From an uncultured Candidatus Peribacteria bacterium (GTDB lineage: Bacteria > Patescibacteriota > Gracilibacteria > Peribacterales > Peribacteraceae): a stretch of DNA of 64,000 nucleotides. A program made the position numbers and the translations under genes. Location of the stretch: positions 22,947 to 86,946 of the forward strand of contig CAYHOS010000001.1 in NCBI GenBank assembly GCA_964358505.1. The letters run 5' to 3'. Below are positions 1 through 64,000 of this stretch, in pieces; within the stretch, counting starts at the first letter, position 1, and every line of letters begins with the position of its first letter. The notes under the pieces are model-generated. The model saw only the letters and a list, made by a program, of their open reading frames with translations, did not search any database and was not told where the DNA came from.

Positions 1-103
1 GCGGAAATGGACATGGGAATCGGCCATGGGAGTGCATAATACCACAGAATGACTGCATGAATAGCGCTCGATCGAAAAACGAAAAACGTGATAGGATCGC
101 CGC

Positions 104-811
104 ATGTTCTTCCAGACATCCTGGGACGACGGCTGCGCGCTGGATTTGCGCATTGCAGGGCTCCTTGAGCGCTACGGCCTCAGTGGGACCTTCTACGTCT
201 GTCCCCGGGAACAGCACGGTGCCTCGCTTCTGGAGGAACGGGACATTCGCTCGCTCGCGGAACGTCACGCGATCGGAGCGCATACGTTGACGCACCCCCG
301 CTTGACGCGGATCCCCCTCGCGGACGCCGAGCGCGAGATCCGCGGGAGCAAAGCATGGGTGGAACGCGTGACGGGGAAGCCCTGCACGAGTTTCTGCTAC
401 CCGTACGGTGACGTGAATGCCGAAGTGCGCGGACTCGTGGAACGCGCGGGATTCGCGGGCGCGCGAACCACGGAAGACTTCCGCTTTACCTCCAAAGACC
501 CCTTTCTCCAACCGGTGACGCTCCAGGTTTCCCCGTTCCCCTGGCGCAAGCGGTTCCATCCGCCGTGGAAAATCCTGGATCCTCTCGGGCCTGCGCGTCA
601 CGCCTGGACACGCACGCGCGGCTTCGATCTTCCGCTCTCAGCCTTCACCTCTTGGTCAGCCCTGGCGATGGCGTTGTTGTACCGCGCACAGCCGGATGAG
701 AAATTGTTCTTCCACCTCTACGGGCATAGCCGCGAGATCGAGCGCTACGGGATGTGGGGGGCATTGGAGACCTTCCTGGCTCACGTCGGCCGCTCCGGCA
801 AGGAAGGGTAA
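104..811 (+). CDS. polysaccharide deacetylase (NodB/CE4 homology domain)
   Basis: 235-aa ORF with 'TSWDDGC' Asp-Asp motif, 'HTLTHP' His motif and 'FCYPYG'. TAGGAT box lies 6 nt upstream of the ATG. Confidence 0.75.
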   Translation: MFFQTSWDDGCALDLRIAGLLERYGLSGTFYVCPREQHGASLLEERDIRSLAERHAIGAHTLTHPRLTRIPLADAEREIRGSKAWVERVTGKPCTSFCYPYGDVNAEVRGLVERAGFAGARTTEDFRFTSKDPFLQPVTLQVSPFPWRKRFHPPWKILDPLGPARHAWTRTRGFDLPLSAFTSWSALAMALLYRAQPDEKLFFHLYGHSREIERYGMWGALETFLAHVGRSGKEG

Positions 812-1864
812 TCACTTCAAATCTGCCCACACCACCACTTCCCCCGCGACGAGGGACTTGGTAAGGGTTTTGCCTACCACCGTGCGTGCCTCTGCGGGGG
901 CGATGCCCGTGCCTGGCCTGCGGATGGCGAGCATGTCCGCGCTCAGCATGGTTCCCGCAGGCAGGTCGCGCGCGGCGGTTACGCTGCGGCGGCTCACGGC
1001 GCGTACCTCCGCCTCGCACGGCTGGCACTTCTTCTCGCCGTCCCCCAGCACCTCGAGCGGGATGTTCACGCCCTTGAGGAACTTGGAGTCGCGGATGCGG
1101 CGGACCATTTCGGCCAGCTCATCCGGCTCCAGCGAGGCCGCGTGATCGGGCCCGACCATCGTGCGGTCGAGCGTGTAGTGCTTTTCCACGATCTGCGCGC
1201 CGTATGCCGCGGCCATCACCGTGACATTGATGCCCACCGTGTGGTCCGAGTAGCCGACGGGGACGGGGAATACGCGGCGCAGCGTGTCCATGGCCCTCAG
1301 GTTGGTCTGGTTGACGGGTGAAGGGTAGGAGCTCACGCAGTGAAGGAGCACGAAGGGGACGCGCGCTCGCTCGAAAGGTTCCACCGCTGCGCGGATCTCC
1401 TCCAGTGTCGCCTGCCCCGTGGAGAGGATGGTGGGGACGCTCAACTCCGCCATACCCTGCATGAAGGGGGTGTTGGTGATCTCGCTGGAGGGGATCTTGA
1501 TGGCCTTCACGCCCATCCCCGCCAGGAAGCGCGCCGAGGCGATGTCGAAGGGCGTAGTGATGAAATCGATGCCCCGCCTCTCGGCGTACGCCTTCAGTTC
1601 CCGGTATGCATCGTGCGGCAACGTGAGGCGACGGAGCATGGCCTTCTGGTTTTCCTCTCCGCTGCGTTCCTGGTACGGCGCCAGGGGCGCGACGTCGGAC
1701 GCAAGTTCGTCGGGATCGAAGAGTTGGAATTTGACGGCGTCGGCGCCCGCCTCCACCGCCACGTCAATGAGTTCCTGCGCCAAGCCCGGTTCGCCGTTGT
1801 GGTTCACTCCCGCTTCGGCAATCACGTACACGCCGCCGGGACGGAGGGGAAGGAGACGAGCCAT
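812..1864 (-). CDS. neuB: NeuB-family nonulosonic acid synthase (Neu/Leg-type), copy 1
   Basis: 350-aa ORF with 'VIAEAGVNHNG' and 'DAVKFQ' TIM-barrel motifs and a C-terminal SAF-like domain. Paralogous to the pseI-like gene at 25852. Confidence 0.85.
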   Translation of the reverse strand: MARLLPLRPGGVYVIAEAGVNHNGEPGLAQELIDVAVEAGADAVKFQLFDPDELASDVAPLAPYQERSGEENQKAMLRRLTLPHDAYRELKAYAERRGIDFITTPFDIASARFLAGMGVKAIKIPSSEITNTPFMQGMAELSVPTILSTGQATLEEIRAAVEPFERARVPFVLLHCVSSYPSPVNQTNLRAMDTLRRVFPVPVGYSDHTVGINVTVMAAAYGAQIVEKHYTLDRTMVGPDHAASLEPDELAEMVRRIRDSKFLKGVNIPLEVLGDGEKKCQPCEAEVRAVSRRSVTAARDLPAGTMLSADMLAIRRPGTGIAPAEARTVVGKTLTKSLVAGEVVVWADLK

Positions 1865-1922
1865 GGGGATGTCACCCTACCTCCTTGGCGACGGAGGGGC
1901 AAGAACGTATACACTGTCCCCG

Positions 1923-2696
1923 ATGAAGACGCGCATCATCCCCCGCTTGGACGTGAAGGGGCCCACCATCGTGAAAGGCATCCACATGGAAGGATTGCGC
2001 GTGATGGGCGATCCGGCTGCGCTGGCGCGGAAATACTACGAGCAAGGCGCCGACGAACTCTGTGTGATGGACACCGTCGCAAGTCTCTACGGGCGCAGCC
2101 CGGATTTCGACTTGATGCGGTCGATCGCGAACGAGCTCTTCATCCCGCTCACGATGGGCGGGGGCATCCAGTCGCTGCACGACATCACGAACTTCCTGCG
2201 CGCCGGAGCGGACAAGGTGGCAGTCAACACCAACGCCATTCACAATCCACGGCTCATACCGGAAGCGGTGCGGCAGTTCGGATCCCAGTGCATCGTGCTC
2301 TCCGTCGAAGCGAAGCGCGTCGGTCCCGGGCAACCGCCGCAGGGCGGAAATTGGGAAGCGTTCATGGAAGGCGGGCGCGAGCACTCGGGGAAGGACGCCA
2401 TTGAGTGGATCAAAGAAGCGCTGGACCTCGGCATCGGGGAAATCCTCCTGACATCGATCGATCAAGATGGCACGCGGGGCGGCTTCGATCTGGAGCTCAT
2501 CCGCGCCGTCACATCCTTCGCGACGGTGCCGGTGGTGGCGCACGGCGGTGCCCGGGACGCGGCGGCACTCCGCGAGGCGCTGGACGCCAAAGCCGACGCC
2601 GTTGCGCTCTCTTCCATCCTCCACTACAACGATACTTCCGTCGGCGCCCTCAAGCGCGAGCTGCATGCTACCGGCGTTCCCATCCGCCTCCCCTGA
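1923..2696 (+). CDS. HisF-like cyclase subunit (WbuZ type) of sugar amidotransferase complex, copy 1
   Basis: Internal ATG of ORF 1419..2696. Carries 'RIIPRLDVKG' and 'LTMGGGI' HisF signatures. Stop lies 2 nt before the next ATG. Confidence 0.85.
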   Translation: MKTRIIPRLDVKGPTIVKGIHMEGLRVMGDPAALARKYYEQGADELCVMDTVASLYGRSPDFDLMRSIANELFIPLTMGGGIQSLHDITNFLRAGADKVAVNTNAIHNPRLIPEAVRQFGSQCIVLSVEAKRVGPGQPPQGGNWEAFMEGGREHSGKDAIEWIKEALDLGIGEILLTSIDQDGTRGGFDLELIRAVTSFATVPVVAHGGARDAAALREALDAKADAVALSSILHYNDTSVGALKRELHATGVPIRLP

Positions 2697-2698
2697 CC

Positions 2699-3334
2699 AT
2701 GCCCCGCATCCTCGTTGTCGACTACGGCGTCGGAAACATGCACAGCATCCTCAAGGCGCTGCGCCGCTTCCACGAGGATGTCGCGCTGAGCGAGGATGCC
2801 GAAGAGCTGCGCGCGGCATCCGCGCTCGTTCTGCCCGGGCAGGGCGCGTTCGCCTCGGGCATGGAGGGGCTCCGCATGCGCGGCCTCCTGGATGAGGTGA
2901 AGGATGCCGCGGCAGGGGGAAAAGCTATCCTGGGCATCTGCCTGGGCGCACAGCTTCTGCTGGAGAAGGGATACGAATTCGGGGAATGGGAAGGGTTGGG
3001 GCTCCTGCCGGGGAACGTGGTGCGCTTCCCCCCGCTCCAGGACAAGGCGAAGACGCCGCACATGGGATGGAGCGCCATCGAGGAGAACGGCGCGGGCACG
3101 TGGAGGGGCACCGCGTTGGAAGGCGTCCCTTCCGGAGCAGAGATGTACTTCATCCATTCGTACATTCTCCAACCGAGTGACTCTTCGCACACCCTCTCTA
3201 CCACGCTCTACGGCGGGCTGCGTTTCCCTTCGACAATCGGGAAGGGGAAGATCATCGGATGCCAGTTCCATCCGGAGAAGAGCGCAAGGGAAGGCCTCCG
3301 TATTATCGAGAACTTCGTGCGGATGGCGCATTGA
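2699..3334 (+). CDS. HisH-like glutamine amidotransferase subunit (WbuY type), copy 1
   Basis: Internal ATG of ORF 2405..3334. Carries 'ILVVDYGVGNMHS', 'GICLGAQLL' (nucleophile Cys) and 'QFHPEKS'. Confidence 0.85.
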   Translation: MPRILVVDYGVGNMHSILKALRRFHEDVALSEDAEELRAASALVLPGQGAFASGMEGLRMRGLLDEVKDAAAGGKAILGICLGAQLLLEKGYEFGEWEGLGLLPGNVVRFPPLQDKAKTPHMGWSAIEENGAGTWRGTALEGVPSGAEMYFIHSYILQPSDSSHTLSTTLYGGLRFPSTIGKGKIIGCQFHPEKSAREGLRIIENFVRMAH

Positions 3335-3337
3335 CGG

Positions 3338-4576
3338 TCACGTCACCTGCTGCCGAAGCTTCCACTCGCTACTCACCTTCTCCCACAGGTGCGGGGAGCG
3401 CCAGCTGTCCACCACGTCGTGGAACTGCCGCTCCGTGATGTCGCAGTACTCCAGGAATTCCTTGAAGTATCTCTTGGGGAACTCCCCGTCGAACTTGCGC
3501 ACCAGCGCCACGCCCTCCTCCCGCGTGATCTTGCCGTCCCGGATCTCATGCGCCGTCTCGGACGTTGCGCGGCCGATGCCGAACTTGATGAACGCCATGT
3601 AGAAATGGAATCCGTCCAGCTTGTCGTCCAGGCTGGCGTACTTGGAGTACGTCCCCTCCGTCCGCTCCGGGTTTGCCGTGAATCCCGTGTGCTGCGTGGA
3701 GTAGTAGAAGTTCTCCTGCGGATCCCAGAATTTGTAGTAGCTGTAGAAGTGGATCTCCACCTTGGTCTTCTGGATCTCCGCGAAGGGCGGCGCGAAGTAC
3801 GGAGAGAGGTCCTCGTCCGTAGCCCCGTGCTCCTTCCAGAACGCCGGCGGCTTGCCGGAGAAGTAGTGCTTGTCCTGGTCGGTGACTTCGCGCGTGGGCT
3901 TGTAGGCGTTCTTCATGTCGCCCCCGTACTCCACTTCCCCGTTCTCCCCGTAGAAGATGAGGGGGATGTTGTACTTGACGGCAACGTGCAGCGGGAAATT
4001 GTAGACGCCGTAGATGAAAGGCTGGAAGGGGTCCGCCATGTGGATGAACGACAGCTTCGTGAGAAGGCGGCTGGAACTCTTCTTGGGCGTGAAGAGGATA
4101 TGGTTGAATCCGGACTCCACGAACCGATCCAGGTTCTGCCGCCCGATGTCTGTATAGAGAAGGGGAGACCATGTGACCGTGAGCGGATGCATGCCGTACA
4201 CCTCCTTCAGCTGGTGCGCTACGTAGGAACCGTCCTTGCCGCCGCTCCCGGGGACGAGCACGTCGAAGGTGCCATCGTTCTTGCGGTGGCGGTCGCACAG
4301 TTCCCGCAGCTCCTTCTCCCGCGCGGCCCAATCCACCTGGCGCTTGTATTCCGCGTAGCGGCAGGCACTGCAGACGCCCTCCCCGTCGAACGTGATGCGG
4401 GGCCGCTGGTTGCTGATGGTGCACCTGGCGCAGAAGCGCACGGTCTCGGGGAGGCCGTACTCAACACTGGTATTGTGTCTCTGCAATGCCAAAGACGGAA
4501 GATTGTCAGGGATGGACGTATGGTACCATACCGCCATGACGCCACAGGACAACCGCTGGAAAATCTGGGACAACAT
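3338..4576 (-). CDS. N-acetyl sugar amidotransferase (PseA/WbuX/WbpG family), copy 1
   Basis: Cys-rich N-terminal 'CARC...GVCSAC' followed by PP-loop 'SGGKDGS'. Start is ambiguous (4576, TTG 4573 or 4537). The 5' end overlaps the divergent gene at 4536. Confidence 0.8.
   Translation of the reverse strand: MLSQIFQRLSCGVMAVWYHTSIPDNLPSLALQRHNTSVEYGLPETVRFCARCTISNQRPRITFDGEGVCSACRYAEYKRQVDWAAREKELRELCDRHRKNDGTFDVLVPGSGGKDGSYVAHQLKEVYGMHPLTVTWSPLLYTDIGRQNLDRFVESGFNHILFTPKKSSSRLLTKLSFIHMADPFQPFIYGVYNFPLHVAVKYNIPLIFYGENGEVEYGGDMKNAYKPTREVTDQDKHYFSGKPPAFWKEHGATDEDLSPYFAPPFAEIQKTKVEIHFYSYYKFWDPQENFYYSTQHTGFTANPERTEGTYSKYASLDDKLDGFHFYMAFIKFGIGRATSETAHEIRDGKITREEGVALVRKFDGEFPKRYFKEFLEYCDITERQFHDVVDSWRSPHLWEKVSSEWKLRQQVT
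4524..4529 (+). promoter_or_regulatory. -10-like TGGTACCAT, 6 nt upstream of ATG 4536
   Basis: Recurrent pattern. Confidence 0.45.
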
Positions 4577-5324
4577 GAAATCCTACGGGGAAGTGCTCTA
4601 CAAGCGCGCAACCGGGGAAGCGCCGGAAATGGAGAGCAGCAAGGCGGCTGCGCGGCGCCTGCAGGGCGTGCTCAAGGAAGGGGATCGCGTGCTGGACGTG
4701 GGCTGCGGCGCCGGCCACTACCTGCGGTCGCTGCGCAACGCCTTCGCGTTCCCGTTCACGTACACCGGCATCGACGCCACACAGTCGTACGTGGCATTGG
4801 CCGCTCAAGCCTTCGCCCATGATCCCCAGGCGGACTTCAAGCATGGTGACATCGAGGCGCTGCCCGCGGAGGACCGTTCCGGGGATGTCGTCCTGTGCAT
4901 GAACGTGCTGCTCCACCTCCCCCGCATCCTCCCGGCCATGCGCGAACTCTGGCGCGTGACGGGCCGGACGCTCCTCGTCCGCACCATGGTGGGCGCGAAG
5001 AGCTTCCGCATCAAGCAGATACGCGAATGGGAAGGGGAGAGGAAGGGCCAGGAGGATCCTCTCTTCGATGCTGACGGAGAACCGCACAGGTTCCACTACT
5101 TCAACATCTACTCGGAGCAATACATCAAGTGGATCTGCTCCACGCTGCCCGGTGCGGCCTCCTGCAGTATCGTGCAGGACAAGGATTACGACCCCGCCGC
5201 CCTCACGGCAGCCGCGTGGCCGGACAAGGACAAGCCCGGCGACCTCACGCAGACGGTAGCCGGCATGCAGGTGAACGGCTCCATCATCGAACCATGGGCG
5301 TTCATCCGCGTCGATCGAGGATGA
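4536..5324 (+). CDS. class I SAM-dependent methyltransferase
   Basis: Motif I 'VLDVGCGAGHY'. TACCAT box 6 nt upstream of ATG 4536 supports this internal start of ORF 4392..5324. Confidence 0.7.
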   Translation: MTPQDNRWKIWDNMKSYGEVLYKRATGEAPEMESSKAAARRLQGVLKEGDRVLDVGCGAGHYLRSLRNAFAFPFTYTGIDATQSYVALAAQAFAHDPQADFKHGDIEALPAEDRSGDVVLCMNVLLHLPRILPAMRELWRVTGRTLLVRTMVGAKSFRIKQIREWEGERKGQEDPLFDADGEPHRFHYFNIYSEQYIKWICSTLPGAASCSIVQDKDYDPAALTAAAWPDKDKPGDLTQTVAGMQVNGSIIEPWAFIRVDRG

Positions 5325-5331
5325 GCGGGGG

Positions 5332-6924
5332 CTACCCCATGGCGAGCGCCGATTGCTTCCGTAATTCTTCCGCCTGCGGGGCGGCGAGGACGGTGCCGTT
5401 GGGTTTGACTGCCTCTTGATGGATCCGCACGATCTCCTCGCATACGCGGGCAACGTGCTCGGGGCGCAAATTCGCTGAGGAGGGGAGACTGAGGCCCGTG
5501 TCGCCCAGCCGCTCGCTCACGGGCAGATGCTGACTATTGGCGTAGATCGGCTGCTTGTGAAGCGGAGGAAAGAACGGACGCGTGTCGATGCCGCGTTCCT
5601 TGAGCAGGTCCATCAGCGCGTCACGCGAATAGCCGAAGCGTTCGGCATCGATGACGATGGAATAGAGCCAGTACACGTTACGCGCCCAGGAGGCGCAAGC
5701 CGGCAGCGTCATGCCCGGCACACCCTCGAGTCCCTGCCGGTACAGGTCGGCGATCTTCAGTTTTGCATCGATAACGTCACTGATCCGTTCCATCTGTGCC
5801 AAGCCAAGAGCCGCCTGGAGGCTCGTGAGCCGATAGTTGTACCCCAGCACCGTATGCCAGTAGCGGCGTTCCGCCGACATGCCGTGGTCGCGCAGGAGGC
5901 GCATCTTCTCCGCCATGGCATCACTGTTGGTCACGACCATTCCGCCTTCGCCCGTCGTGACGATTTTGTTGCCGTAGAAGCTGAAGATGCCGATATCGCC
6001 GATGCTCCCCACGGGTTTCCCGCCGCACAGCGCACCGTGCGCCTCCGCCGCATCTTCCACCAAGGCGACCTTGTGGCGTCGTGCGATGCCCGTGAGTGCG
6101 CCCATGTCCGCCGGATGCCCGTACAAGTGCACGGGGATGATGGCGCGTGTGCGGTGCGTGATGGCCGCTTCAGCCGCTTGGGGATCGATGGTCCAGGTGA
6201 CCGGATCGCAATCCACGAAAACGGGCGTTGCGCCGGTGTATGCGACGGCGTTGGCAGTGGCGATGAACGTGAGGGAGGGGACGAGCACCTCGTCTCCCGA
6301 GCCGATGCCCAACGCCAGCAGACCCAAGTGCAGTGCCGCCGTGCCATTGGAAACGGCTATGGCATGTTTCACACCGCAGAATCTCGCGAAGATTCCTTCA
6401 AATTTCGTCACGAAGGGGCCGGCGGAAGAAATCCATCCGCTTACCACGCATTCCGTGACGTACTGCAATTCGCGCTCCCCAACGGAAGGGGAAGCCACGG
6501 GCAGGGCGATGCGTTGATCGAACGCCGCGGCGTCCACCACCCTGCCCCGTTCATCCAGGAGCGGGATGAGGCGCACCTTCTCGTGGAAAAGGCCGGCAAT
6601 GGATTCCGGAGGATCACTGATGCGTGCGGTAACGGAATCCGGCCGCGCGACCCCCAAAACGGGAGTATCCAACCCCTGCCCCCTCAGCAGAGCCCGCCGC
6701 AAGTCCCCGTCCGTCACCAACCCTGCAAAGCGGCCGTCCGCCGCCACGAGGAAAGCGGCACCCAGGCCTGCACGATCAATGGCGCGCATTGCCTCGCGGA
6801 TCGTGCCCGAAACGGGTACGCACATGGCGCGGATCTGGTCCGGAGTGAACACGGGGGGAGTATACCCGAGAACCCCCTCAGAGGGTTTCCAGAAACCGTC
6901 GTTGCGCCAGAAGCGCCTCTCCAT
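5332..6924 (-). CDS. CBS-pair domain fused to DegT/DnrJ/EryC1 sugar aminotransferase
   Basis: N-terminal region of about 130 aa has two CBS-like repeats ('GTIREAMRAID...GLVTDGDLRRALL'). C-terminal part has 'SNGTAALH' and 'FSFYGNKIVTTGEGG' (PLP Lys). Start is 6924 or 6825. Confidence 0.8.
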   Translation of the reverse strand: MERRFWRNDGFWKPSEGVLGYTPPVFTPDQIRAMCVPVSGTIREAMRAIDRAGLGAAFLVAADGRFAGLVTDGDLRRALLRGQGLDTPVLGVARPDSVTARISDPPESIAGLFHEKVRLIPLLDERGRVVDAAAFDQRIALPVASPSVGERELQYVTECVVSGWISSAGPFVTKFEGIFARFCGVKHAIAVSNGTAALHLGLLALGIGSGDEVLVPSLTFIATANAVAYTGATPVFVDCDPVTWTIDPQAAEAAITHRTRAIIPVHLYGHPADMGALTGIARRHKVALVEDAAEAHGALCGGKPVGSIGDIGIFSFYGNKIVTTGEGGMVVTNSDAMAEKMRLLRDHGMSAERRYWHTVLGYNYRLTSLQAALGLAQMERISDVIDAKLKIADLYRQGLEGVPGMTLPACASWARNVYWLYSIVIDAERFGYSRDALMDLLKERGIDTRPFFPPLHKQPIYANSQHLPVSERLGDTGLSLPSSANLRPEHVARVCEEIVRIHQEAVKPNGTVLAAPQAEELRKQSALAMG

Positions 6925-7720
6925 TCGGGAATTTCGCCTCCATGATCCAGGGGAGACTCTGGAGAGCCGGCGTGCGGAGCACCCCGGTGATCCAGCTGCC
7001 CTCCTCCACCGGGCGGTGCTGGTCGGCGCTCCCGTCGTTGTCGTGGAGGTGGAACGCGCCGATGTACGGTGCAAGGACTGCGATGAATTCCATGCGGTTG
7101 AATCCGTAGGTCGCCGCGGAGACATTCAGGTGCCCCGTATCGACCAGGATGCCGAGGAAAGGGGAGGCGATCATTCCAAAGAATTCCTGGAACTCATCCG
7201 TGGTCTGGAGCAGGAGCGTCCCCATGTTGTGACGTTCGCACACGTTGTTCTCCACGAGCAGCCGCACCCCCGCCCGCTCCGCGAAGGGGAGAAGTCCACG
7301 GATACTTTCCACGAAACGACGCAGTGCTTCCTGCCCCGCATCCGGCCTGTCCGGCTTGGGGAAGATGAATGCCAGTGTAGGATCGGTGACGAAGCCTGCG
7401 TGGACGGAGTACAGGGGGGCGCCGAGCGCGGCGCTGAGGGAGAGAGCACGTCGGACGAGCGCCATGCTCCTCTCCCGGATGCGCGCATCCACCGACGCCA
7501 GGTTGAGGACGAAAGGTTCCGGCGGAGGCGGGAAGTAATTGTGGAGGAGATAGGGACCGGGCCCCAGCAGCTGCGACGTACATGCGCCCTCGATGGTGAC
7601 CTTGTCGCCCAACTCCACCGCTTCCATACCGAGCTCCCGGTACAGCCGCAGACGATCGGTGAGCGGCTGCGCGCCGCCCAGGCACGCGGTGGAAGCATAG
7701 ATGGAGGAATGCGGCTTCAT
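6878..7720 (-). CDS. sugar phosphate isomerase/epimerase (xylose-isomerase-like TIM barrel)
   Basis: Carries 'LLVENN' and 'HLHDNDG' metal-site motifs. ATG 7720 overlaps the upstream stop (ATGA). Confidence 0.65.
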   Translation of the reverse strand: MKPHSSIYASTACLGGAQPLTDRLRLYRELGMEAVELGDKVTIEGACTSQLLGPGPYLLHNYFPPPPEPFVLNLASVDARIRERSMALVRRALSLSAALGAPLYSVHAGFVTDPTLAFIFPKPDRPDAGQEALRRFVESIRGLLPFAERAGVRLLVENNVCERHNMGTLLLQTTDEFQEFFGMIASPFLGILVDTGHLNVSAATYGFNRMEFIAVLAPYIGAFHLHDNDGSADQHRPVEEGSWITGVLRTPALQSLPWIMEAKFPNGEALLAQRRFLETL

Positions 7721-8490
7721 CGGTGAACGGAAAGGAGACGGTCGTACTCTTCCATGCTCGGTACCGGATACTTCTTCCCCCGGAGTTCGACCATGGCCGG
7801 CGGGTAGGGCGGAAAGTCGAGCGCGCGGATGAAGCAGCTGACGCGCCCGCGGTCCCACGAGGGATCGATCCTGCCGCCATACGGCACGGCGCGCGGATGG
7901 TAACTGCCGCCGGGCGCCTGCGGCGTCCCGCGTTCTCCCCGGAGCGCCAGCGCAACGGCCTCGGGAAACACGGCGAGTCCTTCGGCGATCTGGCGGTGGA
8001 AGAGCGTGTATGCCGAATCGTCCTTGCCGATGGGGATGATGCGCTGGAGCAGGATATTCCCCTCGTCGAACTTCTCGGTCATCCAGTGGTAGGAAAAACC
8101 CGTCACGTCATCGCCCCCGAGGATCGCCCACGGGACGGAGAAGCAGCCGCGGTGCTTGGGCAGGAGCGACGGATGGAGATTGACGCACCCACCCGTGGGG
8201 ATGGCGAGGAGGTCGCCGGGGATGCGGTCGCGGTAGTGCAGGCTGAAGAGCAGCCGGGGCCGCCGTTCCTGCAGCCATTGCTTGGCAGCGGACTCCTTCG
8301 CCGCCGACTGGCAGACGCTGATGCCGTTGTCCGCCGCGCAAGCGAGGAGCGGGCGGTTGCGTTCGTCGTCGCCGTGCGTGAGGAGGCCAACCTGTTCCGG
8401 ACGGTAGCCGAGTGCGGACAGGTGGCCGATGGCGAGGATGCCGGGCGCACCGTACGCTGCGAGTATCAATGATATGGAACGGTCTGTCAT
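7717..8490 (-). CDS. formyltransferase (Fmt-like sugar N-formyltransferase candidate)
   Basis: Canonical 'NLHPSLLPKHRG' formyltransferase motif. ATGA overlap with the upstream gene at 8487-8490. Confidence 0.75.
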   Translation of the reverse strand: MTDRSISLILAAYGAPGILAIGHLSALGYRPEQVGLLTHGDDERNRPLLACAADNGISVCQSAAKESAAKQWLQERRPRLLFSLHYRDRIPGDLLAIPTGGCVNLHPSLLPKHRGCFSVPWAILGGDDVTGFSYHWMTEKFDEGNILLQRIIPIGKDDSAYTLFHRQIAEGLAVFPEAVALALRGERGTPQAPGGSYHPRAVPYGGRIDPSWDRGRVSCFIRALDFPPYPPAMVELRGKKYPVPSMEEYDRLLSVHR

Positions 8491-9200
8491 GCGGGGAGAA
8501 CGCGTAACGCGGCTTCCAAGAAAGGCATATCGTCGAGAGTGTCCAGTTCGCGGCTTCGCTCCAAAGGCGCAACGTAGCCGCGGACATCGCCGGCGAAGAG
8601 CGCGCCGTTCACGAGTGCCGAAGAGACGCGAACCGCGTCCACGAGGCCGGAGAGCATATACACCGGAGGACAGAGCTGGCGCCGGGGGAAGGAACTTTCG
8701 TCGTGGCCGGGGATGAGCGGCGTGAGCCGCCCCTCCGCATCCATCCCTTTCATCCAGTACGGGTGCTGTTCCACCGTACACACCGAACGGACGGCATCCG
8801 CGCCCGTGGAAGAGAGGAGGCCCAACGCGCCCCGAATGTCTTCCGCTGTACGGAGCGGCGACGTAGGACGGAGCCAGAGGACCACATCCGGCTTCCACTC
8901 CTCCCGTTCGGCGAACCACTCGATGGCATGTCGGAAGACGGGGAAATCGGGAGTGTCGTCTGCAGCGATGGCGGAAGGACGCAGGAACGGGACTTCGGCC
9001 CCTTCGCGACGTGCAATGTCGGCAATTTCCCCGTCATCCGTGGAGACGACGATGCGGCTGCACGCGCCGGACGCTTTGGCGACGGCAATGGTCCACGCGA
9101 TGAGCGGCTTTCCCCCCAGGGGAAGGATGTTTTTACGCGGCACACTCTTGGAACCCCCGCGGGCGGGGATGAGCGCCAGGACTGCGGAAGCGGAAGCCAT
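8487..9200 (-). CDS. neuA: acylneuraminate-type cytidylyltransferase (CMP-NulO synthetase)
   Basis: N-terminus 'ALIPARGGSKSVPRKN' is typical of the CTP_transf_3 family. TACAAT box 9 nt upstream of ATG 9200. Confidence 0.8.
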   Translation of the reverse strand: MASASAVLALIPARGGSKSVPRKNILPLGGKPLIAWTIAVAKASGACSRIVVSTDDGEIADIARREGAEVPFLRPSAIAADDTPDFPVFRHAIEWFAEREEWKPDVVLWLRPTSPLRTAEDIRGALGLLSSTGADAVRSVCTVEQHPYWMKGMDAEGRLTPLIPGHDESSFPRRQLCPPVYMLSGLVDAVRVSSALVNGALFAGDVRGYVAPLERSRELDTLDDMPFLEAALRVLPA

Positions 9201-9209
9201 GGGAGGCTC

Positions 9210-9215
9210 ATTGTA
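9210..9215 (-). promoter_or_regulatory. extended -10-like TGGTACAAT, 9 nt upstream of ATG 9200
   Basis: Recurrent pattern. Heads the 9200->5332 operon. Confidence 0.5.
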
Positions 9216-9314
9216 CCAGAGGCCCGGCGGTCGCAGGCCGCCATTCCTCCCATTCTTTCGCGTTCGCCCCCCCATCCCCTCCCTGTGCCCCGGGGCTGTT
9301 GCGGTTTGCATAAC

Positions 9315-10286
9315 ATGATGTGGGATGTTACCGTCATATCAACAATCTTTTCCCCTTTCTTGGCCATGAGAAGCAAATCAGTCGCCTCCGTGACACGGAA
9401 AATTTACTTCAAGCAGCACTTGAATTTCGCGAAAGACCCCGTGCTGCTGCACAGGTGCGTGAAGATGTTTTCCGATCCGACATATTTCAGCCTCACGAAG
9501 AAGGATTTCGAAGGGATACATATCCTCGACGCGGGTTCGGGGAACTCGGGATTCCTGGAAATCGCCATGATAGGCCTGGGCGCGGGTCACGTCACCTGCC
9601 TCGACATCGGCAAACAATGGATCCCCGCACTGCGCACGCTGCTCAAGAAGTACGCACCGCCGGAGAAGTTTGATTTCGTGGATGCAAGTACGGACAAGAT
9701 CCCATTTCCGGACAATCACTTCGATATGGTTTTTTCACAGGGCGTTCTCATGCACCTGAACAACATGGAACAGACCAAGCGCGCCTGGAAAGAGCTGGCC
9801 CGCGTAACGAAGAGGGGAGGGTATCTGTACGTCTCCCTCGGCAATCCGTCGGGCTTGCTGGAAGACGCAGTCATCCCCGCTGTCCGGAAGTACTACAACA
9901 CCAACAAGGAATTCAAGCACTTCATTGATACACAAAATCCGGACATGTGGAAAGGCTTCCTCAAGTCGCTCTCGGAGAGCATGCAGAAGCGCACGGGGGA
10001 ACATTTCGCGTACGAAAATATCGCCCCCCTGCTCGATTGGGATTTCTGCACCATGCTCCAGAATACGATACAGTGCCCCCATCGATACATCACGCAAACG
10101 GACCAGGACCATGTGCTCGCCATGTACAAACAGAACAAGTTCAAGCCTCCGCGGCGATGCAGGAGGTTCGTCGTGAGACACAATATCAGGAAGTTCTTCG
10201 CGCCTCTGCACTTTGGCGATGTCCCATACCTGTCCAAACTCGTGTACGGGCCGGGCTGCCTGGAATACATCGCACAGAAACGCTGA
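9315..10286 (+). CDS. class I SAM-dependent methyltransferase (low-GC gene)
   Basis: Motif I 'ILDAGSGNSGF' and 'FDMVFSQGVLMHL'. Visibly A/T-richer codon usage than its neighbours. Start is 9315, 9318 or 9366. Confidence 0.7.
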   Translation: MMWDVTVISTIFSPFLAMRSKSVASVTRKIYFKQHLNFAKDPVLLHRCVKMFSDPTYFSLTKKDFEGIHILDAGSGNSGFLEIAMIGLGAGHVTCLDIGKQWIPALRTLLKKYAPPEKFDFVDASTDKIPFPDNHFDMVFSQGVLMHLNNMEQTKRAWKELARVTKRGGYLYVSLGNPSGLLEDAVIPAVRKYYNTNKEFKHFIDTQNPDMWKGFLKSLSESMQKRTGEHFAYENIAPLLDWDFCTMLQNTIQCPHRYITQTDQDHVLAMYKQNKFKPPRRCRRFVVRHNIRKFFAPLHFGDVPYLSKLVYGPGCLEYIAQKR

Positions 10287-10305
10287 CCGGCCGCCAACGC
10301 AAGCG

Positions 10306-11826
10306 TTACGATATCTCCTTCCACGACGGGGCGGAAGCGACCCCTGTGATCTCATCCTGCAACGCAGCCAGTTCTTTCCCTATCGCGTTTTTCAGCGCCT
10401 TCACGTGCTCTTCCTCTGATTTGCCGGTGACAAGAAGGAACCATCGGTCCACGACACCCATCATGCACGTCTCCTCCATCGCCTTGAGGTAGAGATGCGT
10501 GCTCCAGGGCGTCGGCGCCTCCCTGCGCTCGAATACGGCGCGCACGGCCTCTGCGCAGTCCCGCGCCGTTCGGATGGGGAAGACCCCGCGGGCGTACTGG
10601 TAGAACCATGAGCCGAAGAGGAAGACCTGCTTCCCTCGGAAGAGCGCCTCGAAGCCGGCGGATCCCGTGATCGTCGCCACAGCCGTACAGCGCTCGCGAA
10701 GTATGAACGTATCCACATCTTTGGGAATGAGCCTCACCTTCTCCAGTTCCAGAAAATCCCTGTAGTACTCCGTGTTGCGGGAAAGCCATCCGCCCCGGCG
10801 CGGGTGCTCCTTGACGTAGAGAAGGACGCCATCGGGGAGCGTCGCATTGAGGAGGCGCGCCGCCAAAATCTGGTCCGCGTACACGCCCCCCAGGGGGACG
10901 GTGCTCAATTCGGGTTGGGAGTGCAGCGGGAAGTATACGAAGGGCTTCGTGAGGTCCGGGACCGATGCATGGGCATTATAGAAATGCTCCGTGCGGCGGA
11001 CGGCGCGCCATCGCTGCAGCGCTTCCCAAGCACGCGCCCACCCGGCGGGCGTGAACAGGATGCGCAGCGCAGGCAGGAAGAGGGCGAAGGGACGGTACAG
11101 GGCCAGCGTGCGCAGATGATACCCATGGGTAGGGAGGGGGATGGACATGAGCACCGGGGGCTTCCCCGCGACGGAGAGGAGATCCCGCTCGTAAGAGGCG
11201 AACGGCTCCCGCAGGGGGACGCTTTCCGGAGCGCCTGTGGGACGCTCGGCCAGGAGGACGCGGTACCGTTCGCCGATCTGCGGGGTGACATGCCGCACAT
11301 CCCTGCTTGCGCAAGCGACATCGCGCAGGGTGGTGATGTCAAAGAACAGGACGGGGATCCCGCGCTGCCTGCAGAGGTAATAGATGACGATGTCCGGGAT
11401 CTCATGCGGGGTCCAGGCGGAGAGGTACAAGTTGATCCTCCGGCGCGTGAGGTAATCGTTCCAGAACTGCAAGTGCCGCAGGTACCAGAGTTTGCGCGTG
11501 AGGTACGGGACAGCATGCTTGTCCTCCAGCCGCGTGACGACGGCCATGAACACCGCTTCACACTCCCTCATCTGCAGGATCAATTCCTCATCGAGGGGGG
11601 CGATGCCGTTCCAGTCCACGCCCGCGTAATGGGCTTTGCGGATTTCGCTGCTCGCGAAGAACTCCTGTTGCGCCGCGGGGATCCCCGCGAACGGCGGGAG
11701 TTCCCCCGTCGAGATATCCGCGCAGAACGCGAACGGATGCGCTTGCATCACCCCCTCGAGCGCCCGCCGCGTGAAGGCAAGCCCGAACCGCCCGACGATG
11801 GCACGGATGGGGATAGGAGGGGTCAC
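10306..11826 (-). CDS. KpsS/Capsule_synth-like glycosyltransferase (candidate NulO transferase), paralogue A
   Basis: 'FPLHSQPELST', 'LYVKEHP' and 'AVATITGSAGFEAL' match the KpsS layout. GTG 11826 chosen because TATACT lies 7 nt upstream and the N-terminal length then matches the paralogue. Confidence 0.6.
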   Translation of the reverse strand: MTPPIPIRAIVGRFGLAFTRRALEGVMQAHPFAFCADISTGELPPFAGIPAAQQEFFASSEIRKAHYAGVDWNGIAPLDEELILQMRECEAVFMAVVTRLEDKHAVPYLTRKLWYLRHLQFWNDYLTRRRINLYLSAWTPHEIPDIVIYYLCRQRGIPVLFFDITTLRDVACASRDVRHVTPQIGERYRVLLAERPTGAPESVPLREPFASYERDLLSVAGKPPVLMSIPLPTHGYHLRTLALYRPFALFLPALRILFTPAGWARAWEALQRWRAVRRTEHFYNAHASVPDLTKPFVYFPLHSQPELSTVPLGGVYADQILAARLLNATLPDGVLLYVKEHPRRGGWLSRNTEYYRDFLELEKVRLIPKDVDTFILRERCTAVATITGSAGFEALFRGKQVFLFGSWFYQYARGVFPIRTARDCAEAVRAVFERREAPTPWSTHLYLKAMEETCMMGVVDRWFLLVTGKSEEEHVKALKNAIGKELAALQDEITGVASAPSWKEIS

Positions 11827-11833
11827 GAGGGTG

Positions 11834-11839
11834 AGTATA
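11834..11839 (-). promoter_or_regulatory. -10-like TATACT, 7 nt upstream of GTG 11826
   Basis: Part of the recurrent TANNNT-N6-10-start pattern. Confidence 0.45.
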
Positions 11840-11914
11840 CCAAACGTCTGCGGAACAAGGCCGGAGTTTTCCCGCAGGCCACTGCAGCATCCTTGAACTG
11901 GGGGGACCAATGTG

Positions 11915-11920
11915 TATCAT
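11915..11920 (+). promoter_or_regulatory. extended -10-like TGTGTATCAT, 6 nt upstream of ATG 11927
   Basis: Recurrent TANNNT-N6-10-start pattern. Confidence 0.5.
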
Positions 11921-11926
11921 CACGCC

Positions 11927-13411
11927 ATGCGGAAGCCCAATGTGATCATCAAGGCGTTCGACGGGGACTCGACGGACGCCGTGACTCTGGAGAGGGCGTT
12001 TAGGGACATCCCGCTGGGCACCTGCATCACCATCGGGGAGGCCGTCCCGTGGGAGACGAGGATCGCCGCGGAGAAGCGCATCGAGATGCGGGCGGAGCGC
12101 GTGCGGATCTGCGAGTACCCCGGTGTGGACTGGAACGCGATATTGCCGCTCGACGAGGGGATCATCGAGGACATGCGGCATGCGGAGGCGGTGGTGATGC
12201 AGATGGTCGAGCGCTATGCGCGGTACATGGAGCGATACAGGATTGCGGGGGATATTCCGTACCATGAGCGCCGGCGGCAGTACTTCGCGCACCTGCGGTA
12301 CTGGAACCACGTGCTGGAGACGGAACGCATCGACCTCTTCCTCATGAACCACATGCCGCACCAGTGCTACGATTACGTCCTGTACTATCTCTGCAAGCGC
12401 AAGAACATTCCCGTTCTCTACATGAACCGTTTCTTCGCCATGGATGGGATGTACATTTCGGAGAATTGGGAACACCCCGCCCCTGACCTGCAGGCCGCAT
12501 TCCGGAGGATACGCGAGGAGTACGCGGATCCGCAGCGGCCGATCCCTCTCTCCAAGAATTACGAATACTACTTCTCATTCTACAGAAAGAAGACACCCGA
12601 GAAGCCGTGGTACATGGAGGAGAACATCTACACGAGGCCGAACTTCGTGCGGAAGTGGTGGCGCAAAGGCCTCAAGGTGCTTCGCAGGGAACCGCTGCGC
12701 TTCACTGCCTCCATGCTTTCCCCGGCCTTCTGGTCGCGGAAACTGGGTCAGCACCGGGCGATCGCATTCTACAAACAGCACACGCAGCAGCCCGATCTCT
12801 CCCAACCGTACGTGTACGTCCCCCTCCATCTGCAGCCGGAGGCTACCACCATCCCCCTCGCAGGGGCGTTCGTGGACCAGGAACGCGTCGTACAGCTCCT
12901 GGCCGCCCATCTCCCTCCCGGGATCCGCCTCTACGTAAAGGAGCACCCGGCGCAAGGGGAGGAATGGCGCAGCGAGGATTTCTACAAGACGCTCCTCAGC
13001 ATCCCCTCCGTCACGCTCATCCCCAAGGAAGCGGACACGTATGCGCTCCTCGACCATTGCATCGCCGTGGCTTCCTGCGCGGGCACCGTGCTCTTCGAGG
13101 CGAGCATCCGCCAGAAGCCTTCCTTCATGTTCGGCCACGACATCTGGCAGTACGGGCCGGGCGTGCACTGCATACGCACGTCCCAGGATTGCCGCGCGGC
13201 TGTGGAGGATATCCTGAACAACAGGGCATCGCACTCCGTGCGGGACGTGCGCCTCTACCTCAAAGCCTTCGACGAAAGCGCCACCCCTTTTCCCGGTCCG
13301 ACAGAAAGCCCCGTGGACAATGCCACGGATGAGGAGAAGGCGGTGAACGTGGGGGCGCTCCTCGAGCGGCATATCCGGAGGGTTTTGAATCTTCCGGCGC
13401 CGCAGTCCTGA
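11927..13411 (+). CDS. KpsS/Capsule_synth-like glycosyltransferase, paralogue B
   Basis: 'VPLHLQPEATT', 'LYVKEHP' and 'AVASCAGTVLFEA'. Alignable along its length to 10306..11826. TGTGTATCAT extended -10 lies 6 nt upstream of the ATG. Confidence 0.6.
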   Translation: MRKPNVIIKAFDGDSTDAVTLERAFRDIPLGTCITIGEAVPWETRIAAEKRIEMRAERVRICEYPGVDWNAILPLDEGIIEDMRHAEAVVMQMVERYARYMERYRIAGDIPYHERRRQYFAHLRYWNHVLETERIDLFLMNHMPHQCYDYVLYYLCKRKNIPVLYMNRFFAMDGMYISENWEHPAPDLQAAFRRIREEYADPQRPIPLSKNYEYYFSFYRKKTPEKPWYMEENIYTRPNFVRKWWRKGLKVLRREPLRFTASMLSPAFWSRKLGQHRAIAFYKQHTQQPDLSQPYVYVPLHLQPEATTIPLAGAFVDQERVVQLLAAHLPPGIRLYVKEHPAQGEEWRSEDFYKTLLSIPSVTLIPKEADTYALLDHCIAVASCAGTVLFEASIRQKPSFMFGHDIWQYGPGVHCIRTSQDCRAAVEDILNNRASHSVRDVRLYLKAFDESATPFPGPTESPVDNATDEEKAVNVGALLERHIRRVLNLPAPQS

Positions 13412-13424
13412 TCGCGCGGACCCA

Positions 13425-14735
13425 TTACGTCAGCCGCTTGAAGCCCGATTGTGCAACGGGGCCTTTGAGCTTCTCCGGGAGGGAACCGTCCTGGAGCGCG
13501 CGGGCGATGGCATCAAAAGCTTCTCCCGATGCGCCGAGGTACCCCGCCACATGTTCTTCCGTATGGGCGAACGTGGCGTAGAACTTGTCCGGGGCCAGGT
13601 ACCCTCGCTCCAGCATCAGCTGCGTGAAGAGCGTCTTGGGGGCTCCCCCCAGCGCCGAGTGGATGTGAAAGTGGGCGAGCGGCTCGATGCCCGTCACGTC
13701 CACCTTCAGGCTCGCTGCGTCCGCCGACCGCTTCCACCCTTCTTGGACCAGTCGCCCGATGCGCATCAGATGCTCATGAACCCGTGCGCGCCCGAACTTC
13801 CGGATGGTCGCCACCGCGGCCGCGGGTCCGATGCGTTCCGTCCAGTTGGTGGAACTGATGAAGGTGCTCTGCGCCGCTTCCATCACCGGGCGCCGCCCGA
13901 TGACGGCGGCGATGGGATAACCGTTGCCAAGCGCCTTGGCGAACACGGCGATGTCAGGCTCCACCCCCAGCGCCAGGTGCGCGCCGCCATGGGTGATGCG
14001 GAAACCGGACGTGACCTCGTCGAATACCAGCACGGCGCCGATGGCCGTCGCAATCTCCCGCACACGTTGAAGGAACCCGTTCTCGGGCCCGGAATCGCGC
14101 AGCGGCTCCATGACGATGGCGCCGATCTCCTTGCCATGCCCGGCGACGATGCGCTCCAGTTCCTCGATCTTGTTGTACCGGAAGGGGAGCATGGTCCCCT
14201 TGAGTCCCCGCGGCACGCCCTTCGGCTCCAGACCCGGGAGCAAGTGCCCGTCGAGCGCGCCGTCATCGGCAAGGTTCGCCGCCAGGTACCAGTCGTGCCA
14301 GCCGTGGTACCCGCAGAACGCCACTTTCTCCCGCCCCGCATACGCCCGCGCAATGCGGACGGCCATCGCCATGGCCTCCCCGCCGCCGCGCGCGAACCGC
14401 GCCATGGAAGACCAGGGATGGAGGCCGGTGAGGAGTTCCGCAAGTTCCACCTCTTCGGGACAATTCAGGGTAGAGGCCGTGCCGGCATCGATAGCCGCGC
14501 GGACAGCGGCATCCACGTCGGGGTCGGCGGCACCCAGCACGCAGGCGCCGATGGCGTTGTACCCCATGTCCACGTACCGGTTACCGTCCAGGTCCCACAC
14601 CTCCGCCCCGCGGACACGGCTGTAGTATGCGGGCCATTGGTCGGGCAGGTGGAGTTCCGGCCTCTTCGAGAGGAGCTGCGTCCCCCCGGGAATGAGGGTT
14701 TTTGCCTTGCGGTAAAGATCTTGGCCTTTCCCCAT
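13425..14735 (-). CDS. class III aminotransferase (glutamate-1-semialdehyde 2,1-aminomutase-like)
   Basis: 436-aa ORF with 'LIPGGTQLLSKR' and 'FDEVTSGFR', the HemL-family layout. TACAAT box 9 nt upstream. Confidence 0.75.
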   Translation of the reverse strand: MGKGQDLYRKAKTLIPGGTQLLSKRPELHLPDQWPAYYSRVRGAEVWDLDGNRYVDMGYNAIGACVLGAADPDVDAAVRAAIDAGTASTLNCPEEVELAELLTGLHPWSSMARFARGGGEAMAMAVRIARAYAGREKVAFCGYHGWHDWYLAANLADDGALDGHLLPGLEPKGVPRGLKGTMLPFRYNKIEELERIVAGHGKEIGAIVMEPLRDSGPENGFLQRVREIATAIGAVLVFDEVTSGFRITHGGAHLALGVEPDIAVFAKALGNGYPIAAVIGRRPVMEAAQSTFISSTNWTERIGPAAAVATIRKFGRARVHEHLMRIGRLVQEGWKRSADAASLKVDVTGIEPLAHFHIHSALGGAPKTLFTQLMLERGYLAPDKFYATFAHTEEHVAGYLGASGEAFDAIARALQDGSLPEKLKGPVAQSGFKRLT

Positions 14736-14744
14736 ACGGACGGG

Positions 14745-14750
14745 ATTGTA
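14745..14750 (-). promoter_or_regulatory. -10-like TACAAT, 9 nt upstream of ATG 14735
   Basis: Recurrent pattern. Confidence 0.45.
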
Positions 14751-14817
14751 CCGTCGTCACGGAGTGCCGCAAGACGCGCAGTTTGAACAATGAGTGGAAA
14801 TGGAGGGGATATGGCTC

Positions 14818-14823
14818 TAGGAT
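14818..14823 (+). promoter_or_regulatory. -10-like TAGGAT, 9 nt upstream of pseB ATG 14833
   Basis: Recurrent pattern. Confidence 0.4.
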
Positions 14824-14832
14824 GTCTCTGTC

Positions 14833-15804
14833 ATGGATGCGTTGAATGACGCTTCAATCCTCATCACCGGCGGCACGGGTTCATTTGGACGGAAGTTCTG
14901 CCAGACTCTCCTGCACGACTACCGCCCTAAAAAGCTCATCGTCTTCAGCAGGGATGAGCTGAAGCAGCACACTATGCGTCATGAGGGGTTCGACGTCGAG
15001 CCGATGCGCTACTTCATCGGGGATGTCCGCGACCGCGATCGCCTGCGACGCGCGATGTCGGGTGTCGACTACGTGATCCATACCGCCGCGCTCAAGCATG
15101 TCTCCTCGTGCGAGTACAACCCGCTGGAGGCGGTGGAGACGAACATCGGCGGTGCGCGCAACGTCATCGAAGCGGCGCTCGACGCCCACGTGAAGAAGGT
15201 CATTGCCCTCAGCACGGACAAGGCGGTAAACCCAGTCAACCTCTACGGCGCCACCAAGCTCGTCTCCGAGAAGGTCTTCTCCCAGGGCAACGCCTACAGC
15301 GGCATGGGAAACACCCGGTTCTCCTGCGTCCGGTACGGGAACGTCGTGGGGAGCAGCGGGAGCGTGGTACCCATCTTCGTCCGGCAACGCGCACAGGGCG
15401 CAATCACCATCACGGACGAGCGGATGACGCGCTTCTGGATTTCCCTGGAAGAGGCGGTCCGCTTCGTCATCCGGTGCCTGGACACCATGCGGGGAGGGGA
15501 AGTCTTCGTTCCCAAGATCCCCAGCATGCAGGTCGTAGACCTCGCGGACGCCCTCGCGCCGGGATGCACAAAGACCTTCACGGGGATCCGGCCGGGCGAG
15601 AAGCTGCACGAAACCCTCCTCTCCGCCGACGAGGCACGGCATGCGGTGGAGCGGGAGGATATGTTCGTCATCGAACCGGAGGAGCCCTCCTGGGATTACC
15701 ACAAGTGGGAAGGGCCGCCCCCTGCGGAGGGATTCCTGTACGCGAGCAATACGAACACCGTGTGGCTCACGGCAGAAGACTTGAAGGCCAAGATCGGCGC
15801 ATGA
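14833..15804 (+). CDS. pseB: UDP-N-acetylglucosamine 4,6-dehydratase (inverting)
   Basis: Near full-length resemblance to H. pylori FlaA1/PseB: 'ILITGGTGSFG', 'FSRDELKQ', 'YGATKL', 'RYGNVVGSSGSVVP'. Confidence 0.9.
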   Translation: MDALNDASILITGGTGSFGRKFCQTLLHDYRPKKLIVFSRDELKQHTMRHEGFDVEPMRYFIGDVRDRDRLRRAMSGVDYVIHTAALKHVSSCEYNPLEAVETNIGGARNVIEAALDAHVKKVIALSTDKAVNPVNLYGATKLVSEKVFSQGNAYSGMGNTRFSCVRYGNVVGSSGSVVPIFVRQRAQGAITITDERMTRFWISLEEAVRFVIRCLDTMRGGEVFVPKIPSMQVVDLADALAPGCTKTFTGIRPGEKLHETLLSADEARHAVEREDMFVIEPEEPSWDYHKWEGPPPAEGFLYASNTNTVWLTAEDLKAKIGA

Positions 15805-15844
15805 ACCGGTTGCCTGGGGAATCTTCTTCGGGCACAGTGCAGCC

Positions 15845-16399
15845 ATGAGAACCGCACCGGGATTCTCGCTCTTTGGGAAGCGCATCATCCTGCGCCCGCT
15901 CACGGATGACGATGCCACTGAGGCGTATGCGGGATGGCTCAATGATCCCGAGGTCAACCGGTACCTCGAAACGCGCAGCGCCGGCAGGGATGATGTCCGC
16001 CGTTTCATCCGCGAGAAGAACGAGAGGGAGGATGCGCTCCTCCTGGGAGTATTCTGGAACGAACCCTCTGCGCACATCGGCACGATCAAGCTTGAACCCA
16101 TTGACCGGCAAGGGAGAACGGCCGTGATCGGCCTTCTCATTGGCGATAAGGCCTACTGGGGAAAAGGCGCCGGGACGGAGGCTACGAACCTGCTGACGGA
16201 GTACGCATTCGGGGAATGGGGCCTGCAGGACATCACGCTCGGCGTGATTGCCCAGAACGCTCCCGCGATCCGCGTCTATGAGAAATGCGGATTCACCGTT
16301 GACCGCGTCGAGAAGGATGCTGTAAACCATGACGGAACTCTGTTCGACCGGATCGTCATGCACAAACGTTCCCCCGCCCCCCTCCTCTCCCCCGCATGA
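15845..16399 (+). CDS. GNAT N-acetyltransferase (RimJ/RimL-like)
   Basis: 184-aa ORF with acetyl-CoA-binding region 'YWGKGAGTEA' and 'NAPAIRVYEKCGF'. Confidence 0.75.
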   Translation: MRTAPGFSLFGKRIILRPLTDDDATEAYAGWLNDPEVNRYLETRSAGRDDVRRFIREKNEREDALLLGVFWNEPSAHIGTIKLEPIDRQGRTAVIGLLIGDKAYWGKGAGTEATNLLTEYAFGEWGLQDITLGVIAQNAPAIRVYEKCGFTVDRVEKDAVNHDGTLFDRIVMHKRSPAPLLSPA

Positions 16400-17616
16400 T
16401 GACCCCATCATCCTCTCCCGCACCGGACGCCAGCCGCGTGGTTTCGGACCCCCTTCTGCTCAAACGATGCACGCGGTGTGTGATGCCCGAGACGCAGGAG
16501 GTGATCTCCTTCGATGCGAACGGCGTGTGCGCGACCTGCCGCAACGTGGAGTTCAAGCAGAAGAATGTTGACTGGGAGAAGAAGCGGAAGGCGTTCGCTG
16601 ACCTCCTGGACCGGTACCGCGGGAAAGGCGACTACGACTGCATCGTCCCCTTTAGCGGGGGAAAGGATTCCACCTTCACCGCGTACTCCCTGGTGCGAGA
16701 CTGGAACCTGAAGCCGCTCGTGGTGAGCTTCGACCACCATCTCATGCGTCCCCGCGTACTGGCCAACAGGGAACGGGCGCTCCGCCGCCTGGGAGTGGAT
16801 TTCCTCGGTTACCGCCCGGACTGGTCATTGGTGAAGAAACTGATGCGGATCGCGCTCGAGCGGAAGGGTGACATCCTGTGGTACCAGCACACCGGCATCT
16901 TCTCCTACCCCATGCAAATCGCGGTGAAGTACAAGGTGCCTCTCGTCATCTGGGGTGAACCGTCCTCGGAGTACGCCAGCTACTACGACTACGAGCAGGA
17001 AGAGGAGGTGGACGAGCGGCGGTTCAATATGTTCGTGAACCTTGGGATAACGGCGCAGGACATGCTCGGCATGCTCAATGAGCCGACGTCACCGGTGCGT
17101 GGCAATGTCCCCATCACCCTGCGGGACATGCAACCGTATACCTTTCCGTCCCGCAAGGATCTGGCCGCCATCGACTGCCGTTCCGTTTGCCTCGGGAGCT
17201 TCGTGCCGTGGGACGTGAAGAGCCATGTGAAGATCATCCAGCGGGAACTGGGATGGGAAGGGGATCCGGTAGAAGGTGTTCCTCCTTCCTATAACTACGA
17301 GAAGATTGAGGACATGATGCAGGGGGTGCAGGACTACCTGAAGTTCATCAAGCGGGGCTACGGGCGCATGAGCCACCTCGCGTCCATCGACATACGGAAC
17401 GGCCGGATGACCCGTACCGAAGCCATGGAGTTGATCCAGGAGTGGGAAGGGTTGCGGCCCGCAAGCCTGGATGTCCTGCTGGGATGGCTCAAGATATCCG
17501 AGGAGCAGTTCTACGCCATCGCCGATCGCCTGCGGGTGGCGCCCTGGAAGCACGACCCGCGACTCAGCCGTCCGGGTCCGCCACTGCCGGACCAGAAGTT
17601 CTGGATCACGGACTGA
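16396..17616 (+). CDS. N-acetyl sugar amidotransferase (PseA/WbuX family), copy 2
   Basis: 'CTRCVM...GVCATC' zinc ribbon plus PP-loop 'SGGKDST'. ATGA overlap with the GNAT stop. Confidence 0.85.
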   Translation: MMTPSSSPAPDASRVVSDPLLLKRCTRCVMPETQEVISFDANGVCATCRNVEFKQKNVDWEKKRKAFADLLDRYRGKGDYDCIVPFSGGKDSTFTAYSLVRDWNLKPLVVSFDHHLMRPRVLANRERALRRLGVDFLGYRPDWSLVKKLMRIALERKGDILWYQHTGIFSYPMQIAVKYKVPLVIWGEPSSEYASYYDYEQEEEVDERRFNMFVNLGITAQDMLGMLNEPTSPVRGNVPITLRDMQPYTFPSRKDLAAIDCRSVCLGSFVPWDVKSHVKIIQRELGWEGDPVEGVPPSYNYEKIEDMMQGVQDYLKFIKRGYGRMSHLASIDIRNGRMTRTEAMELIQEWEGLRPASLDVLLGWLKISEEQFYAIADRLRVAPWKHDPRLSRPGPPLPDQKFWITD

Positions 17617-17676
17617 CCCCCCGCGCAGAGAGGAAATGTGGGGAGGAAGAAGGAGAAAGATGGTATCGTCTCCCCG

Positions 17677-18321
17677 ATGATTGCCGTCATCGACTACGGC
17701 ATGGGAAATTTACGCTCCATCGCAAAGGCGCTGGAGCATGTGGGTGCGGAAGTAACCGTCACCCGGGATCCGGCGGTCATCCGATCCGCAGAGCGTCTCG
17801 TGCTGCCCGGCGTGGGGGCATTCGGGAACGGCATGGGGAACCTGCGCTCCTTTGAGCTCCTTCCTGTACTGGAAGAGGAGGTACTGGGGAAGAAGAAGCC
17901 GTTCTGGGGCATCTGCCTCGGGATGCAGCTCCTCGCACGGAGCAGTGAGGAATTCGGAGAGCATCAGGGATTGGGGTGGATTCCCGCCATCGTGAAGAGG
18001 TTCTCATTCCCCGCAGGTTCCCCCCTCAAAATCCCCCACGTAGGATGGAACACCGTCACGTTCGCGCGTGAACACCCGGTGACCGCGGGAAGGGAGAAAG
18101 CGGACTTCTACTTCGTCCACAGTTACTACGTGGCACCGGACGGGGACGGCCTGACGGCGGGGACGTGTGAATACGGGACTCGGTTTGCGGCATGTGTCAC
18201 ACGGGACAACATCTTCGCTACGCAGTTCCATCCCGAGAAGAGCCAGCAGGACGGCCTGCGTCTGCTCCGACAGTTCTGCCATTGGCAACCTGAATCGGCC
18301 CCCTCACCCCCGCATGCTTAA
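17677..18321 (+). CDS. HisH-like glutamine amidotransferase subunit, copy 2
   Basis: 'IAVIDYGMGNLRS', 'GICLGMQLL' and 'QFHPEKS'. Alternative GTG start at 17638. Confidence 0.85.
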   Translation: MIAVIDYGMGNLRSIAKALEHVGAEVTVTRDPAVIRSAERLVLPGVGAFGNGMGNLRSFELLPVLEEEVLGKKKPFWGICLGMQLLARSSEEFGEHQGLGWIPAIVKRFSFPAGSPLKIPHVGWNTVTFAREHPVTAGREKADFYFVHSYYVAPDGDGLTAGTCEYGTRFAACVTRDNIFATQFHPEKSQQDGLRLLRQFCHWQPESAPSPPHA

Positions 18322-19072
18322 GAAGCGCATCATCCCGTCGCTCCTGCTGAAGGACAACCGCATGGTGAAGTCCGTCCGCTTCGGCGCGTACCGCGACACG
18401 GGCCACCCCATTACTGCCGCCCGCATCTACGATGCGCAGCGGGTAGACGAGCTCGTGGTCCTCGATATTTCCGCGAGCCTCGAGGGACGGACGACGTTCT
18501 TGGACACCGTCGTGCAGATGTCCGAGGAGTGCTTCATGCCGCTCTGCGTCGGCGGAGGCATCCGCAGCATCGAGGACATCCGGATCCTCCTCAGCAAGGG
18601 GGCTGACAAGGTAGCCGTCAATACTGCGGCAGTCGAAGACGAGGGCTTTGTGGAACGCGCGGCACGCATGTTCGGCTGCTCCACCATCGTCGTGTCCATC
18701 GACGTGCGGCAGGGGGAACAGGATGCCTATGAGGTCTTCACCCATGGCGGGACCCAGCCCGCCGGACGGGACCCGATCTCCTGGGCGCAAAAGGCGGAAC
18801 AATTGGGGGCGGGGGAAATCTTCCTCACCTCCATCGACCGCGACGGAACGATGGCCGGCCTCGATATCCTGCTCATCCGCTCCGTCGTGGAGGCGGTCAC
18901 CATCCCCGTCATCGCGTCGGGCGGCGTGGGAACCCTGGAAGATTTCCGCATCGGGATGGAGGAGGGCGGGGCGAGCGCCGTGAGCGCCGCGAGCATCTTC
19001 CACTTTACGGACCAGAGCCCCATCAAGGCGCGCAAGTACCTCGTGGATCGCGGCGTGAACGTGCGCGCCTGA
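18314..19072 (+). CDS. HisF-like cyclase subunit, copy 2
   Basis: Internal ATG of ORF 18167..19072. Carries 'RIIPSLLLKD', 'LCVGGGI' and 'ASGGVG'. Overlaps the hisH-like gene by 8 nt. Confidence 0.85.
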   Translation: MLKKRIIPSLLLKDNRMVKSVRFGAYRDTGHPITAARIYDAQRVDELVVLDISASLEGRTTFLDTVVQMSEECFMPLCVGGGIRSIEDIRILLSKGADKVAVNTAAVEDEGFVERAARMFGCSTIVVSIDVRQGEQDAYEVFTHGGTQPAGRDPISWAQKAEQLGAGEIFLTSIDRDGTMAGLDILLIRSVVEAVTIPVIASGGVGTLEDFRIGMEEGGASAVSAASIFHFTDQSPIKARKYLVDRGVNVRA

Positions 19073-19100
19073 AGCCTGTGATGTGCTACAGTGGCCTCGT

Positions 19101-20291
19101 ATGAGTGACTTGGCGCTTCACGGAGGCCACCCTGTGCGTGCGAAACTTCTTCCCTATGCCCGCCAATCGGTGCGCGAGGAGGACATTGCAGCCGTCACCG
19201 ACGTGCTGCGTTCCGACTGGCTCACGACGGGGCCGAACGTGGCGGAGTTCGAGCGGGAGTTCGCGGCAGCCACCGGAGCACGCGAAGCTGTGGCAGTGAG
19301 CAACGGCACCGCCGCGCTTCATACGGCGCTCCATGGCATCGATATACGGCCCGGGGACGAAGTGGTCGTACCGGCGATGACGTTCGCCGCCACCGCCAAC
19401 GCCGCCCTCTTCCGCGGGGCGAAACCGGTGTTCGCCGACGTGGATGCAACGACACTCCTCATCGATCCTGAGGATGCCGAGAAGCGCATCACGGAGAAGA
19501 CGAGAGCGATCATCGCCGTCGACTACGCCGGACAACCCTGCGACTACCAGTCGCTCCAGACGCTCGCCCGTCGCCGGAAGCTCAGGCTCGTCGCCGATGC
19601 CTGCCATGCGCTGGGAGGGGCATACCGGGGGCGTCCCGCAGGTTCGCTCGCGGACTGCAGTACTTTCAGTTTCCATCCGGTGAAACCGCTGGCTACGGGG
19701 GAAGGGGGAATGATCACCACGGATGCTGCGGACATGGCGACGCGCATGCGGCAGTTCCGCAACCACTGCATGACGAACGACCATCGGGAACGCCAGGAAC
19801 GGGGGGCATGGTTTTACGAAATCACAGACCTGGGGTACAACTACCGGCTTACGGACATCCAGTGTGCATTGGGGCGAAGCCAGTTACGCTCTGTGCCCGC
19901 ATGGACGGAACGAAGGAGGGAGCTTGCCGCCCGGTACGACGGGGCGCTGGCAGGGATGAACGGTGCCGCCCCCCTGAGTGTGCGTGACGATGCGGAACAT
20001 GCCTACCATCTCTACGTCATCCGGCTAGACCTCGCGCGCCTCTCCGCGGACCGAAACCAGATCTACCAGGCCATGCGCGCGGAGAATATCGGCGTCAATG
20101 TGCACTACATCCCCGTCCATCTCCATCCCTTCTATCGCACGGCGCTTGGGACCAAACCCGGCCTTTGCCCCGTGGCGGAGGCGGCGTATGAACGCATCCT
20201 CTCCCTCCCCCTCTTCGCAGGCATGACGGACCAGGATGCGCGAGACGTCATCACCGCGCTAGAGAAAGTGCTTTCCCATTACTCAGCATAA
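19101..20291 (+). CDS. pseC: UDP-4-amino-4,6-dideoxy-N-acetyl-beta-L-altrosamine transaminase
   Basis: DegT family with 'SNGTAALH' and 'FSFHPVKPLATGEGG'. Position in the pse cluster supports the call. Confidence 0.85.
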   Translation: MSDLALHGGHPVRAKLLPYARQSVREEDIAAVTDVLRSDWLTTGPNVAEFEREFAAATGAREAVAVSNGTAALHTALHGIDIRPGDEVVVPAMTFAATANAALFRGAKPVFADVDATTLLIDPEDAEKRITEKTRAIIAVDYAGQPCDYQSLQTLARRRKLRLVADACHALGGAYRGRPAGSLADCSTFSFHPVKPLATGEGGMITTDAADMATRMRQFRNHCMTNDHRERQERGAWFYEITDLGYNYRLTDIQCALGRSQLRSVPAWTERRRELAARYDGALAGMNGAAPLSVRDDAEHAYHLYVIRLDLARLSADRNQIYQAMRAENIGVNVHYIPVHLHPFYRTALGTKPGLCPVAEAAYERILSLPLFAGMTDQDARDVITALEKVLSHYSA

Positions 20292-20294
20292 GCC

Positions 20295-21278
20295 ATGCGT
20301 CACGCGCCGCCGCACCGGATTCTCATCCTGGGAGGAGGTTCCATCGGCTCCCGCCACGCACGGAACCTGTTGGCGTGTGGCGCAGGGGAGGTGATGGTCT
20401 TTGAGCCTGATGCGGCGCGAGCGGAACGCCTGAAGAGCGAACCGGGCGTGCGCGTGTTCCAGGGCGAACAGGAAGCGTTCCAATCCGCAAAGCCGGATCT
20501 CGTCTTCGTTTGCTCACCCACAGCCCTCCACGTCTCCCAAGCCCTCCGGGCAGTGGAAGAGGGTGCCCACGTCTTTATCGAAAAGCCGCTCTCGCACACC
20601 ATGGAAAGCGTGCGGGAGTTGCTGGAAAAGGCGCGAACCGGGAAGCGGGTGGTGATGGTGGGGTGCAACATGCGGTTCCACCCCGGCCATGCGGCCATCC
20701 ACCGCTTCCTCGCGGAAGGGGCGATCGGGTCGCCCGTCGCTGCCCGCATTTCCTACGGCGGCTACCTGCCCTCCTGGCGCCCCGGGCAGGACTACCGGAA
20801 GAGCTACAGCGCATCGCCCGAGCAGGGCGGCGCCGTCCTCGATTGTATCCACGAGATCGACCTCGCGCTCTGGCACTTCGGCCCGGCCGAGGTCTCCGGA
20901 TCGGCCGTGCTCCCCGCCACCGCCATCGGCCTGGAAACCGACGGCCTGGCGGAAATTCTCCTGCGCCACGCGTCGGGGGTCCTCAGCAGCGTCCACGTGA
21001 ACTTCATCCAGCGGGAATTCCGGAGGACCTGCAGCGTGATCGGGACGGATGGGTCGCTCACATGGGACTGTACGCGGGGGAGTGTGGAGCGGTTCGGGAC
21101 GGACGGGAACCTGGCCGAAACGATCGCACAGCCGGCCGGCTGGGAAACGGACACGATGTACCGGGATGAGCTGCGACATTTCCTGGCTGCGGCGGAGGAA
21201 GGGAAGATCCCGACCGGCTCGCTGCAAGAGGCATCCGCCGCCCTCGCCGTCGCCCTCGCCGTCCGGGAAAGCCCATGA
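20295..21278 (+). CDS. Gfo/Idh/MocA family oxidoreductase
   Basis: N-terminal Rossmann 'ILILGGGSIGSRH' and 'EKPL' motif. Confidence 0.75.
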   Translation: MRHAPPHRILILGGGSIGSRHARNLLACGAGEVMVFEPDAARAERLKSEPGVRVFQGEQEAFQSAKPDLVFVCSPTALHVSQALRAVEEGAHVFIEKPLSHTMESVRELLEKARTGKRVVMVGCNMRFHPGHAAIHRFLAEGAIGSPVAARISYGGYLPSWRPGQDYRKSYSASPEQGGAVLDCIHEIDLALWHFGPAEVSGSAVLPATAIGLETDGLAEILLRHASGVLSSVHVNFIQREFRRTCSVIGTDGSLTWDCTRGSVERFGTDGNLAETIAQPAGWETDTMYRDELRHFLAAAEEGKIPTGSLQEASAALAVALAVRESP

Positions 21279-22057
21279 AGACCGTCGCCATCATCCAGGG
21301 GCGCATGAGTTCCAGCCGCCTTCCCGGCAAGATCCTGATGGACGTTGAAGGCGTCCCTCTCCTGGCGCACGTCCTGCGCCGTGCCGCGGCCGCCCAAGTC
21401 TTCGATGCCGTCATCATGGCCACATCAACGGACCGCAGCGACGATCCCGTGGAAGCGTTCTGCCGCACGGAAGGCTTCCCCTGCTTCCGGGGTGACTTGC
21501 AGGACGTCCTCAAGCGCTACTGCTTTGCGGCACGCGCGAACGGGGCGGAGATCATCACTCGCCTCACGGCGGATTGCCCGCTCCTCGACCCGGCAGTGGT
21601 GCGACAGGTCGTCGAGGCCTTCGATCCCTCGCGGCATGACTACGTGAGTAACAGCATTGAGCGCACGTACCCCGACGGGCTGGATACGGAAGTGTTTTCC
21701 ATGGCCGCCCTCGAGCGGGCGTACGACGAGGCGCGGCTCCCGTCCGAACGGGAACACGTGACCTCCTATCTCCACAAGCACCCCGAACTGTTCCGGATAT
21801 CCCAGGTCACGCAGGAAGAAGACCTCTCGGCGCTGCGCTGGACTGTGGACGAGCCGAAGGATTTGGCCTTCGTTCGCGCGGTCTTCGCCGCGCTCGGCGG
21901 AGGCATCTTCGGCCAGGAACAGGTCCTTGCACTCCTCAAGAAGCACCCCGAGCTGCAGCGCATGAACGAGGGGATCGGATGCAACGAGGGGTACCAACGG
22001 TCCCTCCGGGAAGATGACGCATCCCTCCGCGCGCCGCGTTCCCGAACTCAACCATGA
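21275..22057 (+). CDS. pseF: cytidylyltransferase, SpsF/PseF type
   Basis: N-terminus 'AIIQGRMSSSRLPGKIL'. ATGA overlaps on both sides. Lies immediately upstream of pseG. Confidence 0.65.
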   Translation: MKTVAIIQGRMSSSRLPGKILMDVEGVPLLAHVLRRAAAAQVFDAVIMATSTDRSDDPVEAFCRTEGFPCFRGDLQDVLKRYCFAARANGAEIITRLTADCPLLDPAVVRQVVEAFDPSRHDYVSNSIERTYPDGLDTEVFSMAALERAYDEARLPSEREHVTSYLHKHPELFRISQVTQEEDLSALRWTVDEPKDLAFVRAVFAALGGGIFGQEQVLALLKKHPELQRMNEGIGCNEGYQRSLREDDASLRAPRSRTQP

Positions 22058-23544
22058 AGCTCCTCTTCCGTGCAGATGCAGACACGGACGCCGGTACCGG
22101 CCATGTCATGCGTTGCCTCGCCCTCGCGCAGGTGGCGCAGGACCGGGGGCATGAAACTTTCTTCGTGACGCTTGCCGCAAACCCCCTGCAGGACCGCCTC
22201 CGGAAGGAAGGGTGCGGCATACGACTGCTTTCCGCGCCGCAGGGGAATCAAGAGGATGCGGCGGAGACCCTTCGCATCGCGTTGGATTCGGGTGCGGATT
22301 GGATCGTCATCGACGGCTACCGCTTCGATGATGCGTACCAGCGGGCGCTCAAGGGGGGCGGACTGCCCCTCCTCTTCATTGATGACTACGGCCACGCCAC
22401 GCCCTACGCGGCGGACATCATCCTGAACCAGAACTCCTACGCGCCGGGGGTCGGAGGATGGTATGCCCGGCGCCCCGCCTCGTCGCGGCTCCTCCTCGGT
22501 TGCGCGTACACCTTGCTGCGCCGTGAATTCCGGTCCTCCCTGCGCCCCGACTCCCCCATCCCCGCGCGGGCGTCGTCGGTCCTCGTCACCCTGGGGGGGA
22601 GCGACCCGCGCAACGCCACTCTCCTGGTGATTGAAGCCCTCCGTTCCCTGGGGGAGGGAATCCGGACCGTTCGAATCGTGGTGGGGAAGGCCAATCCGCA
22701 CCTGGAAGGATTGCGTGCGGCCGCGGGGGAGGAGAACGTCATCGTGGATGCCGCGGACATGCCTGCGTTGATGGCACAGGCGGATCTCGCCATTGCAGCG
22801 GGCGGCACCACGTCCTACGAACTTGCCTTCATGGGCATTCCTTCGCTTCTGTTCACGCTCGCAGAGAACCAACGGCAGGTGGCGGAGGACTTGGCGGAAC
22901 GGGAAGCGGCTCGATCCTTGGGTGATCCGAACGGCATCGCCCCTCCCGGCCTGGCGCAGGCGATCCGGGAACTTCTCGGTGACCCGGACACCCGCACGCG
23001 CTTCTCACGCAACGGACGGAAGCTCGTGGACGGCGGCGGAGCCGAGCGCGTCCTGCGCGCCATGGAACCGCCTTCTGCTTCCCTCCGGTTGCGCCCGGCG
23101 ACCGTCGGGGATGGCCGTACGCTGTGGGAGTGGGCCAACGACCCCACGGTGCGCGCGTCCGCCTTCTCCTCCGATCCGATCCCATGGGAAGAACACATGC
23201 AGTGGTTCGGGAAGAAATTGCGGGGGGAAAGCTCCCGTATCTTCATCGCCCTGGATGGGGGAGGGACGCCAGTCGGGCAGATCCGCTTCGACGATACGGA
23301 AGACGGCGCGGCGGACGTTGACCTGCACATCGCGGAGGGAGAGAGAGGGAAGGGGTACGGCCGGCCACTCATCGAGGAGGGGCTGCGCGCCCTCGGCGCC
23401 TCCGCGGGACCCCGCATCGTCCATGCGTACGTGAAGGCGGACAACGACGCGTCCCTCCGCTCCTTCCGGAAAGCGCGGTTCGCGGAGCGGGGAAAGGAGG
23501 TGCAGCGGGGGAAAGAGGTCTATCATTTCATCGCGTACGCATGA
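22054..23544 (+). CDS. pseG: PseG (UDP-2,4-diacetamido-2,4,6-trideoxy-beta-L-altropyranose hydrolase) fused to C-terminal GNAT (PseH-like)
   Basis: N-terminus 'FRADADTDAGTGHVMRCLALA' is PseG-like. The last ~155 aa ('LRPATVGDGRTLWEW...GKGYGRPLI') are a GNAT domain. Confidence 0.8.
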   Translation: MKLLFRADADTDAGTGHVMRCLALAQVAQDRGHETFFVTLAANPLQDRLRKEGCGIRLLSAPQGNQEDAAETLRIALDSGADWIVIDGYRFDDAYQRALKGGGLPLLFIDDYGHATPYAADIILNQNSYAPGVGGWYARRPASSRLLLGCAYTLLRREFRSSLRPDSPIPARASSVLVTLGGSDPRNATLLVIEALRSLGEGIRTVRIVVGKANPHLEGLRAAAGEENVIVDAADMPALMAQADLAIAAGGTTSYELAFMGIPSLLFTLAENQRQVAEDLAEREAARSLGDPNGIAPPGLAQAIRELLGDPDTRTRFSRNGRKLVDGGGAERVLRAMEPPSASLRLRPATVGDGRTLWEWANDPTVRASAFSSDPIPWEEHMQWFGKKLRGESSRIFIALDGGGTPVGQIRFDDTEDGAADVDLHIAEGERGKGYGRPLIEEGLRALGASAGPRIVHAYVKADNDASLRSFRKARFAERGKEVQRGKEVYHFIAYA

Positions 23545-24239
23545 GCCCCTCCTGTTACATCGTCTGCGGCTCAAAACCCTGGAACCGTGCAGTGTTCGAT
23601 CGGCAGATCAGGACGCTTCCCGGTAACTGGCACTTCTTCGGGAAGCGGGAGGAACTGGCGCCGGAAGCGGTGGCAGCCCTCCGGCCGAAGGCCCTGTTTT
23701 TCCTCCATTGGTCGTGGAAGGTGCCACGGGAGATCACCGAAAAGTATCAATGCATAAATTTCCACATGACGGACGTCCCCTTCGGACGCGGCGGGAGCCC
23801 GCTGCAGAACCTCATCCTGCGCAGCCACAGAAGTACCAGGCTCTCCGCACTGCGTATGACGGACGCGATGGACGCCGGCCCGGTGTACCTCAAGGAAGAC
23901 CTGAGCCTGAGGGGACCGGCGCGGGAGATCCTGGAACGATCCAGCGCTCTCGCGGCTGCGATGATCGCGAGGATCGTCCGCGAGCAACCCTCACCCATTC
24001 CGCAGGAAGGGACTGTGGTCACGTTCGAGCGGCGCACGCCCGCACAGAGCGTTATCCCCTCGGGGCTCACGCTCCCGCAACTCTATGATTTCATCCGCAT
24101 GCTGGACTGCGAAGGGTACCCCCCCGCGTTCCTGGAACACGGCGGGTACCGCTATGAATTCACGAACGCGGCCGGGGGGAAGGGCTCCCTGGAAGCGCGC
24201 GTGCGCATTCGTCCGGCAAAAGAGGACAGGAAAGGCTGA
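23541..24239 (+). CDS. formyltransferase-like protein (Fmt N-terminal-domain family)
   Basis: 'NFHMTDVPFGRGGSPLQNLI' resembles the HxSLLPxxRG region of formyltransferases. ATGA overlap with pseG. Confidence 0.55.
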   Translation: MSPSCYIVCGSKPWNRAVFDRQIRTLPGNWHFFGKREELAPEAVAALRPKALFFLHWSWKVPREITEKYQCINFHMTDVPFGRGGSPLQNLILRSHRSTRLSALRMTDAMDAGPVYLKEDLSLRGPAREILERSSALAAAMIARIVREQPSPIPQEGTVVTFERRTPAQSVIPSGLTLPQLYDFIRMLDCEGYPPAFLEHGGYRYEFTNAAGGKGSLEARVRIRPAKEDRKG

Positions 24240-24242
24240 AGG

Positions 24243-25139
24243 CTACTCGAGGTAGCGGCTGGCGAGGACCGCGTTGTGCCGGCAGAGGCACGGGATGCCC
24301 CTGAGTACGGGATACGCGAGCCCCTCCGCTTTGCAGAAGAACGCCCCTTCGGAAGGCAGGAGAGCGGCGCGGCAGGAGGGGCAGGCAAACCCCGCATCGG
24401 CCTGTACGCCCCGCAGGGGCTGCTTCTCAACCACCAGTACGCCCGTCGGATTGAGGGGATTGAGCGCGGTGCCGAGGAGTTTGTGCTTGCGCACTTTTCC
24501 CCCCAGCTTCTCCGCAATGTCGGGCAGGCCACGGCAGTACCTGTGTTCCTCCATCCGCGCGCGCGCTTCCGGCGAGGCGAACTCGTAGCTGGGTTCGAAG
24601 AGGACGAGAAAGCGGCCGGTAACCCGGTACAGTTCAGCGAGGATCTCCGCCTCGCGGCCATGGTTCGGCTCGACGGCATGGGAGGTGAAGACGACATCAG
24701 CGGCGTCATCGGGGAGAGCGATGGCTTCCAATTCCCCCGCAAACAGGTCCGCGCTTTGCCCCTTTGCCCCAAGATACCCGCGCCCGAGATGGACCCTCGA
24801 CCAGCTGATGTCGAATGCGCGCACGGGCGAGCCCTCCGGCAGAGACAACCGCCGAAGGATCTCGCTGAGCATGGTTGCCTCCCCCGTGCCGGGCTCCAGG
24901 AGCGAACGAGGCCGCAGAGGGGCGAGGGTTTGCGCAACGGCATCGGCGTACCGCGCTACGGCCTGCCGGTGTGCGGGATCATGGAGCGCCTCGATGTAAC
25001 TGCCCGCCTGGAGATCATAGCTGATGAGGATGGATGCCTGGTCGTTGATCGCCGTTCCCGAGGGTCCGCGCAGGATTTGCGTGATGTTCTCGTTGCGGGC
25101 ATAGGCGGCCTTGAGGTCCGTGAGATTGGGCTTGGACAT
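24243..25139 (-). CDS. SAM-dependent methyltransferase with C-terminal Trm112-like zinc-ribbon
   Basis: 'LLEPGTGEATM' motif I and C-terminal 'CPSCRA...GIPCL'. TATACT 9 nt upstream of ATG 25139. GTG 25160 is an alternative start. Confidence 0.65.
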   Translation of the reverse strand: MSKPNLTDLKAAYARNENITQILRGPSGTAINDQASILISYDLQAGSYIEALHDPAHRQAVARYADAVAQTLAPLRPRSLLEPGTGEATMLSEILRRLSLPEGSPVRAFDISWSRVHLGRGYLGAKGQSADLFAGELEAIALPDDAADVVFTSHAVEPNHGREAEILAELYRVTGRFLVLFEPSYEFASPEARARMEEHRYCRGLPDIAEKLGGKVRKHKLLGTALNPLNPTGVLVVEKQPLRGVQADAGFACPSCRAALLPSEGAFFCKAEGLAYPVLRGIPCLCRHNAVLASRYLE

Positions 25140-25148
25140 GGGAAGACC

Positions 25149-25154
25149 AGTATA
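25149..25154 (-). promoter_or_regulatory. -10-like TATACT, 9 nt upstream of ATG 25139
   Basis: Recurrent pattern. Confidence 0.4.
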
Positions 25155-25165
25155 GCGCACTGTGC

Positions 25166-25171
25166 TATCCT
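25166..25171 (+). promoter_or_regulatory. -10-like TATCCT, 6 nt upstream of ATG 25178
   Basis: Recurrent pattern. Has the same TCCTCC spacer as at 33711. Confidence 0.4.
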
Positions 25172-25177
25172 TCCTCC

Positions 25178-25855
25178 ATGAACCTCGTTATCGCCGCCCA
25201 TCCGGACGATGAAGTCCTCGGCTGCGGAGGCACCATCGCGCGCCTCGCCGGGGAGGGGCAGGACGTGCATATCCTCATCCTCGGGGAAGGGGCGACGTCG
25301 CGCTACGCCCAACGAACGGAAGCGCCCGCGGCTGACCTCAGGCGCCTCCGGGAACAGGCGCACAAGGCCGCGGCACTCCTGGGGGCGAAGGGCGTGACCG
25401 TCCACGGCTTGCCCGACAACCGCTTCGATACCGTGCCGCTGCTGGACATCGTCAAGGCCATCGAGACGCACGTGAACCGCCTCCAGCCGGAGACGATGTT
25501 CGTGCAGCACGGAGGCGACTTGAACATCGACCACGCCCTCACGTTCCGTGCGGCATTGACGGCCGCGCGGCCCATGGCCGGCGCGCCGGTCAAACGCGTC
25601 TACGCGTACGAAGTACCCTCCTCCACAGAGTGGTCGTTTGGGCAGTTTGCGCCCGCTTTCCGCCCCAACACATTCGTGGACATCGGCGCCACGTTCCGCA
25701 GGAAGCAGGAAGCCATGGCATTGTACGAAGAGGAAGCGCGCGCGTTCCCGCACCCCCGTTCGCCGGAAGCGTTGGAGGCGCACGCGCGGTACTGGGGGAG
25801 CGCGGCCGGGTTGGAGGCTGCGGAAGCGTTCCAACTCATTCGCGAAACGCGGTGA
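25178..25855 (+). CDS. PIG-L/LmbE family N-acetylsugar deacetylase
   Basis: The 'AAHPDDEVLGCGG' signature is at the N-terminus. Confidence 0.8.
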   Translation: MNLVIAAHPDDEVLGCGGTIARLAGEGQDVHILILGEGATSRYAQRTEAPAADLRRLREQAHKAAALLGAKGVTVHGLPDNRFDTVPLLDIVKAIETHVNRLQPETMFVQHGGDLNIDHALTFRAALTAARPMAGAPVKRVYAYEVPSSTEWSFGQFAPAFRPNTFVDIGATFRRKQEAMALYEEEARAFPHPRSPEALEAHARYWGSAAGLEAAEAFQLIRETR

Positions 25856-26940
25856 CCAGGGATGTCATCATCAACGGCCGTCCCGTCGGCCCCGGCCATC
25901 CCGCGTACATCATCGCGGAGATGTCGGCGAACCACGGGCAGGATAAGGGGAGGGCAAAGGAGATCATCCATGCCATGAAAGAGGCGGGGGCGGACGCCGT
26001 CAAACTGCAGACGTACACGCCGGATACGATGACTCTCGATTGCCATAACCGCTTCTTCGTCGATTGCCTCAAGGGCACGATCTGGGAAGGGCAGTCGTTG
26101 TACGACCTCTACGGGGAGGCCCATACCCCCTGGGAATGGCAGGCGGAACTGCTGGAGCTGGCGGAGGGCTTGGGACTGGACGGTTTCTCCACCGCCTTCG
26201 ACGGCACGTCCGTCGACTTCCTCGAAACCCTCGGCGTTCCCGCCTACAAGGTCTCCTCCTTCGAGCTGGTGCACCTTCCCCTCATCCGCCGCGTCGCGGC
26301 AACCGGCAAGCCGCTCCTCCTCTCCACCGGCATGGCGACGCTGGAGGAGATTGCGGAAGCGGTCGACGCCGCAAAGGACGCGGGAGCCCGGAGTATCGCG
26401 CTCCTCAAGTGCACAAGCGCCTACCCCGCAAAGGCGGAGGACGCCAACGTGCGCACCATCCCCGCCATGCGGGAGCGCTTCGGGGTACCGGTGGGGCTTT
26501 CCGACCATTCGCCGGGCAGCGCCGTCCCCGTCGCGGCCGTCACGCAGGATGCGTGCATCATCGAGAAACATTTCGTCCTCGACCGTGGGCGCGACAAGGG
26601 TCCCGACAGCGCGTTCTCCATGGAACCGCGGGAATTCGCGGCCATGGTGCAGGATGTCCGCGCAGCTGAAGAGGATCCCGGTACGGCGAAGATGGATGAG
26701 AAGGCCCTCGGCACCGTCCGCTATGGCCCCATGGAAGCGGACAAGAAGAGCCTTGTGTTCCGCCCCTCGCTCTTCGCCGTGGAAGACATCCCTTCTGGAG
26801 CGCCGCTGACGGCACAGAACGTGCGGATCATCCGTCCGGGGTACGGCCTGCCTCCACGGGATCTGGAACGCATTCTTGGGCGAAGTGCCAGGAAACGGAT
26901 CGAGAGGGGAACGCCCTTGGCATGGGACTTGCTGGAATGA
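25852..26940 (+). CDS. pseI: pseudaminic acid synthase (NeuB family, copy 2)
   Basis: GTG 25852 overlaps the PIG-L stop (GTGA). Carries 'IIAEMSANHG', 'DAVKLQ' and a C-terminal SAF domain. Terminal gene of the pse cluster. Confidence 0.85.
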   Translation: MTRDVIINGRPVGPGHPAYIIAEMSANHGQDKGRAKEIIHAMKEAGADAVKLQTYTPDTMTLDCHNRFFVDCLKGTIWEGQSLYDLYGEAHTPWEWQAELLELAEGLGLDGFSTAFDGTSVDFLETLGVPAYKVSSFELVHLPLIRRVAATGKPLLLSTGMATLEEIAEAVDAAKDAGARSIALLKCTSAYPAKAEDANVRTIPAMRERFGVPVGLSDHSPGSAVPVAAVTQDACIIEKHFVLDRGRDKGPDSAFSMEPREFAAMVQDVRAAEEDPGTAKMDEKALGTVRYGPMEADKKSLVFRPSLFAVEDIPSGAPLTAQNVRIIRPGYGLPPRDLERILGRSARKRIERGTPLAWDLLE

Positions 26941-27027
26941 CAGAGTGACACGAGCCTTGCTGCATCAAAACCCGCGCGTACTGACGAACCATGGCGTGAA
27001 CGTGCGTGCATGAGGTTGGCAATGGGA

Positions 27028-27056
27028 TTGACATCTATATATTTACACAATATTAT
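27028..27056 (+). promoter_or_regulatory. sigma70-type promoter TTGACA-N17-TATTAT
   Basis: TTGACA at 27028-27033, a 17-nt spacer, and TATTAT at 27051-27056, in the only AT-rich intergenic stretch of this region. Confidence 0.6.
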
Positions 27057-27145
27057 TTCTATATGTCGATCTCAAGATCGGCTGCTTACTAACCGAGCAG
27101 CTGCCAAAGGTCGGCATGCTGCTCATTCACAATGGAGGTGCACGT

Positions 27146-28072
27146 ATGATGACTGATCTTGTTACCGCGTTTGACGCGGCTGCCCAGGCAGCCTTGGAAG
27201 CTGCACGGCTGAATGACCTTCCGCTCCTCGTCCAACGGATCGGGGAAGCGGATACAGCCTTTCAGGCTGCAGTTGGGTGCGTGGGACATGATGCCCTGCG
27301 CGAACGGATCCGGCAGACGGTTTCCCCTCTGCTTAAGCAGGAACCGGAACTGGTGGCGAGGTTGAATTTTGCCGCATCGCTCGCCGCAAGCGGTAGTCAG
27401 GGGCCCTTCTTCCACACCGCCAGGCAGATGTGTGCGGAACGGGCGGAGGAACTCCCTCCGGCGGAACTGCCGGGAATCGTGGAGTCCTTCAGGCGCACCA
27501 AAATGTACAAGCAGATGGACTTCTTCGCCGACCTCCTGCTGCGCAAACTGGAGGGTGGCACGTCGCAAGCTGACTGGAAAGTGCGTGCCAAGAACAGCTA
27601 CGAGCTGAGCATGGCCGTGATCCAGCACGCGGAAGACGGGCCGACCGCCGCTGCGCAAGCGCTGTACCAGATCGCCATGAATCTGGCTCATCGATCGGCA
27701 CAGGAAGCGGAGCAGGCCGGCGATGCCAAGGGGCGGTTGTACGCTCTCATGCTGGTCGGCGCACTGCAGCTCAAGATGGGCAATGTACGGGAATCCATCC
27801 AGCTCTCGGCACAGGTCAGTGACGAGGCGGAGAATCTTGCCGCCGCTGCTCCCGACGATGGCGCTAAGCAACGTTTGCTCCGGATTGCGATGAACACTTG
27901 CTTTCATCGCATGAACGCCGGGGTGGAGCATGATCATGGAGTAGAACTCGTGAGAGAGATGCTGGCCAAGATCGAGACCAACCCCATCTACCAGTCCGCG
28001 AAGGATGCGGACTGGGCAACGGGTCCTATCGGAAAGGCCCGGAAATACCTCCAACAGAAGGCGGGGCATTGA
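27146..28072 (+). CDS. hypothetical protein (predicted all-helical, no recognisable domain)
   Basis: GGAGGTG (27134-27140) lies 5 nt before ATG 27146. It has its own promoter and terminator. Preferred over the antisense ORF 27089..28096. Confidence 0.6.
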   Translation: MMTDLVTAFDAAAQAALEAARLNDLPLLVQRIGEADTAFQAAVGCVGHDALRERIRQTVSPLLKQEPELVARLNFAASLAASGSQGPFFHTARQMCAERAEELPPAELPGIVESFRRTKMYKQMDFFADLLLRKLEGGTSQADWKVRAKNSYELSMAVIQHAEDGPTAAAQALYQIAMNLAHRSAQEAEQAGDAKGRLYALMLVGALQLKMGNVRESIQLSAQVSDEAENLAAAAPDDGAKQRLLRIAMNTCFHRMNAGVEHDHGVELVREMLAKIETNPIYQSAKDADWATGPIGKARKYLQQKAGH

Positions 28073-28101
28073 GCCCCGCTGGAAACAGAGCAGCACTCAG
28101 A

Positions 28102-28130
28102 CCCTCCTCCCATGCGGGGGAGGGTTTTTT
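28102..28130 (+). terminator. intrinsic terminator
   Basis: CCCTCCTCCC-ATGC-GGGGGAGGG stem-loop followed by T6, 30 nt after the stop at 28072. Confidence 0.75.
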
Positions 28131-28133
28131 CTC

Positions 28134-28949
28134 TCATCGTTTCCTGCGATACAAGTGGTAGGGGACCAGCTCTTCGCATGTCTCCCGGAGAAAGACAAAC
28201 GCCGCCGGACGCTGTTCCTGCGCTTGCCTCGTGTGGGAACCCAGGAAGTCCGTCTCGACGGGGAAGTCCACGATGAACAGGCCGCCCCGGCGCAAGGCGG
28301 CGACGAGCTTTCTGGTGATGTTCAACGGCTCCAGCGTATGTTCCAGGCATGCCAGGCTGACGATGACGGCGTAGCGTTCCCTCCCGAAATCTTCCAAACC
28401 GTCCACTGTGATGACGTGTGCCAGGAGATCGGACATGGTTTGTCGGACGAACGAAAGGGTATGTGAGGGGATATCTGCCATGTCAACGGCACGGTATCCT
28501 TCCCTCGCGAGGTAGTGGACCAGGACGCCGGCTCCCCCGCCGTAATCCAAGATGGGATCCGAGTGTGACAACCCCTCTTCCTTGATGATGTGGTAAGTGT
28601 GGAGAATTTTTTGCTTGTATTCGTAACTCCGTTCGCTGAGGAAAGCCTGGCGCCAGATGTCTTTGTCGTGCTCTTGGTAGAAATGCTCGATGTCCTCCCT
28701 GCTCTCCCGCGAACGGCTCTTCCAGAGCTCCTCGAAACCCTGGATCGCAAGGGCATAGCGCGTGAAGAACTCATCGTCCGATCCCAGGCGGTACATGCGT
28801 TTCACGAGAGGCACGATGCTCATGTCCCCAAAGCCGCGGCGCCCCAGCAGGTACAGGAGCAGGAATTGCAGGTACCGGACCTTCCCCCTCAACGAGTGGT
28901 ACGGGTAACGGCCGGAAGCTCTCAGGAACCGGAATATATTGGGAGGCAC
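28134..28949 (-). CDS. class I SAM-dependent methyltransferase
   Basis: Motif I 'ILDYGGGAGVL'. Third-position G/C bias continues upstream of ATG 28823, so GTG 28949 is proposed. The start remains uncertain. Confidence 0.65.
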   Translation of the reverse strand: MPPNIFRFLRASGRYPYHSLRGKVRYLQFLLLYLLGRRGFGDMSIVPLVKRMYRLGSDDEFFTRYALAIQGFEELWKSRSRESREDIEHFYQEHDKDIWRQAFLSERSYEYKQKILHTYHIIKEEGLSHSDPILDYGGGAGVLVHYLAREGYRAVDMADIPSHTLSFVRQTMSDLLAHVITVDGLEDFGRERYAVIVSLACLEHTLEPLNITRKLVAALRRGGLFIVDFPVETDFLGSHTRQAQEQRPAAFVFLRETCEELVPYHLYRRKR

Positions 28950-29007
28950 GGGGCGACTTTGCCTGATTTCCGCGCTCCAAGCAATGCCGGCAAACTCTGG
29001 GCCGGCC

Positions 29008-30822
29008 TCAGAATTTCTGCTCCTCCCACAGGGTGAAGAACATCCCCTTGCGGTCCAGGAGTTCCTGGAGCGCACCTTGTTCCTCCACCTTGCCTTCGTT
29101 GAGCACGATGATCTTGTCCGCGTGCTTGATGGTGCTCAGGCGGTGCGCGATGACGATGGCCGTGCGGCCTTTGACCACCTCGTCGATCGCCTCCTGGATG
29201 AGCCGCTCCGTGCGGCTGTCCAGGGAACTCGTGGCCTCGTCCAGGATCAGGATCTCCGCCCCCTTGAGGAGGGCGCGCGCGATGGAGACGCGCTGTTTCT
29301 CCCCGCCGGAGAGTTTGACTCCGCGGTCGCCGACGAGGGTATCGAGCCCCTGCGGAAGGCTCTCCACGTACTCCGCGAGGCGGGCGCGGTCCACGGCGTC
29401 CCGCAGCGCTTCTTCCGTGACGCCCTCCAGCCCATACGTGATATTGACGCGGAGGCTGTCGTGCAGGAGCAGCGTCTCCTGGCTGACGATGGCCACGTGC
29501 CGCAGGAAGGACCCCAGCTCCAGCGAACGGATATCCTCCCCATCCACGAAGATGGAAGCGGACGGGCAATCGTAGTAGCGCATGAGGAGATGCACGATCG
29601 TGCTCTTCCCAGCGCCCGTGGGGCCTACGAGAGCCGTCATCTTGCCACGCTGCAGAGTGAAGGACACGTCCCGCAGGATGGGGCGATCTTCGAGATACGA
29701 GAAGGAAAGGTTGCGGATCTCGATGGATTCCTTCAGCCCCGCGAACGGACGGTCGCCGCCCCGTACCACAAACTTGCCCTCATCGTCGAAAATGCGTAAC
29801 ACCTCCCGCAGAGGGGCATTGGCCGTAGCGAGGGCGCCACGGAAGCCCGAGAGGTTGCCGAATTTTCCCGACGCGTTGATGATGATGTAAAAGTACACGA
29901 TGAGCGCCGGCGCGGAGGCGATCTGCTCCCGCCCGAACCAGAGAATGGTGCCGGCAAACACGGCCGCTGCGACGAGGATCGTAATGATTTCCTGCAGGGG
30001 CAGGATCATCGATTGCAGGAGGCGGATCCGAAAATCCAATGCCGCTTTTGCGTCGCTGATTTCCGTGTAATGCTGCTGTTCCTGACGCTCCATGCGTGTG
30101 GATTTGACGAGCGGGATGGTGGAGAGGATTTCCACCGACTTCTTGCCGAGTGCATTCCCGCGTTCCGCGAGCGCGTAGGAAGAGGCCTTGATGCGCGTGA
30201 TCATGGTCCGGATGGCATAGTGCAGCAGGATGAAGAGCGGGAGGGCGGCCAATGTGAGCTTCCAGGAAATGAAGAACATCACCGTCAGGTACACCGCGAG
30301 CGAGAACAGCGAGCCGAAGAGCGCATCCACGGCTTGGAGCGGGTACAGCGCTTGCTGCGAGAACTCCATGAGGAGCACGCTGTGGTGCCCCAAGGTCGTC
30401 CGGTCGAAGAAGAGCTTCCCGAAACCCAGGTACTTGGAGAAGAGCGTCTTGCGTAGGTGGTGCAGCGCCCGCGTGGAGAAGTACCCCACGCTCGCCGCCG
30501 TGAGGAACTTGAACAGGTTGCGCAGGATGAAGAGCACGATGAACCCCCCCGCCAGGATGCCGAAGAGCAGGCGGTCATTCCCCACGATTCCTGCAGGCAG
30601 GGCGCCGCTCAACCTGCCCAGGACGGGCAGGTCGTGTATGAAGGAGACGTTCTTCTGCAGGAAACCTTGGAGGAGCGGGATAAGCATCCCCATCCCGAAC
30701 CCTTCGAACGCGGCGGCCAGGATGGCGAGGACCACGGGGACCGCCAGATACCGGGGGTTGATCCCGATCCTCCCCAGCAGGGAGAAAACCTTCCCGATCG
30801 TGGAAGTTTCCTTGTTGAGCAT
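29008..30822 (-). CDS. ABC exporter, fused permease-ATPase (MsbA/PglK-like)
   Basis: Walker A 'GPTGAGKST', signature 'LSGGEKQRVSIARAL', Walker B 'ILILDEATS' and an N-terminal multi-TM domain. Confidence 0.9.
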   Translation of the reverse strand: MLNKETSTIGKVFSLLGRIGINPRYLAVPVVLAILAAAFEGFGMGMLIPLLQGFLQKNVSFIHDLPVLGRLSGALPAGIVGNDRLLFGILAGGFIVLFILRNLFKFLTAASVGYFSTRALHHLRKTLFSKYLGFGKLFFDRTTLGHHSVLLMEFSQQALYPLQAVDALFGSLFSLAVYLTVMFFISWKLTLAALPLFILLHYAIRTMITRIKASSYALAERGNALGKKSVEILSTIPLVKSTRMERQEQQHYTEISDAKAALDFRIRLLQSMILPLQEIITILVAAAVFAGTILWFGREQIASAPALIVYFYIIINASGKFGNLSGFRGALATANAPLREVLRIFDDEGKFVVRGGDRPFAGLKESIEIRNLSFSYLEDRPILRDVSFTLQRGKMTALVGPTGAGKSTIVHLLMRYYDCPSASIFVDGEDIRSLELGSFLRHVAIVSQETLLLHDSLRVNITYGLEGVTEEALRDAVDRARLAEYVESLPQGLDTLVGDRGVKLSGGEKQRVSIARALLKGAEILILDEATSSLDSRTERLIQEAIDEVVKGRTAIVIAHRLSTIKHADKIIVLNEGKVEEQGALQELLDRKGMFFTLWEEQKF

Positions 30823-30835
30823 GGTCCGGTGGACT

Positions 30836-32014
30836 CTAGCACCCCTTGCGGGATCCCGCCATCATGTCCCGGTAGAGCGCAAGCAGGGCCTGTGCCGATC
30901 CTTCAATGGAATACCGCCGCAGGACTTCCTCGCGGTAGTGTGCTCCGCGCCTCTCGCGTTCCCCCGGATCAAGGGAGAGGAACGTCTCCACCTTCCGGAC
31001 GAGCCCGGCGGTATCCCGTGGCGGGCTCACCAGGGCCGGATCGATGTCCCCCAGCACTTCGGGCACGGCCCCAACGGCGAAAGCGAATGCCGGATGGCCG
31101 CAAGCGAGCGCCTCGATGAGCGAGAGGCCGAATCCCTCGAAGAGCGACGTGGAGACGAGCGTGCGCGAGTGGCGCACGATGTCGATGAGCTCCGCCCCTT
31201 CCACCGTGCCGAAGACCGTGACGCCGGGAATGGCCTGGAGCGCCTTCCGTTGCTCATCGCTCCGTCTCCCCACGTCCGCGATGCGCTTGCCCCCGAAGGG
31301 CGCCCCCTCGGGGCCCGTAGCGGCGAGGCGCCGGTAGACCTCTATCAGGTACCGGAAACCCTTGCGCGGATGGATGAAGGAGCCCAGTGCCGCCGCGTCG
31401 AAGCGGCAGTCGGCGTCGGGGACAGGGAGGAACACACTGCCCTCCACGCCGTTGGGCACCACGCTGATCTTGCTGGGATCGCACCCGTAGTCCGCGGAAA
31501 TCCGCTTTCGCATCGTCTCCGAAACGGCCATCACGCGCGGCATGCCGCGGCAGAGCTTCCGCTGCGCCCGTACCGGCAACGCGTACCGCAGCCGCCACCG
31601 CAGCGCCTCGAAGCCTGTGGTCTCCGCCACAGCCACTTCCCGGTCCGCGGTAACGGGATGGTGGACGGCGTAGAGGAGGGGGACGCCGCTCTTACGCAAG
31701 CGGAGGAACGGCGTCCCCAGCGTCTGGTTGAGGTGGATCACATCGAACTGTTTCCAATACGCATGCCGCGGAGGGAAACGCTTGAGCACGCTGCGCGCGA
31801 AGAGCGTATCCGCGATGCCATACGCGTACGGCCCGATGCGCCCCCCCAGCGCGAGGACATGGACATTCGGCGGAAGCGGAAGGTCCTTGGGCTTCGTGCG
31901 GTTGCAGACCACCGTGAAGCGCACGTCGCTGCACGCCGCAAGGAGCGGTAGATGGTTGCCTCCTTTATAGGCATCGAGCACCGGAAGCAGGATGCAGACG
32001 TCCATGCACGGCAT
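30836..32014 (-). CDS. GT4-family glycosyltransferase
   Basis: C-terminal 'STSLFEGFGLSLIEALACGHP' is the EX7E-type GT-B motif. Alternative ATG at 32005. Confidence 0.75.
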   Translation of the reverse strand: MPCMDVCILLPVLDAYKGGNHLPLLAACSDVRFTVVCNRTKPKDLPLPPNVHVLALGGRIGPYAYGIADTLFARSVLKRFPPRHAYWKQFDVIHLNQTLGTPFLRLRKSGVPLLYAVHHPVTADREVAVAETTGFEALRWRLRYALPVRAQRKLCRGMPRVMAVSETMRKRISADYGCDPSKISVVPNGVEGSVFLPVPDADCRFDAAALGSFIHPRKGFRYLIEVYRRLAATGPEGAPFGGKRIADVGRRSDEQRKALQAIPGVTVFGTVEGAELIDIVRHSRTLVSTSLFEGFGLSLIEALACGHPAFAFAVGAVPEVLGDIDPALVSPPRDTAGLVRKVETFLSLDPGERERRGAHYREEVLRRYSIEGSAQALLALYRDMMAGSRKGC

Positions 32015-32052
32015 TGTAGAAGAATGCCGTCCGGAAAGGGATACGATCCACC

Positions 32053-33672
32053 TTAGCGGAACAAGTGCAGCAGATACCGGAGGAACGGCGTGACATTAAT
32101 GGAAACGGGTGGGGCAGGAGTCACCACCTGGATGGAGGGGAGCTCCTTGGCAATGAGAGCAGTCGTCGCGTCGTCGTAGCCGAAGATATGGGTCACCTTG
32201 TAGTAGTCGAATGGCTCGCGGAGCCGTCCTTTCCGGATGAGGAAATCCAGAGTGAGGGGATGGAGCTGGACCGTCGTATTGTTCGAGAAGAAAAGGATGC
32301 TCATCTTGCCTGGGGGATATGCAACAACCGCATCAAAGGGAATGTGCTTCAGCGCATCGCGCATGGCGTACATCTGGGGGACTTCGCTGCGGACGTAGAG
32401 GCGCGCGAAGAAGGTACGGTTCGCCTGGAGCAGTTGCAGAGCTACGACCACTGCTATGAGCCCGGAGAGGGCGGAGACGGACATTCTCTTCCAGTGAGGC
32501 CGCAACACGGAGGCAATTTCCACGATGCCCACTGCGGCGAAGAGCGCCAGCATCCATCCAATATCCATCACGTGGTTGCGTACGAAGTGGAATCCGAAGC
32601 GAAGCACCAGTTCCATCGTGAGCCACAGGCCGAGGAGGTGGACGCAGAGCGTTTGCCTCCGGCGGCAGAGTATGGCAATGCCGGGCAAGATAAAGAGCCA
32701 TAGAAACACCCCGCCCACCGTCTCCGGAAAGATCAGGTACGGGAGGGCATGGGCGAAGAGCCATACGCCGTTGGACAAGCGATCCCACAAGCTGATGCGG
32801 CCTATCTTGAAATTGATGAGGAGGTTCTTGTCCTCCTGCGTCGTGATGAAGGGCGCCTGCTCGGCTCTCTGAAGGAAGAACGCATCGAACTCCTCCTTCA
32901 GGAACGTGTACGCGTACTCGTCGGGATACAAGTGCCCGTATCCCGTGTAATGGTCGTCAATCGGCGGCGCGAAGACGGCGATGCGCTGCAAGGGAGTGAG
33001 TTCCTTCTGCAAGGCGTTGGGGAGGAGGGGAAGCATGAAGGCCGCGTAGGTCGTCATGCAGAACAGCATGCATTCCGCCAGAGCCCACCGAAGCCTGGTG
33101 CGTCGGTGCCAGAGGTAGGCGAGGAGGAAGAAGGGGAGGAAGGTGATGAATGTATGCTCAACGGCAAGAAGGAACCCGTAGAAGGCAGCTGATCCGAGAA
33201 CGGCAACAACCCGATGCCGGGGGAACAGCGACAGGAACCACCCGCCACCCGCAAAGAGAAGGAGAAAGGCTAATGGATACCCCCCCATGCGCACCGCCTC
33301 CACCCAGTACAGAGGCATGACGCTCAAGATGACCGTGGAGATCCACGCGATGCGGGCATCGAAGAGACGATGCACACAGAGCCACCATACGAAGAGCGCG
33401 AGGGCAGACCAAGCGCAGCTGACAGCGGACCAACCGAGTATATTCTCCCATCCGATGAACGGGTGCAGCGCCCAGACGCTCAGGACGGAGAGGGGGGCTC
33501 CTGCATTCTCCAGCACCCGGAGCGCGTCAAACGCCTGCGCCTGATGGAGGATCTCCGATGCGGTGTACGGATACCCTGCAAGCAATGCGGGGAGCATCCA
33601 CAGGAACACCATGAACGCAAGGAACGCGACCAGGAGCGCCAAGTGGCTGCGAAAAGAGAGCCGCACGTGCAT
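32053..33672 (-). CDS. polytopic membrane protein, possible GT-C glycosyltransferase/polymerase
   Basis: More than 10 hydrophobic segments plus a C-terminal soluble domain. TATGCT lies 6 nt upstream of ATG 33672. Confidence 0.5.
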   Translation of the reverse strand: MHVRLSFRSHLALLVAFLAFMVFLWMLPALLAGYPYTASEILHQAQAFDALRVLENAGAPLSVLSVWALHPFIGWENILGWSAVSCAWSALALFVWWLCVHRLFDARIAWISTVILSVMPLYWVEAVRMGGYPLAFLLLFAGGGWFLSLFPRHRVVAVLGSAAFYGFLLAVEHTFITFLPFFLLAYLWHRRTRLRWALAECMLFCMTTYAAFMLPLLPNALQKELTPLQRIAVFAPPIDDHYTGYGHLYPDEYAYTFLKEEFDAFFLQRAEQAPFITTQEDKNLLINFKIGRISLWDRLSNGVWLFAHALPYLIFPETVGGVFLWLFILPGIAILCRRRQTLCVHLLGLWLTMELVLRFGFHFVRNHVMDIGWMLALFAAVGIVEIASVLRPHWKRMSVSALSGLIAVVVALQLLQANRTFFARLYVRSEVPQMYAMRDALKHIPFDAVVAYPPGKMSILFFSNNTTVQLHPLTLDFLIRKGRLREPFDYYKVTHIFGYDDATTALIAKELPSIQVVTPAPPVSINVTPFLRYLLHLFR

Positions 33673-33678
33673 GCCCTC

Positions 33679-33684
33679 AGCATA
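33679..33684 (-). promoter_or_regulatory. -10-like TATGCT, 6 nt upstream of ATG 33672
   Basis: Recurrent pattern. Lies back-to-back with the box at 33705. Confidence 0.45.
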
Positions 33685-33704
33685 CACCCGTCGTTCCGCG
33701 CAGG

Positions 33705-33710
33705 TATACT
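33705..33710 (+). promoter_or_regulatory. -10-like TATACT, 6 nt upstream of ATG 33717
   Basis: Recurrent pattern. Confidence 0.5.
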
Positions 33711-33716
33711 TCCTCC

Positions 33717-34613
33717 ATGATGCTCCAGGGAAAGAACGTGCTTCTGTGGCTCAAGCTCTTCGGGATCCTCCTGTTCGTATGGATCCTGTGGCACATCGAC
33801 CGTGTGCAACTCCTCCAGGCCGTGCGCGGGACCGACCTCCCCCTCGCCGCTCTCTCCTTCCTCGTCCTCCTGGTGAGTTACCTCGCCCGTACGTGGCGCT
33901 GGCATGCGCTCGTGAGAGCGGGGGGAATGGTGACTCAGCCACGGGAGTCCTGGCGCGTCTTCAACCTCGGCGTTTTCCTCGGTGCCATCACGCCGGGGAA
34001 CGTGGGGGAATTGGGAAGGGGAGCCTATCTCTACCGCGGCGGCATGCACGGCGGGGCGTCAGCAGCCATCCCCGTCCTCGACCGCCTCGCGGATTTCATC
34101 CTCCTTCTCTTCGTGAGCTTGTGGGGGATCGGAGAGCTCTATGGCAACACGGCCCTCGCACCGTTCCTCATCGCTCTCCTCCTCTTCATGGTTGTCTTCA
34201 CCGTGCTCTGGAAGCTCTCCGCGCCCCTGCGGCAGGTTCTCCCGCGCCCCGCGCTGCTCGCGCAACTCCTGACGAAGCGCACGATGGCGGCAATCACCGC
34301 CGCAACCCTCCTGAGCTGGATCCTCTACATCGCCTGGACACTCCTCCTCGCACGCGCGCTCGGCATAGCCGCGCCCGCCGCCGCCCTCGTCGCTGCCCTC
34401 GTGCTGGCCCGGATTGCCTCCATGCTCCCCGTCGCCCCAGCCGGACTCGGAACCCGCGATGCGGTGTTGGTCGTCCTCCTCGCCCCCTATGGCGTCGCGG
34501 CCCCGCAGGCGGTTGCGCTCGGCTTCCTTCTATTCCTCTTCATCCTGGCAAGCTCATCCATAGGCTTCTTCTACTGGATTCGCGACAGGAGGGCGATACA
34601 CTCTCCCCGATGA
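33717..34613 (+). CDS. UPF0104/LPG-synthase-TM family flippase-like membrane protein
   Basis: 298-aa multi-TM protein with 'LGVFLGAITPGNVGE' and 'LPVAPAGLGTRD' motifs. TATACT lies 6 nt upstream. Confidence 0.65.
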   Translation: MMLQGKNVLLWLKLFGILLFVWILWHIDRVQLLQAVRGTDLPLAALSFLVLLVSYLARTWRWHALVRAGGMVTQPRESWRVFNLGVFLGAITPGNVGELGRGAYLYRGGMHGGASAAIPVLDRLADFILLLFVSLWGIGELYGNTALAPFLIALLLFMVVFTVLWKLSAPLRQVLPRPALLAQLLTKRTMAAITAATLLSWILYIAWTLLLARALGIAAPAAALVAALVLARIASMLPVAPAGLGTRDAVLVVLLAPYGVAAPQAVALGFLLFLFILASSSIGFFYWIRDRRAIHSPR

Positions 34614-35323
34614 CCCGCCATTGGACCATCAGCCAGGTAGCCGCGCACTGGGATTCTGTCCCGGAATACGACGCGATCAACGCGAAGATCGATTCCTACT
34701 TCCGTCGCTTCGCGGACTCCGCGCCGCTCTTCATCATCCCACCTGACGCCCGCGTGCTCGATGTGGACTGCCGCAGTGCCAAGGGGACCGTATTCTTCCA
34801 CGAACATTCTCCATCGGCGCGCTTTACGTGCATGCCCATGTCCTCGCTCTTCGAGCAGCGGACGAGGGAGCAGATGGCAACGCACGGCATTTCGGGCGAG
34901 GTGGTGGTGTTTCGGGAACTCCCCCTTCCATTCCCGGATGGGAGTTTTGACGTTGTCCTCACGTACGAAACCATCGAGCACGTCCCGTGGCCGGAGGAGT
35001 ACGTCAGGGAACTCGCGCGCGTGCTCAAGCCCGGCGGCACGTTCGTTCTCACCACGCCCAGCCTCCTCTGGGAACCCGTGCATCTCCTCTCGGGATGGCT
35101 GCACCTGGACCACGGCGAGGGTCCCCACTGGATGCTCGCGCGGAGGAGATTGCTGCGCGCGTTCCGCAATGCCGACTTGCGTGTGGAGACGGAACGCTCC
35201 TTCGTGCTCATCCCCGTGGGGCCGCGGTGGCTGCTCGCCTTCGGCAAATGGCTCGAACGTATCCTGCCGCAGTGGGCGCTCCGCATCCTGTGCCTGCGCC
35301 GCACCTTCATCTGCACCAAATGA
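34610..35323 (+). CDS. class I SAM-dependent methyltransferase
   Basis: 'FDVVLTYETIEHVPWPEEYVRELARVLKPGGTF' is Methyltransf_11-like. ATGA overlap at 34610-34613. Confidence 0.65.
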   Translation: MTRHWTISQVAAHWDSVPEYDAINAKIDSYFRRFADSAPLFIIPPDARVLDVDCRSAKGTVFFHEHSPSARFTCMPMSSLFEQRTREQMATHGISGEVVVFRELPLPFPDGSFDVVLTYETIEHVPWPEEYVRELARVLKPGGTFVLTTPSLLWEPVHLLSGWLHLDHGEGPHWMLARRRLLRAFRNADLRVETERSFVLIPVGPRWLLAFGKWLERILPQWALRILCLRRTFICTK

Positions 35324-36654
35324 CAAACGGCACGTGGAATCGGCTGCAGGCTGATGTGATCGCCCCCGGGCTTTGCACGCAGTGCGGAAGCTGCGTCGGT
35401 TTGTCGGAAGGATGCTTGCAATTCCAGGAGAAGCGCGGCATTCCGCTGGTTACGCGGACGGGAAAAGAAGGCGATATCCCGCAAGCGGCATACGACGCAT
35501 GTCCCGCGCGTTTCTGCCCCTACCCCGCGCTCAACGATTTCGCCTTCGGCAAGCGGCCTTCCCAATGGCTCTGTGGTGTGGTGGAGAAGAGCTTTATCGG
35601 GCACGCCACGGAAGAAACAGTGCGGAAGAACGGGGCTTCAGGAGGCGTGATTTCTGCCATTCTCCTCCACCTGCTGGAGACGGGACGGATTACGGGTGCT
35701 GTCTGCCTGCAGCTCGGAAAAACGAGGCCATGGCTCGCGGAACCGGTGATCGCTCGGAGCCGGGAAGACGTCCTCGCCTGTGCGCAGAGCGTGTACAGTC
35801 TAACGCCGGTGAATACCATCCTGGCTGCGATGGGAAAGGAAGAAGGGCCCCTCGCATACGTGGGTCTACCGGACCAGGTGGCATCCATCCGCAAATTACA
35901 GAGGATGGGGCACTCCTCCGTGCGCAACGTTCGCTATGTGCTCGGACCGTACATGGGGACGCAGATGACGTTCGAGGCCATCCGCAGCTTCCTCCGCTCT
36001 CACGGTGTGCGGTCGGAGGAGGAGATCGCGTCGCTCAGGTACCGAGCCGGCGAGTGGCCGGGGCATTTGGAAATCGCGCTGAAGGACGGAAGGCTCCTCC
36101 GGGCGGAGAAGTTCCACTATAACTACCTCATCCCGTTCTTCATTACCTCCGGTAGTCTGCAGCTCGTGGATTTCACCAATGAGCTCACGGATATCTCGGT
36201 GGGGGATGCGTGGTCGCCGCAGTACGAGAAACGGAAGGGCGGCTTCTCCGTGGTGCTGGCACGATCAGAGCGGGCAATGGAACTTCTGGCGGACATGCGG
36301 GGGATGGGGCTCCTCGCATTGGACGAGCTGCCATTCGAACAGGTGCTCGATATGCACGGGCATATGCTTGATTTCAAGAAGCGCGGGTCGTTCATCCGGA
36401 ATGCCCGCCACCGGATCCGCCCGGCCTACGGTTACGCTCCCGCGTCCATCCCCCTCTCGCGGAAAGCGGTGGAAGCGGTCATATCTGCCCTCTTTGCCCT
36501 GGGGAGGACAACCATGGCGCGCTGGGTAGTGGAGCACATTCCCCTGCGGGTATTGGGGCCATGCTTCAATGGCTTACGGAAAGCCTGGAAAGCCCTTTCC
36601 AAACCCACGAAAAGGCGGGGGTTACGGAACATGAGTTTTGCAGTAGAATCCTAG
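35320..36654 (+). CDS. coenzyme F420 hydrogenase/dehydrogenase beta subunit (FrhB)-like protein
   Basis: N-terminal 'CTQCGSCVG' and 'GASGGVISAILLHLLETG'. ATGA overlap at 35320-35323. Confidence 0.7.
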   Translation: MTNGTWNRLQADVIAPGLCTQCGSCVGLSEGCLQFQEKRGIPLVTRTGKEGDIPQAAYDACPARFCPYPALNDFAFGKRPSQWLCGVVEKSFIGHATEETVRKNGASGGVISAILLHLLETGRITGAVCLQLGKTRPWLAEPVIARSREDVLACAQSVYSLTPVNTILAAMGKEEGPLAYVGLPDQVASIRKLQRMGHSSVRNVRYVLGPYMGTQMTFEAIRSFLRSHGVRSEEEIASLRYRAGEWPGHLEIALKDGRLLRAEKFHYNYLIPFFITSGSLQLVDFTNELTDISVGDAWSPQYEKRKGGFSVVLARSERAMELLADMRGMGLLALDELPFEQVLDMHGHMLDFKKRGSFIRNARHRIRPAYGYAPASIPLSRKAVEAVISALFALGRTTMARWVVEHIPLRVLGPCFNGLRKAWKALSKPTKRRGLRNMSFAVES

Positions 36655-36658
36655 GCCG

Positions 36659-37537
36659 ATGCTCTCCGTCCTCATCCCCGTATTCAATGAGGAACGTGCG
36701 GTTGAGGAAACCGTGCGCCAACTCAACACCGTCCTCAGCGGAACGGGGGAGGTGTATGAGATTGTGGTGGTGAATGACGGCTCCACGGACCGGACGGCCG
36801 ACATCCTTCGCAGTATTACCGATATTCCGCAATTACGCGTTCTCTCCCACCAGCGCAACCGCGGGTACGGCGCATCGCTCAAGCTGGGGATCCGCCATGC
36901 CCAAGGAGAGCTCATCGGCATGACGGACGCCGACGGCACCTACCCGGTCGACATGTTCCCGGCTCTCCTCACGGAACTGCACAGCACGGAGGCGGACATG
37001 GTGGTGGGAGCGCGCACCAAGAAGGGTGCGGCGATCCCGCTCATCCGCAAGCCAGCGAAAATGATCGTGAACAGTCTCGCGCGCCTCCTCACGGGCATGA
37101 GGATCCCGGACCTCAACTCGGGAATGCGTATCTTCCGCAGGGAACTGGCGGAACGATACATGCACCTCTATCCGCAACGCTTCTCCTTTACCATCACCAT
37201 TACCCTCGCCGCCCTCACCAACGACGAGCTCGTCCGCTGGATACCCATCGATTACGGCAAGCGCGAGGGGAAGAGCTCGCTCTCCTCCGGCTTCAACGGC
37301 ATCGCCAATTTCCTCAACTTCCTGTCGCTCGTCGTGCGGATGGTCACGCTCTTCCGTCCTCTTAAATTCTTCATCTGGCCTGCCTCTCTCCTCTTCCTGG
37401 GCGGTCTCGCGCATACCGTCTCCACCCTCGTCATGGAACAGAACGTCTCCGACTCGGGCGTCCTCCTCCTTGTATCAGGGTTGCAAATCGGGCTCTTCGG
37501 ACTCCTCGCGGAAACCGTGGTGCGGCACCGGCAGTGA
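36659..37537 (+). CDS. GT2 polyprenol-phosphate glycosyltransferase (DPM1/GtrB/ArnC-like)
   Basis: 'SVLIPVFNEE', 'VVNDGSTD' and 'TDADGTY' (DXD), plus two C-terminal TM helices. Confidence 0.8.
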   Translation: MLSVLIPVFNEERAVEETVRQLNTVLSGTGEVYEIVVVNDGSTDRTADILRSITDIPQLRVLSHQRNRGYGASLKLGIRHAQGELIGMTDADGTYPVDMFPALLTELHSTEADMVVGARTKKGAAIPLIRKPAKMIVNSLARLLTGMRIPDLNSGMRIFRRELAERYMHLYPQRFSFTITITLAALTNDELVRWIPIDYGKREGKSSLSSGFNGIANFLNFLSLVVRMVTLFRPLKFFIWPASLLFLGGLAHTVSTLVMEQNVSDSGVLLLVSGLQIGLFGLLAETVVRHRQ

Positions 37538-37542
37538 TGGCG

Positions 37543-38691
37543 TTACGGAAGGGCAAGGATCCTCCCCATCCGCTTCTCCCACGTGTGCTCCTGCACGCGC
37601 CCACGCGCTTCCACTGCCCGCCGCTGCGCCTCTTCGGGATGCTGCCGGACGTCCTCCAGGGTGCGCGCGAGGTCCTCCGCGTCTCCGGGACGGCAGAAGA
37701 ACGCGGAGGATTCGTCCAGCACGTCACGCACCGCGGGGAGGTCGGAAGTGACGATGGGACGCCCCGCCGCCATGTACTCGAACATCTTGAGCGGGGACAT
37801 GTACAGGCGGTAGTGGGGAATATCGGGGAACGGCATGGCGAGGATGTCGCACGCGGCAAGGGCGGCCGGAACATCCGCGGGAGGGACGTGGCCCGTGAAG
37901 CGGACGTCCTCCCCCGTCAGCCCCAATTGCCGCGCGCGATTTTCGTAGATGCGACGGTCTCCCTCCGGCCCCCCCACGATGAAGCCGAACCACGTCTGCT
38001 GCTCCTTCAGCCGCGCGAGCGCTTGGAGCAGCACGGCGATGCCCTTCTCCTCCTCCATCGTCTTCAAGCGCCCCACGTACCCCACCACCGTGCGGCCCTC
38101 AGGGATGCCGAAGCGCGTGCGGGCATCGGCGGCCGCCGGAAGGTTCCGGAATCGCGCGGGATCCGCCGCATCGCCTTCCACCGCCACGCGTGACGCATCA
38201 ACGCCCCGGGAGACGAGCAGGTCACGCATGGGCGAGGTGAGGCAGGCTACGCGCCTGCAACGGTTGCAGAGGCGGACGAAGTTCTGCCTTCGCCAACGCG
38301 GGAGCGAATGGAGCTCCAGAAGGACGGGGGCGCCCGCGTTGACCGCGGTAGGAAGGAGGAGGGGCGAGCGGAGGTAGAGGAGGTCTGCCGGATGTGCACG
38401 GAGGTACGCGCGGAGCGCGCGGTTGAAGAACCATGTCCCCACGAGTGTCTTGAGGAAGCCGGGGATAAGGGGCGTGGTCCAGGGATCAAAGTGGCGCAGC
38501 CGCTCGACGGGGAACGACGGCGAGACGCCGAAGGCCGCGCGGGGGTCCAGCGGCACGTCCTTCCCCACCGTGGGGACCACCATGGTGACGTCATGACCCG
38601 AACGCACCACGGCTGAACACACTTCCGCCATCTGGCGGCTGTGCGCCTTTTCGGAAGGGAACCGCGCGTGGTTGAGGTAGAGGATGCGCAT
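37543..38691 (-). CDS. GT4-family glycosyltransferase
   Basis: 'RILYLNHARFPSEKAH' N-terminus and 'PLKMFEYMAAGRPIVTSD' C-terminal motif. Confidence 0.75.
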   Translation of the reverse strand: MRILYLNHARFPSEKAHSRQMAEVCSAVVRSGHDVTMVVPTVGKDVPLDPRAAFGVSPSFPVERLRHFDPWTTPLIPGFLKTLVGTWFFNRALRAYLRAHPADLLYLRSPLLLPTAVNAGAPVLLELHSLPRWRRQNFVRLCNRCRRVACLTSPMRDLLVSRGVDASRVAVEGDAADPARFRNLPAAADARTRFGIPEGRTVVGYVGRLKTMEEEKGIAVLLQALARLKEQQTWFGFIVGGPEGDRRIYENRARQLGLTGEDVRFTGHVPPADVPAALAACDILAMPFPDIPHYRLYMSPLKMFEYMAAGRPIVTSDLPAVRDVLDESSAFFCRPGDAEDLARTLEDVRQHPEEAQRRAVEARGRVQEHTWEKRMGRILALP

Positions 38692-38696
38692 GCGGG

Positions 38697-38705
38697 TATA
38701 GTGTA
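38697..38705. promoter_or_regulatory. overlapping divergent -10-like boxes TATAGT (+) and TACACT (-)
   Basis: A 19-nt divergent intergenic region. Each box lies 8 nt from its start codon (TTG 38711, ATG 38691). Confidence 0.4.
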
Positions 38706-38710
38706 GCGGA

Positions 38711-39691
38711 TTGGAGAAGACCCTCGTCCTCTTCGGCTACGACGACCCCCATTCCCCGCGCACCTGGACGGTACGCCGGCATTTCGAGAGGGAGGGATGG
38801 GCCGTGCGTGAGTGCCGGACGGGGGAGAAGGGATTCCTGAGGAAGCTTTGGGACCTCCGCCGGCAGTGGAAGGGACTCCGCAGGGGGACGGACGCCGTGT
38901 GCGTCACCTTCCCCGGCCAGTACCTCATGCCCTTCGCATGGCTCCTCACGCGCTTCCCCAGGAAACAGCTCCTCTTCGATGCCTTCATTGCGCTCTCGGA
39001 CAGCATCGTGGACGACCGGCGGCTCATCACATGGCGGCACCCGTACGCGTGGTTCCTCTACGTCGTGGACACCGTGAGCTGCTCCCTGGCCGACCGCGTC
39101 TTCGTGGATACCGAAGCCCACCGCCGGTTCTTTCTGCGGCGCTTCCGTTTGCGCCCCGAACGCGTCGCGGTGATCTACCTGGAAACACGCACGGATCTCT
39201 TCACGCCGCGCGAGCCGCGGACCGTCCCGCGCCCGACGTTCGAAGTCTTCTTCTACGGGACCTACATCCCCCTCCAGGGGGTGGCGCATATCCTGCACGC
39301 GGCGGACATCGTGGCCAAGGCTGAGAGCCGCGTGCATTTCACCCTGGTGGGAGGAGGGCAGCAAGCCGCCGGAATGCGCGGCCTGGCCGACGCGCTCAAG
39401 CTCCCCAACGTGACGTTCGTGCCATTCACGCCGCTGGAGGAGCTCGCCCGCTTGCTCCGCAACGCCGACCTGGCACTGGGGATCTTCGGAACCACGGACA
39501 AGGCCGCGCGTGTCATCCCCCACAAAGTGGTGGATGCCGTAGCCTGCGGCGTCCCCGTCCTCACGCAGGATTCCCCCGCCATCCGCGAGAAGTATCAGGA
39601 CCACCCCGGCGTGATCCTCTGTCCCCCCGGTGATCCTGCCACGATCGCTCGGGCGATCCTCGGGATGGCGCGGCATGCCGTAGCCCCCTGA
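38711..39691 (+). CDS. GT-B fold glycosyltransferase
   Basis: 'FYGTYIPLQGV' and 'PHKVVDAVACGVPVLT'. TTG start, with TATAGT 8 nt upstream. Confidence 0.55.
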   Translation: MEKTLVLFGYDDPHSPRTWTVRRHFEREGWAVRECRTGEKGFLRKLWDLRRQWKGLRRGTDAVCVTFPGQYLMPFAWLLTRFPRKQLLFDAFIALSDSIVDDRRLITWRHPYAWFLYVVDTVSCSLADRVFVDTEAHRRFFLRRFRLRPERVAVIYLETRTDLFTPREPRTVPRPTFEVFFYGTYIPLQGVAHILHAADIVAKAESRVHFTLVGGGQQAAGMRGLADALKLPNVTFVPFTPLEELARLLRNADLALGIFGTTDKAARVIPHKVVDAVACGVPVLTQDSPAIREKYQDHPGVILCPPGDPATIARAILGMARHAVAP

Positions 39692-39797
39692 ACGAATGAC
39701 GGATGATCATTCTTCCATTATTCTCATCATGACCGGACGTCGTACGGACGCAGCATGCCGCGTCCCTACCCAAACCTTCCCCATACCGTTCCACGCT

Positions 39798-40202
39798 ATG
39801 CGTCGCCTTCTCTCCCTCGCCCGCACCCATCAATCCTTCCTCATCCAATTCGCCCGCTACCTCTTCAGCGGGGGGTTGGCGGCGTTCATCGACCTTTCCA
39901 CCTACGTGGTCCTGGTGCAGCTGGGCGTGGACAAGTTCATCGCCTCCCCCTCGGGCAACGTCACGGGCCTGCTCAGCGCCTTCTTCCTCCATAAGTTCAT
40001 CGTGTTCCGGGAGCGGAAGATGACCGCGATGCAGTTCGTGCGGTATATGCTCCTGCAGGTGTGGAACAGCCTCGCGCAGATCGCCGTCATCTGGCTGGTG
40101 GTGGACGTGATGGGGGAGGACAAGACTGTCGCGAAGATCCTCGGCATCGGCCTCACGGTTTCGTGGAATTTCTTCCTGTACAAGTTTTTGGTGTACATCT
40201 GA
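39798..40202 (+). CDS. GtrA-family membrane protein
   Basis: 134 aa from ATG 39798, with 'FARYLFSGGLAAFIDL' and 'WNFFLYKFLVY'. ORF-track start 39696 is the alternative. Confidence 0.7.
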   Translation: MRRLLSLARTHQSFLIQFARYLFSGGLAAFIDLSTYVVLVQLGVDKFIASPSGNVTGLLSAFFLHKFIVFRERKMTAMQFVRYMLLQVWNSLAQIAVIWLVVDVMGEDKTVAKILGIGLTVSWNFFLYKFLVYI

Positions 40203-40209
40203 TACCACC

Positions 40210-41172
40210 GTGTTCCTCCCCCTCCTTCACCGGCTCCTGGGCCGCCGGGCGGCGCCCATCCTCCTCTACCATGCCACCACCCGCGCGGAGTCCGAGGCGG
40301 CCCTCGGGGGACTCCACAATGTAGCCCCGGACATTCTCCGCCGGCAGCTCCTCTGGATGCGGGGCTTCTTCGACATCGTAAGCCTCGACGCGTTCTTCGA
40401 AAGTCCGCAGCCGGGCAAGGCGGCGGTCACGTTCGATGACGGCCACCCCTCGGTGTTCCGGGAAGCCCTGCCCATCCTGCGGGAACTGCAGATGCCGTGC
40501 ACCGTCTTCCTCAATGGTTCTTCCCTCCGGGAGAACACGCCCTGGCGTGACAGGGTGAGGGCGCTCCTCCAACAGGACCTGGCGGAGGATTTCTTGCGTT
40601 CCTATCGGACCACTCCCGGCCGTACAGAAGGGCTCACCGCCCGGAACTTCTACCGCATGAGCAAGACGGGCGCGGTCAACAGCCGGACATTGGCGCAAGC
40701 CCTGGACCGCTTCTGGAGGGAACGGGGGCTGGATCCCTTGCCACCGACGGGACACGTCAGCCCGCAGGACCTCCCCAAAGATTCCCTCGTCACCTACGGG
40801 AACCACACGCTGCACCACTACGTCCTCTCCTCGCTGAGCGAGGAGGAGCAGCGGGAGGAAATTCTCGGGAACCAACGCCTCCTCGAGGAGTGGGGCTTCC
40901 GCTGCTCGCGCGTCTTCTCCCTGCCGTTCGGCAATGCCGGGGATTGCGACGCGGCCACCTTCCGCATCCTGCGGGAAGCGGGATACGAGGGGATCGTCTA
41001 CTCCCGCAACCGCCTGAACTTCCCCCGCCACGTCGGTCGCGACCGATCGTGGCCCCGCCATCAGGAACTCCCCCTGCAGGACGGTCTCGTTGCCGCGGAG
41101 CGCGCGATGGCCCCTGCCACCCTCACGGGGCTCCAGAAGCAGTTCCTGGGGATGTGGGCACGGAGGATGTGA
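40210..41172 (+). CDS. polysaccharide deacetylase (NodB domain), copy 2
   Basis: 'VTFDDGHPSV' and 'YGNHTLHH' motifs. GTG start. Confidence 0.7.
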   Translation: MFLPLLHRLLGRRAAPILLYHATTRAESEAALGGLHNVAPDILRRQLLWMRGFFDIVSLDAFFESPQPGKAAVTFDDGHPSVFREALPILRELQMPCTVFLNGSSLRENTPWRDRVRALLQQDLAEDFLRSYRTTPGRTEGLTARNFYRMSKTGAVNSRTLAQALDRFWRERGLDPLPPTGHVSPQDLPKDSLVTYGNHTLHHYVLSSLSEEEQREEILGNQRLLEEWGFRCSRVFSLPFGNAGDCDAATFRILREAGYEGIVYSRNRLNFPRHVGRDRSWPRHQELPLQDGLVAAERAMAPATLTGLQKQFLGMWARRM

Positions 41173-41192
41173 TGAATGGCGGCACAGCCTCC

Positions 41193-42230
41193 TTAAAGGA
41201 GATGGCCGACGGCGTAGCGGAAGAAGGAATCGACCCTCAGGTACTTCTCGAACACCTCGCGCGCGCGCCGCTGCATGTGCAGGAATTCCTCGGGGGTGAA
41301 CCGGCGGTACCGCTCCGCGGCGATCTCCGCCAAGCGGTCGATCTGCGCAAGCTCCGCGAAGACGACGAATGCGCCGTAATCGATGGCGTCCGCGATCGGC
41401 AGGCGGCACGCCGTATTGAGGAAGAGCGGCACGCGCCCGAGGCTGAGGGTTTCGTAGAAACGGTACGAGTAGTTGCCGTCACCCTTCACCACCAGGCTGA
41501 AATCCGACTGCAGCATGTTGTCCACGTACTCCCTGCGCGCACGCGCCGGATCCAGCGTGATGGTGCTCGCATGGCCGGAGTAGCTCCCCCGCCGCATGAC
41601 GTGGGGGCGCACGGCCCCGCTGCGCTCCAAGGCGGCCAGCGCGCGCCTGCGCAGGGTGATGCCCTTGGTCTCCGCCAGCGTTTCCGGGCGCCGCGTGAGG
41701 GTGCTGCGCGCGGTGACCCACGCGTTGCGCGCCAGCGTCCCCGCGCGGTTCTTGAAGTTCTTGTACTCCGTCCAGCCGCAGAACCCCACCGCCGGCGGTT
41801 CGGGGCGCACCGTGCGGAAGGTGGGCGCGCGATCCCCGAGCAGATCCTCCGCGTACGCCGGCATGGTGATCTCGTTGGGACGCTCCTCGTACGCGTACTG
41901 CGACGTGCGGAAGACGACGGCATCGGGGAAGGGGATGGGCGCGCTGGAATCGCCGTGCGCGATGATGATCGTCTTCTTCCCATGCTTCCGCGCCAGACGG
42001 GCGAAGCCATCCAGGTACTCCTTCTCCCTCCGGACACCGGAGTAGTTGTGCGGGAGGAGGAAGTAATCCGCGTCGCGGGGATGTTCCACAACCTGCACGA
42101 GGGGATCCGTGAGGTTCGCGAACGCATTGTTGAGGAAGAGGATGGATTTCCGTTCCTGCTTCCCCAGGTTGGGATACAGCAGGGGGATGTACGGGTGCGG
42201 GGGCAGGAGCTTGATGAAGACCTTGAGCAT
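41193..42230 (-). CDS. exostosin-like (GT47-like) glycosyltransferase
   Basis: 'SDFSLVVKGDGNYSYRFYETLSLGRVPLF' resembles the exostosin C-terminal motif. Internal ATG of ORF 41193..42428. Confidence 0.5.
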   Translation of the reverse strand: MLKVFIKLLPPHPYIPLLYPNLGKQERKSILFLNNAFANLTDPLVQVVEHPRDADYFLLPHNYSGVRREKEYLDGFARLARKHGKKTIIIAHGDSSAPIPFPDAVVFRTSQYAYEERPNEITMPAYAEDLLGDRAPTFRTVRPEPPAVGFCGWTEYKNFKNRAGTLARNAWVTARSTLTRRPETLAETKGITLRRRALAALERSGAVRPHVMRRGSYSGHASTITLDPARARREYVDNMLQSDFSLVVKGDGNYSYRFYETLSLGRVPLFLNTACRLPIADAIDYGAFVVFAELAQIDRLAEIAAERYRRFTPEEFLHMQRRAREVFEKYLRVDSFFRYAVGHLL

Positions 42231-42249
42231 GCGGTTGCGGGGAAACGCT

Positions 42250-42954
42250 TCACGGAAGGGACCGGCGGCGCGCGACGAAGAGGAAATCCCGCGGGCAGAG
42301 GAACGGCTTGAGAGGCTCGAAGGCCGCGCTCTTGCGGTGGTCGGGGTCATAGAACCTCTTGTACAGGTACCGCAGGGGCCTTGAAGGAATGAAGAGCTGC
42401 TGGCGTTGCCCGAAGAGGGAGAGGCCATCGGGATGGAAGCCGCTCCCGCGGAGGAGGCTGCGCATCTCCTCCGGCGTGAACTCCTGCGTGTGGAAGGGGT
42501 TGAGGGGAGGATCCGAGAGCAAACGCGCCGAAGGGGAAGTCATGCGCCTGTGCGGCGTGGAGAGGAGGAGGACGCCCCCCGGCCGCAGCGCCCGATGGAG
42601 GCGGAAGAGCGCCTCCCGGTAACGGGGAACGTGCTCGATCGTTTCGAAGCACGCGATGACGTCATAGGCGGACTCGTCGCCCAGCTCCTGAAGATCGCCC
42701 TTCCGGTACTGCACGCCCGGCGCGAAACAATGCTCGCGCGCGTAGGCCAGGCCTTCCTCGGACACATCCACGCCAACCACGGTGCGGGCACCGGCCTCCC
42801 GCAGGGACAGCGTCCCCGTGCCCGTGGCGCAGGCGATGTCGAGTACATCCTTCCCCGGCACAAACGCCTGCGCGAAGCGGTACCGCGCAACCGTATCCTC
42901 GCGGATGCGATCGGAGGTCCGTCCCGGCACGTAGCATTCCCCCGTGAACTGCAT
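42250..42954 (-). CDS. class I SAM-dependent methyltransferase
   Basis: 'VLDIACATGTG' and 'YDVIACFETIEHV'. Confidence 0.75.
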   Translation of the reverse strand: MQFTGECYVPGRTSDRIREDTVARYRFAQAFVPGKDVLDIACATGTGTLSLREAGARTVVGVDVSEEGLAYAREHCFAPGVQYRKGDLQELGDESAYDVIACFETIEHVPRYREALFRLHRALRPGGVLLLSTPHRRMTSPSARLLSDPPLNPFHTQEFTPEEMRSLLRGSGFHPDGLSLFGQRQQLFIPSRPLRYLYKRFYDPDHRKSAAFEPLKPFLCPRDFLFVARRRSLP

Positions 42955-42968
42955 GGCAGGAACAATGG

Positions 42969-42974
42969 TACACT
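42969..42974 (+). promoter_or_regulatory. -10-like TACACT, 6 nt upstream of ATG 42981
   Basis: Recurrent pattern. Confidence 0.5.
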
Positions 42975-42980
42975 ACCCTC

Positions 42981-43775
42981 ATGCCTCTCCTCACCCCCCT
43001 TGCACGGGGCATCTTGAACATCCTGTCGCCGGAAACCGTTTCCTTCGGGGGTCGGACGCTCCCCGCCCCGCGCCTCCGCTTCGGCGGCGCGCACTTCCGG
43101 AGCAATGAGGCGTTCCTCCGTTCCGGCCAGGCGGAAGCAGCGCGCCTCCGGGAGCAATGCGGGCTCACGCGGGATTCCCGCCTCCTCGATATCGGCTGCG
43201 GGCCGGGACGGCTCCCCATCGGCATCCTGAGCGTCGTGGGAGACATCGCCGCCTACCGGGGTGTGGATGTCTCCAAGACGCCCATCCGCTGGTGCAGGAA
43301 GCACATCACCCCCGCACACCCCGCGTTCCAGTTCCTGCACATCAACGTGCGGAATGCCCGCTACAACCCCTCGGGCGCATCCATGGATGACCGCTTCCGG
43401 CTGCCCTTCGCGGACTCCTCCTTCGATATCATCTACCTCTACTCGGTATTCTCGCACATGGGCGCGGAAGACGTGCGGAAGTACCTCCGCGAGTACGCGC
43501 GGCTGCTCGCGCCCGGCGGATCGGTGTTCCTCACCGCGTTCGTGGAGGAAGGGGTGCCGCCCGTGGAGGAAAATCCCGCGGGGTACGGGAACATGCCATG
43601 GAAGGGCGCGCTGCACTGCGTACGCTTCGAGGCCGGTTTCTTAGCGGGACTCGTCCGCGGAGCGGGTTTGCAGATCACGCGCCGGAGCCACGGAACCGAG
43701 ACCGACGGACAGAGCGCCTTTCTCCTCCAGAAGTTGGACCCCGAGCCCCCCACCCACCATGCAACCTCCATTTGA
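42981..43775 (+). CDS. class I SAM-dependent methyltransferase
   Basis: 'LLDIGCGPGRL' and 'FDIIYLYSVFSHM'. TACACT lies 6 nt upstream of the ATG. Confidence 0.75.
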   Translation: MPLLTPLARGILNILSPETVSFGGRTLPAPRLRFGGAHFRSNEAFLRSGQAEAARLREQCGLTRDSRLLDIGCGPGRLPIGILSVVGDIAAYRGVDVSKTPIRWCRKHITPAHPAFQFLHINVRNARYNPSGASMDDRFRLPFADSSFDIIYLYSVFSHMGAEDVRKYLREYARLLAPGGSVFLTAFVEEGVPPVEENPAGYGNMPWKGALHCVRFEAGFLAGLVRGAGLQITRRSHGTETDGQSAFLLQKLDPEPPTHHATSI

Positions 43776-43816
43776 AAACCGCCCCGCAGTCCCACAACCA
43801 CAGAACAGCATACATT

Positions 43817-43874
43817 CCCCTCTCCCGGGAGGGCGGAACGGTGGGGCGGACGGGAGAGGGGCTAGGGGTGAGGG
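43817..43874. repeat. GC-rich palindromic element, copy A (intergenic)
   Basis: CCCCTCTCCCG (43817-43827) pairs with CGGGAGAGGGG (43851-43861), followed by CTAGGGGTGAGGG. Confidence 0.75.
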
Positions 43875-43875
43875 C

Positions 43876-44967
43876 ATGAGGAGTGCCCTCATCACCGGAG
43901 GCGCGGGCTTCTTCGGCGAACTCCTCCTCAAACGGCTGCTCAAGGACGGCTGGCGCTGCGTGAGCATCGACCTGGAGGACCATGTCCTCTCGCACCCCAA
44001 CCTCACCGCTGTCAAAGGGGACATCCGCGACCTGCCCGCGCTCGAGCGGACGTTCGCGCAGGGCTCCTTCGGCTCCGCTCCCCTCGGCTCCGCTCGGGGT
44101 ATGCAACAGGACCTTCGGCCGTTCCACGCGGTCTTCCACCTCGCCTCCATCCTCGCCCACGCGGTGAAGGACAGGAACTTCCTCTGGACCTCCAACGTGG
44201 ACGGGACGAGGAACGTGGCGGAGATGACAAAGAAGTTCCGCATCCCCTCCCTGGTCTACACTTCCAGCAACTGCCTGTGGGGGCACGGCATGGGACGGTC
44301 GGTGCGCGAGGAGGACGAGCCCAAGCCCGTGGAGATCTACGGCAGGTCCAAGTGGGAAGGGGAGAAGATCCTGCGGGAATACGCGGGCGACTTCAACGCG
44401 GTAACCATCCGCTGCCCCACGATTGTGGATGAGGGAAGGCTGGGGCTGCTCGCCATCCTCTTCGCGTTCATCGACGAAGGGCGGAAGGTGTGGGTGGTGG
44501 GGGGAGGCAGGAACCGCTACCAATTCATTTACGCGCAGGATCTCATCGACGCCTGCCTGCGCGCCGTGGACTATGGACACTCGGACGTATTCAACATCGG
44601 CTCCGACGACGTGAAGACCTTCAGGGAAGTGTACGAGTACGTGATTCACCAAGCGGGGACAGGCGCCAGAGTTGCCTCCTTCCCGCGATGGATCGCCATC
44701 CCGCTCATGAAGCTCGCGTACGCCCTCGGGCTCTCGCCGCTCGGCCCCTACCAGTACAAGATGATCGCAGAGGACTTCGTGTTCGACACGGCGAAGATCA
44801 AGGGGAAGTTGGGGTGGAAGCCGACGCTGAAGAACGAGGACATGCTCGCCAGGTCCTACCGCTACTTCCATGATCACCGCAAGGAGATCGAAGGCCGTAC
44901 GAACGTGAGCGCCCACAAGCAGGCGGCGAAGATGGGGGTGATCAGGATCCTGAAGTGGCTGTCGTAG
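43876..44967 (+). CDS. NAD-dependent epimerase/dehydratase (SDR)
   Basis: 'ALITGGAGFFG' and 'YGRSKWEGE' (YxxxK). Carries an insertion of about 20 aa ('GSFGSAPLGSARGMQQDLRPF'). Confidence 0.8.
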   Translation: MRSALITGGAGFFGELLLKRLLKDGWRCVSIDLEDHVLSHPNLTAVKGDIRDLPALERTFAQGSFGSAPLGSARGMQQDLRPFHAVFHLASILAHAVKDRNFLWTSNVDGTRNVAEMTKKFRIPSLVYTSSNCLWGHGMGRSVREEDEPKPVEIYGRSKWEGEKILREYAGDFNAVTIRCPTIVDEGRLGLLAILFAFIDEGRKVWVVGGGRNRYQFIYAQDLIDACLRAVDYGHSDVFNIGSDDVKTFREVYEYVIHQAGTGARVASFPRWIAIPLMKLAYALGLSPLGPYQYKMIAEDFVFDTAKIKGKLGWKPTLKNEDMLARSYRYFHDHRKEIEGRTNVSAHKQAAKMGVIRILKWLS

Positions 44968-46744
44968 GCGCGTCGGTTGTCATCCCGAGCCCGACGAGGG
45001 ACCACAACTCCCACCTCTTCCCCTCCACCCCCCCCTCCGCGACTTGTTCCAGGGGGACCTGGGCGCGGGAGAGATTCCACTGGGGCGCCCATGCCTTGTT
45101 CCACAGAATGTACTGCACGCCGTACTGCTCGATCGCCGCGGCAGGATCCCGGTCCAGCCGCCCGCAGATTCGCGTGAGGAACGCGATGTCCTTCTCCCTC
45201 AGGGTCGGGTCACGGCCGAACATCTCCTGGTGGAGGAGCCCGACCTGTCCCAGGCTGCGGGTTTCGGGCTGTTGGAGAAGGCGCGTCATGCAGGAGCGTT
45301 CGGCAAACTCCTCATCGCTGATCATCACGTTCTTGAGGTAGAAGGAGTAGAGCACGTCGTGGCGGGTGTGCCCCGCGACGAAGAGGGAGGATTGCTGATC
45401 GGAGAGGATGCGGGAACGTGGGAGCCGTTCGAGGACGGGAAGGAGATCGGCCAGGTACTGCTCCGAAAAATTCCCCTCCGTCACCCGCCACTGGTGGAAG
45501 ATGTAGCGCCCGTCCCACGCGATGCCGGCGAGGAAGATCATGGAAGAGCAGAAAGAAAGAAGCAGCCAGGTAACCGGTGGCTTCAGCCGCCGGAGAGTGG
45601 ACAGGATGTGAACCGGCGGTTGTAACCGCCGGATTTGTAAGAAAAGGACGCCGCTCAGCAGGAAGCAGGTGACCCCCGCGAAGATGAGGGGGAAGAGGTA
45701 ATGGGAGGAGAAGAAGAGCACCTTGCCGTGCATCACCTGCTGGTTGAGGACGACGAAGGCCGCGATCACCGCGAGGAGAGCCGGAAGGAAATGACGCCGT
45801 TCTGTTCCGCGCTTCCACAGAGCCCCCAGGAGCCCTGCGGACATGCCGAGGAAGAGCGTGCTGCGGATCCACGATTCGGGGAGACGCGAGGAGTAGAGGC
45901 CGCTGCGGAACCGCAGAACCTCGTAGAGCGGGTGCTGTGCCATCTGCACCGTCTGCCGGAGGAAGGGGAACGCAACGATCACCCCGATAACGCCGCCTGC
46001 GGCTAACAGGACCCGGGAGGACGATCTCCACCCGCGCCGGTCCTTCAGCAGCCACTCCCCCCCTTCCCAGAGGAGGAACAACCCCCACCACGCCCATGCG
46101 TACGTCCAGCTCCAGAAGTAGATCCCCACCAGCAAGCCGAGCACGGTGCCACCCACAGCGCTGTATATCACCCCATTGGTAGGACGCCCCGGTTTACCCT
46201 GAGCGAAACCGAAGGGTGGGGCGTCCCTGCCATCAGATCTCCTCCACGCCCGCGTGAGGAATAGAAGGGCGAGGACGACGAGGAGGAAGCTGTCCCTCTG
46301 ATGGATGGGACGGTTGAGCCCGAACAGGTTGAGCGCGGTGAAGAGGAGCGTGCCAGCGAGCGCCTGTCCACGCGTGAAGCCGAAGGAGACGAAGAGGAGC
46401 CAGAGGGCGAGGAAGAGGAGCGGGGGGACGATGGCGTCTGCCAGCTGCATGACTGCCGCCGCGCGCCACCCGGTCCGGGAGAAGAGCACGCCCCATGCTG
46501 CCTCCAGGAGAGCGGGCTGCAGGGGGAGCGGCGAAGGATCCCCCAGCACCGCCTCCGCCGCCTGCCCGGGACGCCCCGAAAGAGCCTCCTGCACACGCGG
46601 GAGGTAGTTGTACTCGTCGGTATTGAGGTGGGCCGGGATGCCGCGGTACCGTTGGTCGCGCATGCGCAGCGCCTGCGGCGCCTGCATGAGCGCGGCAAGG
46701 ACGAGCATGCACGCCCCGAGGATGATGCCCCAGCGCAGACTCAT
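44942..46744 (-). CDS. polytopic membrane protein, possible GT-C glycosyltransferase
   Basis: Internal ATG 46744 of the 841-aa ORF, with TACACT 6 nt upstream. 'NTDEYNYLPRVQEAL' loop followed by more than 10 TM segments. Confidence 0.5.
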   Translation of the reverse strand: MSLRWGIILGACMLVLAALMQAPQALRMRDQRYRGIPAHLNTDEYNYLPRVQEALSGRPGQAAEAVLGDPSPLPLQPALLEAAWGVLFSRTGWRAAAVMQLADAIVPPLLFLALWLLFVSFGFTRGQALAGTLLFTALNLFGLNRPIHQRDSFLLVVLALLFLTRAWRRSDGRDAPPFGFAQGKPGRPTNGVIYSAVGGTVLGLLVGIYFWSWTYAWAWWGLFLLWEGGEWLLKDRRGWRSSSRVLLAAGGVIGVIVAFPFLRQTVQMAQHPLYEVLRFRSGLYSSRLPESWIRSTLFLGMSAGLLGALWKRGTERRHFLPALLAVIAAFVVLNQQVMHGKVLFFSSHYLFPLIFAGVTCFLLSGVLFLQIRRLQPPVHILSTLRRLKPPVTWLLLSFCSSMIFLAGIAWDGRYIFHQWRVTEGNFSEQYLADLLPVLERLPRSRILSDQQSSLFVAGHTRHDVLYSFYLKNVMISDEEFAERSCMTRLLQQPETRSLGQVGLLHQEMFGRDPTLREKDIAFLTRICGRLDRDPAAAIEQYGVQYILWNKAWAPQWNLSRAQVPLEQVAEGGVEGKRWELWSLVGLGMTTDAPTTATSGS

Positions 46745-46750
46745 GGAAAG

Positions 46751-46756
46751 AGTGTA
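46751..46756 (-). promoter_or_regulatory. -10-like TACACT, 6 nt upstream of ATG 46744
   Basis: Recurrent pattern. Confidence 0.5.
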
Positions 46757-46766
46757 CGAGCTACAG

Positions 46767-46857
46767 CACCAAATCCCAAGCGCCAAGAACCAATACGATG
46801 AACAGATTGGTGCTTGGTGCTTGGTCCTTGGGATTTCACCGGGGACTTGGTGCTTCG
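46767..46857. repeat. TTGGTNN-heptamer imperfect palindrome, copy 1
   Basis: Left arm caccaaatcccaagcgccaagaaccaa, right arm ttggtgcttggtgcttggtccttgggattt. The outer 10 bp are perfect (46771-46780 with 46827-46836). Confidence 0.8.
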
Positions 46858-46885
46858 CCCAACGAATCGCTACCATGGTACTGCC

Positions 46886-47908
46886 GTGGATTATTCCCAG
46901 CTCCTCCAGTACGTCTTCAAGCGCTTCTCGGTGCTCAGCGCCTTCCGCACGGGGTTGCCCACCTTGGGGTACCACCTCACGCGCAGCCCCCTCCCTCCCG
47001 GTGAAAAGCCCGCGCTCTTCACCATGAACATCCTGCCGCCCATGATGACCGTGTGGCACCACCTGGTGAGGAAGAACCTGGGGAACCGCGTGGACACGGT
47101 GATTTTCGATTGCTCGGGAAGGCTCGACCCCGCGGCATTCCCGGGGGCGCGCGTGCAGAAGTACCTCAACCTCTACGCCGCCACGAAGAGCGACGAGTTC
47201 CTCTACCGCATCGCGCGCCACCGCCGCATCGGATGGATCTGCGACGATGACATGTTCATCATCCGCCCGGAAGCCGCGGACATCGTGGAACGGGAACTGG
47301 GCGTCCCCGGCACGGCGAGCGTGAGCTTCCGCCCCAGGGAATGGTGGCACTTCGAGATCGACGGGAAGCCATACCCCGTGAGCAGCAGTTACTCCATCGC
47401 CTTCAACAGGGAGATTGTCGTGGAGAGGGAACGCCTCTCCCTCAAGCCCGTGGACGGCAACACCCACCCCTCACACATCGGCAAGAAGGAGCGTCGGTAC
47501 GACACGGGGGACAAGGCGAACGAGATCCTCCTCCGCAAGGGCTACCGCTGCGCCATCGTGCCGGAGGTGGAACGCGAGAAGTACGTCACGGGTTTCAGCA
47601 GCATGAGCGGCGCAGTGATGCTCCTCTGGTACTTCCACAGGCCGGAACAGATGGAAGACTACCTGCTCACTCCGTCCAAAGACCGGTGGATGGGGAACGT
47701 GCTCTATGGGGTTCTCGCGGGACTCCTGGCCATCACCAGCGTCCAGGAATGCTACGAGCGCCTCAAGGGAAGGCCGTACCCCCTCCGCTCGCTCCCCTCG
47801 CGCTCCTCGCTGGAGAAGATCCGCCGGGAGCACGAGCCGCTCCTGCGGGAAGGCCATTCGTACCGTTGGGTGGATGAAGCGAGTGAACGCCTGCGTCATG
47901 CCCTGTAG
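46886..47908 (+). CDS. hypothetical protein, possible GT-A-fold glycosyltransferase (DDD motif)
   Basis: Strong third-position G/C bias from GTG 46886, with TACCAT 9 nt upstream. Contains 'ICDDDMFII'. Alternative ATG at 47024. Confidence 0.45.
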   Translation: MDYSQLLQYVFKRFSVLSAFRTGLPTLGYHLTRSPLPPGEKPALFTMNILPPMMTVWHHLVRKNLGNRVDTVIFDCSGRLDPAAFPGARVQKYLNLYAATKSDEFLYRIARHRRIGWICDDDMFIIRPEAADIVERELGVPGTASVSFRPREWWHFEIDGKPYPVSSSYSIAFNREIVVERERLSLKPVDGNTHPSHIGKKERRYDTGDKANEILLRKGYRCAIVPEVEREKYVTGFSSMSGAVMLLWYFHRPEQMEDYLLTPSKDRWMGNVLYGVLAGLLAITSVQECYERLKGRPYPLRSLPSRSSLEKIRREHEPLLREGHSYRWVDEASERLRHAL

Positions 47909-47946
47909 AACGACATGTTTCCCCGCCCCCTGTCCCCCTTCTCCCT

Positions 47947-48570
47947 ATGATCCAGCCACGCGCCACCCGAGGGACAGGACTGCTCGAAGGCTTCCTTGCG
48001 CGCCGGCGTGCGCTGATGGCGGGCCGCCTCCTCCCTCCCGCGCCCCGGGACGGTTGCGTCGTGGACATTGGTTGCGGCTCCCACCCGCTCTTCCTCCTCT
48101 CTGCGCCGTTCCGGAGGAACATCGGCCTGGACCGCGTGACGTCCCCCGCGATGGTGGAAGCGCTCCGGACGCAAGGCGTCGAGATGATCCATCATGACCT
48201 CGAGGCCGACGCAGCCCTCCCCCTGGCGGATTGCAGCGCGGATGCCGTGACGATGCTGGCGGTCATCGAGCATATCCCGCCGGAGAGGCGCGCGCGCCTG
48301 TTGCAGGACGCCCGCCGCGTCCTCAAGCCGGGCGGACGCGTGGTTCTCACGACCCCCGCCGCTTGGACCGTCTTCATCCTGCAGTTCCTGAGCAGGACGG
48401 GTTTCGTCAGCCACGAGGAGATCGAGGAACACCACGAACTCCTCAGCGGAAGAGGGCTCCGCCGCCTCCTCGAGGGCGCAGGATTTGGGAGGGTGCGCCG
48501 GGGATCGTTCGAGGCCGGCCTCAATCTGTGGGCAACGGGGGAACGCATGGAAGACGCGCCAGGAACGTGA
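47947..48570 (+). CDS. class I SAM-dependent methyltransferase
   Basis: 'VVDIGCGSHPL' and 'VTMLAVIEHIPPERR...LKPGGRVVLTTP'. Confidence 0.7.
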   Translation: MIQPRATRGTGLLEGFLARRRALMAGRLLPPAPRDGCVVDIGCGSHPLFLLSAPFRRNIGLDRVTSPAMVEALRTQGVEMIHHDLEADAALPLADCSADAVTMLAVIEHIPPERRARLLQDARRVLKPGGRVVLTTPAAWTVFILQFLSRTGFVSHEEIEEHHELLSGRGLRRLLEGAGFGRVRRGSFEAGLNLWATGERMEDAPGT

Positions 48571-49918
48571 CGGGAACGGCATCCGTCCGGAAGAGGATTG
48601 CCGCACCCGCAGGCGGCGACGGCGTGATGGCATAGAGGGGGCAGGACGCGCCGGCATCGGAAGTCACACGCATGTCGGGACGGAAGACGCCCGTGCGCCA
48701 CGTCGCAGCATGGAGATCCGGCTGGACGAGGACCCTGCTCCCCGGTTCGGCGATGCGGTTGAGTTCGTTCCGCGCCAGATCCCAGGCGTGGAATCCTTCG
48801 GTTGTGAGATGGAGGTCGGGGGGGATGAGGCCGATGGTCCGGTCGAACCAAGCATTGAAGGATCCGTACGCATAGACACCGAGGCCGAGCAGCTGTCCAC
48901 ACACGATGACCGCGACGAACGGGATACGCAGGAATTCCGGACGCAAGGCGCGGGCCGCGATGATCAAGCCGAAGGCCGCAAAACCGAAGAGAATGGGGTA
49001 TCCGGGCAGGGCGAAACGGGTGCCGAGCGTCCACCAGAAGGAAGTGAGTGCCCATCCCGCCAGCATGGAGAACACGAGGAACCACTGTTTCCGCCCCTCC
49101 TTCCAGAGCCCCAGGAGGGCAAAGGGGAAGAGGAAGAGGATGTTATGGAGGGGATTGGCGTAGTAGAGGGCATTGGTTACGAGCCGCGCGCCCAGGGGAT
49201 CATCCGCAGGCCAGAGGGCGAAGTATCCGCTATGGAGGGGATTGCCGAACGTGAGGGCGTTGCGCAGGAACCAGAGGGAGAACAGGAAGCCGCCGGCGGC
49301 CATCCCCCACCAGAACCAAGGGCTCCGGCGATGGCGCCCGCGGAAGAGGATGACGAAGAGAAACAGGGGGAAGAGCGGGGCGCCGTTGTAGCGCGTGAGG
49401 GAAGCGAGCCCCGCAAGCAGGCCGGCGGCAAGATAGAGCCTTGCATCGGCGGCGGCGCGCTGGAAAGCCGCAAGGGAGAGGAGGAAGAGGAAGAGGAAAG
49501 TGATATCAGAGGAAGCCACCATGATCTCGTACACGAAACCGTGGTGGAGGGTCAGGAAGGCCGATGCGGCCAAAGCCGTCGTTCGTCCGAACGGCTTCGC
49601 GAGCAGCGCGTAGGTCGCCAGTAGCCCTCCCCATCCCATGAAGAGGGCGGCGGTCTTCATCCCCGCGCCGTAGCCGAGCACTGCTGCGAAGGGGTAAGAG
49701 AGAATGGCATGAAGGGGAAGATGGGTGGCGTAGGGTACGCCGAAGAGCGCGTACGTTCCCGTCTTCCACACGCTCTCCCCCGTCAGCGCGTATATGGCGC
49801 TGTCACTGACGAGCGGATAGCGGAATCCCGGAAGGACCAGGAACGCCAGGAGAACACAGAGGCCGGCGAGCAGGAGGGGTACCTCACGCCCTTTCCATGA
49901 CGGAGACGGAAGCATCAT
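48521..49918 (-). CDS. GT-C glycosyltransferase (ArnT/PMT_2-like)
   Basis: First periplasmic loop is 'VSDSAIYALTGESVW', followed by more than 10 TM segments. Sits directly downstream of a GT2 polyprenol-P transferase. Confidence 0.65.
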   Translation of the reverse strand: MMLPSPSWKGREVPLLLAGLCVLLAFLVLPGFRYPLVSDSAIYALTGESVWKTGTYALFGVPYATHLPLHAILSYPFAAVLGYGAGMKTAALFMGWGGLLATYALLAKPFGRTTALAASAFLTLHHGFVYEIMVASSDITFLFLFLLSLAAFQRAAADARLYLAAGLLAGLASLTRYNGAPLFPLFLFVILFRGRHRRSPWFWWGMAAGGFLFSLWFLRNALTFGNPLHSGYFALWPADDPLGARLVTNALYYANPLHNILFLFPFALLGLWKEGRKQWFLVFSMLAGWALTSFWWTLGTRFALPGYPILFGFAAFGLIIAARALRPEFLRIPFVAVIVCGQLLGLGVYAYGSFNAWFDRTIGLIPPDLHLTTEGFHAWDLARNELNRIAEPGSRVLVQPDLHAATWRTGVFRPDMRVTSDAGASCPLYAITPSPPAGAAILFRTDAVPVTFLARLPCVPPLPTD

Positions 49919-50618
49919 CGGGGATGGGATGGAGGACGGAGATGCGGATCTTCAGGAAGACCCACATCCAACGGAACCAATCCTTCCAGCTGATCTTCTT
50001 CCCCTCCTCGATGGTACGGGGCGCGTACGAAATGGGGTACTCCGCAATGGGCACCTCGAAACGCGCGAGGAGCGCGGTGAGCTCGGGATCGAAACGGAAG
50101 TCGTTCTCCCGCAGCGGGATCATCTTGAGGAGGTCGGTCTGCACCATCTTGTAGCACGTCGGCTGGTCGGTGAGGCGCGTGCGGTACAGAACATTGCACG
50201 CGTACGTGAGCAGGGACCCCCCGATGAAGAAGAGGAGGTGCACGAACTGCTTCTGCTGCTTCAGCCGGCGGGAGCCGAACACGGCCGGCAGGTTCCGTGC
50301 CTCGGCGTACGAGAGCATGAGAGGGATCTCCTCTGGGCTGTACTCCAGGTCCGCGTCCTGCACGATGGTGTAGCGGCCCACGGCGTGCCCGTACCCCATG
50401 CGCACGGCGGACCCTTTGCCGCCGTTGGGTTTGCTCAGGACCGTGTCCCGCGGCAGCGCGCGCTCACGGAGAATCTGGAGTGAGCGATCCCGCGAGCCGT
50501 CATCCACGTAGATGACTTGCGCGAACCCGCATGCCTTCTGCAATCTCTCCATGATCACGGGCAAGGTCTTCTCCTCATTGTAGACGGGCACGACGATGGA
50601 GAGCCGGAGGCGATCCAT
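49884..50618 (-). CDS. GT2 polyprenol-phosphate glycosyltransferase (DPM1-like)
   Basis: 'SIVVPVYNEE', 'YVDDGSRD' and 'QDADLEY'. Internal ATG of ORF 49884..50702. Confidence 0.8.
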   Translation of the reverse strand: MDRLRLSIVVPVYNEEKTLPVIMERLQKACGFAQVIYVDDGSRDRSLQILRERALPRDTVLSKPNGGKGSAVRMGYGHAVGRYTIVQDADLEYSPEEIPLMLSYAEARNLPAVFGSRRLKQQKQFVHLLFFIGGSLLTYACNVLYRTRLTDQPTCYKMVQTDLLKMIPLRENDFRFDPELTALLARFEVPIAEYPISYAPRTIEEGKKISWKDWFRWMWVFLKIRISVLHPIPDDASVSVMERA

Positions 50619-50678
50619 GGCGGCTAGAGTAGCTGGTTGGGGCGGTGGCGTCACGGAGGAACGCGCAGAATACAGCAT

Positions 50679-50749
50679 CAAGTACCAAGTACCAAGTACC
50701 AAAACTCAAGAATCCTATTGGTCATTGGTTATTGGTGCTTGGTACTTCG
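50679..50749. repeat. TTGGTNN-heptamer imperfect palindrome, copy 2
   Basis: (CAAGTAC)x3 left arm faces ttggtcattggttattggtgcttggtacttcg. AAGTACCAAG (50680-50689) pairs with CTTGGTACTT (50738-50747). Confidence 0.8.
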
Positions 50750-51769
50750 TTGATCATCCCTCATCTCCTCCACCAACCTCCCCACTAGCCTCACAAGATT
50801 ATGGTGCGCGAGGACTTCCTGCCTCAGTACCTTCCCCAGCGCTTCCTTCTCCCCCTGAAGAAGATCGAGCATTGCCCGGACTTTCTCCCCGAAGTTCTCG
50901 TGCGTGGCCCGGCACTCCTCGGGGAGGAAGGGGCAGGAGGCTTCGGATGCCGATACCACGGGACATCCGCACGCCATCGCCTCCAGCAGCGCCTTATCCA
51001 ACCCCCCGCCCCCCGCATGGAGGTACAGTCCCGCTCGGCGGAGCAGGGGGAGGAGCTCCGCATGCGTGAGGAAAGTGATCGTGGTGCGGTCTTGCAGATT
51101 GTGGGCGGCGATGAACGCTTCCAGCTCCGTCCGGTACCGTTCATCTTCCGCCGTGATGACGCCGCCGGCGATGGAGAGGCGGTAGGGAGGGGGGAGGGCG
51201 GCGAGGAGTTGGAGGAAGAGCTCGTGCCGCTTGATGCGCGTCAGGCGCCCTACCGTGACGAGGAGGTGCGGGTCCCGCTCGGCGGGAAGGCCGGGCGAGA
51301 ACGTCCGGGTATCGATGCCGTGCCCCGTGACGACATTCTTGGGGGAGGGGAAGGGGAGGCCGTACGCCGTCGCGCTGAAGACTCTGCGGACGTGTCGCAG
51401 CGCGCAGCGCAGGACCCATCCGCCCCGGCGGATTTCGTACCACAGGTACACGGGCTTGCGGAGGAGGGGGAAGAGCGGCCAGCCGATCACCACCCAAATG
51501 GGCGTCATGTGGACGAACACCGCGTCGTACGCCCTGCGGTGTTTCCAGAGGAGGGAGAGGAAGCGGATGATCTGCGACATCTTCGACGCGCCCCGTTCCT
51601 TCCGGAGCGAGAGGATCCGGACATTCGGCGGAAAATGGTAATCGCCCGTCGCCTGCCCGATGACGGTGATCTGCTTGCAGTGCAGCGCGAACTCCTCGAT
51701 CCACCGGTGGAAGAACCCCAGGATGGGATCCTGCCGGTCCACCCGCTGCGTGATGATGAGGAGGTTCAT
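50729..51769 (-). CDS. GT-B (GT4-like) glycosyltransferase
   Basis: 'MNLLIITQRVD' and 'LDKALLEAMACGCPVV'. The last codons (STKHQ*) lie inside a TTGGTNN repeat. Confidence 0.65.
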   Translation of the reverse strand: MNLLIITQRVDRQDPILGFFHRWIEEFALHCKQITVIGQATGDYHFPPNVRILSLRKERGASKMSQIIRFLSLLWKHRRAYDAVFVHMTPIWVVIGWPLFPLLRKPVYLWYEIRRGGWVLRCALRHVRRVFSATAYGLPFPSPKNVVTGHGIDTRTFSPGLPAERDPHLLVTVGRLTRIKRHELFLQLLAALPPPYRLSIAGGVITAEDERYRTELEAFIAAHNLQDRTTITFLTHAELLPLLRRAGLYLHAGGGGLDKALLEAMACGCPVVSASEASCPFLPEECRATHENFGEKVRAMLDLLQGEKEALGKVLRQEVLAHHNLVRLVGRLVEEMRDDQRSTKHQ

Positions 51770-52917
51770 CGTTCGGAATAGCGTGCCTCCCCCTCTTCCT
51801 GGGGGAGAGGGGGTCGGGGGGTGAGGGACTGGAGGAATGCCGCATACCTTTCCAACGCCGCCCTCCTTTCAAACGTCCGTCCAACCTTTGCCGCCTCCTC
51901 TCCCAGTCTCCCGCAGAGGGAGGGGTCTTTGAGGAGAAGCCGGATGGCATCTGTGAGAGACGACGCTTCCATCGCAATGAGGCTCCCGCTCTCGCCATCG
52001 CGGATCACGTCCGGCATCACCCCCACGCGCGTCGCAATCACGGGAAGCCCCGCGGCCATCGCTTCCAACGCCACGCGCGGCCCCCCCTCGCTGCGGGAAT
52101 TCATGACGAAGACCCGCGCCGATTGCAGCGCGCGCGCCACATCCTCCTGCGCAGGCAGCCACCCGGCGAACGTCACCCGGGCGGAGAGTCCCCACGCCCG
52201 GACGCGACGCTCGCAGTCAGCGCGCAGGGGGCCGTCCCCCACCACGAGAAGGGAGACGCCCGGCAGCGAACGGAGGGCACGGAGGAGTTCCACCAAGCCC
52301 TTGTTCGCCACCAGGCGCCCGCAGAAGGCCAGGTCGTAGCGCTTGGTGACGCGCGGGTCCGGCCGCCAGAGCGAGGTCTCGATGTAGAAGGAGGGGACGA
52401 GGCGGAGCTTCTCCCGCGGCACCCCCCACCGATGGAGGAGGCTGCGCGCTTCCCCGCTCACCACGCGCACGGCGGCGGCCGAGCGCGCCTCGAGCGGGAG
52501 GAAGAGGCGCGAGAGAAAGCGGCCAGCCCACTCGGCGGGGGAGGAAGGCCTGGGATACCCGACGACGTGGTGGACCTCCAGCGCATACGGCACGTCCGTG
52601 GCGCGGTGGAGCCGCAGCGCGCCGAGCCCGTTATAGAAGGGGGGATACTCATGCACCGTCATGGCGTCATGCCCGTAGAGGCCGGCGAGCTCGCGCCCCT
52701 TCCGTACAATCCACCGCGGCTGCAGGGGTAGCGGCCAGGGCGAGGGGTGGAGGAACGTGTGGGGGAACGGCGCAAGGGTGACGGGGCGGGCGGCGGCGTG
52801 TGGGCAGATGACGTCGATGCGCTCGAAGTGCTCGCGCAGGATCTCCAACGTGTACCAGAACGCGCTCTTCTTCCCTTGGGAAAGCGAACGATCGCCGGAA
52901 ATCATCAAGAGTTTCAT
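51766..52917 (-). CDS. GT4-family glycosyltransferase
   Basis: 'MKLLMISGD', 'GRLVANKG' and 'NSRSEGGPRVALEAMAAGLPVIAT'. ATGA overlaps at both ends. The C-terminal tail is encoded by a GC-rich palindrome. Confidence 0.75.
   Translation of the reverse strand: MKLLMISGDRSLSQGKKSAFWYTLEILREHFERIDVICPHAAARPVTLAPFPHTFLHPSPWPLPLQPRWIVRKGRELAGLYGHDAMTVHEYPPFYNGLGALRLHRATDVPYALEVHHVVGYPRPSSPAEWAGRFLSRLFLPLEARSAAAVRVVSGEARSLLHRWGVPREKLRLVPSFYIETSLWRPDPRVTKRYDLAFCGRLVANKGLVELLRALRSLPGVSLLVVGDGPLRADCERRVRAWGLSARVTFAGWLPAQEDVARALQSARVFVMNSRSEGGPRVALEAMAAGLPVIATRVGVMPDVIRDGESGSLIAMEASSLTDAIRLLLKDPSLCGRLGEEAAKVGRTFERRAALERYAAFLQSLTPRPPLPQEEGEARYSER
51787..51827. repeat. GC-rich palindromic element, copy B (3' end of GT4 gene)
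   Basis: cctccccctcttcctgggggagaggggg followed by TCGGGGGGTGAGGG. Encodes the 'TPRPPLPQEEGE' tail. Confidence 0.75.
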
Positions 52918-53993
52918 AGTAACGCTTGGAACAACGCCCGATGCTCCCTTGCTACATCTTCCCACGAGCGCTTCTGGAACGGAGAAGCCGATTTCTGGGC
53001 GATGACCTCGTAATGGTGCTCCGCCTCCAGCACGGCGCGGGTGATTTCTTCCGTGGTACGGAGCGGGGCGACAATCATGCCATCGCGCAGCTCGTCCCCC
53101 AGCCCCGTTTCCGCGGTGAGGAGGACGGGGAGGCCGTGCGAGCGCGCCTCCAGCGCGGCATGCGGGCTGATCTCCGTGAGGGACGGGATGATGAGGAGGT
53201 CATGCTCGCGCAGCGTCTTCTCCTTCTCCTCCCCGTGCACCGGGGGCAGGAACGTGAGGCGCCCCTTGAGGCGCAGCTTCTGCGCCAGCTGCGAGAGCTC
53301 GCGCGAGGCCGGGCCCTCCCCCTGCAACGTGAGCGTGACATGCGGCAGGTTGGCGACGGCGCGGAGGAGGGGGCGGAGGTTCTTGAACCGCACGAAGCGC
53401 CCGAGGAAGAGGAGGCGGAACGGCTCATGCCGCACATGGAGCAGCAGTTCCCCGTGGGGCAGCGCGTTCTCGATCACCGAGTGGCGCGGCAGACGGGGAT
53501 AGACGCGCTTGTAGAGTTGTTCCTGGAACCAGGTGGAGAAGACCACGTGGTCGAAGCTCCGCAGGATGCGCCCCAGGATGGCCATGGCGGGCGGACGCGC
53601 CGCGTACCACTGGCTCAGCGTCTTCTTGCCGCGCAGGTCCGTGTACCGCTCCCACAGGAAATCGCCTCCCAGCCGCAAGATCTTCTTGGGCTTCTTGAGC
53701 CGCGCCATCATGAGAGGCACCCCCACGCTCACCGCGGAGAAGCCGTACACGATGTCCGCGTCCTTCGCCTCCCGTTTGAGCGCGCGGGCGAAGCGCCACC
53801 AGCGGAGCAGGGGGCCGCGGCGGGAAACCGTGACCACCTTCCAAGGAACTTCCTCCACGGGGCCGCGCGGCGCGTAGGCGACCACCGTCACCTGCTCGTC
53901 CATCTCCATGAGACGCCGCGCGATGTTCTTCACGTACGTGGCGGGGCCGCCGATGGTGGGGGGATACACGCCGGTAGCGAGGATGATTTTCAT
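52914..53993 (-). CDS. GT4-family glycosyltransferase
   Basis: 'MKIILATGVYPPTIGGPATY' and 'PSLTEISPHAALEARSHGLPVL'. Confidence 0.7.
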   Translation of the reverse strand: MKIILATGVYPPTIGGPATYVKNIARRLMEMDEQVTVVAYAPRGPVEEVPWKVVTVSRRGPLLRWWRFARALKREAKDADIVYGFSAVSVGVPLMMARLKKPKKILRLGGDFLWERYTDLRGKKTLSQWYAARPPAMAILGRILRSFDHVVFSTWFQEQLYKRVYPRLPRHSVIENALPHGELLLHVRHEPFRLLFLGRFVRFKNLRPLLRAVANLPHVTLTLQGEGPASRELSQLAQKLRLKGRLTFLPPVHGEEKEKTLREHDLLIIPSLTEISPHAALEARSHGLPVLLTAETGLGDELRDGMIVAPLRTTEEITRAVLEAEHHYEVIAQKSASPFQKRSWEDVAREHRALFQALL

Positions 53994-54007
53994 AGGAAGA
54001 GGAGTAA

Positions 54008-54086
54008 GAATGACCAATACCCAATGACCAATGCTCTGGTTATTTCGTTTGATGATTGGCCATTGGTGCTTGGTGCTTGGTCATTC
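54008..54086. repeat. TTGGTNN-heptamer imperfect palindrome, copy 3
   Basis: gaatgaccaatacccaatgaccaatg faces attggccattggtgcttggtgcttggtcattc. Outer GAATGACCAA/TTGGTCATTC pairing is perfect. Confidence 0.8.
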
Positions 54087-55020
54087 GATCCCGATACCAC
54101 TCCACCGTCTTCTTCAGTCCCTCTTCAAAAGCCACGGACGGCTTCCACCCCAGTTTCCGCAACGGCGTGGAATCCAGCGCGTAACGCCAATCATGGCCGG
54201 GGCGGTCGGGGACGGACGTGAGCAGGCTCTCGGGCTTGCCCAGGATTGTAAGGACCATTGCCGCCACGTCCCGGTTCCGGCGCTCCTCATTGGCGGAGAC
54301 GTGATAGACGGAATCGGAGCCGTTGGGGAGGCGGAGGACCATCTCCAGCGCGTCGCAGTGGTCGGTGACGTAGAGCCAATCCCGCTTGTTCTTCCCCGCG
54401 GCATAGATGGGGACGGGCTCGCCCTTGAGGGCATGGCGGATGACGGTGGGGATGAACTTCTCCCCCGCCTGGTGGGGGCCGTAGTTGTTGGTGCAGCGCG
54501 CAATGCGGACGTGCAGGCCGTACGTGCGCGCGGCGGCGAGGAGGAGCAAATCGCCGGAAGCCTTGCTGGCCGCATAGGGGGAGCTGGGGCGCAGGGGATC
54601 CGCGGGATCCTTGGGCTTGTCCTTGTCCCGCAGGTCTCCGTACACCTCGTCGGTGGAGATGTGGAAGAGGAGGACCTTAGGATGGAGCTTGCACGCCTCC
54701 ACCAGGCTCTGCACGCCAAGCACGTTGGTGTGGAGGAAGGGGACAGCGCTCTGGATGCTGCGGTCCACGTGCGTCTCGGCGGCGAAGTTGACGATGGCCT
54801 CGATCCCGTACCGCTCCAGAAGCTGAGAGACGAGCTCAAAGTCCACGATGTCCCCCTGCACGAAGCGGATGCGGTTGAGAACGGGGTCCAGGTACGTCTT
54901 GTCCGCCGCGTACGTGAGCTTGTCGAGGACAATCACCGTGTCCTCCGGATGCCGCTCGATGTGCCGCAGCACGAAGTGCGAGCCGATGAATCCCGCCCCG
55001 CCGGTAACAAGGAGGTTCAT
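54040..55020 (-). CDS. rfbB: dTDP-glucose 4,6-dehydratase
   Basis: 'LVTGGAGFIGSH' and 'YAASKASGDLL'. TATACT lies 6 nt upstream of ATG 55020. The last 14 codons lie in a TTGGTNN repeat. Confidence 0.85.
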   Translation of the reverse strand: MNLLVTGGAGFIGSHFVLRHIERHPEDTVIVLDKLTYAADKTYLDPVLNRIRFVQGDIVDFELVSQLLERYGIEAIVNFAAETHVDRSIQSAVPFLHTNVLGVQSLVEACKLHPKVLLFHISTDEVYGDLRDKDKPKDPADPLRPSSPYAASKASGDLLLLAAARTYGLHVRIARCTNNYGPHQAGEKFIPTVIRHALKGEPVPIYAAGKNKRDWLYVTDHCDALEMVLRLPNGSDSVYHVSANEERRNRDVAAMVLTILGKPESLLTSVPDRPGHDWRYALDSTPLRKLGWKPSVAFEEGLKKTVEWYRDRMTKHQAPMANHQTK

Positions 55021-55026
55021 GGGAGC

Positions 55027-55032
55027 AGTATA
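55027..55032 (-). promoter_or_regulatory. -10-like TATACT, 6 nt upstream of rfbB ATG 55020
   Basis: Recurrent pattern. Confidence 0.5.
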
Positions 55033-55057
55033 GAGCATGGAAGGGGTATGGAGGGGT

Positions 55058-55122
55058 GGGTATTGAGTAGCGAGGAAACGGCCTATTCATACTCAATACG
55101 CAATACTCTATACTCAATACCC
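55058..55122. repeat. rfbB/rfbA intergenic palindrome and TACTCAATAC direct repeats
   Basis: GGGTATTGAGTA (55058-55069) is the exact reverse complement of TACTCAATACCC (55111-55122). TACTCAATAC is repeated at 55090 and 55111. Confidence 0.75.
55109..55114 (+). promoter_or_regulatory. -10-like TATACT, 10 nt upstream of rfbA ATG 55125
   Basis: Recurrent pattern. Confidence 0.4.
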
Positions 55123-55124
55123 TT

Positions 55125-55925
55125 ATGAAAGGCGTCCTCATCTGCGGCGGCACCGGCTCGCGCCTACGCCCCCTCACGGAGGTGACGAACAAGAGCCTCC
55201 TCCCCGTCTACGACCAGCCGCTCGTGCTCTACCCCTTGCAGGTGCTTCTCGAGGCACGGATCCGTGACATCATCATTATTACGGGGAACGAGCACATGGA
55301 CCAGATGGCGGGCTTCCTGGGAAGCGGGCAGCGCTTCGACTGCCGCTTCAGTTACCGCGTGCAGGACACGGCGGGCGGCATTGCGCAAGCGCTGGGCATG
55401 GCGGAGGAGTTCGCGGCCGGCGACGATGTGTGCGCCATGTTGGGGGACAACATATTCTTCGATTCCCTTGCCCCTTTCATCCAATCCTTCAAGGGGGGCG
55501 GCCATGTGTTCCTCAAGCAAGTCTCCGATGCGCGGCGGTTCGGCGTTGCGGAGATCGAGCGCGGCCATGGGAAGGACACTATCTCCGTCGTCTCCATTGA
55601 GGAGAAGCCGCGCAGGCCCAAGTCCGACTTCGCCGTGACGGGATGCTACATCTACGACAACCGCTGCTTCGACATCATCCGCGCCCTCAAGCCCTCGGGA
55701 CGGGGCGAGCTGGAGATCACGGACTTGAGCAAGGCGTACATGGAGATGGGCTTGCTACGCGCCACCATTCTCAAAGACGAGTGGATCGACGCGGGAACGT
55801 TCGAGAGCCTGTTCCGCGCGGCGACGGTCGTCCGGCAACGCACGCTGGATGCGGCGGAGAAGGCAACGACGGCGATCGCTCGCAAGCAACCGCAGAAGCC
55901 CAGGCGGGCTGCCGCCCGGTGGTGA
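55125..55925 (+). CDS. rfbA: glucose-1-phosphate thymidylyltransferase-type sugar nucleotidyltransferase
   Basis: 'ICGGTGSRLRPLT' G-loop, 'GGIAQAL' and 'EKP' motifs. Divergent from rfbB. Confidence 0.75.
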   Translation: MKGVLICGGTGSRLRPLTEVTNKSLLPVYDQPLVLYPLQVLLEARIRDIIIITGNEHMDQMAGFLGSGQRFDCRFSYRVQDTAGGIAQALGMAEEFAAGDDVCAMLGDNIFFDSLAPFIQSFKGGGHVFLKQVSDARRFGVAEIERGHGKDTISVVSIEEKPRRPKSDFAVTGCYIYDNRCFDIIRALKPSGRGELEITDLSKAYMEMGLLRATILKDEWIDAGTFESLFRAATVVRQRTLDAAEKATTAIARKQPQKPRRAAARW

Positions 55926-56373
55926 TCACACAGGTAAGATATCCTCATACATCTCCCCATACCTCCCCGCAATCTCCCCCCAATCGTACTTCTTCGCATT
56001 CTCCACGCCCGCCGCCGAGAGCTTTTGACGCAAACCGGAGTCGTTGAGCAGCGTGCCGATTGCCTCCGCCGCCGCCTTGGGGTCATCCGGCGGGACGAGG
56101 AGACCGGTGACGCCGTCATGGACTACGTCGGGGATGCCGCCCACGTTCGTCGCCACCACGGCGCATCCCGCCGCCTGCGCTTCCAGGAAAACGTTCCCCA
56201 GCGCCTCGCTGCGCGAGAGGCCGACGAAGATTTCCGCTTCCGCGTACTCCTCGTGGATATCGGGGAAGGGGATGAACCCCCGGAACGTCCCCTCGGGGAG
56301 GAAGGAGCGGGATTGCATTTCCAATAATCTCCGCCGGCTTCCATCACCGACAATATGAATGTCAGGAGGAACG

Positions 56374-56418
56374 CCCCTCTCCCCCTGGGAGAGGGGGGGG
56401 GGGGGGGGGGCCCCCCCC
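56374..56418. repeat. GC-rich palindromic element, copy D, fused to G18C8 homopolymer
   Basis: CCCCTCTCC-ccctg-GGAGAGGGG, then G-run 56393-56410 (18 nt) and C-run 56411-56418 (8 nt). Confidence 0.85.
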
Positions 56419-56873
56419 ACAGCAGATGGAGCGCCTGCAGCAACGTATCCACTCCCTTCATCGGTTCCAAACGTCCGGCGAAGAGGATGCGTCCCGGAAC
56501 TTTCTGGATCCTTCCGCAGGTCTCGCGGATGGACGCGTACGGTACCCCGTTGGGTATATGGCGGACGTCCTTGCGGCCGTAATGTTCCGAACGTGTGACG
56601 AGCGTCCTGCTGATGGCCGTGAGCGCGTGGGCGGAGCGGTACATGAGCGAGAGCAGGAACGACGTGTTCGTGCTCTGCTGCGTGAGCACGCGCTTGGCGC
56701 GGGGGACGATGAAGCGGCAGAGGACCAAGGCCAGCCCCGCGTAGGACTCCAGCACGGCATGGATGGCCTGCGGCTTGATCCTGCGGACCACAAACGGCGC
56801 AAGAAAGGGAAAGAGCCACTTGTCCCATGGGATTCCCAAGCCAACACGTATGACCTCGACATCACGATGCCCC

Positions 56874-56892
56874 CCTCCCCCCCCGGGGGAGG
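56874..56892. repeat. GC-rich palindrome CCTCCCCC-ccc-GGGGGAGG inside GT4 domain 2
   Basis: Read directly from the sequence. Contains an 8-nt C run and is translated in-frame as 'SSPGGGGGH'. Confidence 0.7.
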
Positions 56893-57624
56893 AGCCGAGG
56901 GAGAGGGAATCACGCCGGGGCAAATCACGACGTAACTTTGCCGTGACAATGGTGAACTCATACGTTTCCTTCAGTGCCTTCGGCACCTCCTCCGCGCACG
57001 CCTCCGCCCCGCTGCGGAAGGGGGTGAGGAAAGCCGAGAGGATGACGATACGGTGCATCTCCAATGTTGCATTCTTCTCCACTTCAAACAACTGCCGATA
57101 CGCGCGCCCAACCACGTCCCAGCTGAACACCTGCCCTATCCGTTGCCGCGCCGCTTCCCCCAAGGACTTCCGCTTGGCGGGATCGGCGATCAGCCGGCGG
57201 ATGTGCGCGGCGAGCGCTTGCCTGTCACCAGGAGGGAAAAGGAAGCCGGCCTGCCGGCCGTAGTCCCCCGATGGGGAGCGAAGGCCGGAGATGCCGTTCT
57301 GGAGGAGGAAGCCGTTGCCGCCCACGTCGCTCGCCACGCACGCGCAGCCGGACGCCATGGCTTCCATGAGTGCGTTCGAAAGGCCTTCGCTGTGGGAGGG
57401 GAGGACGAAGATATCCGTACCGGAGAGGATGGCGGGGATATCATCCCGAAGGCCGGTGAACGTCACTTGGTCCATATAGCGCAGGACGAGAGGATTGCCT
57501 TTCTTGAACCAACCGACAACCTGGATATGCAAAGGAGGGATCTCCTCCTTGATCGGCACCGCCGCGGCGAGGAAGTCCTCCACGCCTTTCACGGACTCCA
57601 ACCGCCCAATATACGTCACGGTCA

Positions 57625-57655
57625 ATTGGTCATTGGTGCTTGGGAATTGGTGCTT
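57625..57655. repeat. TTGGTNN-heptamer half-element inside GT4 coding sequence
   Basis: attggtcattggtgcttgggaattggtgctt, translated in-frame as 'GKHQFPSTNDQ'. Confidence 0.6.
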
Positions 57656-58106
57656 CCCGTAGGGCGCAGGATCAATCCCCGTAGGAATGACCGTCGTCTT
57701 CCGCGCAATCATCAGCTTTCTCAGGAGCGCGGGCGGCTGCGGATGGAACGTAACCACGCGGTCGGCGAGCAGGAGGAGCAGCCAACCCAGCGTCCATGCA
57801 TACAGGAAAGCGCCGAGCTTCGGCAGCCGGCCCCGCGGCCACCACGTGATGCCCACGAGCGCATCGGTGAGGAGGAGGAACTTCCGGCCGGCGAGCCGGA
57901 GGCGGATGCCCGCGAGCGACGTCCAGAAGAGGAGCTTGTTGATGACGATGCGGTCGGGCTTTTCCTCCTTCACAATCTTCCCTACGAACCGTGCGAAGCC
58001 GAAGGCGATGCCGTAGTTCCAGGGATCCTTGAGGAAGATGTCGCGCATCCTGTATATGGTGAGAGTATCGGAGACCTTCTCTACGTGCGTGCGCCCTATG
58101 GCCTCG

Positions 58107-58156
58107 CTCCCCCCTCTCCCCTCGGGGGAGGGGTCGGGGGTGGGGGGGCAGGGGGG
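58107..58156. repeat. GC-rich palindromic element, copy C (in-frame in GT4 domain 1)
   Basis: ctcccccctctcccctcgggggagggg followed by TCGGGGGTGGGGG and further G-runs. Encodes 'PPCPPTPDPSPEGRGGS'. Confidence 0.75.
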
Positions 58157-58295
58157 ACGAGGTCCCATGCAAACAACAACGACCCTATACCCCAACCTCT
58201 GCCACAATTCCGCCAGCTTCACCGAACTCACCATCCAGCGATGATGTTCCTTCCAGTACGGTGAGATGAGGAGGATGGTCTTCATAGCATGAACC

Positions 58296-58372
58296 GAATG
58301 ACCAAGGACCAATACCCAATGACCAATGCCCGGCGACGTTTGGTCATTGGTGCTTGGTCATTGGTGCTTTGG
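58296..58372. repeat. TTGGTNN-heptamer imperfect palindrome, copy 4
   Basis: gaatgaccaaggaccaatacccaatgaccaatg faces tttggtcattggtgcttggtcattggtgctttgg. The left arm is nearly identical to copy 3. Confidence 0.8.
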
Positions 58373-58727
58373 ATTGTCCTTCGGATGCTTCCGCCAACCC
58401 CGCCTCCCTCAACGCAAGATGCCGCACCAGCTTCGCATACTTCTGCTCCAGCTCCTCCAGCCGGATCACCAGGTAGAACACCATAAAGAAGAGGACGCCC
58501 AGGAACGTGACGATCACGGCGTTCTCCTGGTTCTCAATCCCCGTGATCGCGGAGAGGTACGAGAGGAGGTTGGGGTACAGCGCTACGATGGAAATGGCGC
58601 CCCAGAAGAGCGTCCACAAGCCCGCTTCCAGCACGCTCTTCCTCCGGCGCAGCACCAGGTTCCACGCGTAGAACACGGCGACGGCGGAGATGAGGGGGGT
58701 GATGATTTGGTAGGGCGTAAGGCGCAT
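58344..58727 (-). CDS. DUF2304-family small membrane protein
   Basis: Three TM segments plus a C-terminal 'RLEELEQKYAKLVRHLAL' helix. Downstream of a GT2, the usual partner of this family. Confidence 0.65.
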   Translation of the reverse strand: MRLTPYQIITPLISAVAVFYAWNLVLRRRKSVLEAGLWTLFWGAISIVALYPNLLSYLSAITGIENQENAVIVTFLGVLFFMVFYLVIRLEELEQKYAKLVRHLALREAGLAEASEGQSKAPMTKHQ

Positions 58728-58770
58728 GTGCCCATCATAGCGAAGAAAGGAGGTTGTGCCATACGACACG

Positions 58771-59460
58771 TCACCGGAGGAATGAACGGAGCAGGATCTT
58801 CAAGGCCGTCTTCACGCCGTTCGCGAAGGACTGCCCCTTGGCCATGGTGTACTCCGAGTAGATCACCTTGGTGGGCACCTCCGCCACGCGCCATCGGCGC
58901 GCCGCGGCCTCCCGCACGATCTCCGTGCAGAACTCGAAGCCGCTCATGCGCAGGTCGATCTCCTCCAGTGCCCTCTTGCCCAGCACCTTGAACCCCGACT
59001 GGCTGTCACTCACCCACTTACCCGCGGCGAGGAGGGTGAGGACGTTCCCGATGGCGTTGAAGAGGCGCCGGATGAAAGGGATGCGGTTGCGCCGCTTGCC
59101 CTGCATGATGAGGAAGGGGCCGAACCGGTTGGAGAAGACGATGTCGGCCGTGCCGTCCCGGATGGGCCGGAGGAGGGAGGGGATGTCCCGGGGGTCGTGC
59201 TGCCCGTCCGCGTCCAGCGTAACCACAGCGTCCGCCCCCAGCCTCCGCGCCGCCTCGATGCCGGTCATGGTGGCCGCCCCAGCCCCGCAGTTCTGGTGGT
59301 GCCGTAGCACGCGGGCGCCCCCTGCTTCCGCCGCCTCCGCCGTACCGTCATCCGAACCGTCGTCCACCACCACGACGGCATCCGTCACCTTCCGCGCGTC
59401 CGCCACCACCTGCGCGATGCGCTTGGCTTCGTTGAACGCCGGAATGACCGCGATGAGCAT
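58771..59460 (-). CDS. GT2-family glycosyltransferase (polyprenol-phosphate type)
   Basis: 'AVIPAFNEA', 'VVDDGSDD' and 'LDADGQH'. Confidence 0.8.
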   Translation of the reverse strand: MLIAVIPAFNEAKRIAQVVADARKVTDAVVVVDDGSDDGTAEAAEAGGARVLRHHQNCGAGAATMTGIEAARRLGADAVVTLDADGQHDPRDIPSLLRPIRDGTADIVFSNRFGPFLIMQGKRRNRIPFIRRLFNAIGNVLTLLAAGKWVSDSQSGFKVLGKRALEEIDLRMSGFEFCTEIVREAAARRWRVAEVPTKVIYSEYTMAKGQSFANGVKTALKILLRSFLR

Positions 59461-59466
59461 GGGGTG

Positions 59467-62298
59467 CTACGGGATGAGGATGAACGCCACGCCCTGGCCG
59501 GCGTCGCTGATGACCACCTGCAGGCCGAGGGAGGGGTTATTGAGAAAATCCACGAACGCCTGCGCCTTCTTGTGCAGCGACCCTTCCGAATCCTTCTCGA
59601 TGGTGGCCGTGTTCGTGTCGAAGACGATGCTGTTGAAGCCCAACGCCTTGAGGCGCTTGAGCGTGAGCTGCGGATCCCGCTCCTGGTTGAGGCAATTGAA
59701 GTTGTCGAGCTGGTGGTCGGTGATGCCGATGATCTCCAGGTTCTTGGGGATGAAGTAGGTGATGAAGGTCCCCACGCGGTACAGGTACGGGCGGTCGGGC
59801 ATGGTCTCATGCCGCTGCACCACGACGTCGCGGATCTGGTCATAGTAGGGGATGGTGCGGATCCGCAGCGTATCGGCGTCCACCTTGCCGAACGGGTACT
59901 CCAGCAGGTTCCTCTGCTGCTCGAACTGCCAGAAGCGCATACCGAACGCAATGATGAGCGAGAACGCAACGAGCGTTACGGCTGCCCCCCGGTTGAGCAC
60001 GTCCGGCGCGCGGGCAACAAGCGCCTCCAGGGCGATCGCCAATCCCAGGAATACGCCGATGCCGTACCACGGGATGCCGTTGGCCAGGAACATCCACTGC
60101 ACGAGGAGGACCGACGTCGTGAGGAAAAGCCAGCGCAGCCACCTTCCCTTCCTCATCCAAAAGGCAGGGAGGAGGAGGAGGAGCGGGAAGAGGAGGAGGG
60201 CGGGAATAGTGGTGACGTAGTACCCCGCGGAGTCGATGTTCATCACCGAGCGCCAGGGGAGGGTGAAGTAGTGGCCCCATCCCCTGCGGAACCCCCAGTA
60301 CCGGTCCAGTTCTTCCACGCCACCGGTCGGCTGGCAGGCGGTATTGTTCGGGTCCAGCTTCAGCTCCGGCGGGAGCGATTTCACCACCTGGCCGGGCAAT
60401 CCCCCCCCGTAGCCCTTCACGTCGATCACGGGCGTGAGCGTATTGGGCAGGCCGAACGCGAGGCGGGGAATGATGCGGCCTTGCTGGAAGTTGTTGTTGA
60501 GGATCCACGGCGCCACGGCAATGCCGATGCCCGCGATAAAGGCCAGCAGGGCACCGACGGCGGGTTTGCTCCTCCCGCGGAGCTGGAGGAACAGGACGAA
60601 GAAGAAGACGGCGGCAAGAGACAAGAGGAGCCAGGGGACACCCGCCATGAGCCATGCCTGGGGCGTGCCGCCCAACCGCTCCACGAGCCGCTGGATATTC
60701 AGTCCGCCGAGACGCGCGAAGGCGAACATGACGAGGAATAGGGATCCCGCGAATCCCGCCCAGTGCGCAAAGCCCAGGATGACCGTCACGATCGCCATGA
60801 CCACCATGGCCGCCGTGGCCTTGGTGGCGAACGCGAAGCCCGCGAACAGGCCCGCGAGCGCCGGCCACTGCCACCCTTGAGCCAGGAACACCTTCCAGGA
60901 AGGGGAAGCAGGAGCCTCCGGTGGCGATTCCTCCGCGTCCGCGGGGAAGAACCGGACGAACGCCGCGTACATGGCGAGCGCGCCGAACGCGAACACCGCG
61001 TTGTCCACCTTCATGTCCGCGAAGGAAAAATGCCCCACGAGGGGGAGGCTGTAGTAGAGGAGGGCGGCGAGGAAGCCCGTTCCTTTTCCCAAATACGTTC
61101 GGGCGAAGAGGACGACGGCGAGCACCGCCAGTACGCCCGCCGCCCAGTTGACCATCATGGAAGCGATGGCGCCGAAGATGCTGTCGTACCCGAAGAGCAG
61201 GAACCCGAGCGACGTGAGGTACTCCCATTGGAACGGCGCCATGGAATGGATCAAGTGCCCGTAGCTCACGAGCAGGCGCGGGCGATTCAAGTAGCTTCCC
61301 AGGTCATCCCACCCGATGGGGAACGGCCGGACGACGGTGAGGAAGTTGAGGGCAAGGTAGCTGAGGAGCAGCCAGAGGAGCAGGGCGCCCGCGCTGTGCC
61401 ACGGATAGTCCATGTCGTACGCCTTGATGAAGAACGTGCGGGCCCAGTGCACGCTCTGGCGGTAGAGGAGGATGGGGAGGCCTATCGCCAGCGCCCACCC
61501 AAGCGGGGCGCGGAAGATGCCGAATACCGCCAGGAGCCACAGCATGGCGATCCAGCCGCACGCCCCCAGCCCCGCGCTGAGCGCGAATTCCTGGAGGTCA
61601 TCCTTCACGGGGGCCCGGAAGAGCCGCAGGAGGAACTTGCCGAGGACGAGGAACTCGAAGAGGAGAGCCAGGACAAACAGGATTTGCGGCACGGCCCGCG
61701 TGAGGAACCCTCCTTGCACGCATACCCCCTTCATCCTGTAGATTTTGATGCCGCTAGTGCTCTCGCCCAGAAGCGTTAGACATCCCCGGTCCTGGAGATC
61801 GTTGAAATTCTCCTTGAGGGCGTTGAGCGCGCGCTCGCCGATGTCCCCGTACGCCTGCGCGGTGGGTTCTACCATCTGCAGCGCGGGTACATCGCCGGAT
61901 GTCCCCATGCTCAACGTGGTGAAGAGCAGCCACGCGCACGCCACGAAGAACGCGAGGATCTGCCACTGCTTCCAGCGCATCTGCAGGCGGAACTGCCCCG
62001 TCTTCACGCCCTGCCACCCCACGAAAAGCAGGTAACCGATGAGGGAGAGGATGGCGTACGCAAGGAAGGGGGACGCGCGCCCGAACGTGTGGGAGAGGAA
62101 GGGGAAGAAGCCGTTGAAGCCGCGGCAGATGTACCCTCCCCCGGGGCATGCCGCGCTCACCTCATTCTGCGCCGCATCGGAGAAGAGGACCATGCCGTGC
62201 ACCTCCACACCGAGGTAGGAAAGAAGGCCGTACCCCCCCCACAGGAGTAGGGCGGCAAAGAGCGCGATGGAGAGGATTTGCACCGTTCGTTGCTTCAT
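59467..62298 (-). CDS. large (943 aa) polytopic membrane protein, possible GT-C glycosyltransferase
   Basis: Internal ATG 62298 ('MKQRTVQILSIALF'). About 20 hydrophobic segments and a C-terminal soluble domain. Confidence 0.5.
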   Translation of the reverse strand: MKQRTVQILSIALFAALLLWGGYGLLSYLGVEVHGMVLFSDAAQNEVSAACPGGGYICRGFNGFFPFLSHTFGRASPFLAYAILSLIGYLLFVGWQGVKTGQFRLQMRWKQWQILAFFVACAWLLFTTLSMGTSGDVPALQMVEPTAQAYGDIGERALNALKENFNDLQDRGCLTLLGESTSGIKIYRMKGVCVQGGFLTRAVPQILFVLALLFEFLVLGKFLLRLFRAPVKDDLQEFALSAGLGACGWIAMLWLLAVFGIFRAPLGWALAIGLPILLYRQSVHWARTFFIKAYDMDYPWHSAGALLLWLLLSYLALNFLTVVRPFPIGWDDLGSYLNRPRLLVSYGHLIHSMAPFQWEYLTSLGFLLFGYDSIFGAIASMMVNWAAGVLAVLAVVLFARTYLGKGTGFLAALLYYSLPLVGHFSFADMKVDNAVFAFGALAMYAAFVRFFPADAEESPPEAPASPSWKVFLAQGWQWPALAGLFAGFAFATKATAAMVVMAIVTVILGFAHWAGFAGSLFLVMFAFARLGGLNIQRLVERLGGTPQAWLMAGVPWLLLSLAAVFFFVLFLQLRGRSKPAVGALLAFIAGIGIAVAPWILNNNFQQGRIIPRLAFGLPNTLTPVIDVKGYGGGLPGQVVKSLPPELKLDPNNTACQPTGGVEELDRYWGFRRGWGHYFTLPWRSVMNIDSAGYYVTTIPALLLFPLLLLLPAFWMRKGRWLRWLFLTTSVLLVQWMFLANGIPWYGIGVFLGLAIALEALVARAPDVLNRGAAVTLVAFSLIIAFGMRFWQFEQQRNLLEYPFGKVDADTLRIRTIPYYDQIRDVVVQRHETMPDRPYLYRVGTFITYFIPKNLEIIGITDHQLDNFNCLNQERDPQLTLKRLKALGFNSIVFDTNTATIEKDSEGSLHKKAQAFVDFLNNPSLGLQVVISDAGQGVAFILIP

Positions 62299-62333
62299 GG
62301 GAAAAGAAGGAGGGAATCGGGAAGAGGGTAGCA

Positions 62334-62364
62334 GAACAATGAAACAATGGAACAATGAAACAAT
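62334..62364. repeat. tandem octamer repeat (RAACAATG)x4
   Basis: gaacaatg aaacaatg gaacaatg aaacaat, in the divergent region upstream of sufS. Confidence 0.8.
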
Positions 62365-62378
62365 CCGTTGCGCAATGA

Positions 62379-62384
62379 TATGAT
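62379..62384 (+). promoter_or_regulatory. extended -10-like TGATATGAT, 9 nt upstream of sufS ATG 62394
   Basis: Recurrent pattern. Confidence 0.45.
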
Positions 62385-62393
62385 ACCGGCACG

Positions 62394-63629
62394 ATGCTCC
62401 CCGTAGCCGCCATCCGCCGGCAATTTCCCATCCTCGCGCAGGAGATCGACGGCTATCCCCTCGTGTACCTGGATAATGCCGCCACGGCACAGAAGCCGCT
62501 AGCCGTGCTGGAGGCCATGCGGGAGTTCTATGAGCACGACAATGCGAACCCCCACCGCGGCATGCATCCGCTCGCAGCCCGCGCCACCGCGGCCATGGAA
62601 CGGGCGCGGGAGGCCGTGGCGTCGTTCCTCTGCGCCGCGCACCCCGGGGAAATCGTCTTCACCAAGAACGCCACCGAGGGCATCAACATCGTCATGCACG
62701 GCTTCCGGAGGAATTGGGGGAAGGGGGATACCGTGGTGCTCAACCCGCTGGAACACCACAGCAACATCGTGCCGTGGCTGCTCCTGCAGGAAGAGCGGGG
62801 CATCGACATCGCGTGGATGGAGATCGACGCGGAGGGGAACGTGGACCTCGCCTCGCTCGAGCGCATCCTCCGGGGGAAGCGGGTGAAGCTGGTGAGCATC
62901 ACGGCGTTGAGCAACGTCTTCGGGAGCAGGCCGCCGCTGGAGGACATCATCGCGCGGGCGCATGCGGCGGGCGCACTGGTGCTGGTGGACGCGGCGCAGG
63001 CAGTTGCGCACTTTCCCGTGGACGTGGCCGCGCTCGGGTGCGACTTCCTCGTCTTCTCGGGACACAAGATCTACGGCCCCACGGGCATCGGCGTCCTCTA
63101 CGGGAAGACGGACATCCTCTCCGCGCTCCCGCCCCTCCTCGGCGGCGGCATGATGATCCGGGAGGTGACGCGGGAATCCTTTACGCCGGCGGATATCCCC
63201 GCGCGCTTCGAAGGCGGCACACCCCCCGTGGCGGAAGCCGTGGGCCTCGCGGCGGCCATCGCCTGGTTCCGGCAGTACGCGTGGGAGGATATCGAAGCGC
63301 ACGAGCGCTCCCTCCTCGCTCTCGCGAAGCAGGAACTCTCCGCCATCCCCGGTCTCCGCTGCTACGGACCGGAGGATTCCGCCCGACGCTACGGGACGCT
63401 GTGCTTCACCGTGGATGGCATCCACCCGCACGACCTCACGGAACTTCTGGGGAGACAGGGCATCTGCATGCGCGCCGGCCATCACTGCGCGCAGCCGCTC
63501 CACGAGCGGTTCTCCCTCCCCGCCACCACGCGCCTCTCCGTGGCCCTCTACAACACGGAGGAGGAGATCCGCGCCGTCGCCCCCGCCATCCGCGAAGCCC
63601 AGCGGCTCTTCTCTCCATCTCCTCCATGA
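62394..63629 (+). CDS. sufS: cysteine desulfurase SufS
   Basis: 'FLVFSGHKIYGPTGIGVLYG' (PLP Lys) and 'RAGHHCAQP' (catalytic Cys). Confidence 0.9.
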   Translation: MLPVAAIRRQFPILAQEIDGYPLVYLDNAATAQKPLAVLEAMREFYEHDNANPHRGMHPLAARATAAMERAREAVASFLCAAHPGEIVFTKNATEGINIVMHGFRRNWGKGDTVVLNPLEHHSNIVPWLLLQEERGIDIAWMEIDAEGNVDLASLERILRGKRVKLVSITALSNVFGSRPPLEDIIARAHAAGALVLVDAAQAVAHFPVDVAALGCDFLVFSGHKIYGPTGIGVLYGKTDILSALPPLLGGGMMIREVTRESFTPADIPARFEGGTPPVAEAVGLAAAIAWFRQYAWEDIEAHERSLLALAKQELSAIPGLRCYGPEDSARRYGTLCFTVDGIHPHDLTELLGRQGICMRAGHHCAQPLHERFSLPATTRLSVALYNTEEEIRAVAPAIREAQRLFSPSPP

Positions 63630-64000
63630 CCGACACCCTCTACGCCGAGAACATCCTCGAGCACTATCGCCACCCGCACCGCAAGTCCCCGCTCGCGTCG
63701 CCCACGGTCACGCATGAGGAAGTGAACGTCAGCTGCGGGGACCGCCTCACGCTGCAGCTCATGATAAAGGAGGGGAAAGCGGAGGGCGTGGGGTGGGAAG
63801 GGAGCGGGTGCGCCATCTCCCAGGCATCCATGTCGCTGCTCTCGGACGAACTGGCGGGCAAGACGGAAGAGGAATTGGAGCAGATGACGCCCCAAACGAT
63901 CCGCGGGCTCTTGGGAATAGACGTGGGCCCGCAGCGGATCAAGTGCGCCCTCCTTCCGCTGCACGCCCTCAACAACGCGCTGCGCAAGATGAAGGGCTTG
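63626..64000 (+). CDS. sufU: SufU/IscU-type Fe-S scaffold (3' partial, runs off window)
   Basis: My translation from ATG 63626, which overlaps the sufS stop as ATGA. Gives 'NVSCGDRL', 'GSGCAISQAS' and 'KCALLPLHAL'. Confidence 0.8.
   Translation, partial: MTDTLYAENILEHYRHPHRKSPLASPTVTHEEVNVSCGDRLTLQLMIKEGKAEGVGWEGSGCAISQASMSLLSDELAGKTEEELEQMTPQTIRGLLGIDVGPQRIKCALLPLHALNNALRKMKGL

Follow-up and report, generated by a model that had tools for sequence, protein, structure and literature searches.

WbuX-type amidotransferases are known to act on N-acetyl groups, and LegC uses substrates derived from GDP-GlcNAc. A Serratia marcescens protein joining NeuB to a COG1082 domain leads, together with NeuA, to mannose-derived KDN (PMC9000132), and N-formyl legionaminic acids occur in Halorubrum (PMC6137143) and in Ca. 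Kuenenia (bioRxiv 10.64898/2026.04.20.719630). No published description was found of the gene cassette analyzed here or of its predicted product. The cassette lies in a 64-kb stretch of DNA (the window) from a groundwater bacterium of the Peribacteraceae (CPR), which would possess, alongside an ordinary pseudaminic acid pathway, a second nonulosonic acid (NulO) pathway independent of NeuC; we give the proposed route, taken as a whole, about an even chance of being correct. In the best reading, the enzymes of this second pathway would be of the GDP-perosamine type, complemented by an uncharacterized TIM-barrel protein, and the predicted product is a nine-carbon acidic surface sugar.

Pfam and NCBIfam profile matches confirmed all genes named in a preliminary description of this DNA, in place or very nearly so. 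At its core is a minus-strand operon (9200-5332) of four genes. The first encodes a CMP-nonulosonate synthetase (CT; 8487-9200; CTP_transf_3, E 3.9e-19), whose best PDB matches were CMP-Neu5Ac synthetases (e.g., 6IFD, 126 bits). It is followed by a WbkC-like sugar N-formyltransferase (FT; 7717-8490), which contains NLHPSLLPKHRG and aligned over 246 of 257 residues with the Brucella GDP-perosamine N-formyltransferase (PDB 5VYS; 199 bits, E 7e-58), the next PDB match being ArnA (71 bits). The third gene encodes a xylose-isomerase-like TIM-barrel protein (TIM; 6878-7720; AP_endonuc_2, 106 bits), and the fourth a CBS and DegT aminotransferase of the GDP-perosamine-synthase/LegC type (AT; 5332-6852/6924; DegT, E 1e-133; CBS, 35 bits, cutoff 24). 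AT matched Caulobacter perosamine synthetase best in the PDB (3BN1, 376 bits; next match 306; PseC 141). Hence AT is closest to GDP-perosamine synthase and FT to Brucella WbkC; the chemistry of the module looks GDP-perosamine-like, and the best reading is that the CT-FT-TIM-AT core would work on GDP-linked, manno-configured sugars. The co-directional run noted earlier held for these four genes and ended with them, and genes from 812 to ∼7000 switch strand almost gene by gene. Of the junction overlaps claimed for the run, those of CT/FT (8487-8490) and FT/TIM (7717-7720) stood as 4-nt ATGA overlaps, and the third hinges on the start of AT: ATG 6924 gives a 47-nt overlap with TIM and GTG 6852 a 25-nt gap. 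GTG 6852 is the probable start, as the N terminus of the closest AT homologue aligns there.

The predicted model of TIM had a pLDDT of 95, and in a fold search sugar 3-epimerases and endonuclease IV ranked about equal. Aligned by hhalign with Escherichia coli endonuclease IV (Nfo; 95.5% probability, E 1.5e-8), TIM keeps eight of the nine metal ligands, with H107, E157, D194, H197, H224, D233, H235, and E261 at Nfo ligand positions; conservation in register was absent at H69. Seven of these eight residues are near-invariant among 75 NeuB-linked TIMs, 42 of which have Asn at the position corresponding to Nfo H231. TIM was linked to NeuB in 72 of 74 loci, and natural NeuB-TIM, GNAT-TIM, and TIM-DegT fusions exist; these and the Serratia NeuB-COG1082 protein tie TIM to the NulO pathway. 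We propose that TIM may be a GDP-sugar phosphoesterase that releases a free aldose for NeuB.

The NeuB-family synthase of the module, with its SAF domain (812-1864, minus; Pfam NeuB, E 8e-85), scored 381.9 bits on NeuB_NnaB (below the cutoff of 399.65) and 235 on PseI (cutoff 340), which places it by sequence in a LegI/NeuB-type lineage different from PseI. A complete pseudaminic acid set with its own synthase and cytidylyltransferase, as previously described, lies 5.6 kb away: PseB (14833-15804; 471 bits, cutoff 408), PseC (19083-20291; 440 bits, cutoff 423), a cytidylyltransferase (21170-22057), a PseG-PseH fusion (22054-23544), and PseI (∼25.9-26.9 kb, ending at 26940), which scored 438 bits on PseI and 272 on NeuB_NnaB. 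The window thus encodes two distinct NulO synthases, as had been proposed. Since they belong to different subfamilies and the true PseI lies elsewhere in the window, a simple PseI duplicate at 812-1864 was ruled out. Homologues of the module synthase with 58 to 60% identity, from Peregrinibacteria, sit in canonical NeuC-PglD-DegT-SDR Leg-type clusters with the same flanks. Because NeuB thus comes from the canonical legionaminic lineage, the module is best read as a hybrid, in which a LegI-lineage NeuB with its amidine and methyl tailoring genes (HisF, HisH, WbuX, MT1; see below) stands beside the CT-FT-TIM-AT core. The enzyme carries the motif KIPSSE, versus KIPSGE in the 58-60% homologues and KVSSFE in PseI, and lacks the Phe that marks PseI. 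At the proposed C2-specificity residue, NeuC-linked relatives have Gly, as do 104 of the 120 nearest homologues; the window enzyme has Ser, and 43 of 55 TIM-adjacent NeuBs have a residue other than Gly.

A survey of 80 loci from many phyla, fetched with a TIM profile, showed that the gene set is indeed not a textbook Neu or Leg set but belongs to a widespread cassette rather than being idiosyncratic. NeuB, an N-acyltransferase, TIM, the CBS-aminotransferase, and a cytidylyltransferase occurred together in ∼70 of the loci, which together with the TIM fusions bore out the claim that the extra genes serve a NulO pathway. Individually, TIM was present in 74 loci, NeuB in 72, AT in 70, and CT in 55; the genes were mostly contiguous and co-directional, and NeuB in most loci sat directly between CT or the GDP-mannose 4,6-dehydratase Gmd and the acyltransferase-TIM-AT genes. 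The cassette recurs in many uncultured phyla, and at E ≤ 1e-30 the TIM family comprises 825 clusters (50% identity). Ahead of TIM stands an N-acyltransferase of interchangeable fold (45 examined: GNAT 21, PglD/hexapeptide 16, Formyl_trans_N 6). The cassette is without a NeuC/LegG-type 2-epimerase: an Epimerase_2 protein occurred in 6 of the 80 loci and, where checked, was part of a separate second NeuB set. In keeping with the preliminary description, the 64 kb of the window held no Epimerase_2 (NeuC/WecB) homologue, nor did it hold a Gmd; Epimerase_2 was likewise absent from loci L001 and L086.

Gmd was found within 10 kb in 8 of the 80 loci. True Gmd genes (TIGR01472, 490 to 596 bits, cutoff 415) lie inside cassette operons, with orders such as CT-Gmd-NeuB-X-TIM-AT (L021), NeuB-X-TIM-AT-Gmd-CT (L077, L079), Gmd-NeuB-FT-TIM-AT (L043), and TIM-Gmd-AT (L065). 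Their aminotransferases scored 335 to 379 bits on the LegC model, like window AT (368), to which they are 50 to 55% identical. In other cassette subtypes, PseB-like (e.g., L058) or other SDRs stand in place of Gmd. To cover the DNA upstream of window position 1, which had been suggested as a place to look for missing genes, we used the identical metagenome contig L001. It contained no standard leg/neu set and no 2-epimerase in that region; present were heptose genes along with genes for a methyltransferase and a TviB-like dehydrogenase. A true Gmd (TIGR01472, 519 bits, cutoff 415) lay there too, ∼6 kb upstream of position 1 and ∼7.6 kb from NeuB, with the heptose genes between. Since a relative with a canonical Leg set (L092) has a 74%-identical Gmd in the same island, the linkage of Gmd to the module is not specific, and in this lineage it is weak. 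The sole nucleotidyltransferase found was an RmlA-like gene (55071-55925) paired with an RmlB-like SDR.

Between and beside these genes lie putative tailoring functions. A NodB-type polysaccharide deacetylase (104-811, plus; Polysacc_deac_1 PF01522, 62.3 bits, cutoff 23.1, E 5.6e-17), a candidate de-N-acylase, occupies the place of NeuC-LegH-LegC-LegB in relatives, judging by the layout of L092. An amidine-forming amidotransferase would comprise a HisF/WbuZ-like cyclase subunit (1923-2696, plus; His_biosynth, E 1e-61; TIGR00735 263.9 and TIGR03572 249.5 bits, both under the respective cutoffs), a HisH-type glutaminase subunit (2699-3334, plus; TIGR01855, 182 bits, cutoff 105.4), and a WbuX/PseA-type N-acetyl-sugar amidotransferase (3338-4537/4576, minus, probably starting at 4537; TIGR03573, 354.1 bits, cutoff 203.2). 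The SAM-dependent methyltransferase MT1 (∼4575-5324, plus; Methyltransf_11 and Methyltransf_25, E ∼2e-17) also lies beside the aminotransferase in L002, L003, and L086. From these enzyme families, N-formylation, amidine formation, and methylation of the product are plausible.

In the proposed route, Gmd, presumably the upstream copy, would convert GDP-mannose to GDP-4-keto-6-deoxy-mannose. By homology, the CBS-aminotransferase would then yield GDP-perosamine or a close analogue, and the WbkC-like enzyme would N-formylate its 4-amino group. TIM, as an endonuclease-IV-like metallo-phosphoesterase, would remove GDP to give 4-formamido-4,6-dideoxy-D-mannose, a role that we infer by elimination, from the ligand pattern, and from the fusions. 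Because this sugar is already manno, 2-epimerization would be unnecessary. NeuB and PEP would convert it to 7-formamido-3,7,9-trideoxy-D-glycero-D-galacto-non-2-ulosonic acid, with the 5-OH kept, and CT would form the CMP-sugar. WbuX/HisH/HisF, MT1, and NodB might later edit the N-acyl group to an amidine, N-methyl, or free amine, and the KpsS-like transferase would place the sugar in a surface glycan. Several points count against this route: a 5-OH, 7-N-formyl sugar has no N-acetyl group and so leaves the amidotransferase without an obvious substrate, the NeuB lineage normally uses a 2-acetamido sugar, Gly is retained at the C2 position of NeuB in L003, a hybrid relative, and LegC too is a close relative of window AT. 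Also against it are the weak Gmd linkage, the near-equal fold-search ranking of sugar 3-epimerases and endonuclease IV, the H231 and H69 positions of TIM, and the cassette subtypes with SDRs other than Gmd.

A legionaminic-type product is a reading that we consider unlikely yet deserving of serious weight. Here, the product would be a 5,7-diamino sugar such as Leg5Ac7Fo, then Leg5Am7Fo or an N-methyl form: a LegC-type AT would act on NDP-4-keto-6-deoxy-GlcNAc, FT would replace LegH, NeuB would perform its ancestral reaction, and TIM, in the place of NeuC/LegG, would take off the nucleotide and might or might not epimerize at C2 as well. The canonical clusters of the Peregrinibacteria orthologues speak for it, and the retained WbuX/HisH/HisF and methyltransferase would gain a 5-N-acetyl group as target, a likeness to the action of Campylobacter jejuni PtmG and PtmH (bioRxiv 10.64898/2026.04.20.719630). 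N-formyl legionaminic acids have precedent in nature, some TIM cassettes have PseB-like dehydratases, and the LegC family (TIGR04181) is the best NCBIfam match of AT. However, AT stays below the LegC cutoff of 420, exactly like the Gmd-linked aminotransferases, and is only 37 to 41% identical to the canonical-cluster aminotransferases of relatives; FT, as a full-length WbkC homologue, points to GDP-perosamine; the Gly of Neu/Leg enzymes is replaced by Ser in this NeuB; and no LegB-type dehydratase was found near the module or in L001. Moreover, a pure hydrolase acting on a gluco-configured precursor would give the wrong C5 configuration, so that TIM would also have to epimerize.

The match of AT and FT to perosamine enzymes would also fit GDP-N-formylperosamine made as a separate polysaccharide building block, as in the Brucella O-antigen, with TIM acting on some other sugar and NeuB and CT supplied from elsewhere, e.g., by Pse-branch intermediates. 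Glycosyltransferases are numerous in the island, which also encodes several sugar pathways, and five genes on alternating strands part NeuB from the operon. We nevertheless judge this improbable: the ATGA overlaps couple CT translationally to FT and TIM, the position of NeuB in most loci and the three kinds of fusion tie it to the cassette, and nothing else that could supply NeuB with a substrate, such as NeuC or a second PseG, was found in the window or L001. That NeuB and CT are redundant copies for the pseudaminic acid pathway is barely credible and already contradicted by the subfamily scores. The Pse set is close by, and PseF is the best NCBIfam match of CT, though below cutoff (139.7 versus 205.7 bits); but that set already has a bona fide PseI and cytidylyltransferase, the two synthases are 35% identical and differ in the KIPSSE/KVSSFE motif, and the two cytidylyltransferases are not significantly similar (26% over 119 residues, E 0.005).

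Two genes beyond CT also recur at cassettes elsewhere. The KpsS/KpsC-like (Capsule_synth) gene (10306-11910, minus; PF05159, E 4.8e-10), a candidate for the transferase of the CMP-sugar, adjoins the cassette in L003 and L086 as well. A class-III aminotransferase resembling GSA aminomutase (13425-14735, minus; Aminotran_3, E 2.5e-37) repeatedly accompanies TIM cassettes as an accessory gene, with homologues of 53 to 61% identity adjoining those of L015, L016, L051, L068, and L081.

In the module at 104–9200, open reading frames were chosen with GC3 guidance (window G+C content, 64%) and scanned against Pfam and NCBIfam. The genes named in the preliminary description were all present as mapped: a NodB-type deacetylase (104–811, plus strand), a NeuB synthase with SAF domain (812–1864, minus), a HisF-like protein (1923–2696, plus), HisH (2699–3334, plus), a WbuX-type amidotransferase (3338–4537 or 4576, minus), a SAM methyltransferase (MT1; about 4575–5324, plus), a CBS-DegT aminotransferase (AT; 5332–6852 or 6924, minus), a xylose-isomerase-like TIM-barrel protein (TIM; 6878–7720, minus), a formyltransferase (FT; 7717–8490, minus) and a cytidylyltransferase (CT; 8487–9200, minus). 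The co-directional run described from 9200 to 5332 holds for CT-FT-TIM-AT, with ATGA overlaps at the CT/FT and FT/TIM junctions; a third overlap, of 47 nt, exists only if AT starts at ATG 6924. GTG 6852 is the more likely start, since a 78%-identical homologue in L086, the locus of the closest relative, begins there. Over 812–7000 the strands switch gene by gene (NeuB minus, HisF/HisH plus, WbuX minus, MT1 plus, AT minus) with convergent or divergent gaps of about 3–60 bp, and this alternating layout is kept in the loci of three relatives (L002, L003, and L086). A further methyltransferase gene at 9366–10286 (plus) has a G+C content of 53.7%, compared with 64% in the surrounding module, and may have been recently acquired.

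The synthase at 812–1864 fell within the NeuB superfamily (PF03102, 284.6 bits against a cutoff of 22.1; SAF domain PF08666, 52.8 against 21). It scored slightly under the cutoff of the NeuB_NnaB equivalog model TIGR03569 (381.9 against 399.65 bits) and under that of the PseI model TIGR03586 (235.4 against 340.25 bits), and was roughly equidistant from solved NeuB, SpsE, and PseI structures (146–179 bits). At the position of Nm-NeuB G133 it carries Ser (motif KIPSSE) instead of the Phe expected of PseI. The other synthase of the window agreed with PseI on both counts (438.3 bits; motif KVSSFE) and is 35% identical to the NeuB at 812–1864. Subfamily scores and marker residues thus ruled out that NeuB is a simple PseI duplicate, leaving two distinct synthases, as had been proposed. 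The G133-aligned position has been suggested to determine specificity at C2 (PMC7371886). It is Gly in 104 of the 120 nearest NeuB homologues and in NeuC-linked relatives, Ser in the NeuB proteins of the window, L086, and P0123 (a database protein), and non-Gly in 43 of 55 TIM-adjacent NeuBs. This change weakly fits an altered C2 substituent. As a clean marker of hybrid modules the position was imperfect, since the hybrid locus L003 retains Gly.

The neighboring Pse pathway with its own synthase and cytidylyltransferase was recovered at 14.8–26.9 kb. It comprises PseB (471 bits), a GNAT, a second WbuX/HisH/HisF triad, PseC (440 bits), a GFO-family oxidoreductase, a cytidylyltransferase, a PseG-PseH fusion, a small formyltransferase-like gene, a methyltransferase, a PIG-L deacetylase, and the bona fide PseI (438 bits, cutoff 340). 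In the triad of the 104–9200 module, WbuX scored 354.1 bits against a cutoff of 203.2 and HisH 182 against 105.4 (NCBIfam); the HisF-like protein reached 249.5 bits on the WbuZ model, under the cutoff of 299.7, and 208 bits on Pfam His_biosynth. A WbuX member with adjoining HisH-like and HisF-like partners qualifies as an acetamidino-forming system of the WbuX/WbuY/WbuZ type. The second triad (16396–19072, plus), located inside the Pse operon between GNAT and PseC, is only 26–41% identical to that at 1923–4576, so that each nonulosonate probably acquires its amidino form from an enzyme set of its own. Moreover, the formyltransferase-like ORF (23541–24239), the methyltransferase on the opposite strand (24243–25160), and the PIG-L/LmbE deacetylase directly before PseI (25178–25855) suggest that the Pse sugar is likewise de-N-acetylated, formylated, or methylated.

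The aminotransferase and formyltransferase of the 104–9200 module pointed to perosamine chemistry. The best PDB match of AT was the GDP-perosamine synthase of Caulobacter (3BN1/3DR4; 376 bits), followed by a match at 306 bits, PglE (183), and PseC (141). On the LegC model TIGR04181 it scored 368.1 bits, under the cutoff of 420, and nine other cassette aminotransferases, including those linked to a GDP-mannose 4,6-dehydratase (Gmd), scored 335–379 bits. Its identity was 50–55% to Gmd-linked cassette aminotransferases, in contrast to 37–41% to those of canonical clusters. Judged by its closest characterized relative, AT may be GDP-perosamine-synthase-like, with GDP-4-keto-6-deoxy-mannose as candidate substrate. 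FT aligned with the Brucella GDP-perosamine N-formyltransferase WbkC (5VYS) over residues 8–253 of 257 at 199 bits, the next match being ArnA at 71 bits. It carries the N10-formyl-THF motif HxSLLPxxRG as NLHPSLLPKHRG, and full-length homology together with the motif classes it as a predicted WbkC-type enzyme. CT matched PF02348 (CTP_transf_3; 69.8 bits) and stayed under the PseF cutoff of TIGR03584 (139.7 against 205.7 bits); its nearest solved structures are CMP-Neu5Ac synthetases.

Sequence upstream of the window was available from L001, an identical Hainich groundwater metagenome contig that reaches 9 kb past the window start. Beyond NodB it encodes heptose-activation genes, a GT9 heptosyltransferase, two methyltransferases, a TviB-like NDP-sugar dehydrogenase, a protein of unknown function, and a true Gmd (TIGR01472, 519.5 bits against a cutoff of 415). 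The absence of a NeuC-type 2-epimerase, proposed for the window, was borne out and extended: with WecB as query, neither phmmer nor tblastn retrieved a NeuC/Epimerase_2 homologue from the window, L001, or L086. Nor did any scanned protein of the window or L001 reach LegB level on the NDP-GlcNAc 4,6-dehydratase model TIGR04180. The SDRs found instead were PseB (471 bits), an RmlB-like protein at 54 kb, an Epimerase-family gene at 43.6 kb, and the Gmd of L001. These 9 kb therefore ruled out a standard leg/neu set hidden upstream, supplying a Gmd and neither a 2-epimerase nor LegB. The L001 Gmd itself was downgraded as module-specific evidence, since a 74%-identical Gmd lies beside a canonical Leg set in the L092 island and a Gmd accompanies only some cassettes. 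Apart from PseB, the window has a single further 4,6-dehydratase-like gene, the RmlB-like SDR (54040–55086, minus). It is divergent from an NTP_transferase gene (55071–55925, plus), and the two probably represent a dTDP-6-deoxyhexose branch within this island.

TIM, the most unusual member of the module, was chosen as query to follow its distribution. More than 1400 homologues were found in a set of 5.8 billion proteins, forming 825 clusters (50% identity) at E ≤ 1e-30, and a profile scan of GTDB species genomes yielded 80 loci from Peregrinibacteria, Chloroflexota, Planctomycetota, Verrucomicrobiota, Desulfuromonadales/Geobacter, Bacteroidota, Pelagibacteraceae, Nitrospira, Alphaproteobacteria, and archaea. 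Alongside TIM, 72 of these loci had NeuB, 70 a CBS-aminotransferase, and 55 a cytidylyltransferase; cultured carriers include Geobacter sp. AOG1 (L027), Aurantiacibacter sp. D1-12 (L019), and Algimonas arctica (L029). The commonest gene order of this cassette was (CT)-NeuB-X-TIM-AT-(CT), with genes overlapping or nearly abutting. Slot X encodes an N-acyltransferase of three unrelated folds: among 45 examined, 21 were GNATs, 16 PglD/hexapeptide proteins, and 6, including that of the window, formyltransferases. L086 has its cytidylyltransferase fused to a GNAT and lacks FT. Given these frequencies and the state of L086, the window is, by gene content, a minority N-formyl version of the cassette.

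In eight loci the 4,6-dehydratase embedded in cassettes with the AT type of the window is a true Gmd; in general, a Gmd within 10 kb of the cassette was rare (8/80 loci). The gene order is CT-Gmd-NeuB-X-TIM-AT in L021, NeuB-X-TIM-AT-Gmd-CT in L077 and L079, TIM-Gmd-AT in L065, and Gmd-NeuB-FT-TIM-AT, with an FT type like that of the window, in L043. A smaller subtype (L024, L033, L052, L053, L071, and L075) has another SDR and a more distant AT, and the L058 cassette has a PseB-like dehydratase, which means that TIM is not confined to a single nucleotide sugar. Epimerase_2 was present in just 6 of the 80 loci, where those checked belonged to a separate second NeuB set. In nine loci, mostly verrucomicrobial (L017, L026, L035, L036, L041, L042, L057, L061, and L062), a second, very distant NeuB-like gene (24–31% identity) follows CT about 3–4 kb downstream of TIM; in L017 it is preceded by a conserved 316-aa ORF whose family occurs in six loci. 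Between the two modules of the window lie a class-III (GSA-aminomutase-like) aminotransferase (13425–14735, minus) and a KpsS/KpsC-like Capsule_synth protein (10306–11910, minus). Five further loci, which represent several phyla and include an archaeon, have homologues of this aminotransferase (53–61% identity) beside their TIM cassettes.

TIM belongs to the AP_endonuc_2 fold (PF01261, 106.3 bits against a cutoff of 31.1). A Foldseek search with its AlphaFold model (pLDDT 95.2) returned the uncharacterized protein MJ1311 of M. jannaschii (PDB 3WQO) first, followed at similar scores by endonuclease IV (Nfo) and ketose 3-epimerases (all at E 1e-12 to 1e-10); the fold search thus gave no preference for phosphoesterase over epimerase. 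MJ1311 was also the best sequence match, and profile-sequence comparison with E. coli Nfo gave 95.5% probability (E 1.5e-8). TIM shares the xylose-isomerase-like fold of Nfo and MJ1311, but its identity to them is only 15–22%. The nine metal ligands of E. coli Nfo are H69, H109, E145, D179, H182, H216, D229, H231, and E261; each of these residues was confirmed in the MG1655 sequence. Eight of the nine zinc ligands align with TIM residues (H107, E157, D194, H197, H224, D233, H235, and E261) that are invariant or nearly so, seven being at least 97% conserved across 75 NeuB-linked TIMs. The eighth, H235, aligns with H231; 33 family members have His there and 42, over half, have Asn. H69 is not kept in register: its position is replaced in the TIM family, which has an invariant HNYFP motif 7 residues upstream. 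Unlike Nfo, TIM has no DNA-binding context, and its putative substrate is presumably a nucleotide sugar. The single-metal E-D-H-E site of ketose 3-epimerases is also present as a subset of the Nfo-type ligands, and all NCBIfam epimerase models scored only 19–26 bits against cutoffs of 200–317. Since TIM keeps more ligands than the four of sugar epimerases, its ligand set suggests a phosphoesterase. Natural fusions with NeuB (P0163, 652 aa), DegT (P0465, 675 aa), and GNAT (P0367, P0387, and others, about 440 aa) tie TIM to the neighboring pathway genes; in the NeuB-TIM fusion, several putative ligands are substituted (D194 to N, H224 to E).

The NeuB of the window came from another lineage than the NeuBs of the cassette. 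It has a 98%-identical homologue labeled Patescibacteria group bacterium and is 58–75% identical to Peribacteraceae NeuBs, compared with 36–46% to cassette-type NeuBs. In L091 and L092 its orthologue resides in a canonical Leg-type cluster (HisF/HisH, then NeuB, NeuC, PglD-like, DegT, and a PglF/PseB-like SDR), which is followed by the heptose/GT9/dehydrogenase flank also seen in L001. These two relatives and L093, likewise with a canonical cluster, do have Epimerase_2. The window lineage has lost the NeuC-to-SDR block, leaving only NodB there; on the opposite side of the window NeuB is a CT-FT-TIM-AT core that has no NeuB of its own. L002 retains a cassette-type NeuB. On these relationships, the module is a hybrid of a canonical Leg-lineage NeuB and a cassette CT-FT-TIM-AT core, which shows piecewise swapping of a Leg-type module between relatives.

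With confidence that is about evenly balanced, we propose that the module leads from GDP-mannose to a CMP-activated 7-formamido-3,7,9-trideoxy-D-glycero-D-galacto-nonulosonate via perosamine-type enzymes, TIM, and NeuB. Gmd would act on GDP-mannose and AT would then give GDP-perosamine, which FT would convert to GDP-N-formylperosamine. TIM would take off GDP, freeing the aldose that NeuB would condense with PEP to the nonulosonate, and CT would form its CMP-sugar. WbuX/HisH/HisF, MT1, and NodB could tailor the product, for which the KpsS-like protein (10306–11910) is a candidate transferase. The six genes would form a complete path from GDP-mannose to CMP-sugar, provided that TIM removes GDP, the sole step without another candidate. 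Perosamine is already manno-configured, so that no 2-epimerase would be needed, which would account for NeuC being systematically missing. The scarcity of Gmd near cassettes, and its occurrence in L092 beside a canonical Leg set, weaken this reading. The LegI ancestry of the window NeuB would also suit a Leg-type product, a 5-acetamido-7-formamido sugar made with TIM standing in for NeuC, which would offer the retained amidotransferase an N-acetyl group to act on. However, there are no genes for a suitable NDP-GlcNAc 4,6-dehydratase or for GDP-GlcNAc supply, the affinities of AT and FT are perosamine-type, and TIM would need to epimerize too; we consider this product unlikely. It fits the data poorly, and is highly improbable, that the extra genes act on unrelated sugars, and that NeuB and CT are Pse duplicates can be given almost no credence.

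Rather tentatively, and with somewhat less than even confidence, we extend the GDP-mannose reading to the cassette as a whole. Gmd, the Per-like AT (Per, GDP-perosamine synthase), N-acyltransferase, TIM, NeuB, and CT would then jointly constitute an undescribed, self-contained GDP-mannose route to a new nonulosonate class, a 7-acylamino-3,7,9-trideoxy sugar with 5-OH ("7-amino-7,9-dideoxy-Kdn"). TIM would be a new nucleotide-sugar hydrolase replacing NeuC/LegG/PseG, hundreds of uncultured lineages (including CPR, Chloroflexota, Verrucomicrobiota, SAR11, and archaea) would make such sugars, and the window would represent an N-formyl or formamidino variant.

Amidino and N-methyl tailoring of nonulosonates is known from Campylobacter. 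The CMP-legionaminic pathway of C. jejuni (LegB, LegC, LegH, LegG, LegI, and LegF, with PtmG/PtmH) resembles the proposed route in its GDP-linked 4-keto-6-deoxy sugar chemistry, its LegC/Per-type aminotransferase, NeuB-type synthase, and CMP-synthetase, and its tailoring by a WbuX/PseA-type amidotransferase and a methyltransferase. In contrast, the window module lacks LegB, the LegG/NeuC hydrolyzing 2-epimerase, and the GlcN-1-P guanylyltransferase set; a WbkC-like formyltransferase replaces the acetyltransferase, AT has an N-terminal CBS domain and falls under the LegC family cutoff, and TIM is an obligatory additional cassette member. The GDP-N-formyl- and GDP-N-acetylperosamine pathways (Brucella Gmd, Per, and WbkC; Caulobacter PerB) are similar in that Per and WbkC are the nearest structural-database relatives of AT and FT, a Gmd occurs inside eight cassettes and near the window, and PglD/PerB-like hexapeptide acyltransferases occupy the X slot of 16 loci. 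However, glycosyltransferases there use the GDP-sugar directly, whereas in the present system the genes share operons with those for NeuB, TIM, and CMP-synthetase, and some homologues are fused to them, implying that the GDP-sugar would be dismantled and lengthened into a nine-carbon acid.

The KL1/KL2 capsules of Serratia marcescens contain KDN, a mannose-derived nonulosonate that requires NeuA and a 747-aa NeuB bearing an extra COG1082 "sugar phosphate isomerase/epimerase" domain, and there is no NeuC (PMC9000132). As proposed here, NeuB is physically coupled to a TIM domain and a manno-configured, non-N-acetylated precursor is used without NeuC; aminotransferase, acyltransferase, and dehydratase are absent, however, so that the product keeps OH at C7 and C9. 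Hydrolysis of a GDP-sugar or GDP-mannose by TIM would account for both the window module and the Serratia fusion, whether or not the two domains are orthologous. Formylated nonulosonates have been described as 5-N-formyl-legionaminic acid in Halorubrum sp. PV6 (PMC6137143) and among the formylated, free-amine, and O-methyl CMP-NulOs of "Ca. Kuenenia stuttgartiensis" (bioRxiv 10.64898/2026.04.20.719630). Both environmental microbes have a formyltransferase in a NeuB/cytidylyltransferase cluster, and Kuenenia also has deacetylase and methylation, but their clusters keep LegB, LegC, and LegG/NeuC homologues leading to 5,7-diamino sugars, and neither paper reports a TIM-barrel gene. Sets of the LegB, LegC, and LegG type are thus used in Halorubrum, Kuenenia, and Campylobacter, unlike in the window module. 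In the literature searched, which covered few subscription journals, we found no description of a perosamine-to-nonulosonate route, the cassette, a 7-amino nonulosonate, or a function of the NeuB-associated TIM, and the only trideoxy nonulosonate was the 5-amino fusaminic-type sugar of Fusobacterium. If the GDP-mannose reading holds, the enzyme step would be categorically new and the sugar would define a class of its own.

Surface glycans of bacteria and archaea are capped by nonulosonic acids, and these determine how phages, hosts, and other cells recognize the surface. Genome surveys predict them by Neu, Leg, and Pse gene sets and would miscall the cassette as a legionaminate or neuraminate synthase plus unrelated genes. 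If the proposed route is true, a whole class of mono-amino trideoxy nonulosonates has been overlooked in environmental and CPR organisms, the nucleotide-removal step has a new enzyme solution, and the TIM domain that clinical S. marcescens carries on its KDN synthase, so far unexplained, gains a testable function.

A SufS cysteine desulfurase near the window end (62379–63629, plus) shares 85% identity with a protein of Candidatus Peribacteraceae, and its closest homologue lies on a 1.38-Mb contig. Together with the 98%-identical Patescibacteria NeuB, this indicates that the window comes from a Peribacteraceae (CPR, Peregrinibacteria) bacterium of Hainich groundwater. Relatives of this lineage have genomes of roughly 1.4 Mb, and more than 64 kb are given over here to surface-glycan genes, two nonulosonate pathways among them. 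Nearly all 64 kb of the window encode glycan biosynthesis. Four ORFs with coding-like GC3 had no Pfam match at E ≤ 1e-5: 44942–47470 (minus, 842 aa), 59467–62658 (minus, 1063 aa), 32053–33750 (minus, 565 aa), and 11912–13411 (plus, 499 aa). An unusual neighbor in a glycan island is a protein with FrhB_FdhB N- and C-terminal domains (F420-hydrogenase/dehydrogenase beta-subunit-like; 34987–36654, plus), located among glycosyltransferases and a flippase-like gene.

Follow-up and report, generated by a model that had tools for sequence, protein, structure and literature searches.

Converting the N-acetyl group of a surface nonulosonic acid (NulO) to an acetamidino group exchanges a neutral substituent for a positively charged one. 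In the archaeon Methanococcus maripaludis, AglX/AglY/AglZ, a trio of N-acetyl sugar amidotransferase (NASAT), HisH and HisF, is required for the acetamidino group on a glycan sugar, in this case a ManNAc3NAmA-type sugar of the N-glycan. In Campylobacter, a single hisH/hisF-like pair (Cj1314c/Cj1315c) lies beside pseA. The flagellin glycosylation island of Campylobacter jejuni/coli carries two NASAT paralogues, PseA for Pse and PtmG for Leg, and an N-methylated acetamidino derivative occurs there too (PMC3766260, PMC3958885, PMC13130089). The enzyme encoded by ptmG/Cj1324 makes CMP-Leg5Am7Ac from CMP-Leg5Ac7Ac (PMC3766260), the flagellin bears PseAm, LegAm and Leg5AmNMe7Ac (PMC3958885), and the acetamidino groups influence autoagglutination, colonisation of the host and phage protein binding (PMC3958885, PMC4690887). 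The presence of Pse and Leg NASAT paralogues in one island is already published for this genus (PMC3766260, PMC3958885). WbuX/WbuY/WbuZ of E. coli O145 have the same three-protein architecture, as does WbpG with HisH2/HisF2 in P. aeruginosa O5 (TIGR03573/TIGR03572; PMC10607449). In these two, the amidinated substrates are hexosamine derivatives (L-FucNAc, ManNAc3NAcA) and each O-antigen cluster has one triad. A further NASAT is encoded in the LPS locus of Legionella pneumophila (8WEX; ptmG homologue ORF28), whose O-antigen is Leg5Am7Ac (PMC3766260).

The stretch of DNA analysed here (64,000 nucleotides, hereafter the window) comes from a groundwater bacterium sequenced in a metagenome at low coverage (~5-7x); provided that related genomes are correctly labelled, the host has a streamlined Peregrinibacteria-like (CPR) genome. 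The window contains a locus for surface glycans, over 60 kb long, that encodes two NulO pathways, each with its own NASAT/HisH/HisF trio. Unlike the triads of E. coli O145 and P. aeruginosa O5, these two are both linked to NulO modules, and each NASAT has its own HisH/HisF pair, unlike in Campylobacter. The window carries genes for polysaccharide glycosyltransferases and for an ABC exporter of MsbA/HepA-like type, along with further sugar genes (RmlA/RmlB-like, dehydratases and deacetylases), but no flagellar genes; the island of Campylobacter, by contrast, is flagellar and includes maf genes and flaA/B. We consider it likely from the sequence that each NulO pathway has a dedicated three-protein acetamidino-forming system, with triad 2 yielding PseAm and triad 1 a LegAm-like sugar. 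The locus would then predict two amidinated NulOs of different configuration on the surface of one bacterium.

Organization of the two triads and their NulO modules

ORF calling and family profile matches place both triads where the first-pass annotation had put them, and its amidotransferase, HisH and HisF assignments were right, with E-values that exclude chance. Triad 2 lies wholly on the + strand and consists of WbuX2, a Pse-type (type 2) NASAT (16396-17616; TIGR03573, 329.2 bits against a cut-off of 203.2), HisH2 (17638-18321, with an alternative start at 17677; TIGR01855, 231.3 bits, cut-off 105.4) and HisF2 (18314-19072). HisF2 scored 296.5 bits against WbuZ (TIGR03572), just under the cut-off of 299.7, 265.7 bits against hisF, and 263.2 bits against the AglZ/HisF2 family NF038364, below the cut-off of 310. 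The triad had been described as colinear and overlapping; it is colinear, with an 8-base overlap between hisH and hisF, but NASAT and hisH are separated by a 21-base gap. Immediately upstream, a GNAT acetyltransferase gene (15845-16399, +; PseH 48.9 bits, below the 93.1 cut-off) overlaps the NASAT gene by 4 bases. This adjacency is kept in four relatives (L009-L012), and one GNAT-NASAT fusion protein is known (P0228).

Triad 2 is positioned between this GNAT and PseC, within a pse operon. The operon starts on the + strand with PseB (14833-15804; TIGR03589, 471.4 bits, cut-off 407.75) and continues beyond the triad with PseC (19134-20291; 439.9 bits, cut-off 423.5), a GFO/IDH/MocA oxidoreductase (20295-21278; Pfam), a cytidylyltransferase (21275-22057; Pfam, with PseF at 28 bits, below cut-off), a PseG-GNAT fusion (22054-23544; PseG 215.8 bits, cut-off 153.55) and a formyltransferase-like protein (23541-24239; Pfam). 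A gene of unknown function lies inside the operon on the - strand (24243-25160), followed by a PIG-L deacetylase (25178-25855, +; Pfam) and the last gene, PseI (25852-26940, +; 439.3 bits, cut-off 340.25). PseB, PseC, PseG and PseI thus all exceed their NCBIfam equivalog cut-offs; neither the cytidylyltransferase nor the PseH-like GNATs (49 and 36 bits) reach theirs, but they have the expected folds. The cassette GNAT-NASAT-HisH-HisF-PseC...PseI is shared with relatives L011 and L012. None of the RNA runs searched for triad 2 contains it.

Triad 1 has a different gene order, as had been noted, with hisF-hisH on the + strand facing the NASAT gene on the - strand and the stop codons of hisH and NASAT only 3 bases apart. 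HisF1 (1923-2696, +; PF00977, 210.8 bits, E 2.5e-62) has an alternative start at 1863 that is used by some gene callers, and HisH1 spans 2699-3334 (+; TIGR01855, 183.8 bits, cut-off 105.4). WbuX1, a Leg-type (type 1) NASAT, occupies 3338-4486 (-; TIGR03573 WbuX, 354.1 bits, cut-off 203.2), in an ORF that extends to an ATG at 4576. Database gene calls use starts other than 4576/4537 for WbuX1 and other than 1923 for HisF1; the WbuX1 start is probably 4486, given that the database gene call (P0001) is 382 aa.

A NeuB/LegI-like NulO synthase (812-1864, -; TIGR03569 NeuB_NnaB, 381.9 bits, cut-off 399.65) abuts triad 1. It scores only 235 bits against the PseI profile and shares 46% identity with the synthase of a Herbaspirillum Leg cluster. 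With triad 2 inside the pse operon, each triad is therefore attached to a NulO module of its own, as the first-pass annotation had proposed. On the other side of triad 1, a SAM methyltransferase gene (4512-5324, +; Methyltransf_11/25) diverges from the WbuX1 gene, and a methyltransferase beside the type-1 NASAT is kept in four relatives (L004, L005, L006 and L007). Module 1 continues on the - strand with a CBS plus LegC-like aminotransferase of uncertain start (5332-7125; DegT_DnrJ_EryC1 446 bits plus CBS; LegC family TIGR04181 368 bits, below the 420 cut-off). Profile matches then identify an AP_endonuc_2 TIM-barrel protein (6878-7720), a formyltransferase (7717-8490) and a CMP-NulO-type cytidylyltransferase (8487-9200; CTP_transf_3, with PseF at 140.5 bits, below cut-off). 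LegB, LegG (Epimerase_2), a PglD-like LegH and PtmE were not found within the window, and of the LegB/C/H/G/I/F pathway only the LegC-like, NeuB/LegI-like and cytidylyltransferase members are present. The term Leg-type denotes the usual company of this NASAT subtype rather than a proven product, and module 1 would represent a non-canonical Leg pathway.

Residues and gene contexts that distinguish the two classes

The PP-loop SGGxDS and the zinc site of NASATs have been described (PMC10607449). The zinc-binding tetracysteine motif CxxC...[GN]xCxxC is intact in the window, and its four cysteines (C25, C28, C45 and C48 in WbuX2) are invariant in an alignment of both NASAT types. The PP-loop of WbuX2 is SGGKDS, which fits SGGxDS, and that of WbuX1 is SGGKDG followed by S, which departs from it. 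The SGGKDG form was found in 80/80 type-1 relatives, indicating a trait of the subfamily and no defect. WbuX1 matches the Legionella NASAT structure 8WEX with 366 bits over its full length, compared to only 115 bits for WbuX2. The Legionella enzyme shares with WbuX1 the zinc tetracysteine and the position of the PP-loop, but its PP-loop is the canonical SGGKDS and its sequence includes an additional insertion.

The company kept by each subtype differs across loci as well. Herbaspirillum and Cohnella carry the WbuX1 subtype in LegB-LegC-LegH-LegI-LegG-PtmE-NASAT-HisF-HisH-LegF clusters. Among loci of at least 15 kb, a NeuB1-like synthase occurs in 29/29 type-1 loci and a PseI-like synthase in none of those 29, while 36 of the 58 type-2 loci have a PseI-like synthase. 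The two NASAT subtypes track different synthase types across these 87 loci.

Both HisH proteins have an intact catalytic triad, with the Cys (GICLG) and His-x-Glu (FHPE) invariant in an alignment that includes E. coli HisH (C81, H191 and E193 in HisH1). The ammonia-gate residues R5/E46/K99/E167 are likewise intact in HisF1 and HisF2, and only a few of the HisFs compared depart from them. The cyclase aspartates D11 and D130 (T. maritima numbering), both present in E. coli HisF and ancestral HisF, are affected differently in the two proteins: HisF1 keeps D11 and has D130E, and HisF2 has D11L and keeps D130. HisFs linked to a type-1 NASAT had D11 with E or Q at position 130 in 65/65 cases, and never D130; those linked to a type-2 or type-3 NASAT had L or Q at position 11 with D130 in 84/86. 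Among the side results of the analysis, the loss of opposite aspartates in the two classes of HisF is the one of most interest. The Leg-type class thereby combines D130 to E/Q with the order NASAT-HisF-HisH and the PP-loop SGGKDG, and the Pse-type class D11 to L/Q with NASAT-HisH-HisF and SGGKDS. For genes annotated as a second hisHF, the gene order, the PP-loop variant and the lost HisF aspartate offer simple markers against misannotation as histidine biosynthesis.

Predicted reactions and competing readings of the locus

The glutaminase triads, HisF gate residues, loss of one cyclase aspartate per HisF, PP-loop, zinc cysteines and gene context can all be read directly, and the chemistry, the ammonia channelling and the exact substrates of both triads are what we infer from them. 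Glutamine would be hydrolysed by HisH, and the ammonia would travel through the HisF-like barrel. The PP-loop NASAT would use ATP to activate the carbonyl of the acetamido group, AMP and PPi being released, and the activated oxygen would then be displaced by ammonia. The most likely role of triad 2 is to turn a single N-acetyl group, on a Pse intermediate or on CMP-Pse, into an acetamidino group, yielding PseAm. For triad 1, the most likely substrate of the same conversion is the NulO that the abutting NeuB/LegI-like synthase produces, which would become a LegAm-like sugar. This sugar may in turn be N-methylated, putatively on the acetamidino group itself, by the methyltransferase encoded next to WbuX1 (4512-5324). 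A more tentative proposal, which we regard as possible but doubtful, is that the HisF paralogues linked to NASATs form two co-evolved classes, with each NASAT docking only on its own ammonia-channel subunit. If so, a locus that amidinates two NulOs would need two complete trios. The two triads of the window make a clean natural pair in which to ask about mutual specificity of NASATs and their HisH/HisF partners.

We considered whether one HisH/HisF pair, most plausibly pair 1, could be a housekeeping imidazole glycerol phosphate synthase located inside a glycan locus. The best NCBIfam match of HisF1 is indeed hisF (TIGR00735, 266 bits), ahead of WbuZ (251.6 bits) and NF038364 (194.7 bits), and HisF1 keeps D11, with the D130E change being conservative. 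However, the equivalog cut-off for hisF is 294.55 bits, which HisF1 does not reach, and E or Q at position 130 is the rule in the 65 HisFs beside type-1 NASATs. Both window HisFs fall below the hisF cut-off and have lost one cyclase aspartate each, so that neither pair looks housekeeping, in agreement with the first-pass annotation. Both are also below the WbuZ and NF038364 cut-offs, and their assignment as glycan-type HisFs therefore relies on context and residues. Both pairs lie beside a NASAT with a HisH paralogue and outside a his operon, a linkage kept in 160 related loci; the NASAT-HisF-HisH linkage in particular extends to Herbaspirillum (a proteobacterium), Cohnella (a firmicute) and metagenome loci. 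The genes hisA/B/C/D/G/I are absent from the 64-kb window and from ~6.7 kb of locus L004 read upstream of it, on a contig that runs ~13.6 kb beyond the window start. In a neighbour-joining tree in which E. coli HisF and ancestral HisF (PDB 4EVZ) were the only housekeeping sequences, these two stood apart from HisF1, which grouped with HisFs beside type-1 NASATs; both window HisFs are nearer to the reconstructed, consensus-like ancestral HisF than to each other. A housekeeping role for either pair is thus very improbable. Almost no credence can be given to triad 2 as a recent, functionally redundant duplicate, even though the same three families recur 12 kb apart. Pairwise alignment of the copies gave 26% (NASAT), 40% (HisH) and 41% (HisF) identity, which refutes recent duplication and bears out ancient divergence. 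The PP-loop variants differ, the two HisFs have lost different aspartates, and each copy is 65-88% identical to orthologues of other organisms. A DNA repeat search found no repeat joining the two regions and no long flanking repeats, and the window contains no tRNA genes; these results point neither to a mobile island nor to a recent duplication. The triads are ancient paralogues of different subtypes that have been brought together in one locus. That their co-location is an assembly chimera of loci from two organisms is again highly unlikely. The source is a low-coverage metagenome, and no single independent contig other than the parent contig covers both triads, but three independent contigs match the window at 99.97-100% identity (1-6838, ~6060-28350 and 2687-6017), and those from two assemblies overlap at 6060-6838 with ~100% identity. 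Read depth is even (~5-7x), with no joints across 1-20000 in two runs, and G+C content is uniform along the window.

The remaining readings concern substrates. Triad 1 could amidinate an amino sugar that is not a NulO (FucNAc- or ManNAcA-type, as for WbuX/WbpG) instead of the NeuB1 product, a suggestion favoured by the many other sugar genes in the window, by the lack of canonical LegB/G/H in module 1 and by the inclusion of enzymes for hexosamine substrates in the NASAT family (PMC10607449). We find this unlikely, with a NeuB1-like synthase in every type-1 locus of the sample, the type-1 NASAT inside textbook Leg clusters of isolates, and the 366-bit match of WbuX1 to the NASAT of Legionella, a Leg5Am7Ac producer (PMC3766260). 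The first-pass annotation had also offered bis-amidinated sugars as an alternative, for which we found no support in the window; here both triads would act on the same NulO, at N5 and N7. Two NASATs within one pathway are conceivable because relatives L009, L014 and L074 have two side-by-side NASATs with a single HisH/HisF pair in one pse-type cluster. Against a bis-acetamidino product, each triad belongs to a separate module equipped with a synthase, an aminotransferase and a cytidylyltransferase of its own, the two NASAT subtypes follow different synthase types across loci, and no such NulO description was found in the literature searched. We rate it as somewhat less probable still than a non-NulO substrate, and separate amidination of two NulOs remains the preferred reading.

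Double triads in other loci

One triad per locus had been put forward as the norm. This holds, but a second triad is not uncommon: among loci of at least 15 kb, full double triads were present in 3/58 Pse-type and 5/29 Leg-type loci. A layout that recurs in 5-17% of comparable loci is fairly ordinary and, with the published functional precedent, the co-occurrence of two triads opens no new question. Unannotated examples include loci from Pseudolabrys (L069), Rhodospirillaceae (L073) and an alphaproteobacterial single-cell genome (L092), and five more from genomes or metagenomes (L109, L111, L120, L131 and L168). Like the window, all of these have two complete NASAT+HisH+HisF sets beside NulO synthases; in these loci the sets are at most 10 kb apart. 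The nearest relatives with a type-1 NASAT have only the HisH/HisF pair of triad 1 in the DNA available, and one relative of triad 2 (L013) also carries a diverged second NASAT. Unlike the window, the double-triad loci listed above usually pair type 1 or type 2 with a third NASAT type (25-34% identity to WbuX2); the pairing of type 1 with type 2 occurs in the window and probably also in one further locus, L064.

Two amidotransferase triads in separate NulO modules

Given the G+C content of 60-68% in the window, genes were picked by codon-position G+C and then verified against profile libraries. The ORFs and profile matches bore out two complete triads, each of an N-acetyl sugar amidotransferase (NASAT), a HisH-like and a HisF-like protein, as the first-pass annotation had claimed. 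In triad 1, hisF1 (1923-2696, +) and hisH1 (2699-3334, +) are convergent with the NASAT gene wbuX1 (ORF 3338-4576, -; TIGR03573 354 bits, cut-off 203), whose true start is probably 4486, given that WbuX1 has 382 aa in the database gene call. The stop codons of wbuX1 and hisH1 lie only 3 bases apart (3335-3337), leaving no space for a terminator, and the starts of wbuX1 and a methyltransferase gene diverge ~25 bases apart (4487-4511); given these very short spacers, promoters and terminators must sit within adjoining genes. Triad 2 comprises wbuX2 (16396-17616, +; TIGR03573 329 bits), hisH2 (17638-18321, +) and hisF2 (18314-19072, +), with an 8-base overlap of hisH2 and hisF2 and a 4-base overlap between the NASAT gene and a GNAT gene upstream.

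As proposed, each triad is tied to a different nonulosonic acid (NulO) module. Triad 2 lies within a full pse operon in the order PseB (471 bits), GNAT, NASAT, HisH, HisF, PseC (440 bits), GFO/IDH/MocA oxidoreductase, cytidylyltransferase, PseG-GNAT fusion (216 bits to PseG), formyltransferase-like gene, unknown gene, PIG-L deacetylase and PseI (439 bits). This cassette is shared with the related loci L011 and L012; the GNAT-NASAT-HisH-HisF core is also present in locus L009, but in another NulO cluster, and one database protein (P0228) fuses a GNAT to a NASAT. The fusion within the operon (22054-23544, +) joins PseG to a PseH-like GNAT, and L011 (7853-10012) and L012 carry a 719-aa cytidylyltransferase-GNAT fusion.

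The synthase abutting triad 1 is NeuB/LegI-like (NeuB_NnaB 382 bits, PseI 235 bits), and the further neighbors of this triad encode a conserved methyltransferase, a CBS-containing LegC-like aminotransferase, a TIM-barrel AP_endonuc_2 protein, a formyltransferase and a cytidylyltransferase. We consider WbuX1 a Leg-type NASAT given its match to 8WEX, the structure of the Legionella LPS NASAT (366 bits, versus 115 bits for WbuX2), and given that the same subtype occurs in Herbaspirillum seropedicae and Cohnella soli, in textbook legionaminic clusters of LegB, LegC, LegH, LegI, LegG, PtmE, NASAT, HisF, HisH and LegF. Module 1 departs from the canonical Leg pathway, since LegB, LegG, LegH and PtmE are absent from the window; Leg-type thus labels the WbuX1 subtype and would not fix the configuration of the module 1 NulO. 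The LegC-like aminotransferase (5332-7125, -) has a ~200-residue N-terminal extension with a CBS domain, as in relatives L006 and L007, whereas canonical Leg clusters carry the CBS domain on the PtmE nucleotidyltransferase.

Origin of the two triads

A recent duplication of one triad is ruled out by the pairwise identity of the copies (NASAT 26%, HisH 40%, HisF 41%), by nearer orthologues elsewhere and by the repeat search, which found no DNA repeat joining the two regions. WbuX1 orthologues at 65-88% identity occur in Cohnella, Herbaspirillum, Sphingomonas, Rhizobium and Bacteroidales, and WbuX2 has orthologues at 60-81% in a different set. Of the two histories left open by the earlier reading, the alignments support ancient divergence, and the triads are ancient paralogues. 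Chimeric joining of the triads during assembly is unlikely, given that two assemblies of two groundwater samples supply independent contigs matching 1-6838, 2687-6017 and ~6060-28350 at 99.97-100% identity, and that the Logan contigs from two runs cover 1-20000 without joints at a uniform depth of 5-7x.

The possibility that one pair serves histidine biosynthesis is opposed by several lines of evidence. HisF1 and HisF2 both score ~266 bits with the hisF equivalog model, under its cut-off of 294.55; with the WbuZ model (cut-off 299.7) they reach 251.6 and 296.5 bits, respectively. In an alignment with E. coli HisF and a reconstructed ancestral HisF, both retain D98 and R5, E46, K99 and E167, the latter four being the ammonia-gate residues; these roles, and those of D11 and D130, we take from established work on T. 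maritima HisF. Each has lost one cyclase aspartate: positions 11/130 are D/E in HisF1 and L/D in HisF2, versus D/D in housekeeping HisF. A neighbor-joining tree clusters HisF1 with HisFs from type-1 loci (those with the WbuX1 subtype), separate from the E. coli and ancestral proteins, and no other his genes occur in the 64-kb window or in ~6.7 kb read upstream in locus L004, whose contig extends ~13.6 kb past the window start. Both HisH proteins retain the Cys-His-Glu triad. Judged by sequence, neither pair is housekeeping, in keeping with the dedicated paralogues originally suggested.

Recurrence, subtype signatures and proposed chemistry

The survey covered loci of 15 kb or more, 29 from metagenomes centered on type-1 NASATs and 58 from GTDB species representatives centered on type-2 NASATs (the WbuX2 subtype). 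Two complete triads occur in 5/29 type-1 loci. Among the 58 type-2 loci, two complete triads occur in 3, two HisH/HisF pairs in 5 and two NASATs in 7. The loci with the closest type-1 NASAT (L006/L007; WbuX1 87% identical) carry triad 1 alone within 10 kb, and the closest type-2 relatives a single HisH/HisF pair in the available DNA. One triad per locus was described as the norm; most loci do have one, but double triads occur in 5-17%. In L009, L013, L014 and L074, two NASAT genes, the second often adjacent and divergent, accompany one HisH/HisF pair, and a single ammonia-delivery pair may serve both NASATs, unlike in the window. In Campylobacter, PseAm, LegAm and Leg5AmNMe7Ac all come from one glycosylation island, with conversion of CMP-Leg5Ac7Ac to CMP-Leg5Am7Ac assigned to ptmG/Cj1324 (PMC3766260, PMC3958885), and a NASAT structure paper aligned two paralogues from Campylobacter and three from Vibrio vulnificus (PMC10607449). 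The double triad brings together two known types of cassette, a pairing that recurs and that has a functional analogue in the literature, and is therefore of modest interest.

Most useful among the side results is the reciprocal loss of aspartates, which together with motif and gene order tells Leg-type from Pse-type triads. E or Q occupies position 130 in 65/65 HisFs adjoining type-1 NASATs, and L or Q at 11 plus D130 is found in 84/86 adjoining type-2 or the more divergent type-3 NASATs. The PP-loop reads SGGKDG, a variant, in 80/80 type-1 proteins and canonical SGGKDS in type 2; both retain the four cysteines of the family's published Zn site (PMC10607449). Among the loci of at least 15 kb, a NeuB1-like synthase accompanies all 29 type-1 NASATs; a PseI-like one accompanies none of these and 36/58 of the type-2 NASATs. 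The differing gene orders noted earlier also held: NASAT-HisF-HisH, colinear, is canonical for type 1 (46/80) and the convergent form is seen in 4/80, so the difference is a lineage trait. The convergent layout seems to have arisen by inverting the HisF-HisH pair.

From their sequences, the glutaminases look active, the HisF barrels keep the ammonia gate intact but have a crippled cyclase site, and the NASATs are of the PP-loop/Zn kind; operon coupling is tight, in particular for GNAT-NASAT. By analogy with imidazole glycerol phosphate synthase and PP-loop amidotransferases, HisH would free ammonia from glutamine, the HisF-like barrel would conduct it, and the NASAT would use ATP, releasing AMP and PPi, to adenylate the acetamido oxygen before ammonia substitution yields the acetamidino group. 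From gene context, triad 2 would act on a Pse intermediate or CMP-Pse and triad 1 on the product of NeuB1. Distinct subtypes in distinct modules support two separate amidination reactions, the main interpretation offered at the outset; its alternative, bis-amidinated sugars, found no supporting evidence. The methyltransferase (4512-5324) is a candidate for amidine N-methylation. Each module has a formyltransferase-type gene (7717-8490, -; 23541-24239, +), with a PIG-L deacetylase in module 2 (25178-25855, +) and a polysaccharide deacetylase flanking module 1 (104-811, +), which may point to NulO variants that are N-formylated or re-acylated in other ways, besides the acetamidino forms. A Capsule_synth protein (KpsC/KpsS-like, PF05159; 10306-11826, -) beside the NulO genes, as in L011 (12490-13944) and L009 (13898-15466), is a candidate NulO transferase.

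Other features of the window

The nearest relatives (L004, L007, L009, L013, L014) are bins labeled Patescibacteria, Peregrinibacteria or Peribacteria (CPR), in contrast to a locus of >60 kb and ~63% G+C. The window holds no taxonomic marker gene, and heptose-activation genes and a GT9 heptosyltransferase lie immediately upstream; either this CPR lineage is unusually glycan-rich or the contigs were mis-binned. A G18 run immediately followed by C8 (56393-56418), in the C-terminal part of a 729-aa GT4 gene (56123-58312, -), could be phase-variable or a poly-G sequencing or assembly artifact of a low-coverage metagenome. The repeat search also found a repeated palindromic element of 7-base units, (ACCAAnn)3-4, a short spacer and (TTGGTnn)3-4, at 46776-46831, 50678-50749, 54014-54087, 57626-57650 and 58295-58371. 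The pattern TTGGTNNTTGGTNNTTGG has 20 matches versus 0.01 expected by chance; the elements lie between co-directional minus-strand glycosyltransferase genes and could form long intercistronic hairpins.

Follow-up and report, generated by a model that had tools for sequence, protein, structure and literature searches.

Which enzymes transfer the sialic-acid-like sugars (NulOs) whose synthesis is encoded on both sides of a divergent gene pair in a groundwater member of the Peribacteraceae (candidate phyla radiation, CPR)? The two genes, here called A and B, lie in a stretch of 64,000 nucleotides that was analyzed as a whole and is referred to below as the window, and a first-pass annotation had proposed that each encodes a dedicated transferase for one NulO. 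Characterized transferases for pseudaminic acid (Pse), legionaminic acid (Leg) and related acids are scarce, being KpsS1, a pair of Tannerella proteins, and the Maf and FlmG enzymes. In this paper we compare A and B with known transferases by profile, motif and predicted structure, and determine how the two genes are arranged relative to NulO operons in related loci. The reading of the whole locus that we consider fairly probable is that both proteins are NulO transferases, B acting on a CMP-Pse derivative and A on the product of a second synthase and cytidylyltransferase, NeuB2 and CTP1.

Gene pair and intergenic region

The first-pass annotation described two proteins of about 500 aa, alignable to each other from the N-terminus onward and encoded head-to-head across a 100-nt region with back-to-back TATACT and TATCAT boxes. 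All of this was borne out, and with the start of A corrected the gap is exactly 100 nt:

10306-11826, minus strand: gene A, Capsule_synth-family GT-B-like protein, 506 aa, GTG start at 11826
11827-11926, both directions: intergenic region, exactly 100 nt between the start codons of A and B
11839-11834, minus strand: TATACT, -10-like, on the A side of the intergenic region
11893-11920, plus strand: TTGAAC-16 nt-TATCAT, sigma-70-like promoter call on the B side
11915-11920, plus strand: TATCAT, -10-like, on the B side of the intergenic region
11927-13411, plus strand: gene B, paralogue of A, 494 aa, ATG start at 11927

The first ATG of A, at 11748, was dropped as its start because the conserved N-termini of orthologues ('M..PIRAIVGRFS') map upstream of it, and A therefore starts at GTG 11826. 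GC3 of the two ORFs (0.80 and 0.84, in a window of 63% GC) is typical of the window's genes, and so both ORFs look real. By BLASTP, A and B are 36% identical over 437 aa (E 2e-78) in an alignment that begins near both N-termini, a likeness far above chance. At about 34-36%, their identity is no closer than that of either to homologues in other phyla, which rules out a recent tandem duplication; judged by these alignments, A and B are distantly related, divergently transcribed paralogues. Grouped at 50% identity, their family forms at least 2,400 clusters; it has homologues in Legionella, Leptospira and Piscirickettsia, and a search that started from the one in Piscirickettsia returned no characterized or informatively named relative.

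Both -10-like boxes stop 6-7 nt ahead of the start codons of A and B, and no Shine-Dalgarno sequence is visible before either start codon in the 100-nt intergenic region. A full sigma-70-like promoter was called on the B side only (9/12 matches against 0.1 expected by chance). From the DNA alone we infer that the boxes may function as promoters and that the transcripts of A and B may be leaderless; the sequencing runs that contain the sequence of the pair are DNA metagenomes only, with no RNA runs among them.

Flanking NulO modules

The placement of the pair between two NulO modules, also claimed in the first-pass annotation, was confirmed, with a NeuB-family synthase and a CTP_transf_3 cytidylyltransferase on each side. 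The gene calls at 812-1864 and 8487-9200 were taken from tblastn and public gene calls.

812-1864, minus strand: NeuB2, second NulO synthase (NeuB_NnaB 382 bits, cutoff 400; PseI 235 bits)
5332-8490, minus strand: rest of the upstream operon (CBS and LegC-family aminotransferase, TIM-barrel (AP_endonuc_2) protein, formyltransferase)
8487-9200, minus strand: CTP1, cytidylyltransferase (CTP_transf_3; best match PseF, 140 bits, below cutoff)
14833-26940, plus strand: Pse module, PseB through PseI, by Pfam and NCBIfam
21275-22057, plus strand: CTP2, cytidylyltransferase (CTP_transf_3), within the Pse module
25630-26940, plus strand: PseI, NeuB-family synthase, at the end of the Pse module
29008-30822: MsbA/PglK-like ABC transporter

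The Pse module encodes PseB, GNAT, WbuX, HisH, HisF, PseC and oxidoreductase proteins in its first part, and then CTP2, a PseG-PseH fusion, a formyltransferase, a methyltransferase on the minus strand, and PseI. The NCBIfam scores for PseB (471 bits), PseC (440 bits), PseG (216 bits) and PseI (438 bits) are above the respective cutoffs, and by its predicted gene products the downstream pathway is a full Pse pathway. NeuB2 is 35% identical to the PseI of the window. For the upstream module, no recognizable LegB (4,6-dehydratase) or LegG/NeuC (2-epimerase) was found in the window and the 10 kb upstream of it, which instead encode RmlA/RmlB, Gmd and heptose genes. The island also carries dTDP-glucose, GDP-mannose and heptose pathways, together with many GT2 and GT4 enzymes. 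The window showed no KdsA-type gene and no flagellin gene, and none of the kpsMTED genes for group 2 capsule export was seen in this CPR host.

Family membership and motifs

Both proteins belong to Pfam PF05159 (Capsule_synth), as the first-pass annotation had supposed, A with 40.1 bits and B, marginally, with 21.8 bits against a gathering threshold of 20, and nearly all of their orthologues have a precomputed PF05159 annotation. The sequence of A matches KpsC directly (E 2e-5). Against solved structures, the A-family profile retrieved KpsC (GT107; 1e-9) and WbbB (GT99; 0.02) and the B-family profile KpsC (8e-7), the one other solved structure below E 0.01 being an unrelated iodotyrosine deiodinase matched by the B profile. 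The hhalign probability was 96.8% against KpsC-N of E. coli and 84.9% against KpsS, in a local match that stops short of the nucleophile loop, and likeness in sequence to characterized enzymes covers only some 85 residues in the nucleotide-binding region. Neither A nor B matched Pfam Epimerase_2 at E up to 1, PF05159 being the only family found, and no UDP-GlcNAc 2-epimerases were among the PDB sequence-profile matches of the two families. No Maf/FlmG-type Pfam match was obtained for either protein, and membership of the TagB-type Tannerella BFO_1060 family (NCBIfam NF046086) was rejected (B 21.1 bits against a cutoff of 200; A no match).

10801-10806, minus strand: His-Pro of YVKEHP in A, His341 in the 506-aa numbering
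10909-10923, minus strand: HSQPE loop of A, His302-Glu306 in the 506-aa numbering (276-280 in the 480-aa model)
12827-12841, plus strand: HLQPE loop of B, His301-Glu305
12944-12949, plus strand: His-Pro of YVKEHP in B, His340-Pro341

The shared motifs listed in the first-pass annotation were recovered, 'PLHxQPExT' as PLHSQPELST in A and PLHLQPEATT in B, and LYVKEHP in both; the C-terminal 'A(V/S)xxxGTxxFEA' region is a real conserved block (AVATITGSAGFEA in A, AVASCAGTVLFEA in B), of which the pattern as written is an approximation. The description of 'PLHxQPExT' as part of a KpsS layout was mistaken, since KpsS and KpsC carry QxxxD where the A/B family has HxQPE. The Q, P and E of HxQPE are invariant in the alignment, and the motif is kept in all 14 clusters of the family, from many phyla. 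HxQPE is in register with QTFND, QVEDD and QVYND of KpsS, KpsC-N and KpsC-C, a register drawn from one MAFFT L-INS-i alignment together with spacing and topology rather than from superposition, and the carboxylate precedes the histidine of the HP motif by 35 residues in A and B and by 34-38 in KpsC and KpsS, whose KVHP, KPHP and KHHP are aligned to YVKEHP. A and B therefore have the HP motif of GT107 but not its QxxxD with the Asp nucleophile, and the Glu of HxQPE (Glu306 in A, Glu305 in B) may occupy the position of that Asp. The HP motif is common to KpsC, WbbB and CMP-sialic-acid transferases (PMC10148158), which suggests a CMP-linked donor for A and B. In a manual and weak alignment, no conserved acidic residue after the equivalent strand matched the general base of KpsC, Glu66 (LEDGF); A reads IPVLFFD in this place, the A clade mostly shows a His, and B an Asn. 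Any base assigned to A or B would be putative.

Predicted structures

The AF2 models of A and B have pLDDT values of 92.2 and 93.0 and pTM values of 0.91-0.92 for the pair, the model of A being the 480-aa form that starts after the first 26 residues (the first beta-strand). Both are confident models, and the fold that they predict is GT-B-like. The comparison with Kdo transferases proposed in the first-pass annotation gave a divided result. For A, KpsC was the best Foldseek match (E 2e-6, TM 0.41-0.46 on the target), followed by WbbB, these having the highest TM-scores in the list. For B, on the other hand, UDP-GlcNAc 2-epimerases came first (E 1e-8) and WbbB appeared at rank 35; such epimerases are also among the matches of A. 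TM-scores were low throughout (0.2-0.46), with a high global rmsd for every match, and those for KpsC and WbbB exceed those for the epimerases. Epimerases and GT-B transferases have a common general fold, and so epimerase matches are to be expected.

Synteny across relatives

In a set of 73 species-level related loci, genes of the B clade typically close the Pse operon, and the A clade goes with the other synthase and its cytidylyltransferase. When loci shorter than 12 kb are set aside, a NeuB homologue lies within 10 kb in 42 of 51, across phyla. Both A and B are present in 31 Peribacteraceae loci, 16 of which also have PseI; B is nearer to it than A in 14 of these 16, and in 11 B closes the operon, in the same orientation as PseI and within 200 nt of it. 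Conversely, A is nearer than B to the other synthase in 17 of the 18 loci that carry one. The 'nearer' counts partly mirror a fixed gene order, that is, module, A, B, module. CTP1 falls in a cytidylyltransferase cluster (Ct7) that adjoins A in at least 18 loci. In relatives, an A-clade gene directly follows a NeuB-like gene and a cytidylyltransferase gene in the same orientation, an alternative layout being that of this window and of one related locus (L039), in which A leads the synthase/cytidylyltransferase operon. The partner synthase of A is a NeuB-cupin fusion in many relatives.

There are exceptions to this arrangement. In five species (L010, L036, L041, L048 and L060) A abuts Pse genes and no B is found within 10 kb, in two loci (L011 and L017) B is in an operon with a synthase of the NeuB2 type, and in Piscirickettsia (L065) two copies of the family flank a single Pse operon. 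The first-pass annotation's idea of one dedicated transferase per NulO consequently survives as a tendency, in that the A and B clades go with different NulO operons, and not as a rule, given loci with A beside PseI and no nearby B and the two Piscirickettsia copies around one operon. The family does lie within or beside clusters of NeuB/PseI and cytidylyltransferase genes across relatives, and the synteny supports a role for its members as NulO transferases, roughly one per pathway.

Discussion

Three other readings of A and B have to be weighed against this one. The two proteins may both be NulO transferases whose difference is one of acceptor or linkage and not of donor, either as an initiator and an extender like KpsS and KpsC, which are paired PF05159 enzymes acting in sequence, or by making two linkages of one NulO. 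We regard this as unlikely, though it has the exceptional loci in its favor: the two members around the one Pse operon of Piscirickettsia, the LPS of which reportedly has diacetylated Pse, and the several species that keep only A beside a Pse operon. The family's homologues in Legionella pneumophila, the O-antigen of which is a legionaminic-acid homopolymer, also fit it. What argues for a difference in donor is that A-clade and B-clade genes consistently occupy terminal places in different NulO operons; the distance between A and B, as great as that to other phyla, fits a long functional separation, which could equally have been by acceptor.

The remaining two readings depart from NulO transfer altogether. 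The structurally characterized relatives are all Kdo transferases, the NeuB-cupin partner of A in many relatives may not make a 5,7-diamino NulO, and the island has its dTDP-glucose, GDP-mannose and heptose pathways, so that A and B could transfer Kdo, Kdn, another ulosonic acid or a non-ulosonic sugar, with the NulO neighborhood coincidental to a glycan island. This seems improbable to us in view of the NulO association, which holds across phyla in 42 of the 51 long loci, the CMP-linked donor suggested by the HP motif, and the window, in which no KdsA-type gene was seen. Least probable of all, and in our judgment very improbable, is that A and B are GT-B-fold sugar-nucleotide 2-epimerases or hydrolases which fill missing steps, for example a LegG-like one. 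The Foldseek matches of B, and in part of A, would agree with it, as would the upstream module, for which no LegG or NeuC homologue was recognized; yet sequence profiles find PF05159 and no Epimerase_2, and retrieve KpsC and WbbB and no epimerases, KpsC and WbbB have the higher TM-scores, and B is tied to a Pse operon, in which PseG is already present and no 2-epimerase is required.

Most likely, then, A and B attach sialic-acid-like sugars to a surface glycan, A as the candidate transferase for the second, non-Pse NulO and B as the candidate pseudaminic-acid transferase. Both would be cytoplasmic glycosyltransferases, soluble or peripheral, of the GT-B-like kind to which GT107, GT99 and GT118 belong, and each would probably take its CMP-activated NulO from the neighboring module, the most likely division of labor being that B uses the CMP-Pse derivative of the downstream operon and A the CMP-NulO of the upstream NeuB2/CTP1 module. 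The acceptor would be a surface glycan, probably lipid-linked, in the course of its assembly by the many GT2 and GT4 enzymes of the island, and export of the product would fall to the MsbA/PglK-like ABC transporter. By analogy with the known transferases, CMP would be bound by the C-terminal Rossmann domain through YVKEHP and TGxxGFEA, and the histidine of the HP motif would protonate the leaving phosphate. Glu306 of A or Glu305 of B, in place of the Asp nucleophile of QxxxD, would form a covalent sugar-enzyme adduct, which an acceptor hydroxyl held by the N-terminal domain would resolve, with net retention.

A bolder and more tentative proposal, possible but doubtful at present, is that A and B represent a large uncharacterized lineage which merits a CAZy NulO-transferase family of its own, with the Glu of HxQPE as covalent nucleophile replacing the Asp of QxxxD in GT99 and GT107, and with two ancient members that decorate the surface of the genome-reduced Peribacteraceae with two different sialic-acid-like sugars. 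If A and B do act as transferases in the way set out above, a function would be gained for a family of thousands that includes the Legionella, Leptospira and Piscirickettsia homologues, and the change from Asp to Glu would add to the catalytic means known among retaining ulosonic-acid transferases. Peribacteraceae, whose genomes measure about 1-1.4 Mb, would moreover be shown to spend more than 64 kb on a two-NulO surface glycan, with a bearing on the interactions of CPR cells with hosts, phages or grazers. If that reading is wrong, A and B stay ordinary 'capsule biosynthesis' homologues.

Comparison with known systems

KpsC and KpsS (GT107) are retaining beta-Kdo transferases of group 2 capsule linkers, and they have in common with A and B the PF05159 family, a two-domain GT-B-like architecture, the HP motif, the GFEAL block of the C-terminal domain, and a carboxylate six residues past the first strand of that domain at equal spacing to the HP histidine. 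They differ in having QxxxD (Asp) where A and B have HxQPE (Glu), in the base Glu66 (LEDGF) of KpsC, which is without a conserved counterpart in A and B, and in their donor, which is Kdo as against a presumed 9-carbon NulO. A and B are also larger: a KpsC module has about 320 aa, A and B about 500 aa, and they include C-terminal helices and a further helical segment that spans roughly residues 183-260 in the model of A. The N-terminal module of WbbB (GT99), likewise a retaining beta-Kdo transferase, is among the best structural matches of A; its profile match to the A family is weak (E 0.02) and covers the HP-GxEA region, its identity is negligible at 12-13%, and it has an Asp232 nucleophile and a Kdo donor.

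Among enzymes that use NulO donors, Tanf_01245 and TFUB4_00887 of Tannerella forsythia (BFO_1060 family) are genetically proven Pse and Leg transferases. Like the proposed pair, they are strain- or pathway-specific, lie beside a NulO locus and have the HP motif, and Pse and Leg are not interchangeable between them, but they are TagB-like proteins, and by score A and B are outside their family. The Maf and FlmG flagellin transferases also use CMP-Pse or CMP-Leg, with folds and families unrelated to A and B. The LPS of Piscirickettsia, which has two homologues around its Pse operon, is reported to contain Pse5Ac7Ac.

The functional precedent is KpsS1 of Acinetobacter baumannii (GT118), a PF05159 protein encoded beside a NulO synthesis module and a biochemically proven retaining Pse5Ac7Ac transferase; Gtr59 (GenPept AIT56356) and KpsS2 are predicted NulO transferases. 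KpsS1 is reported to be 30% identical to KpsS of E. coli, whereas A and B match KpsS only locally, over about 85 residues. The premise of the first-pass annotation, that KpsS and KpsC transfer Kdo and that Capsule_synth-type proteins had been proposed to transfer Pse, was right, and it has since been strengthened by KpsS1. PF05159 proteins had already been tied to NulO modules in 2015, and with the activity of KpsS1 proven, A and B would belong to an enzyme kind that is already known.

Results

Genes A and B

The region 10306-13411 is taken up by two long ORFs, gene A (10306-11826, minus) and gene B (11927-13411, plus), whose GC3 values of 0.80 and 0.84 fit the codon bias of genuine genes at the window's 63% GC. 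Their translations contain PLHSQPELST (A) and PLHLQPEATT (B), a common LYVKEHP, and ...TGSAGFEA (A) or ...AGTVLFEA (B). By BLASTP the proteins are 36% identical over 437 residues (E 2e-78), from close to both N-termini, and the motif-bearing, alignable divergent pair described in the first-pass annotation is thus real. ATG 11748 was ruled out as the start of A because the N-terminus of its orthologues, 'M..PIRAIVGRFS', is encoded upstream of it; from GTG 11826 the protein has 506 aa (orthologues, 494-511 aa). The public gene call (10306-11748, minus, P0001) gives 480 aa from the ATG and is apparently 26 N-terminal residues short. B starts at ATG 11927, and the divergent gap is therefore exactly 100 nt, with both of the boxes previously noted:

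11827-11926, A/B intergenic region: TATACT (minus), TATCAT (plus)

A full sigma-70-like site was called on the B side only (TTGAAC-16-TATCAT). Since both -10-like boxes end 6-7 nt upstream of the start codons and the 100-nt region has no Shine-Dalgarno sequence for A or B, the sequence suggests that both mRNAs would be leaderless, if the boxes work.

The flanking nonulosonic acid modules

A and B do lie between two nonulosonic acid (NulO) modules, as first proposed. Downstream of B, on the plus strand, is a pseudaminic acid (Pse) pathway, with PseB, PseC, PseG and PseI scoring above NCBIfam equivalog cutoffs:

PseB, plus, 471 bits
PseC, plus, 440 bits
PseG, plus, fused to a GNAT domain, 216 bits
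25630-26940, plus, PseI, 438 bits
Cytidylyltransferase, plus
16396-19072, plus, WbuX/HisH/HisF amidotransferase set
23541-24239, formyltransferase

The second module lies upstream, behind A, mostly on the minus strand:

8487-9200, minus, second cytidylyltransferase (CMP-NulO-synthetase-like), best match PseF, 140 bits
7717-8490, formyltransferase
TIM-barrel protein
5332-7125, LegC-family aminotransferase with N-terminal CBS pair, 368 bits
3338-4576 (minus) and 1863-3334 (plus), second WbuX/HisH/HisF set
812-1864, minus, NeuB-type synthase (NeuB2), NeuB_NnaB 382 bits, 35% identical to the window's PseI

A simple gene finder based on GC3 missed 812-1864 and 8487-9200 because longer opposite-strand ORFs overlap them. 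LegB, LegG and NeuC were not found for the second pathway in the window or the 10 kb upstream, and neither a 4,6-dehydratase nor a 2-epimerase is recognisable in the module. Each module has one complete WbuX/HisH/HisF set, with two formyltransferases in all; both NulOs probably carry N-acetimidoyl and/or N-formyl groups. A class-III (GSA-aminomutase-like) aminotransferase (13425-14735, minus), which may make an unusual N-acyl substituent, separates B from PseB; its homologues of 55-73% identity are found again next to NulO genes in relatives (L005, L008, L009, L017, L057).

Family, fold and motifs

Both proteins score above the Capsule_synth (PF05159) cutoff of 20 bits, A at 40.1 and B at 21.8, in line with the family first assigned to them; the precomputed Pfam record for B (P0121) shows no domain. 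Against PDB sequences, A alone matches KpsC (E 2e-5), the A-family profile matches KpsC (1e-9) and WbbB of GT99 (0.02), and the B-family profile matches KpsC (8e-7), with no further glycosyl-related structure significant for either profile. With hhalign, E. coli UTI89 KpsC-N (96.8% probability) and KpsS (84.9%) match only over a stretch of about 85 residues that takes in the HP motif and the GFEAL block. The lineage comprises 2,444 representatives at 50% identity (E up to 1e-30), including Legionella, Leptospira and Magnetospirillum proteins, annotated solely as capsule biosynthesis proteins.

AlphaFold models of A and B (pLDDT 92.2 and 93.0; pTM 0.91 and 0.92) predict two Rossmann-like domains with a helical insertion. 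Foldseek ranked KpsC and WbbB first for A, with the best TM-scores, and UDP-GlcNAc 2-epimerases (generic GT-B folds) first for B, with WbbB at rank 35. Given these rankings, and global TM-scores that are low throughout, the predicted folds support the assignment of A and are ambiguous for that of B.

In KpsC the covalent nucleophile is the Asp of an invariant QxxxD, and the enzyme also has an HP motif and a Glu that serves as base (PMC10148158). E. coli KpsC and KpsS have QTFND, QVEDD and QVYND, the Asp lying 34-38 residues ahead of the HP histidine. The equivalent loop, HSQPE in A and HLQPE in B, lies 35 residues ahead of HP and six past the opening strand of the C-terminal domain, and MAFFT L-INS-i places HxQPE in register with QxxxD (Q to H, D to E). 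The 'PLHxQPExT' that was read as a KpsS layout is therefore not one. Four motifs are invariant throughout the family, in every one of its 14 sequence clusters, which span many phyla:

PH...D
LHxQPE.T..P
YVKEHP
TxTGTxGWEAL..KP..FG

The A/B family does not carry the GT107 QxxxD, yet in the alignment a carboxylate appears to be kept at that place. No conserved counterpart of the KpsC base Glu was found in the family. By analogy, A and B would probably act by KpsC-like double displacement, with Glu as nucleophile.

Comparative loci

Scanning one genome per GTDB species yielded 73 loci, in which A-type (48 members) and B-type (37) proteins form separate clades, all from Peribacteraceae. Because the distance between the clades (34% identity) is as great as that to cyanobacterial, myxobacterial and spirochaete homologues, the split is, on sequence divergence, ancient. 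Of the 51 loci that are 12 kb or longer, 42 have a NeuB homologue within 10 kb. Among the 31 loci carrying both genes, PseI is present in 16, with B the nearer gene in 14, and another synthase in 18, with A nearer in 17. In 11 loci B closes a PseB...PseI-B series, within 200 nt of PseI and on its strand. A often comes last in a unit, after a cytidylyltransferase and a NeuB-like gene (an additional locus has this order too); in the lineage nearest to the window (L039, L009) it instead heads the second operon. The pair is typically convergent in relatives, and its head-to-head order in the window is a rearrangement. In L079 (7455-9966), as in many Peribacteraceae, an A-clade gene is preceded by a cytidylyltransferase of 347 aa and a NeuB-cupin (Lyx_isomer-like) fusion of 494 aa, a synthase type apart from PseI and NeuB2 that may make a different ulosonic acid.

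Some loci depart from this pattern. In five species A sits next to Pse genes and no B lies within 10 kb; the B operon of L011 and L017 holds a NeuB2-type synthase; Piscirickettsia, whose LPS carries Pse5Ac7Ac, has two copies either side of one Pse operon; and Parcubacteria and Saccharibacteria loci (L073, L074) have independent tandem pairs adjoining Pse genes.

The surrounding island

Contigs of identical sequence are known from 0.2-um metagenomes of Hainich groundwater, and close homologues of A and B are all from Candidatus Peribacteraceae/Peregrinibacteria (CPR/Patescibacteria). The remaining part of the window forms a large island of glycan genes, among them numerous GT2 and GT4 members, GT-C-like proteins, methyltransferases and an MsbA/PglK-like ABC exporter. 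The window showed no flagellin gene. At least 64 kb (more than 74 kb with the upstream flank), at 60-68% GC, is almost wholly glycan biosynthesis, a sizeable part of a Peribacteraceae genome (one related contig on record measures 1.38 Mb). An FrhB/FdhB-like (F420 hydrogenase beta-type) protein lies within the polysaccharide locus (34987-36654, plus). Four large ORFs of the island have no Pfam or NCBIfam match, save a weak PMT_2 in the last, and could encode polymerases, oligosaccharyltransferases or surface proteins:

44942-47467, minus, 841 aa
32053-33687, minus, 544 aa
27089-28096, minus, 335 aa
59467-62490, minus, 1007 aa

Within the 10 kb upstream of window position 1, L002 (6383-9924) encodes a pathway to ADP-heptose, with an HldE-like kinase, an adenylyltransferase and a GmhB-like phosphatase, and in addition a GT9 heptosyltransferase-like gene, Gmd and a TviB-like dehydrogenase. 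These genes are of LPS-core type; the host lineage is thought to lack an outer membrane.

Discussion

The interpretation of A and B as NulO transferases is reasonable and partly supported. We consider it quite likely that both belong to the PF05159 kind of transferase and depend on CMP-NulO; for the donors, we lean slightly towards B serving the Pse pathway and A the second one, and the combined statement is moderately probable. The first-pass idea of one dedicated transferase per NulO agrees with the segregation of the clades with different NulO operons and is at odds with the exceptional loci. The weightiest alternative is that A and B differ in acceptor or linkage, not in donor. Next in weight is use of a different donor sugar, to be set against the recurrent NeuB neighbours, and then an epimerase or hydrolase, a reading that meets the Foldseek ranking of B on one side and the KpsC matches of both profiles on the other.

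The idea of NulO transferases in PF05159 is not new, since Kenyon and colleagues (2015) linked the PF05159 proteins Gtr59, KpsS1 and KpsS2 to NulO modules in several phyla (PMC4487303), and KpsS1 has since been shown, according to work cited in PMC12887879, to be a retaining Pse transferase and the founder of GT118. The Tannerella Pse and legionaminic acid transferases are pathway-specific and non-interchangeable, although they belong to another family than A and B. What the window adds is two NulO modules in one CPR genome, of which a limited check of the CPR literature found no mention, a conserved A/B pairing in Peribacteraceae, and a distinct, very large HxQPE lineage.
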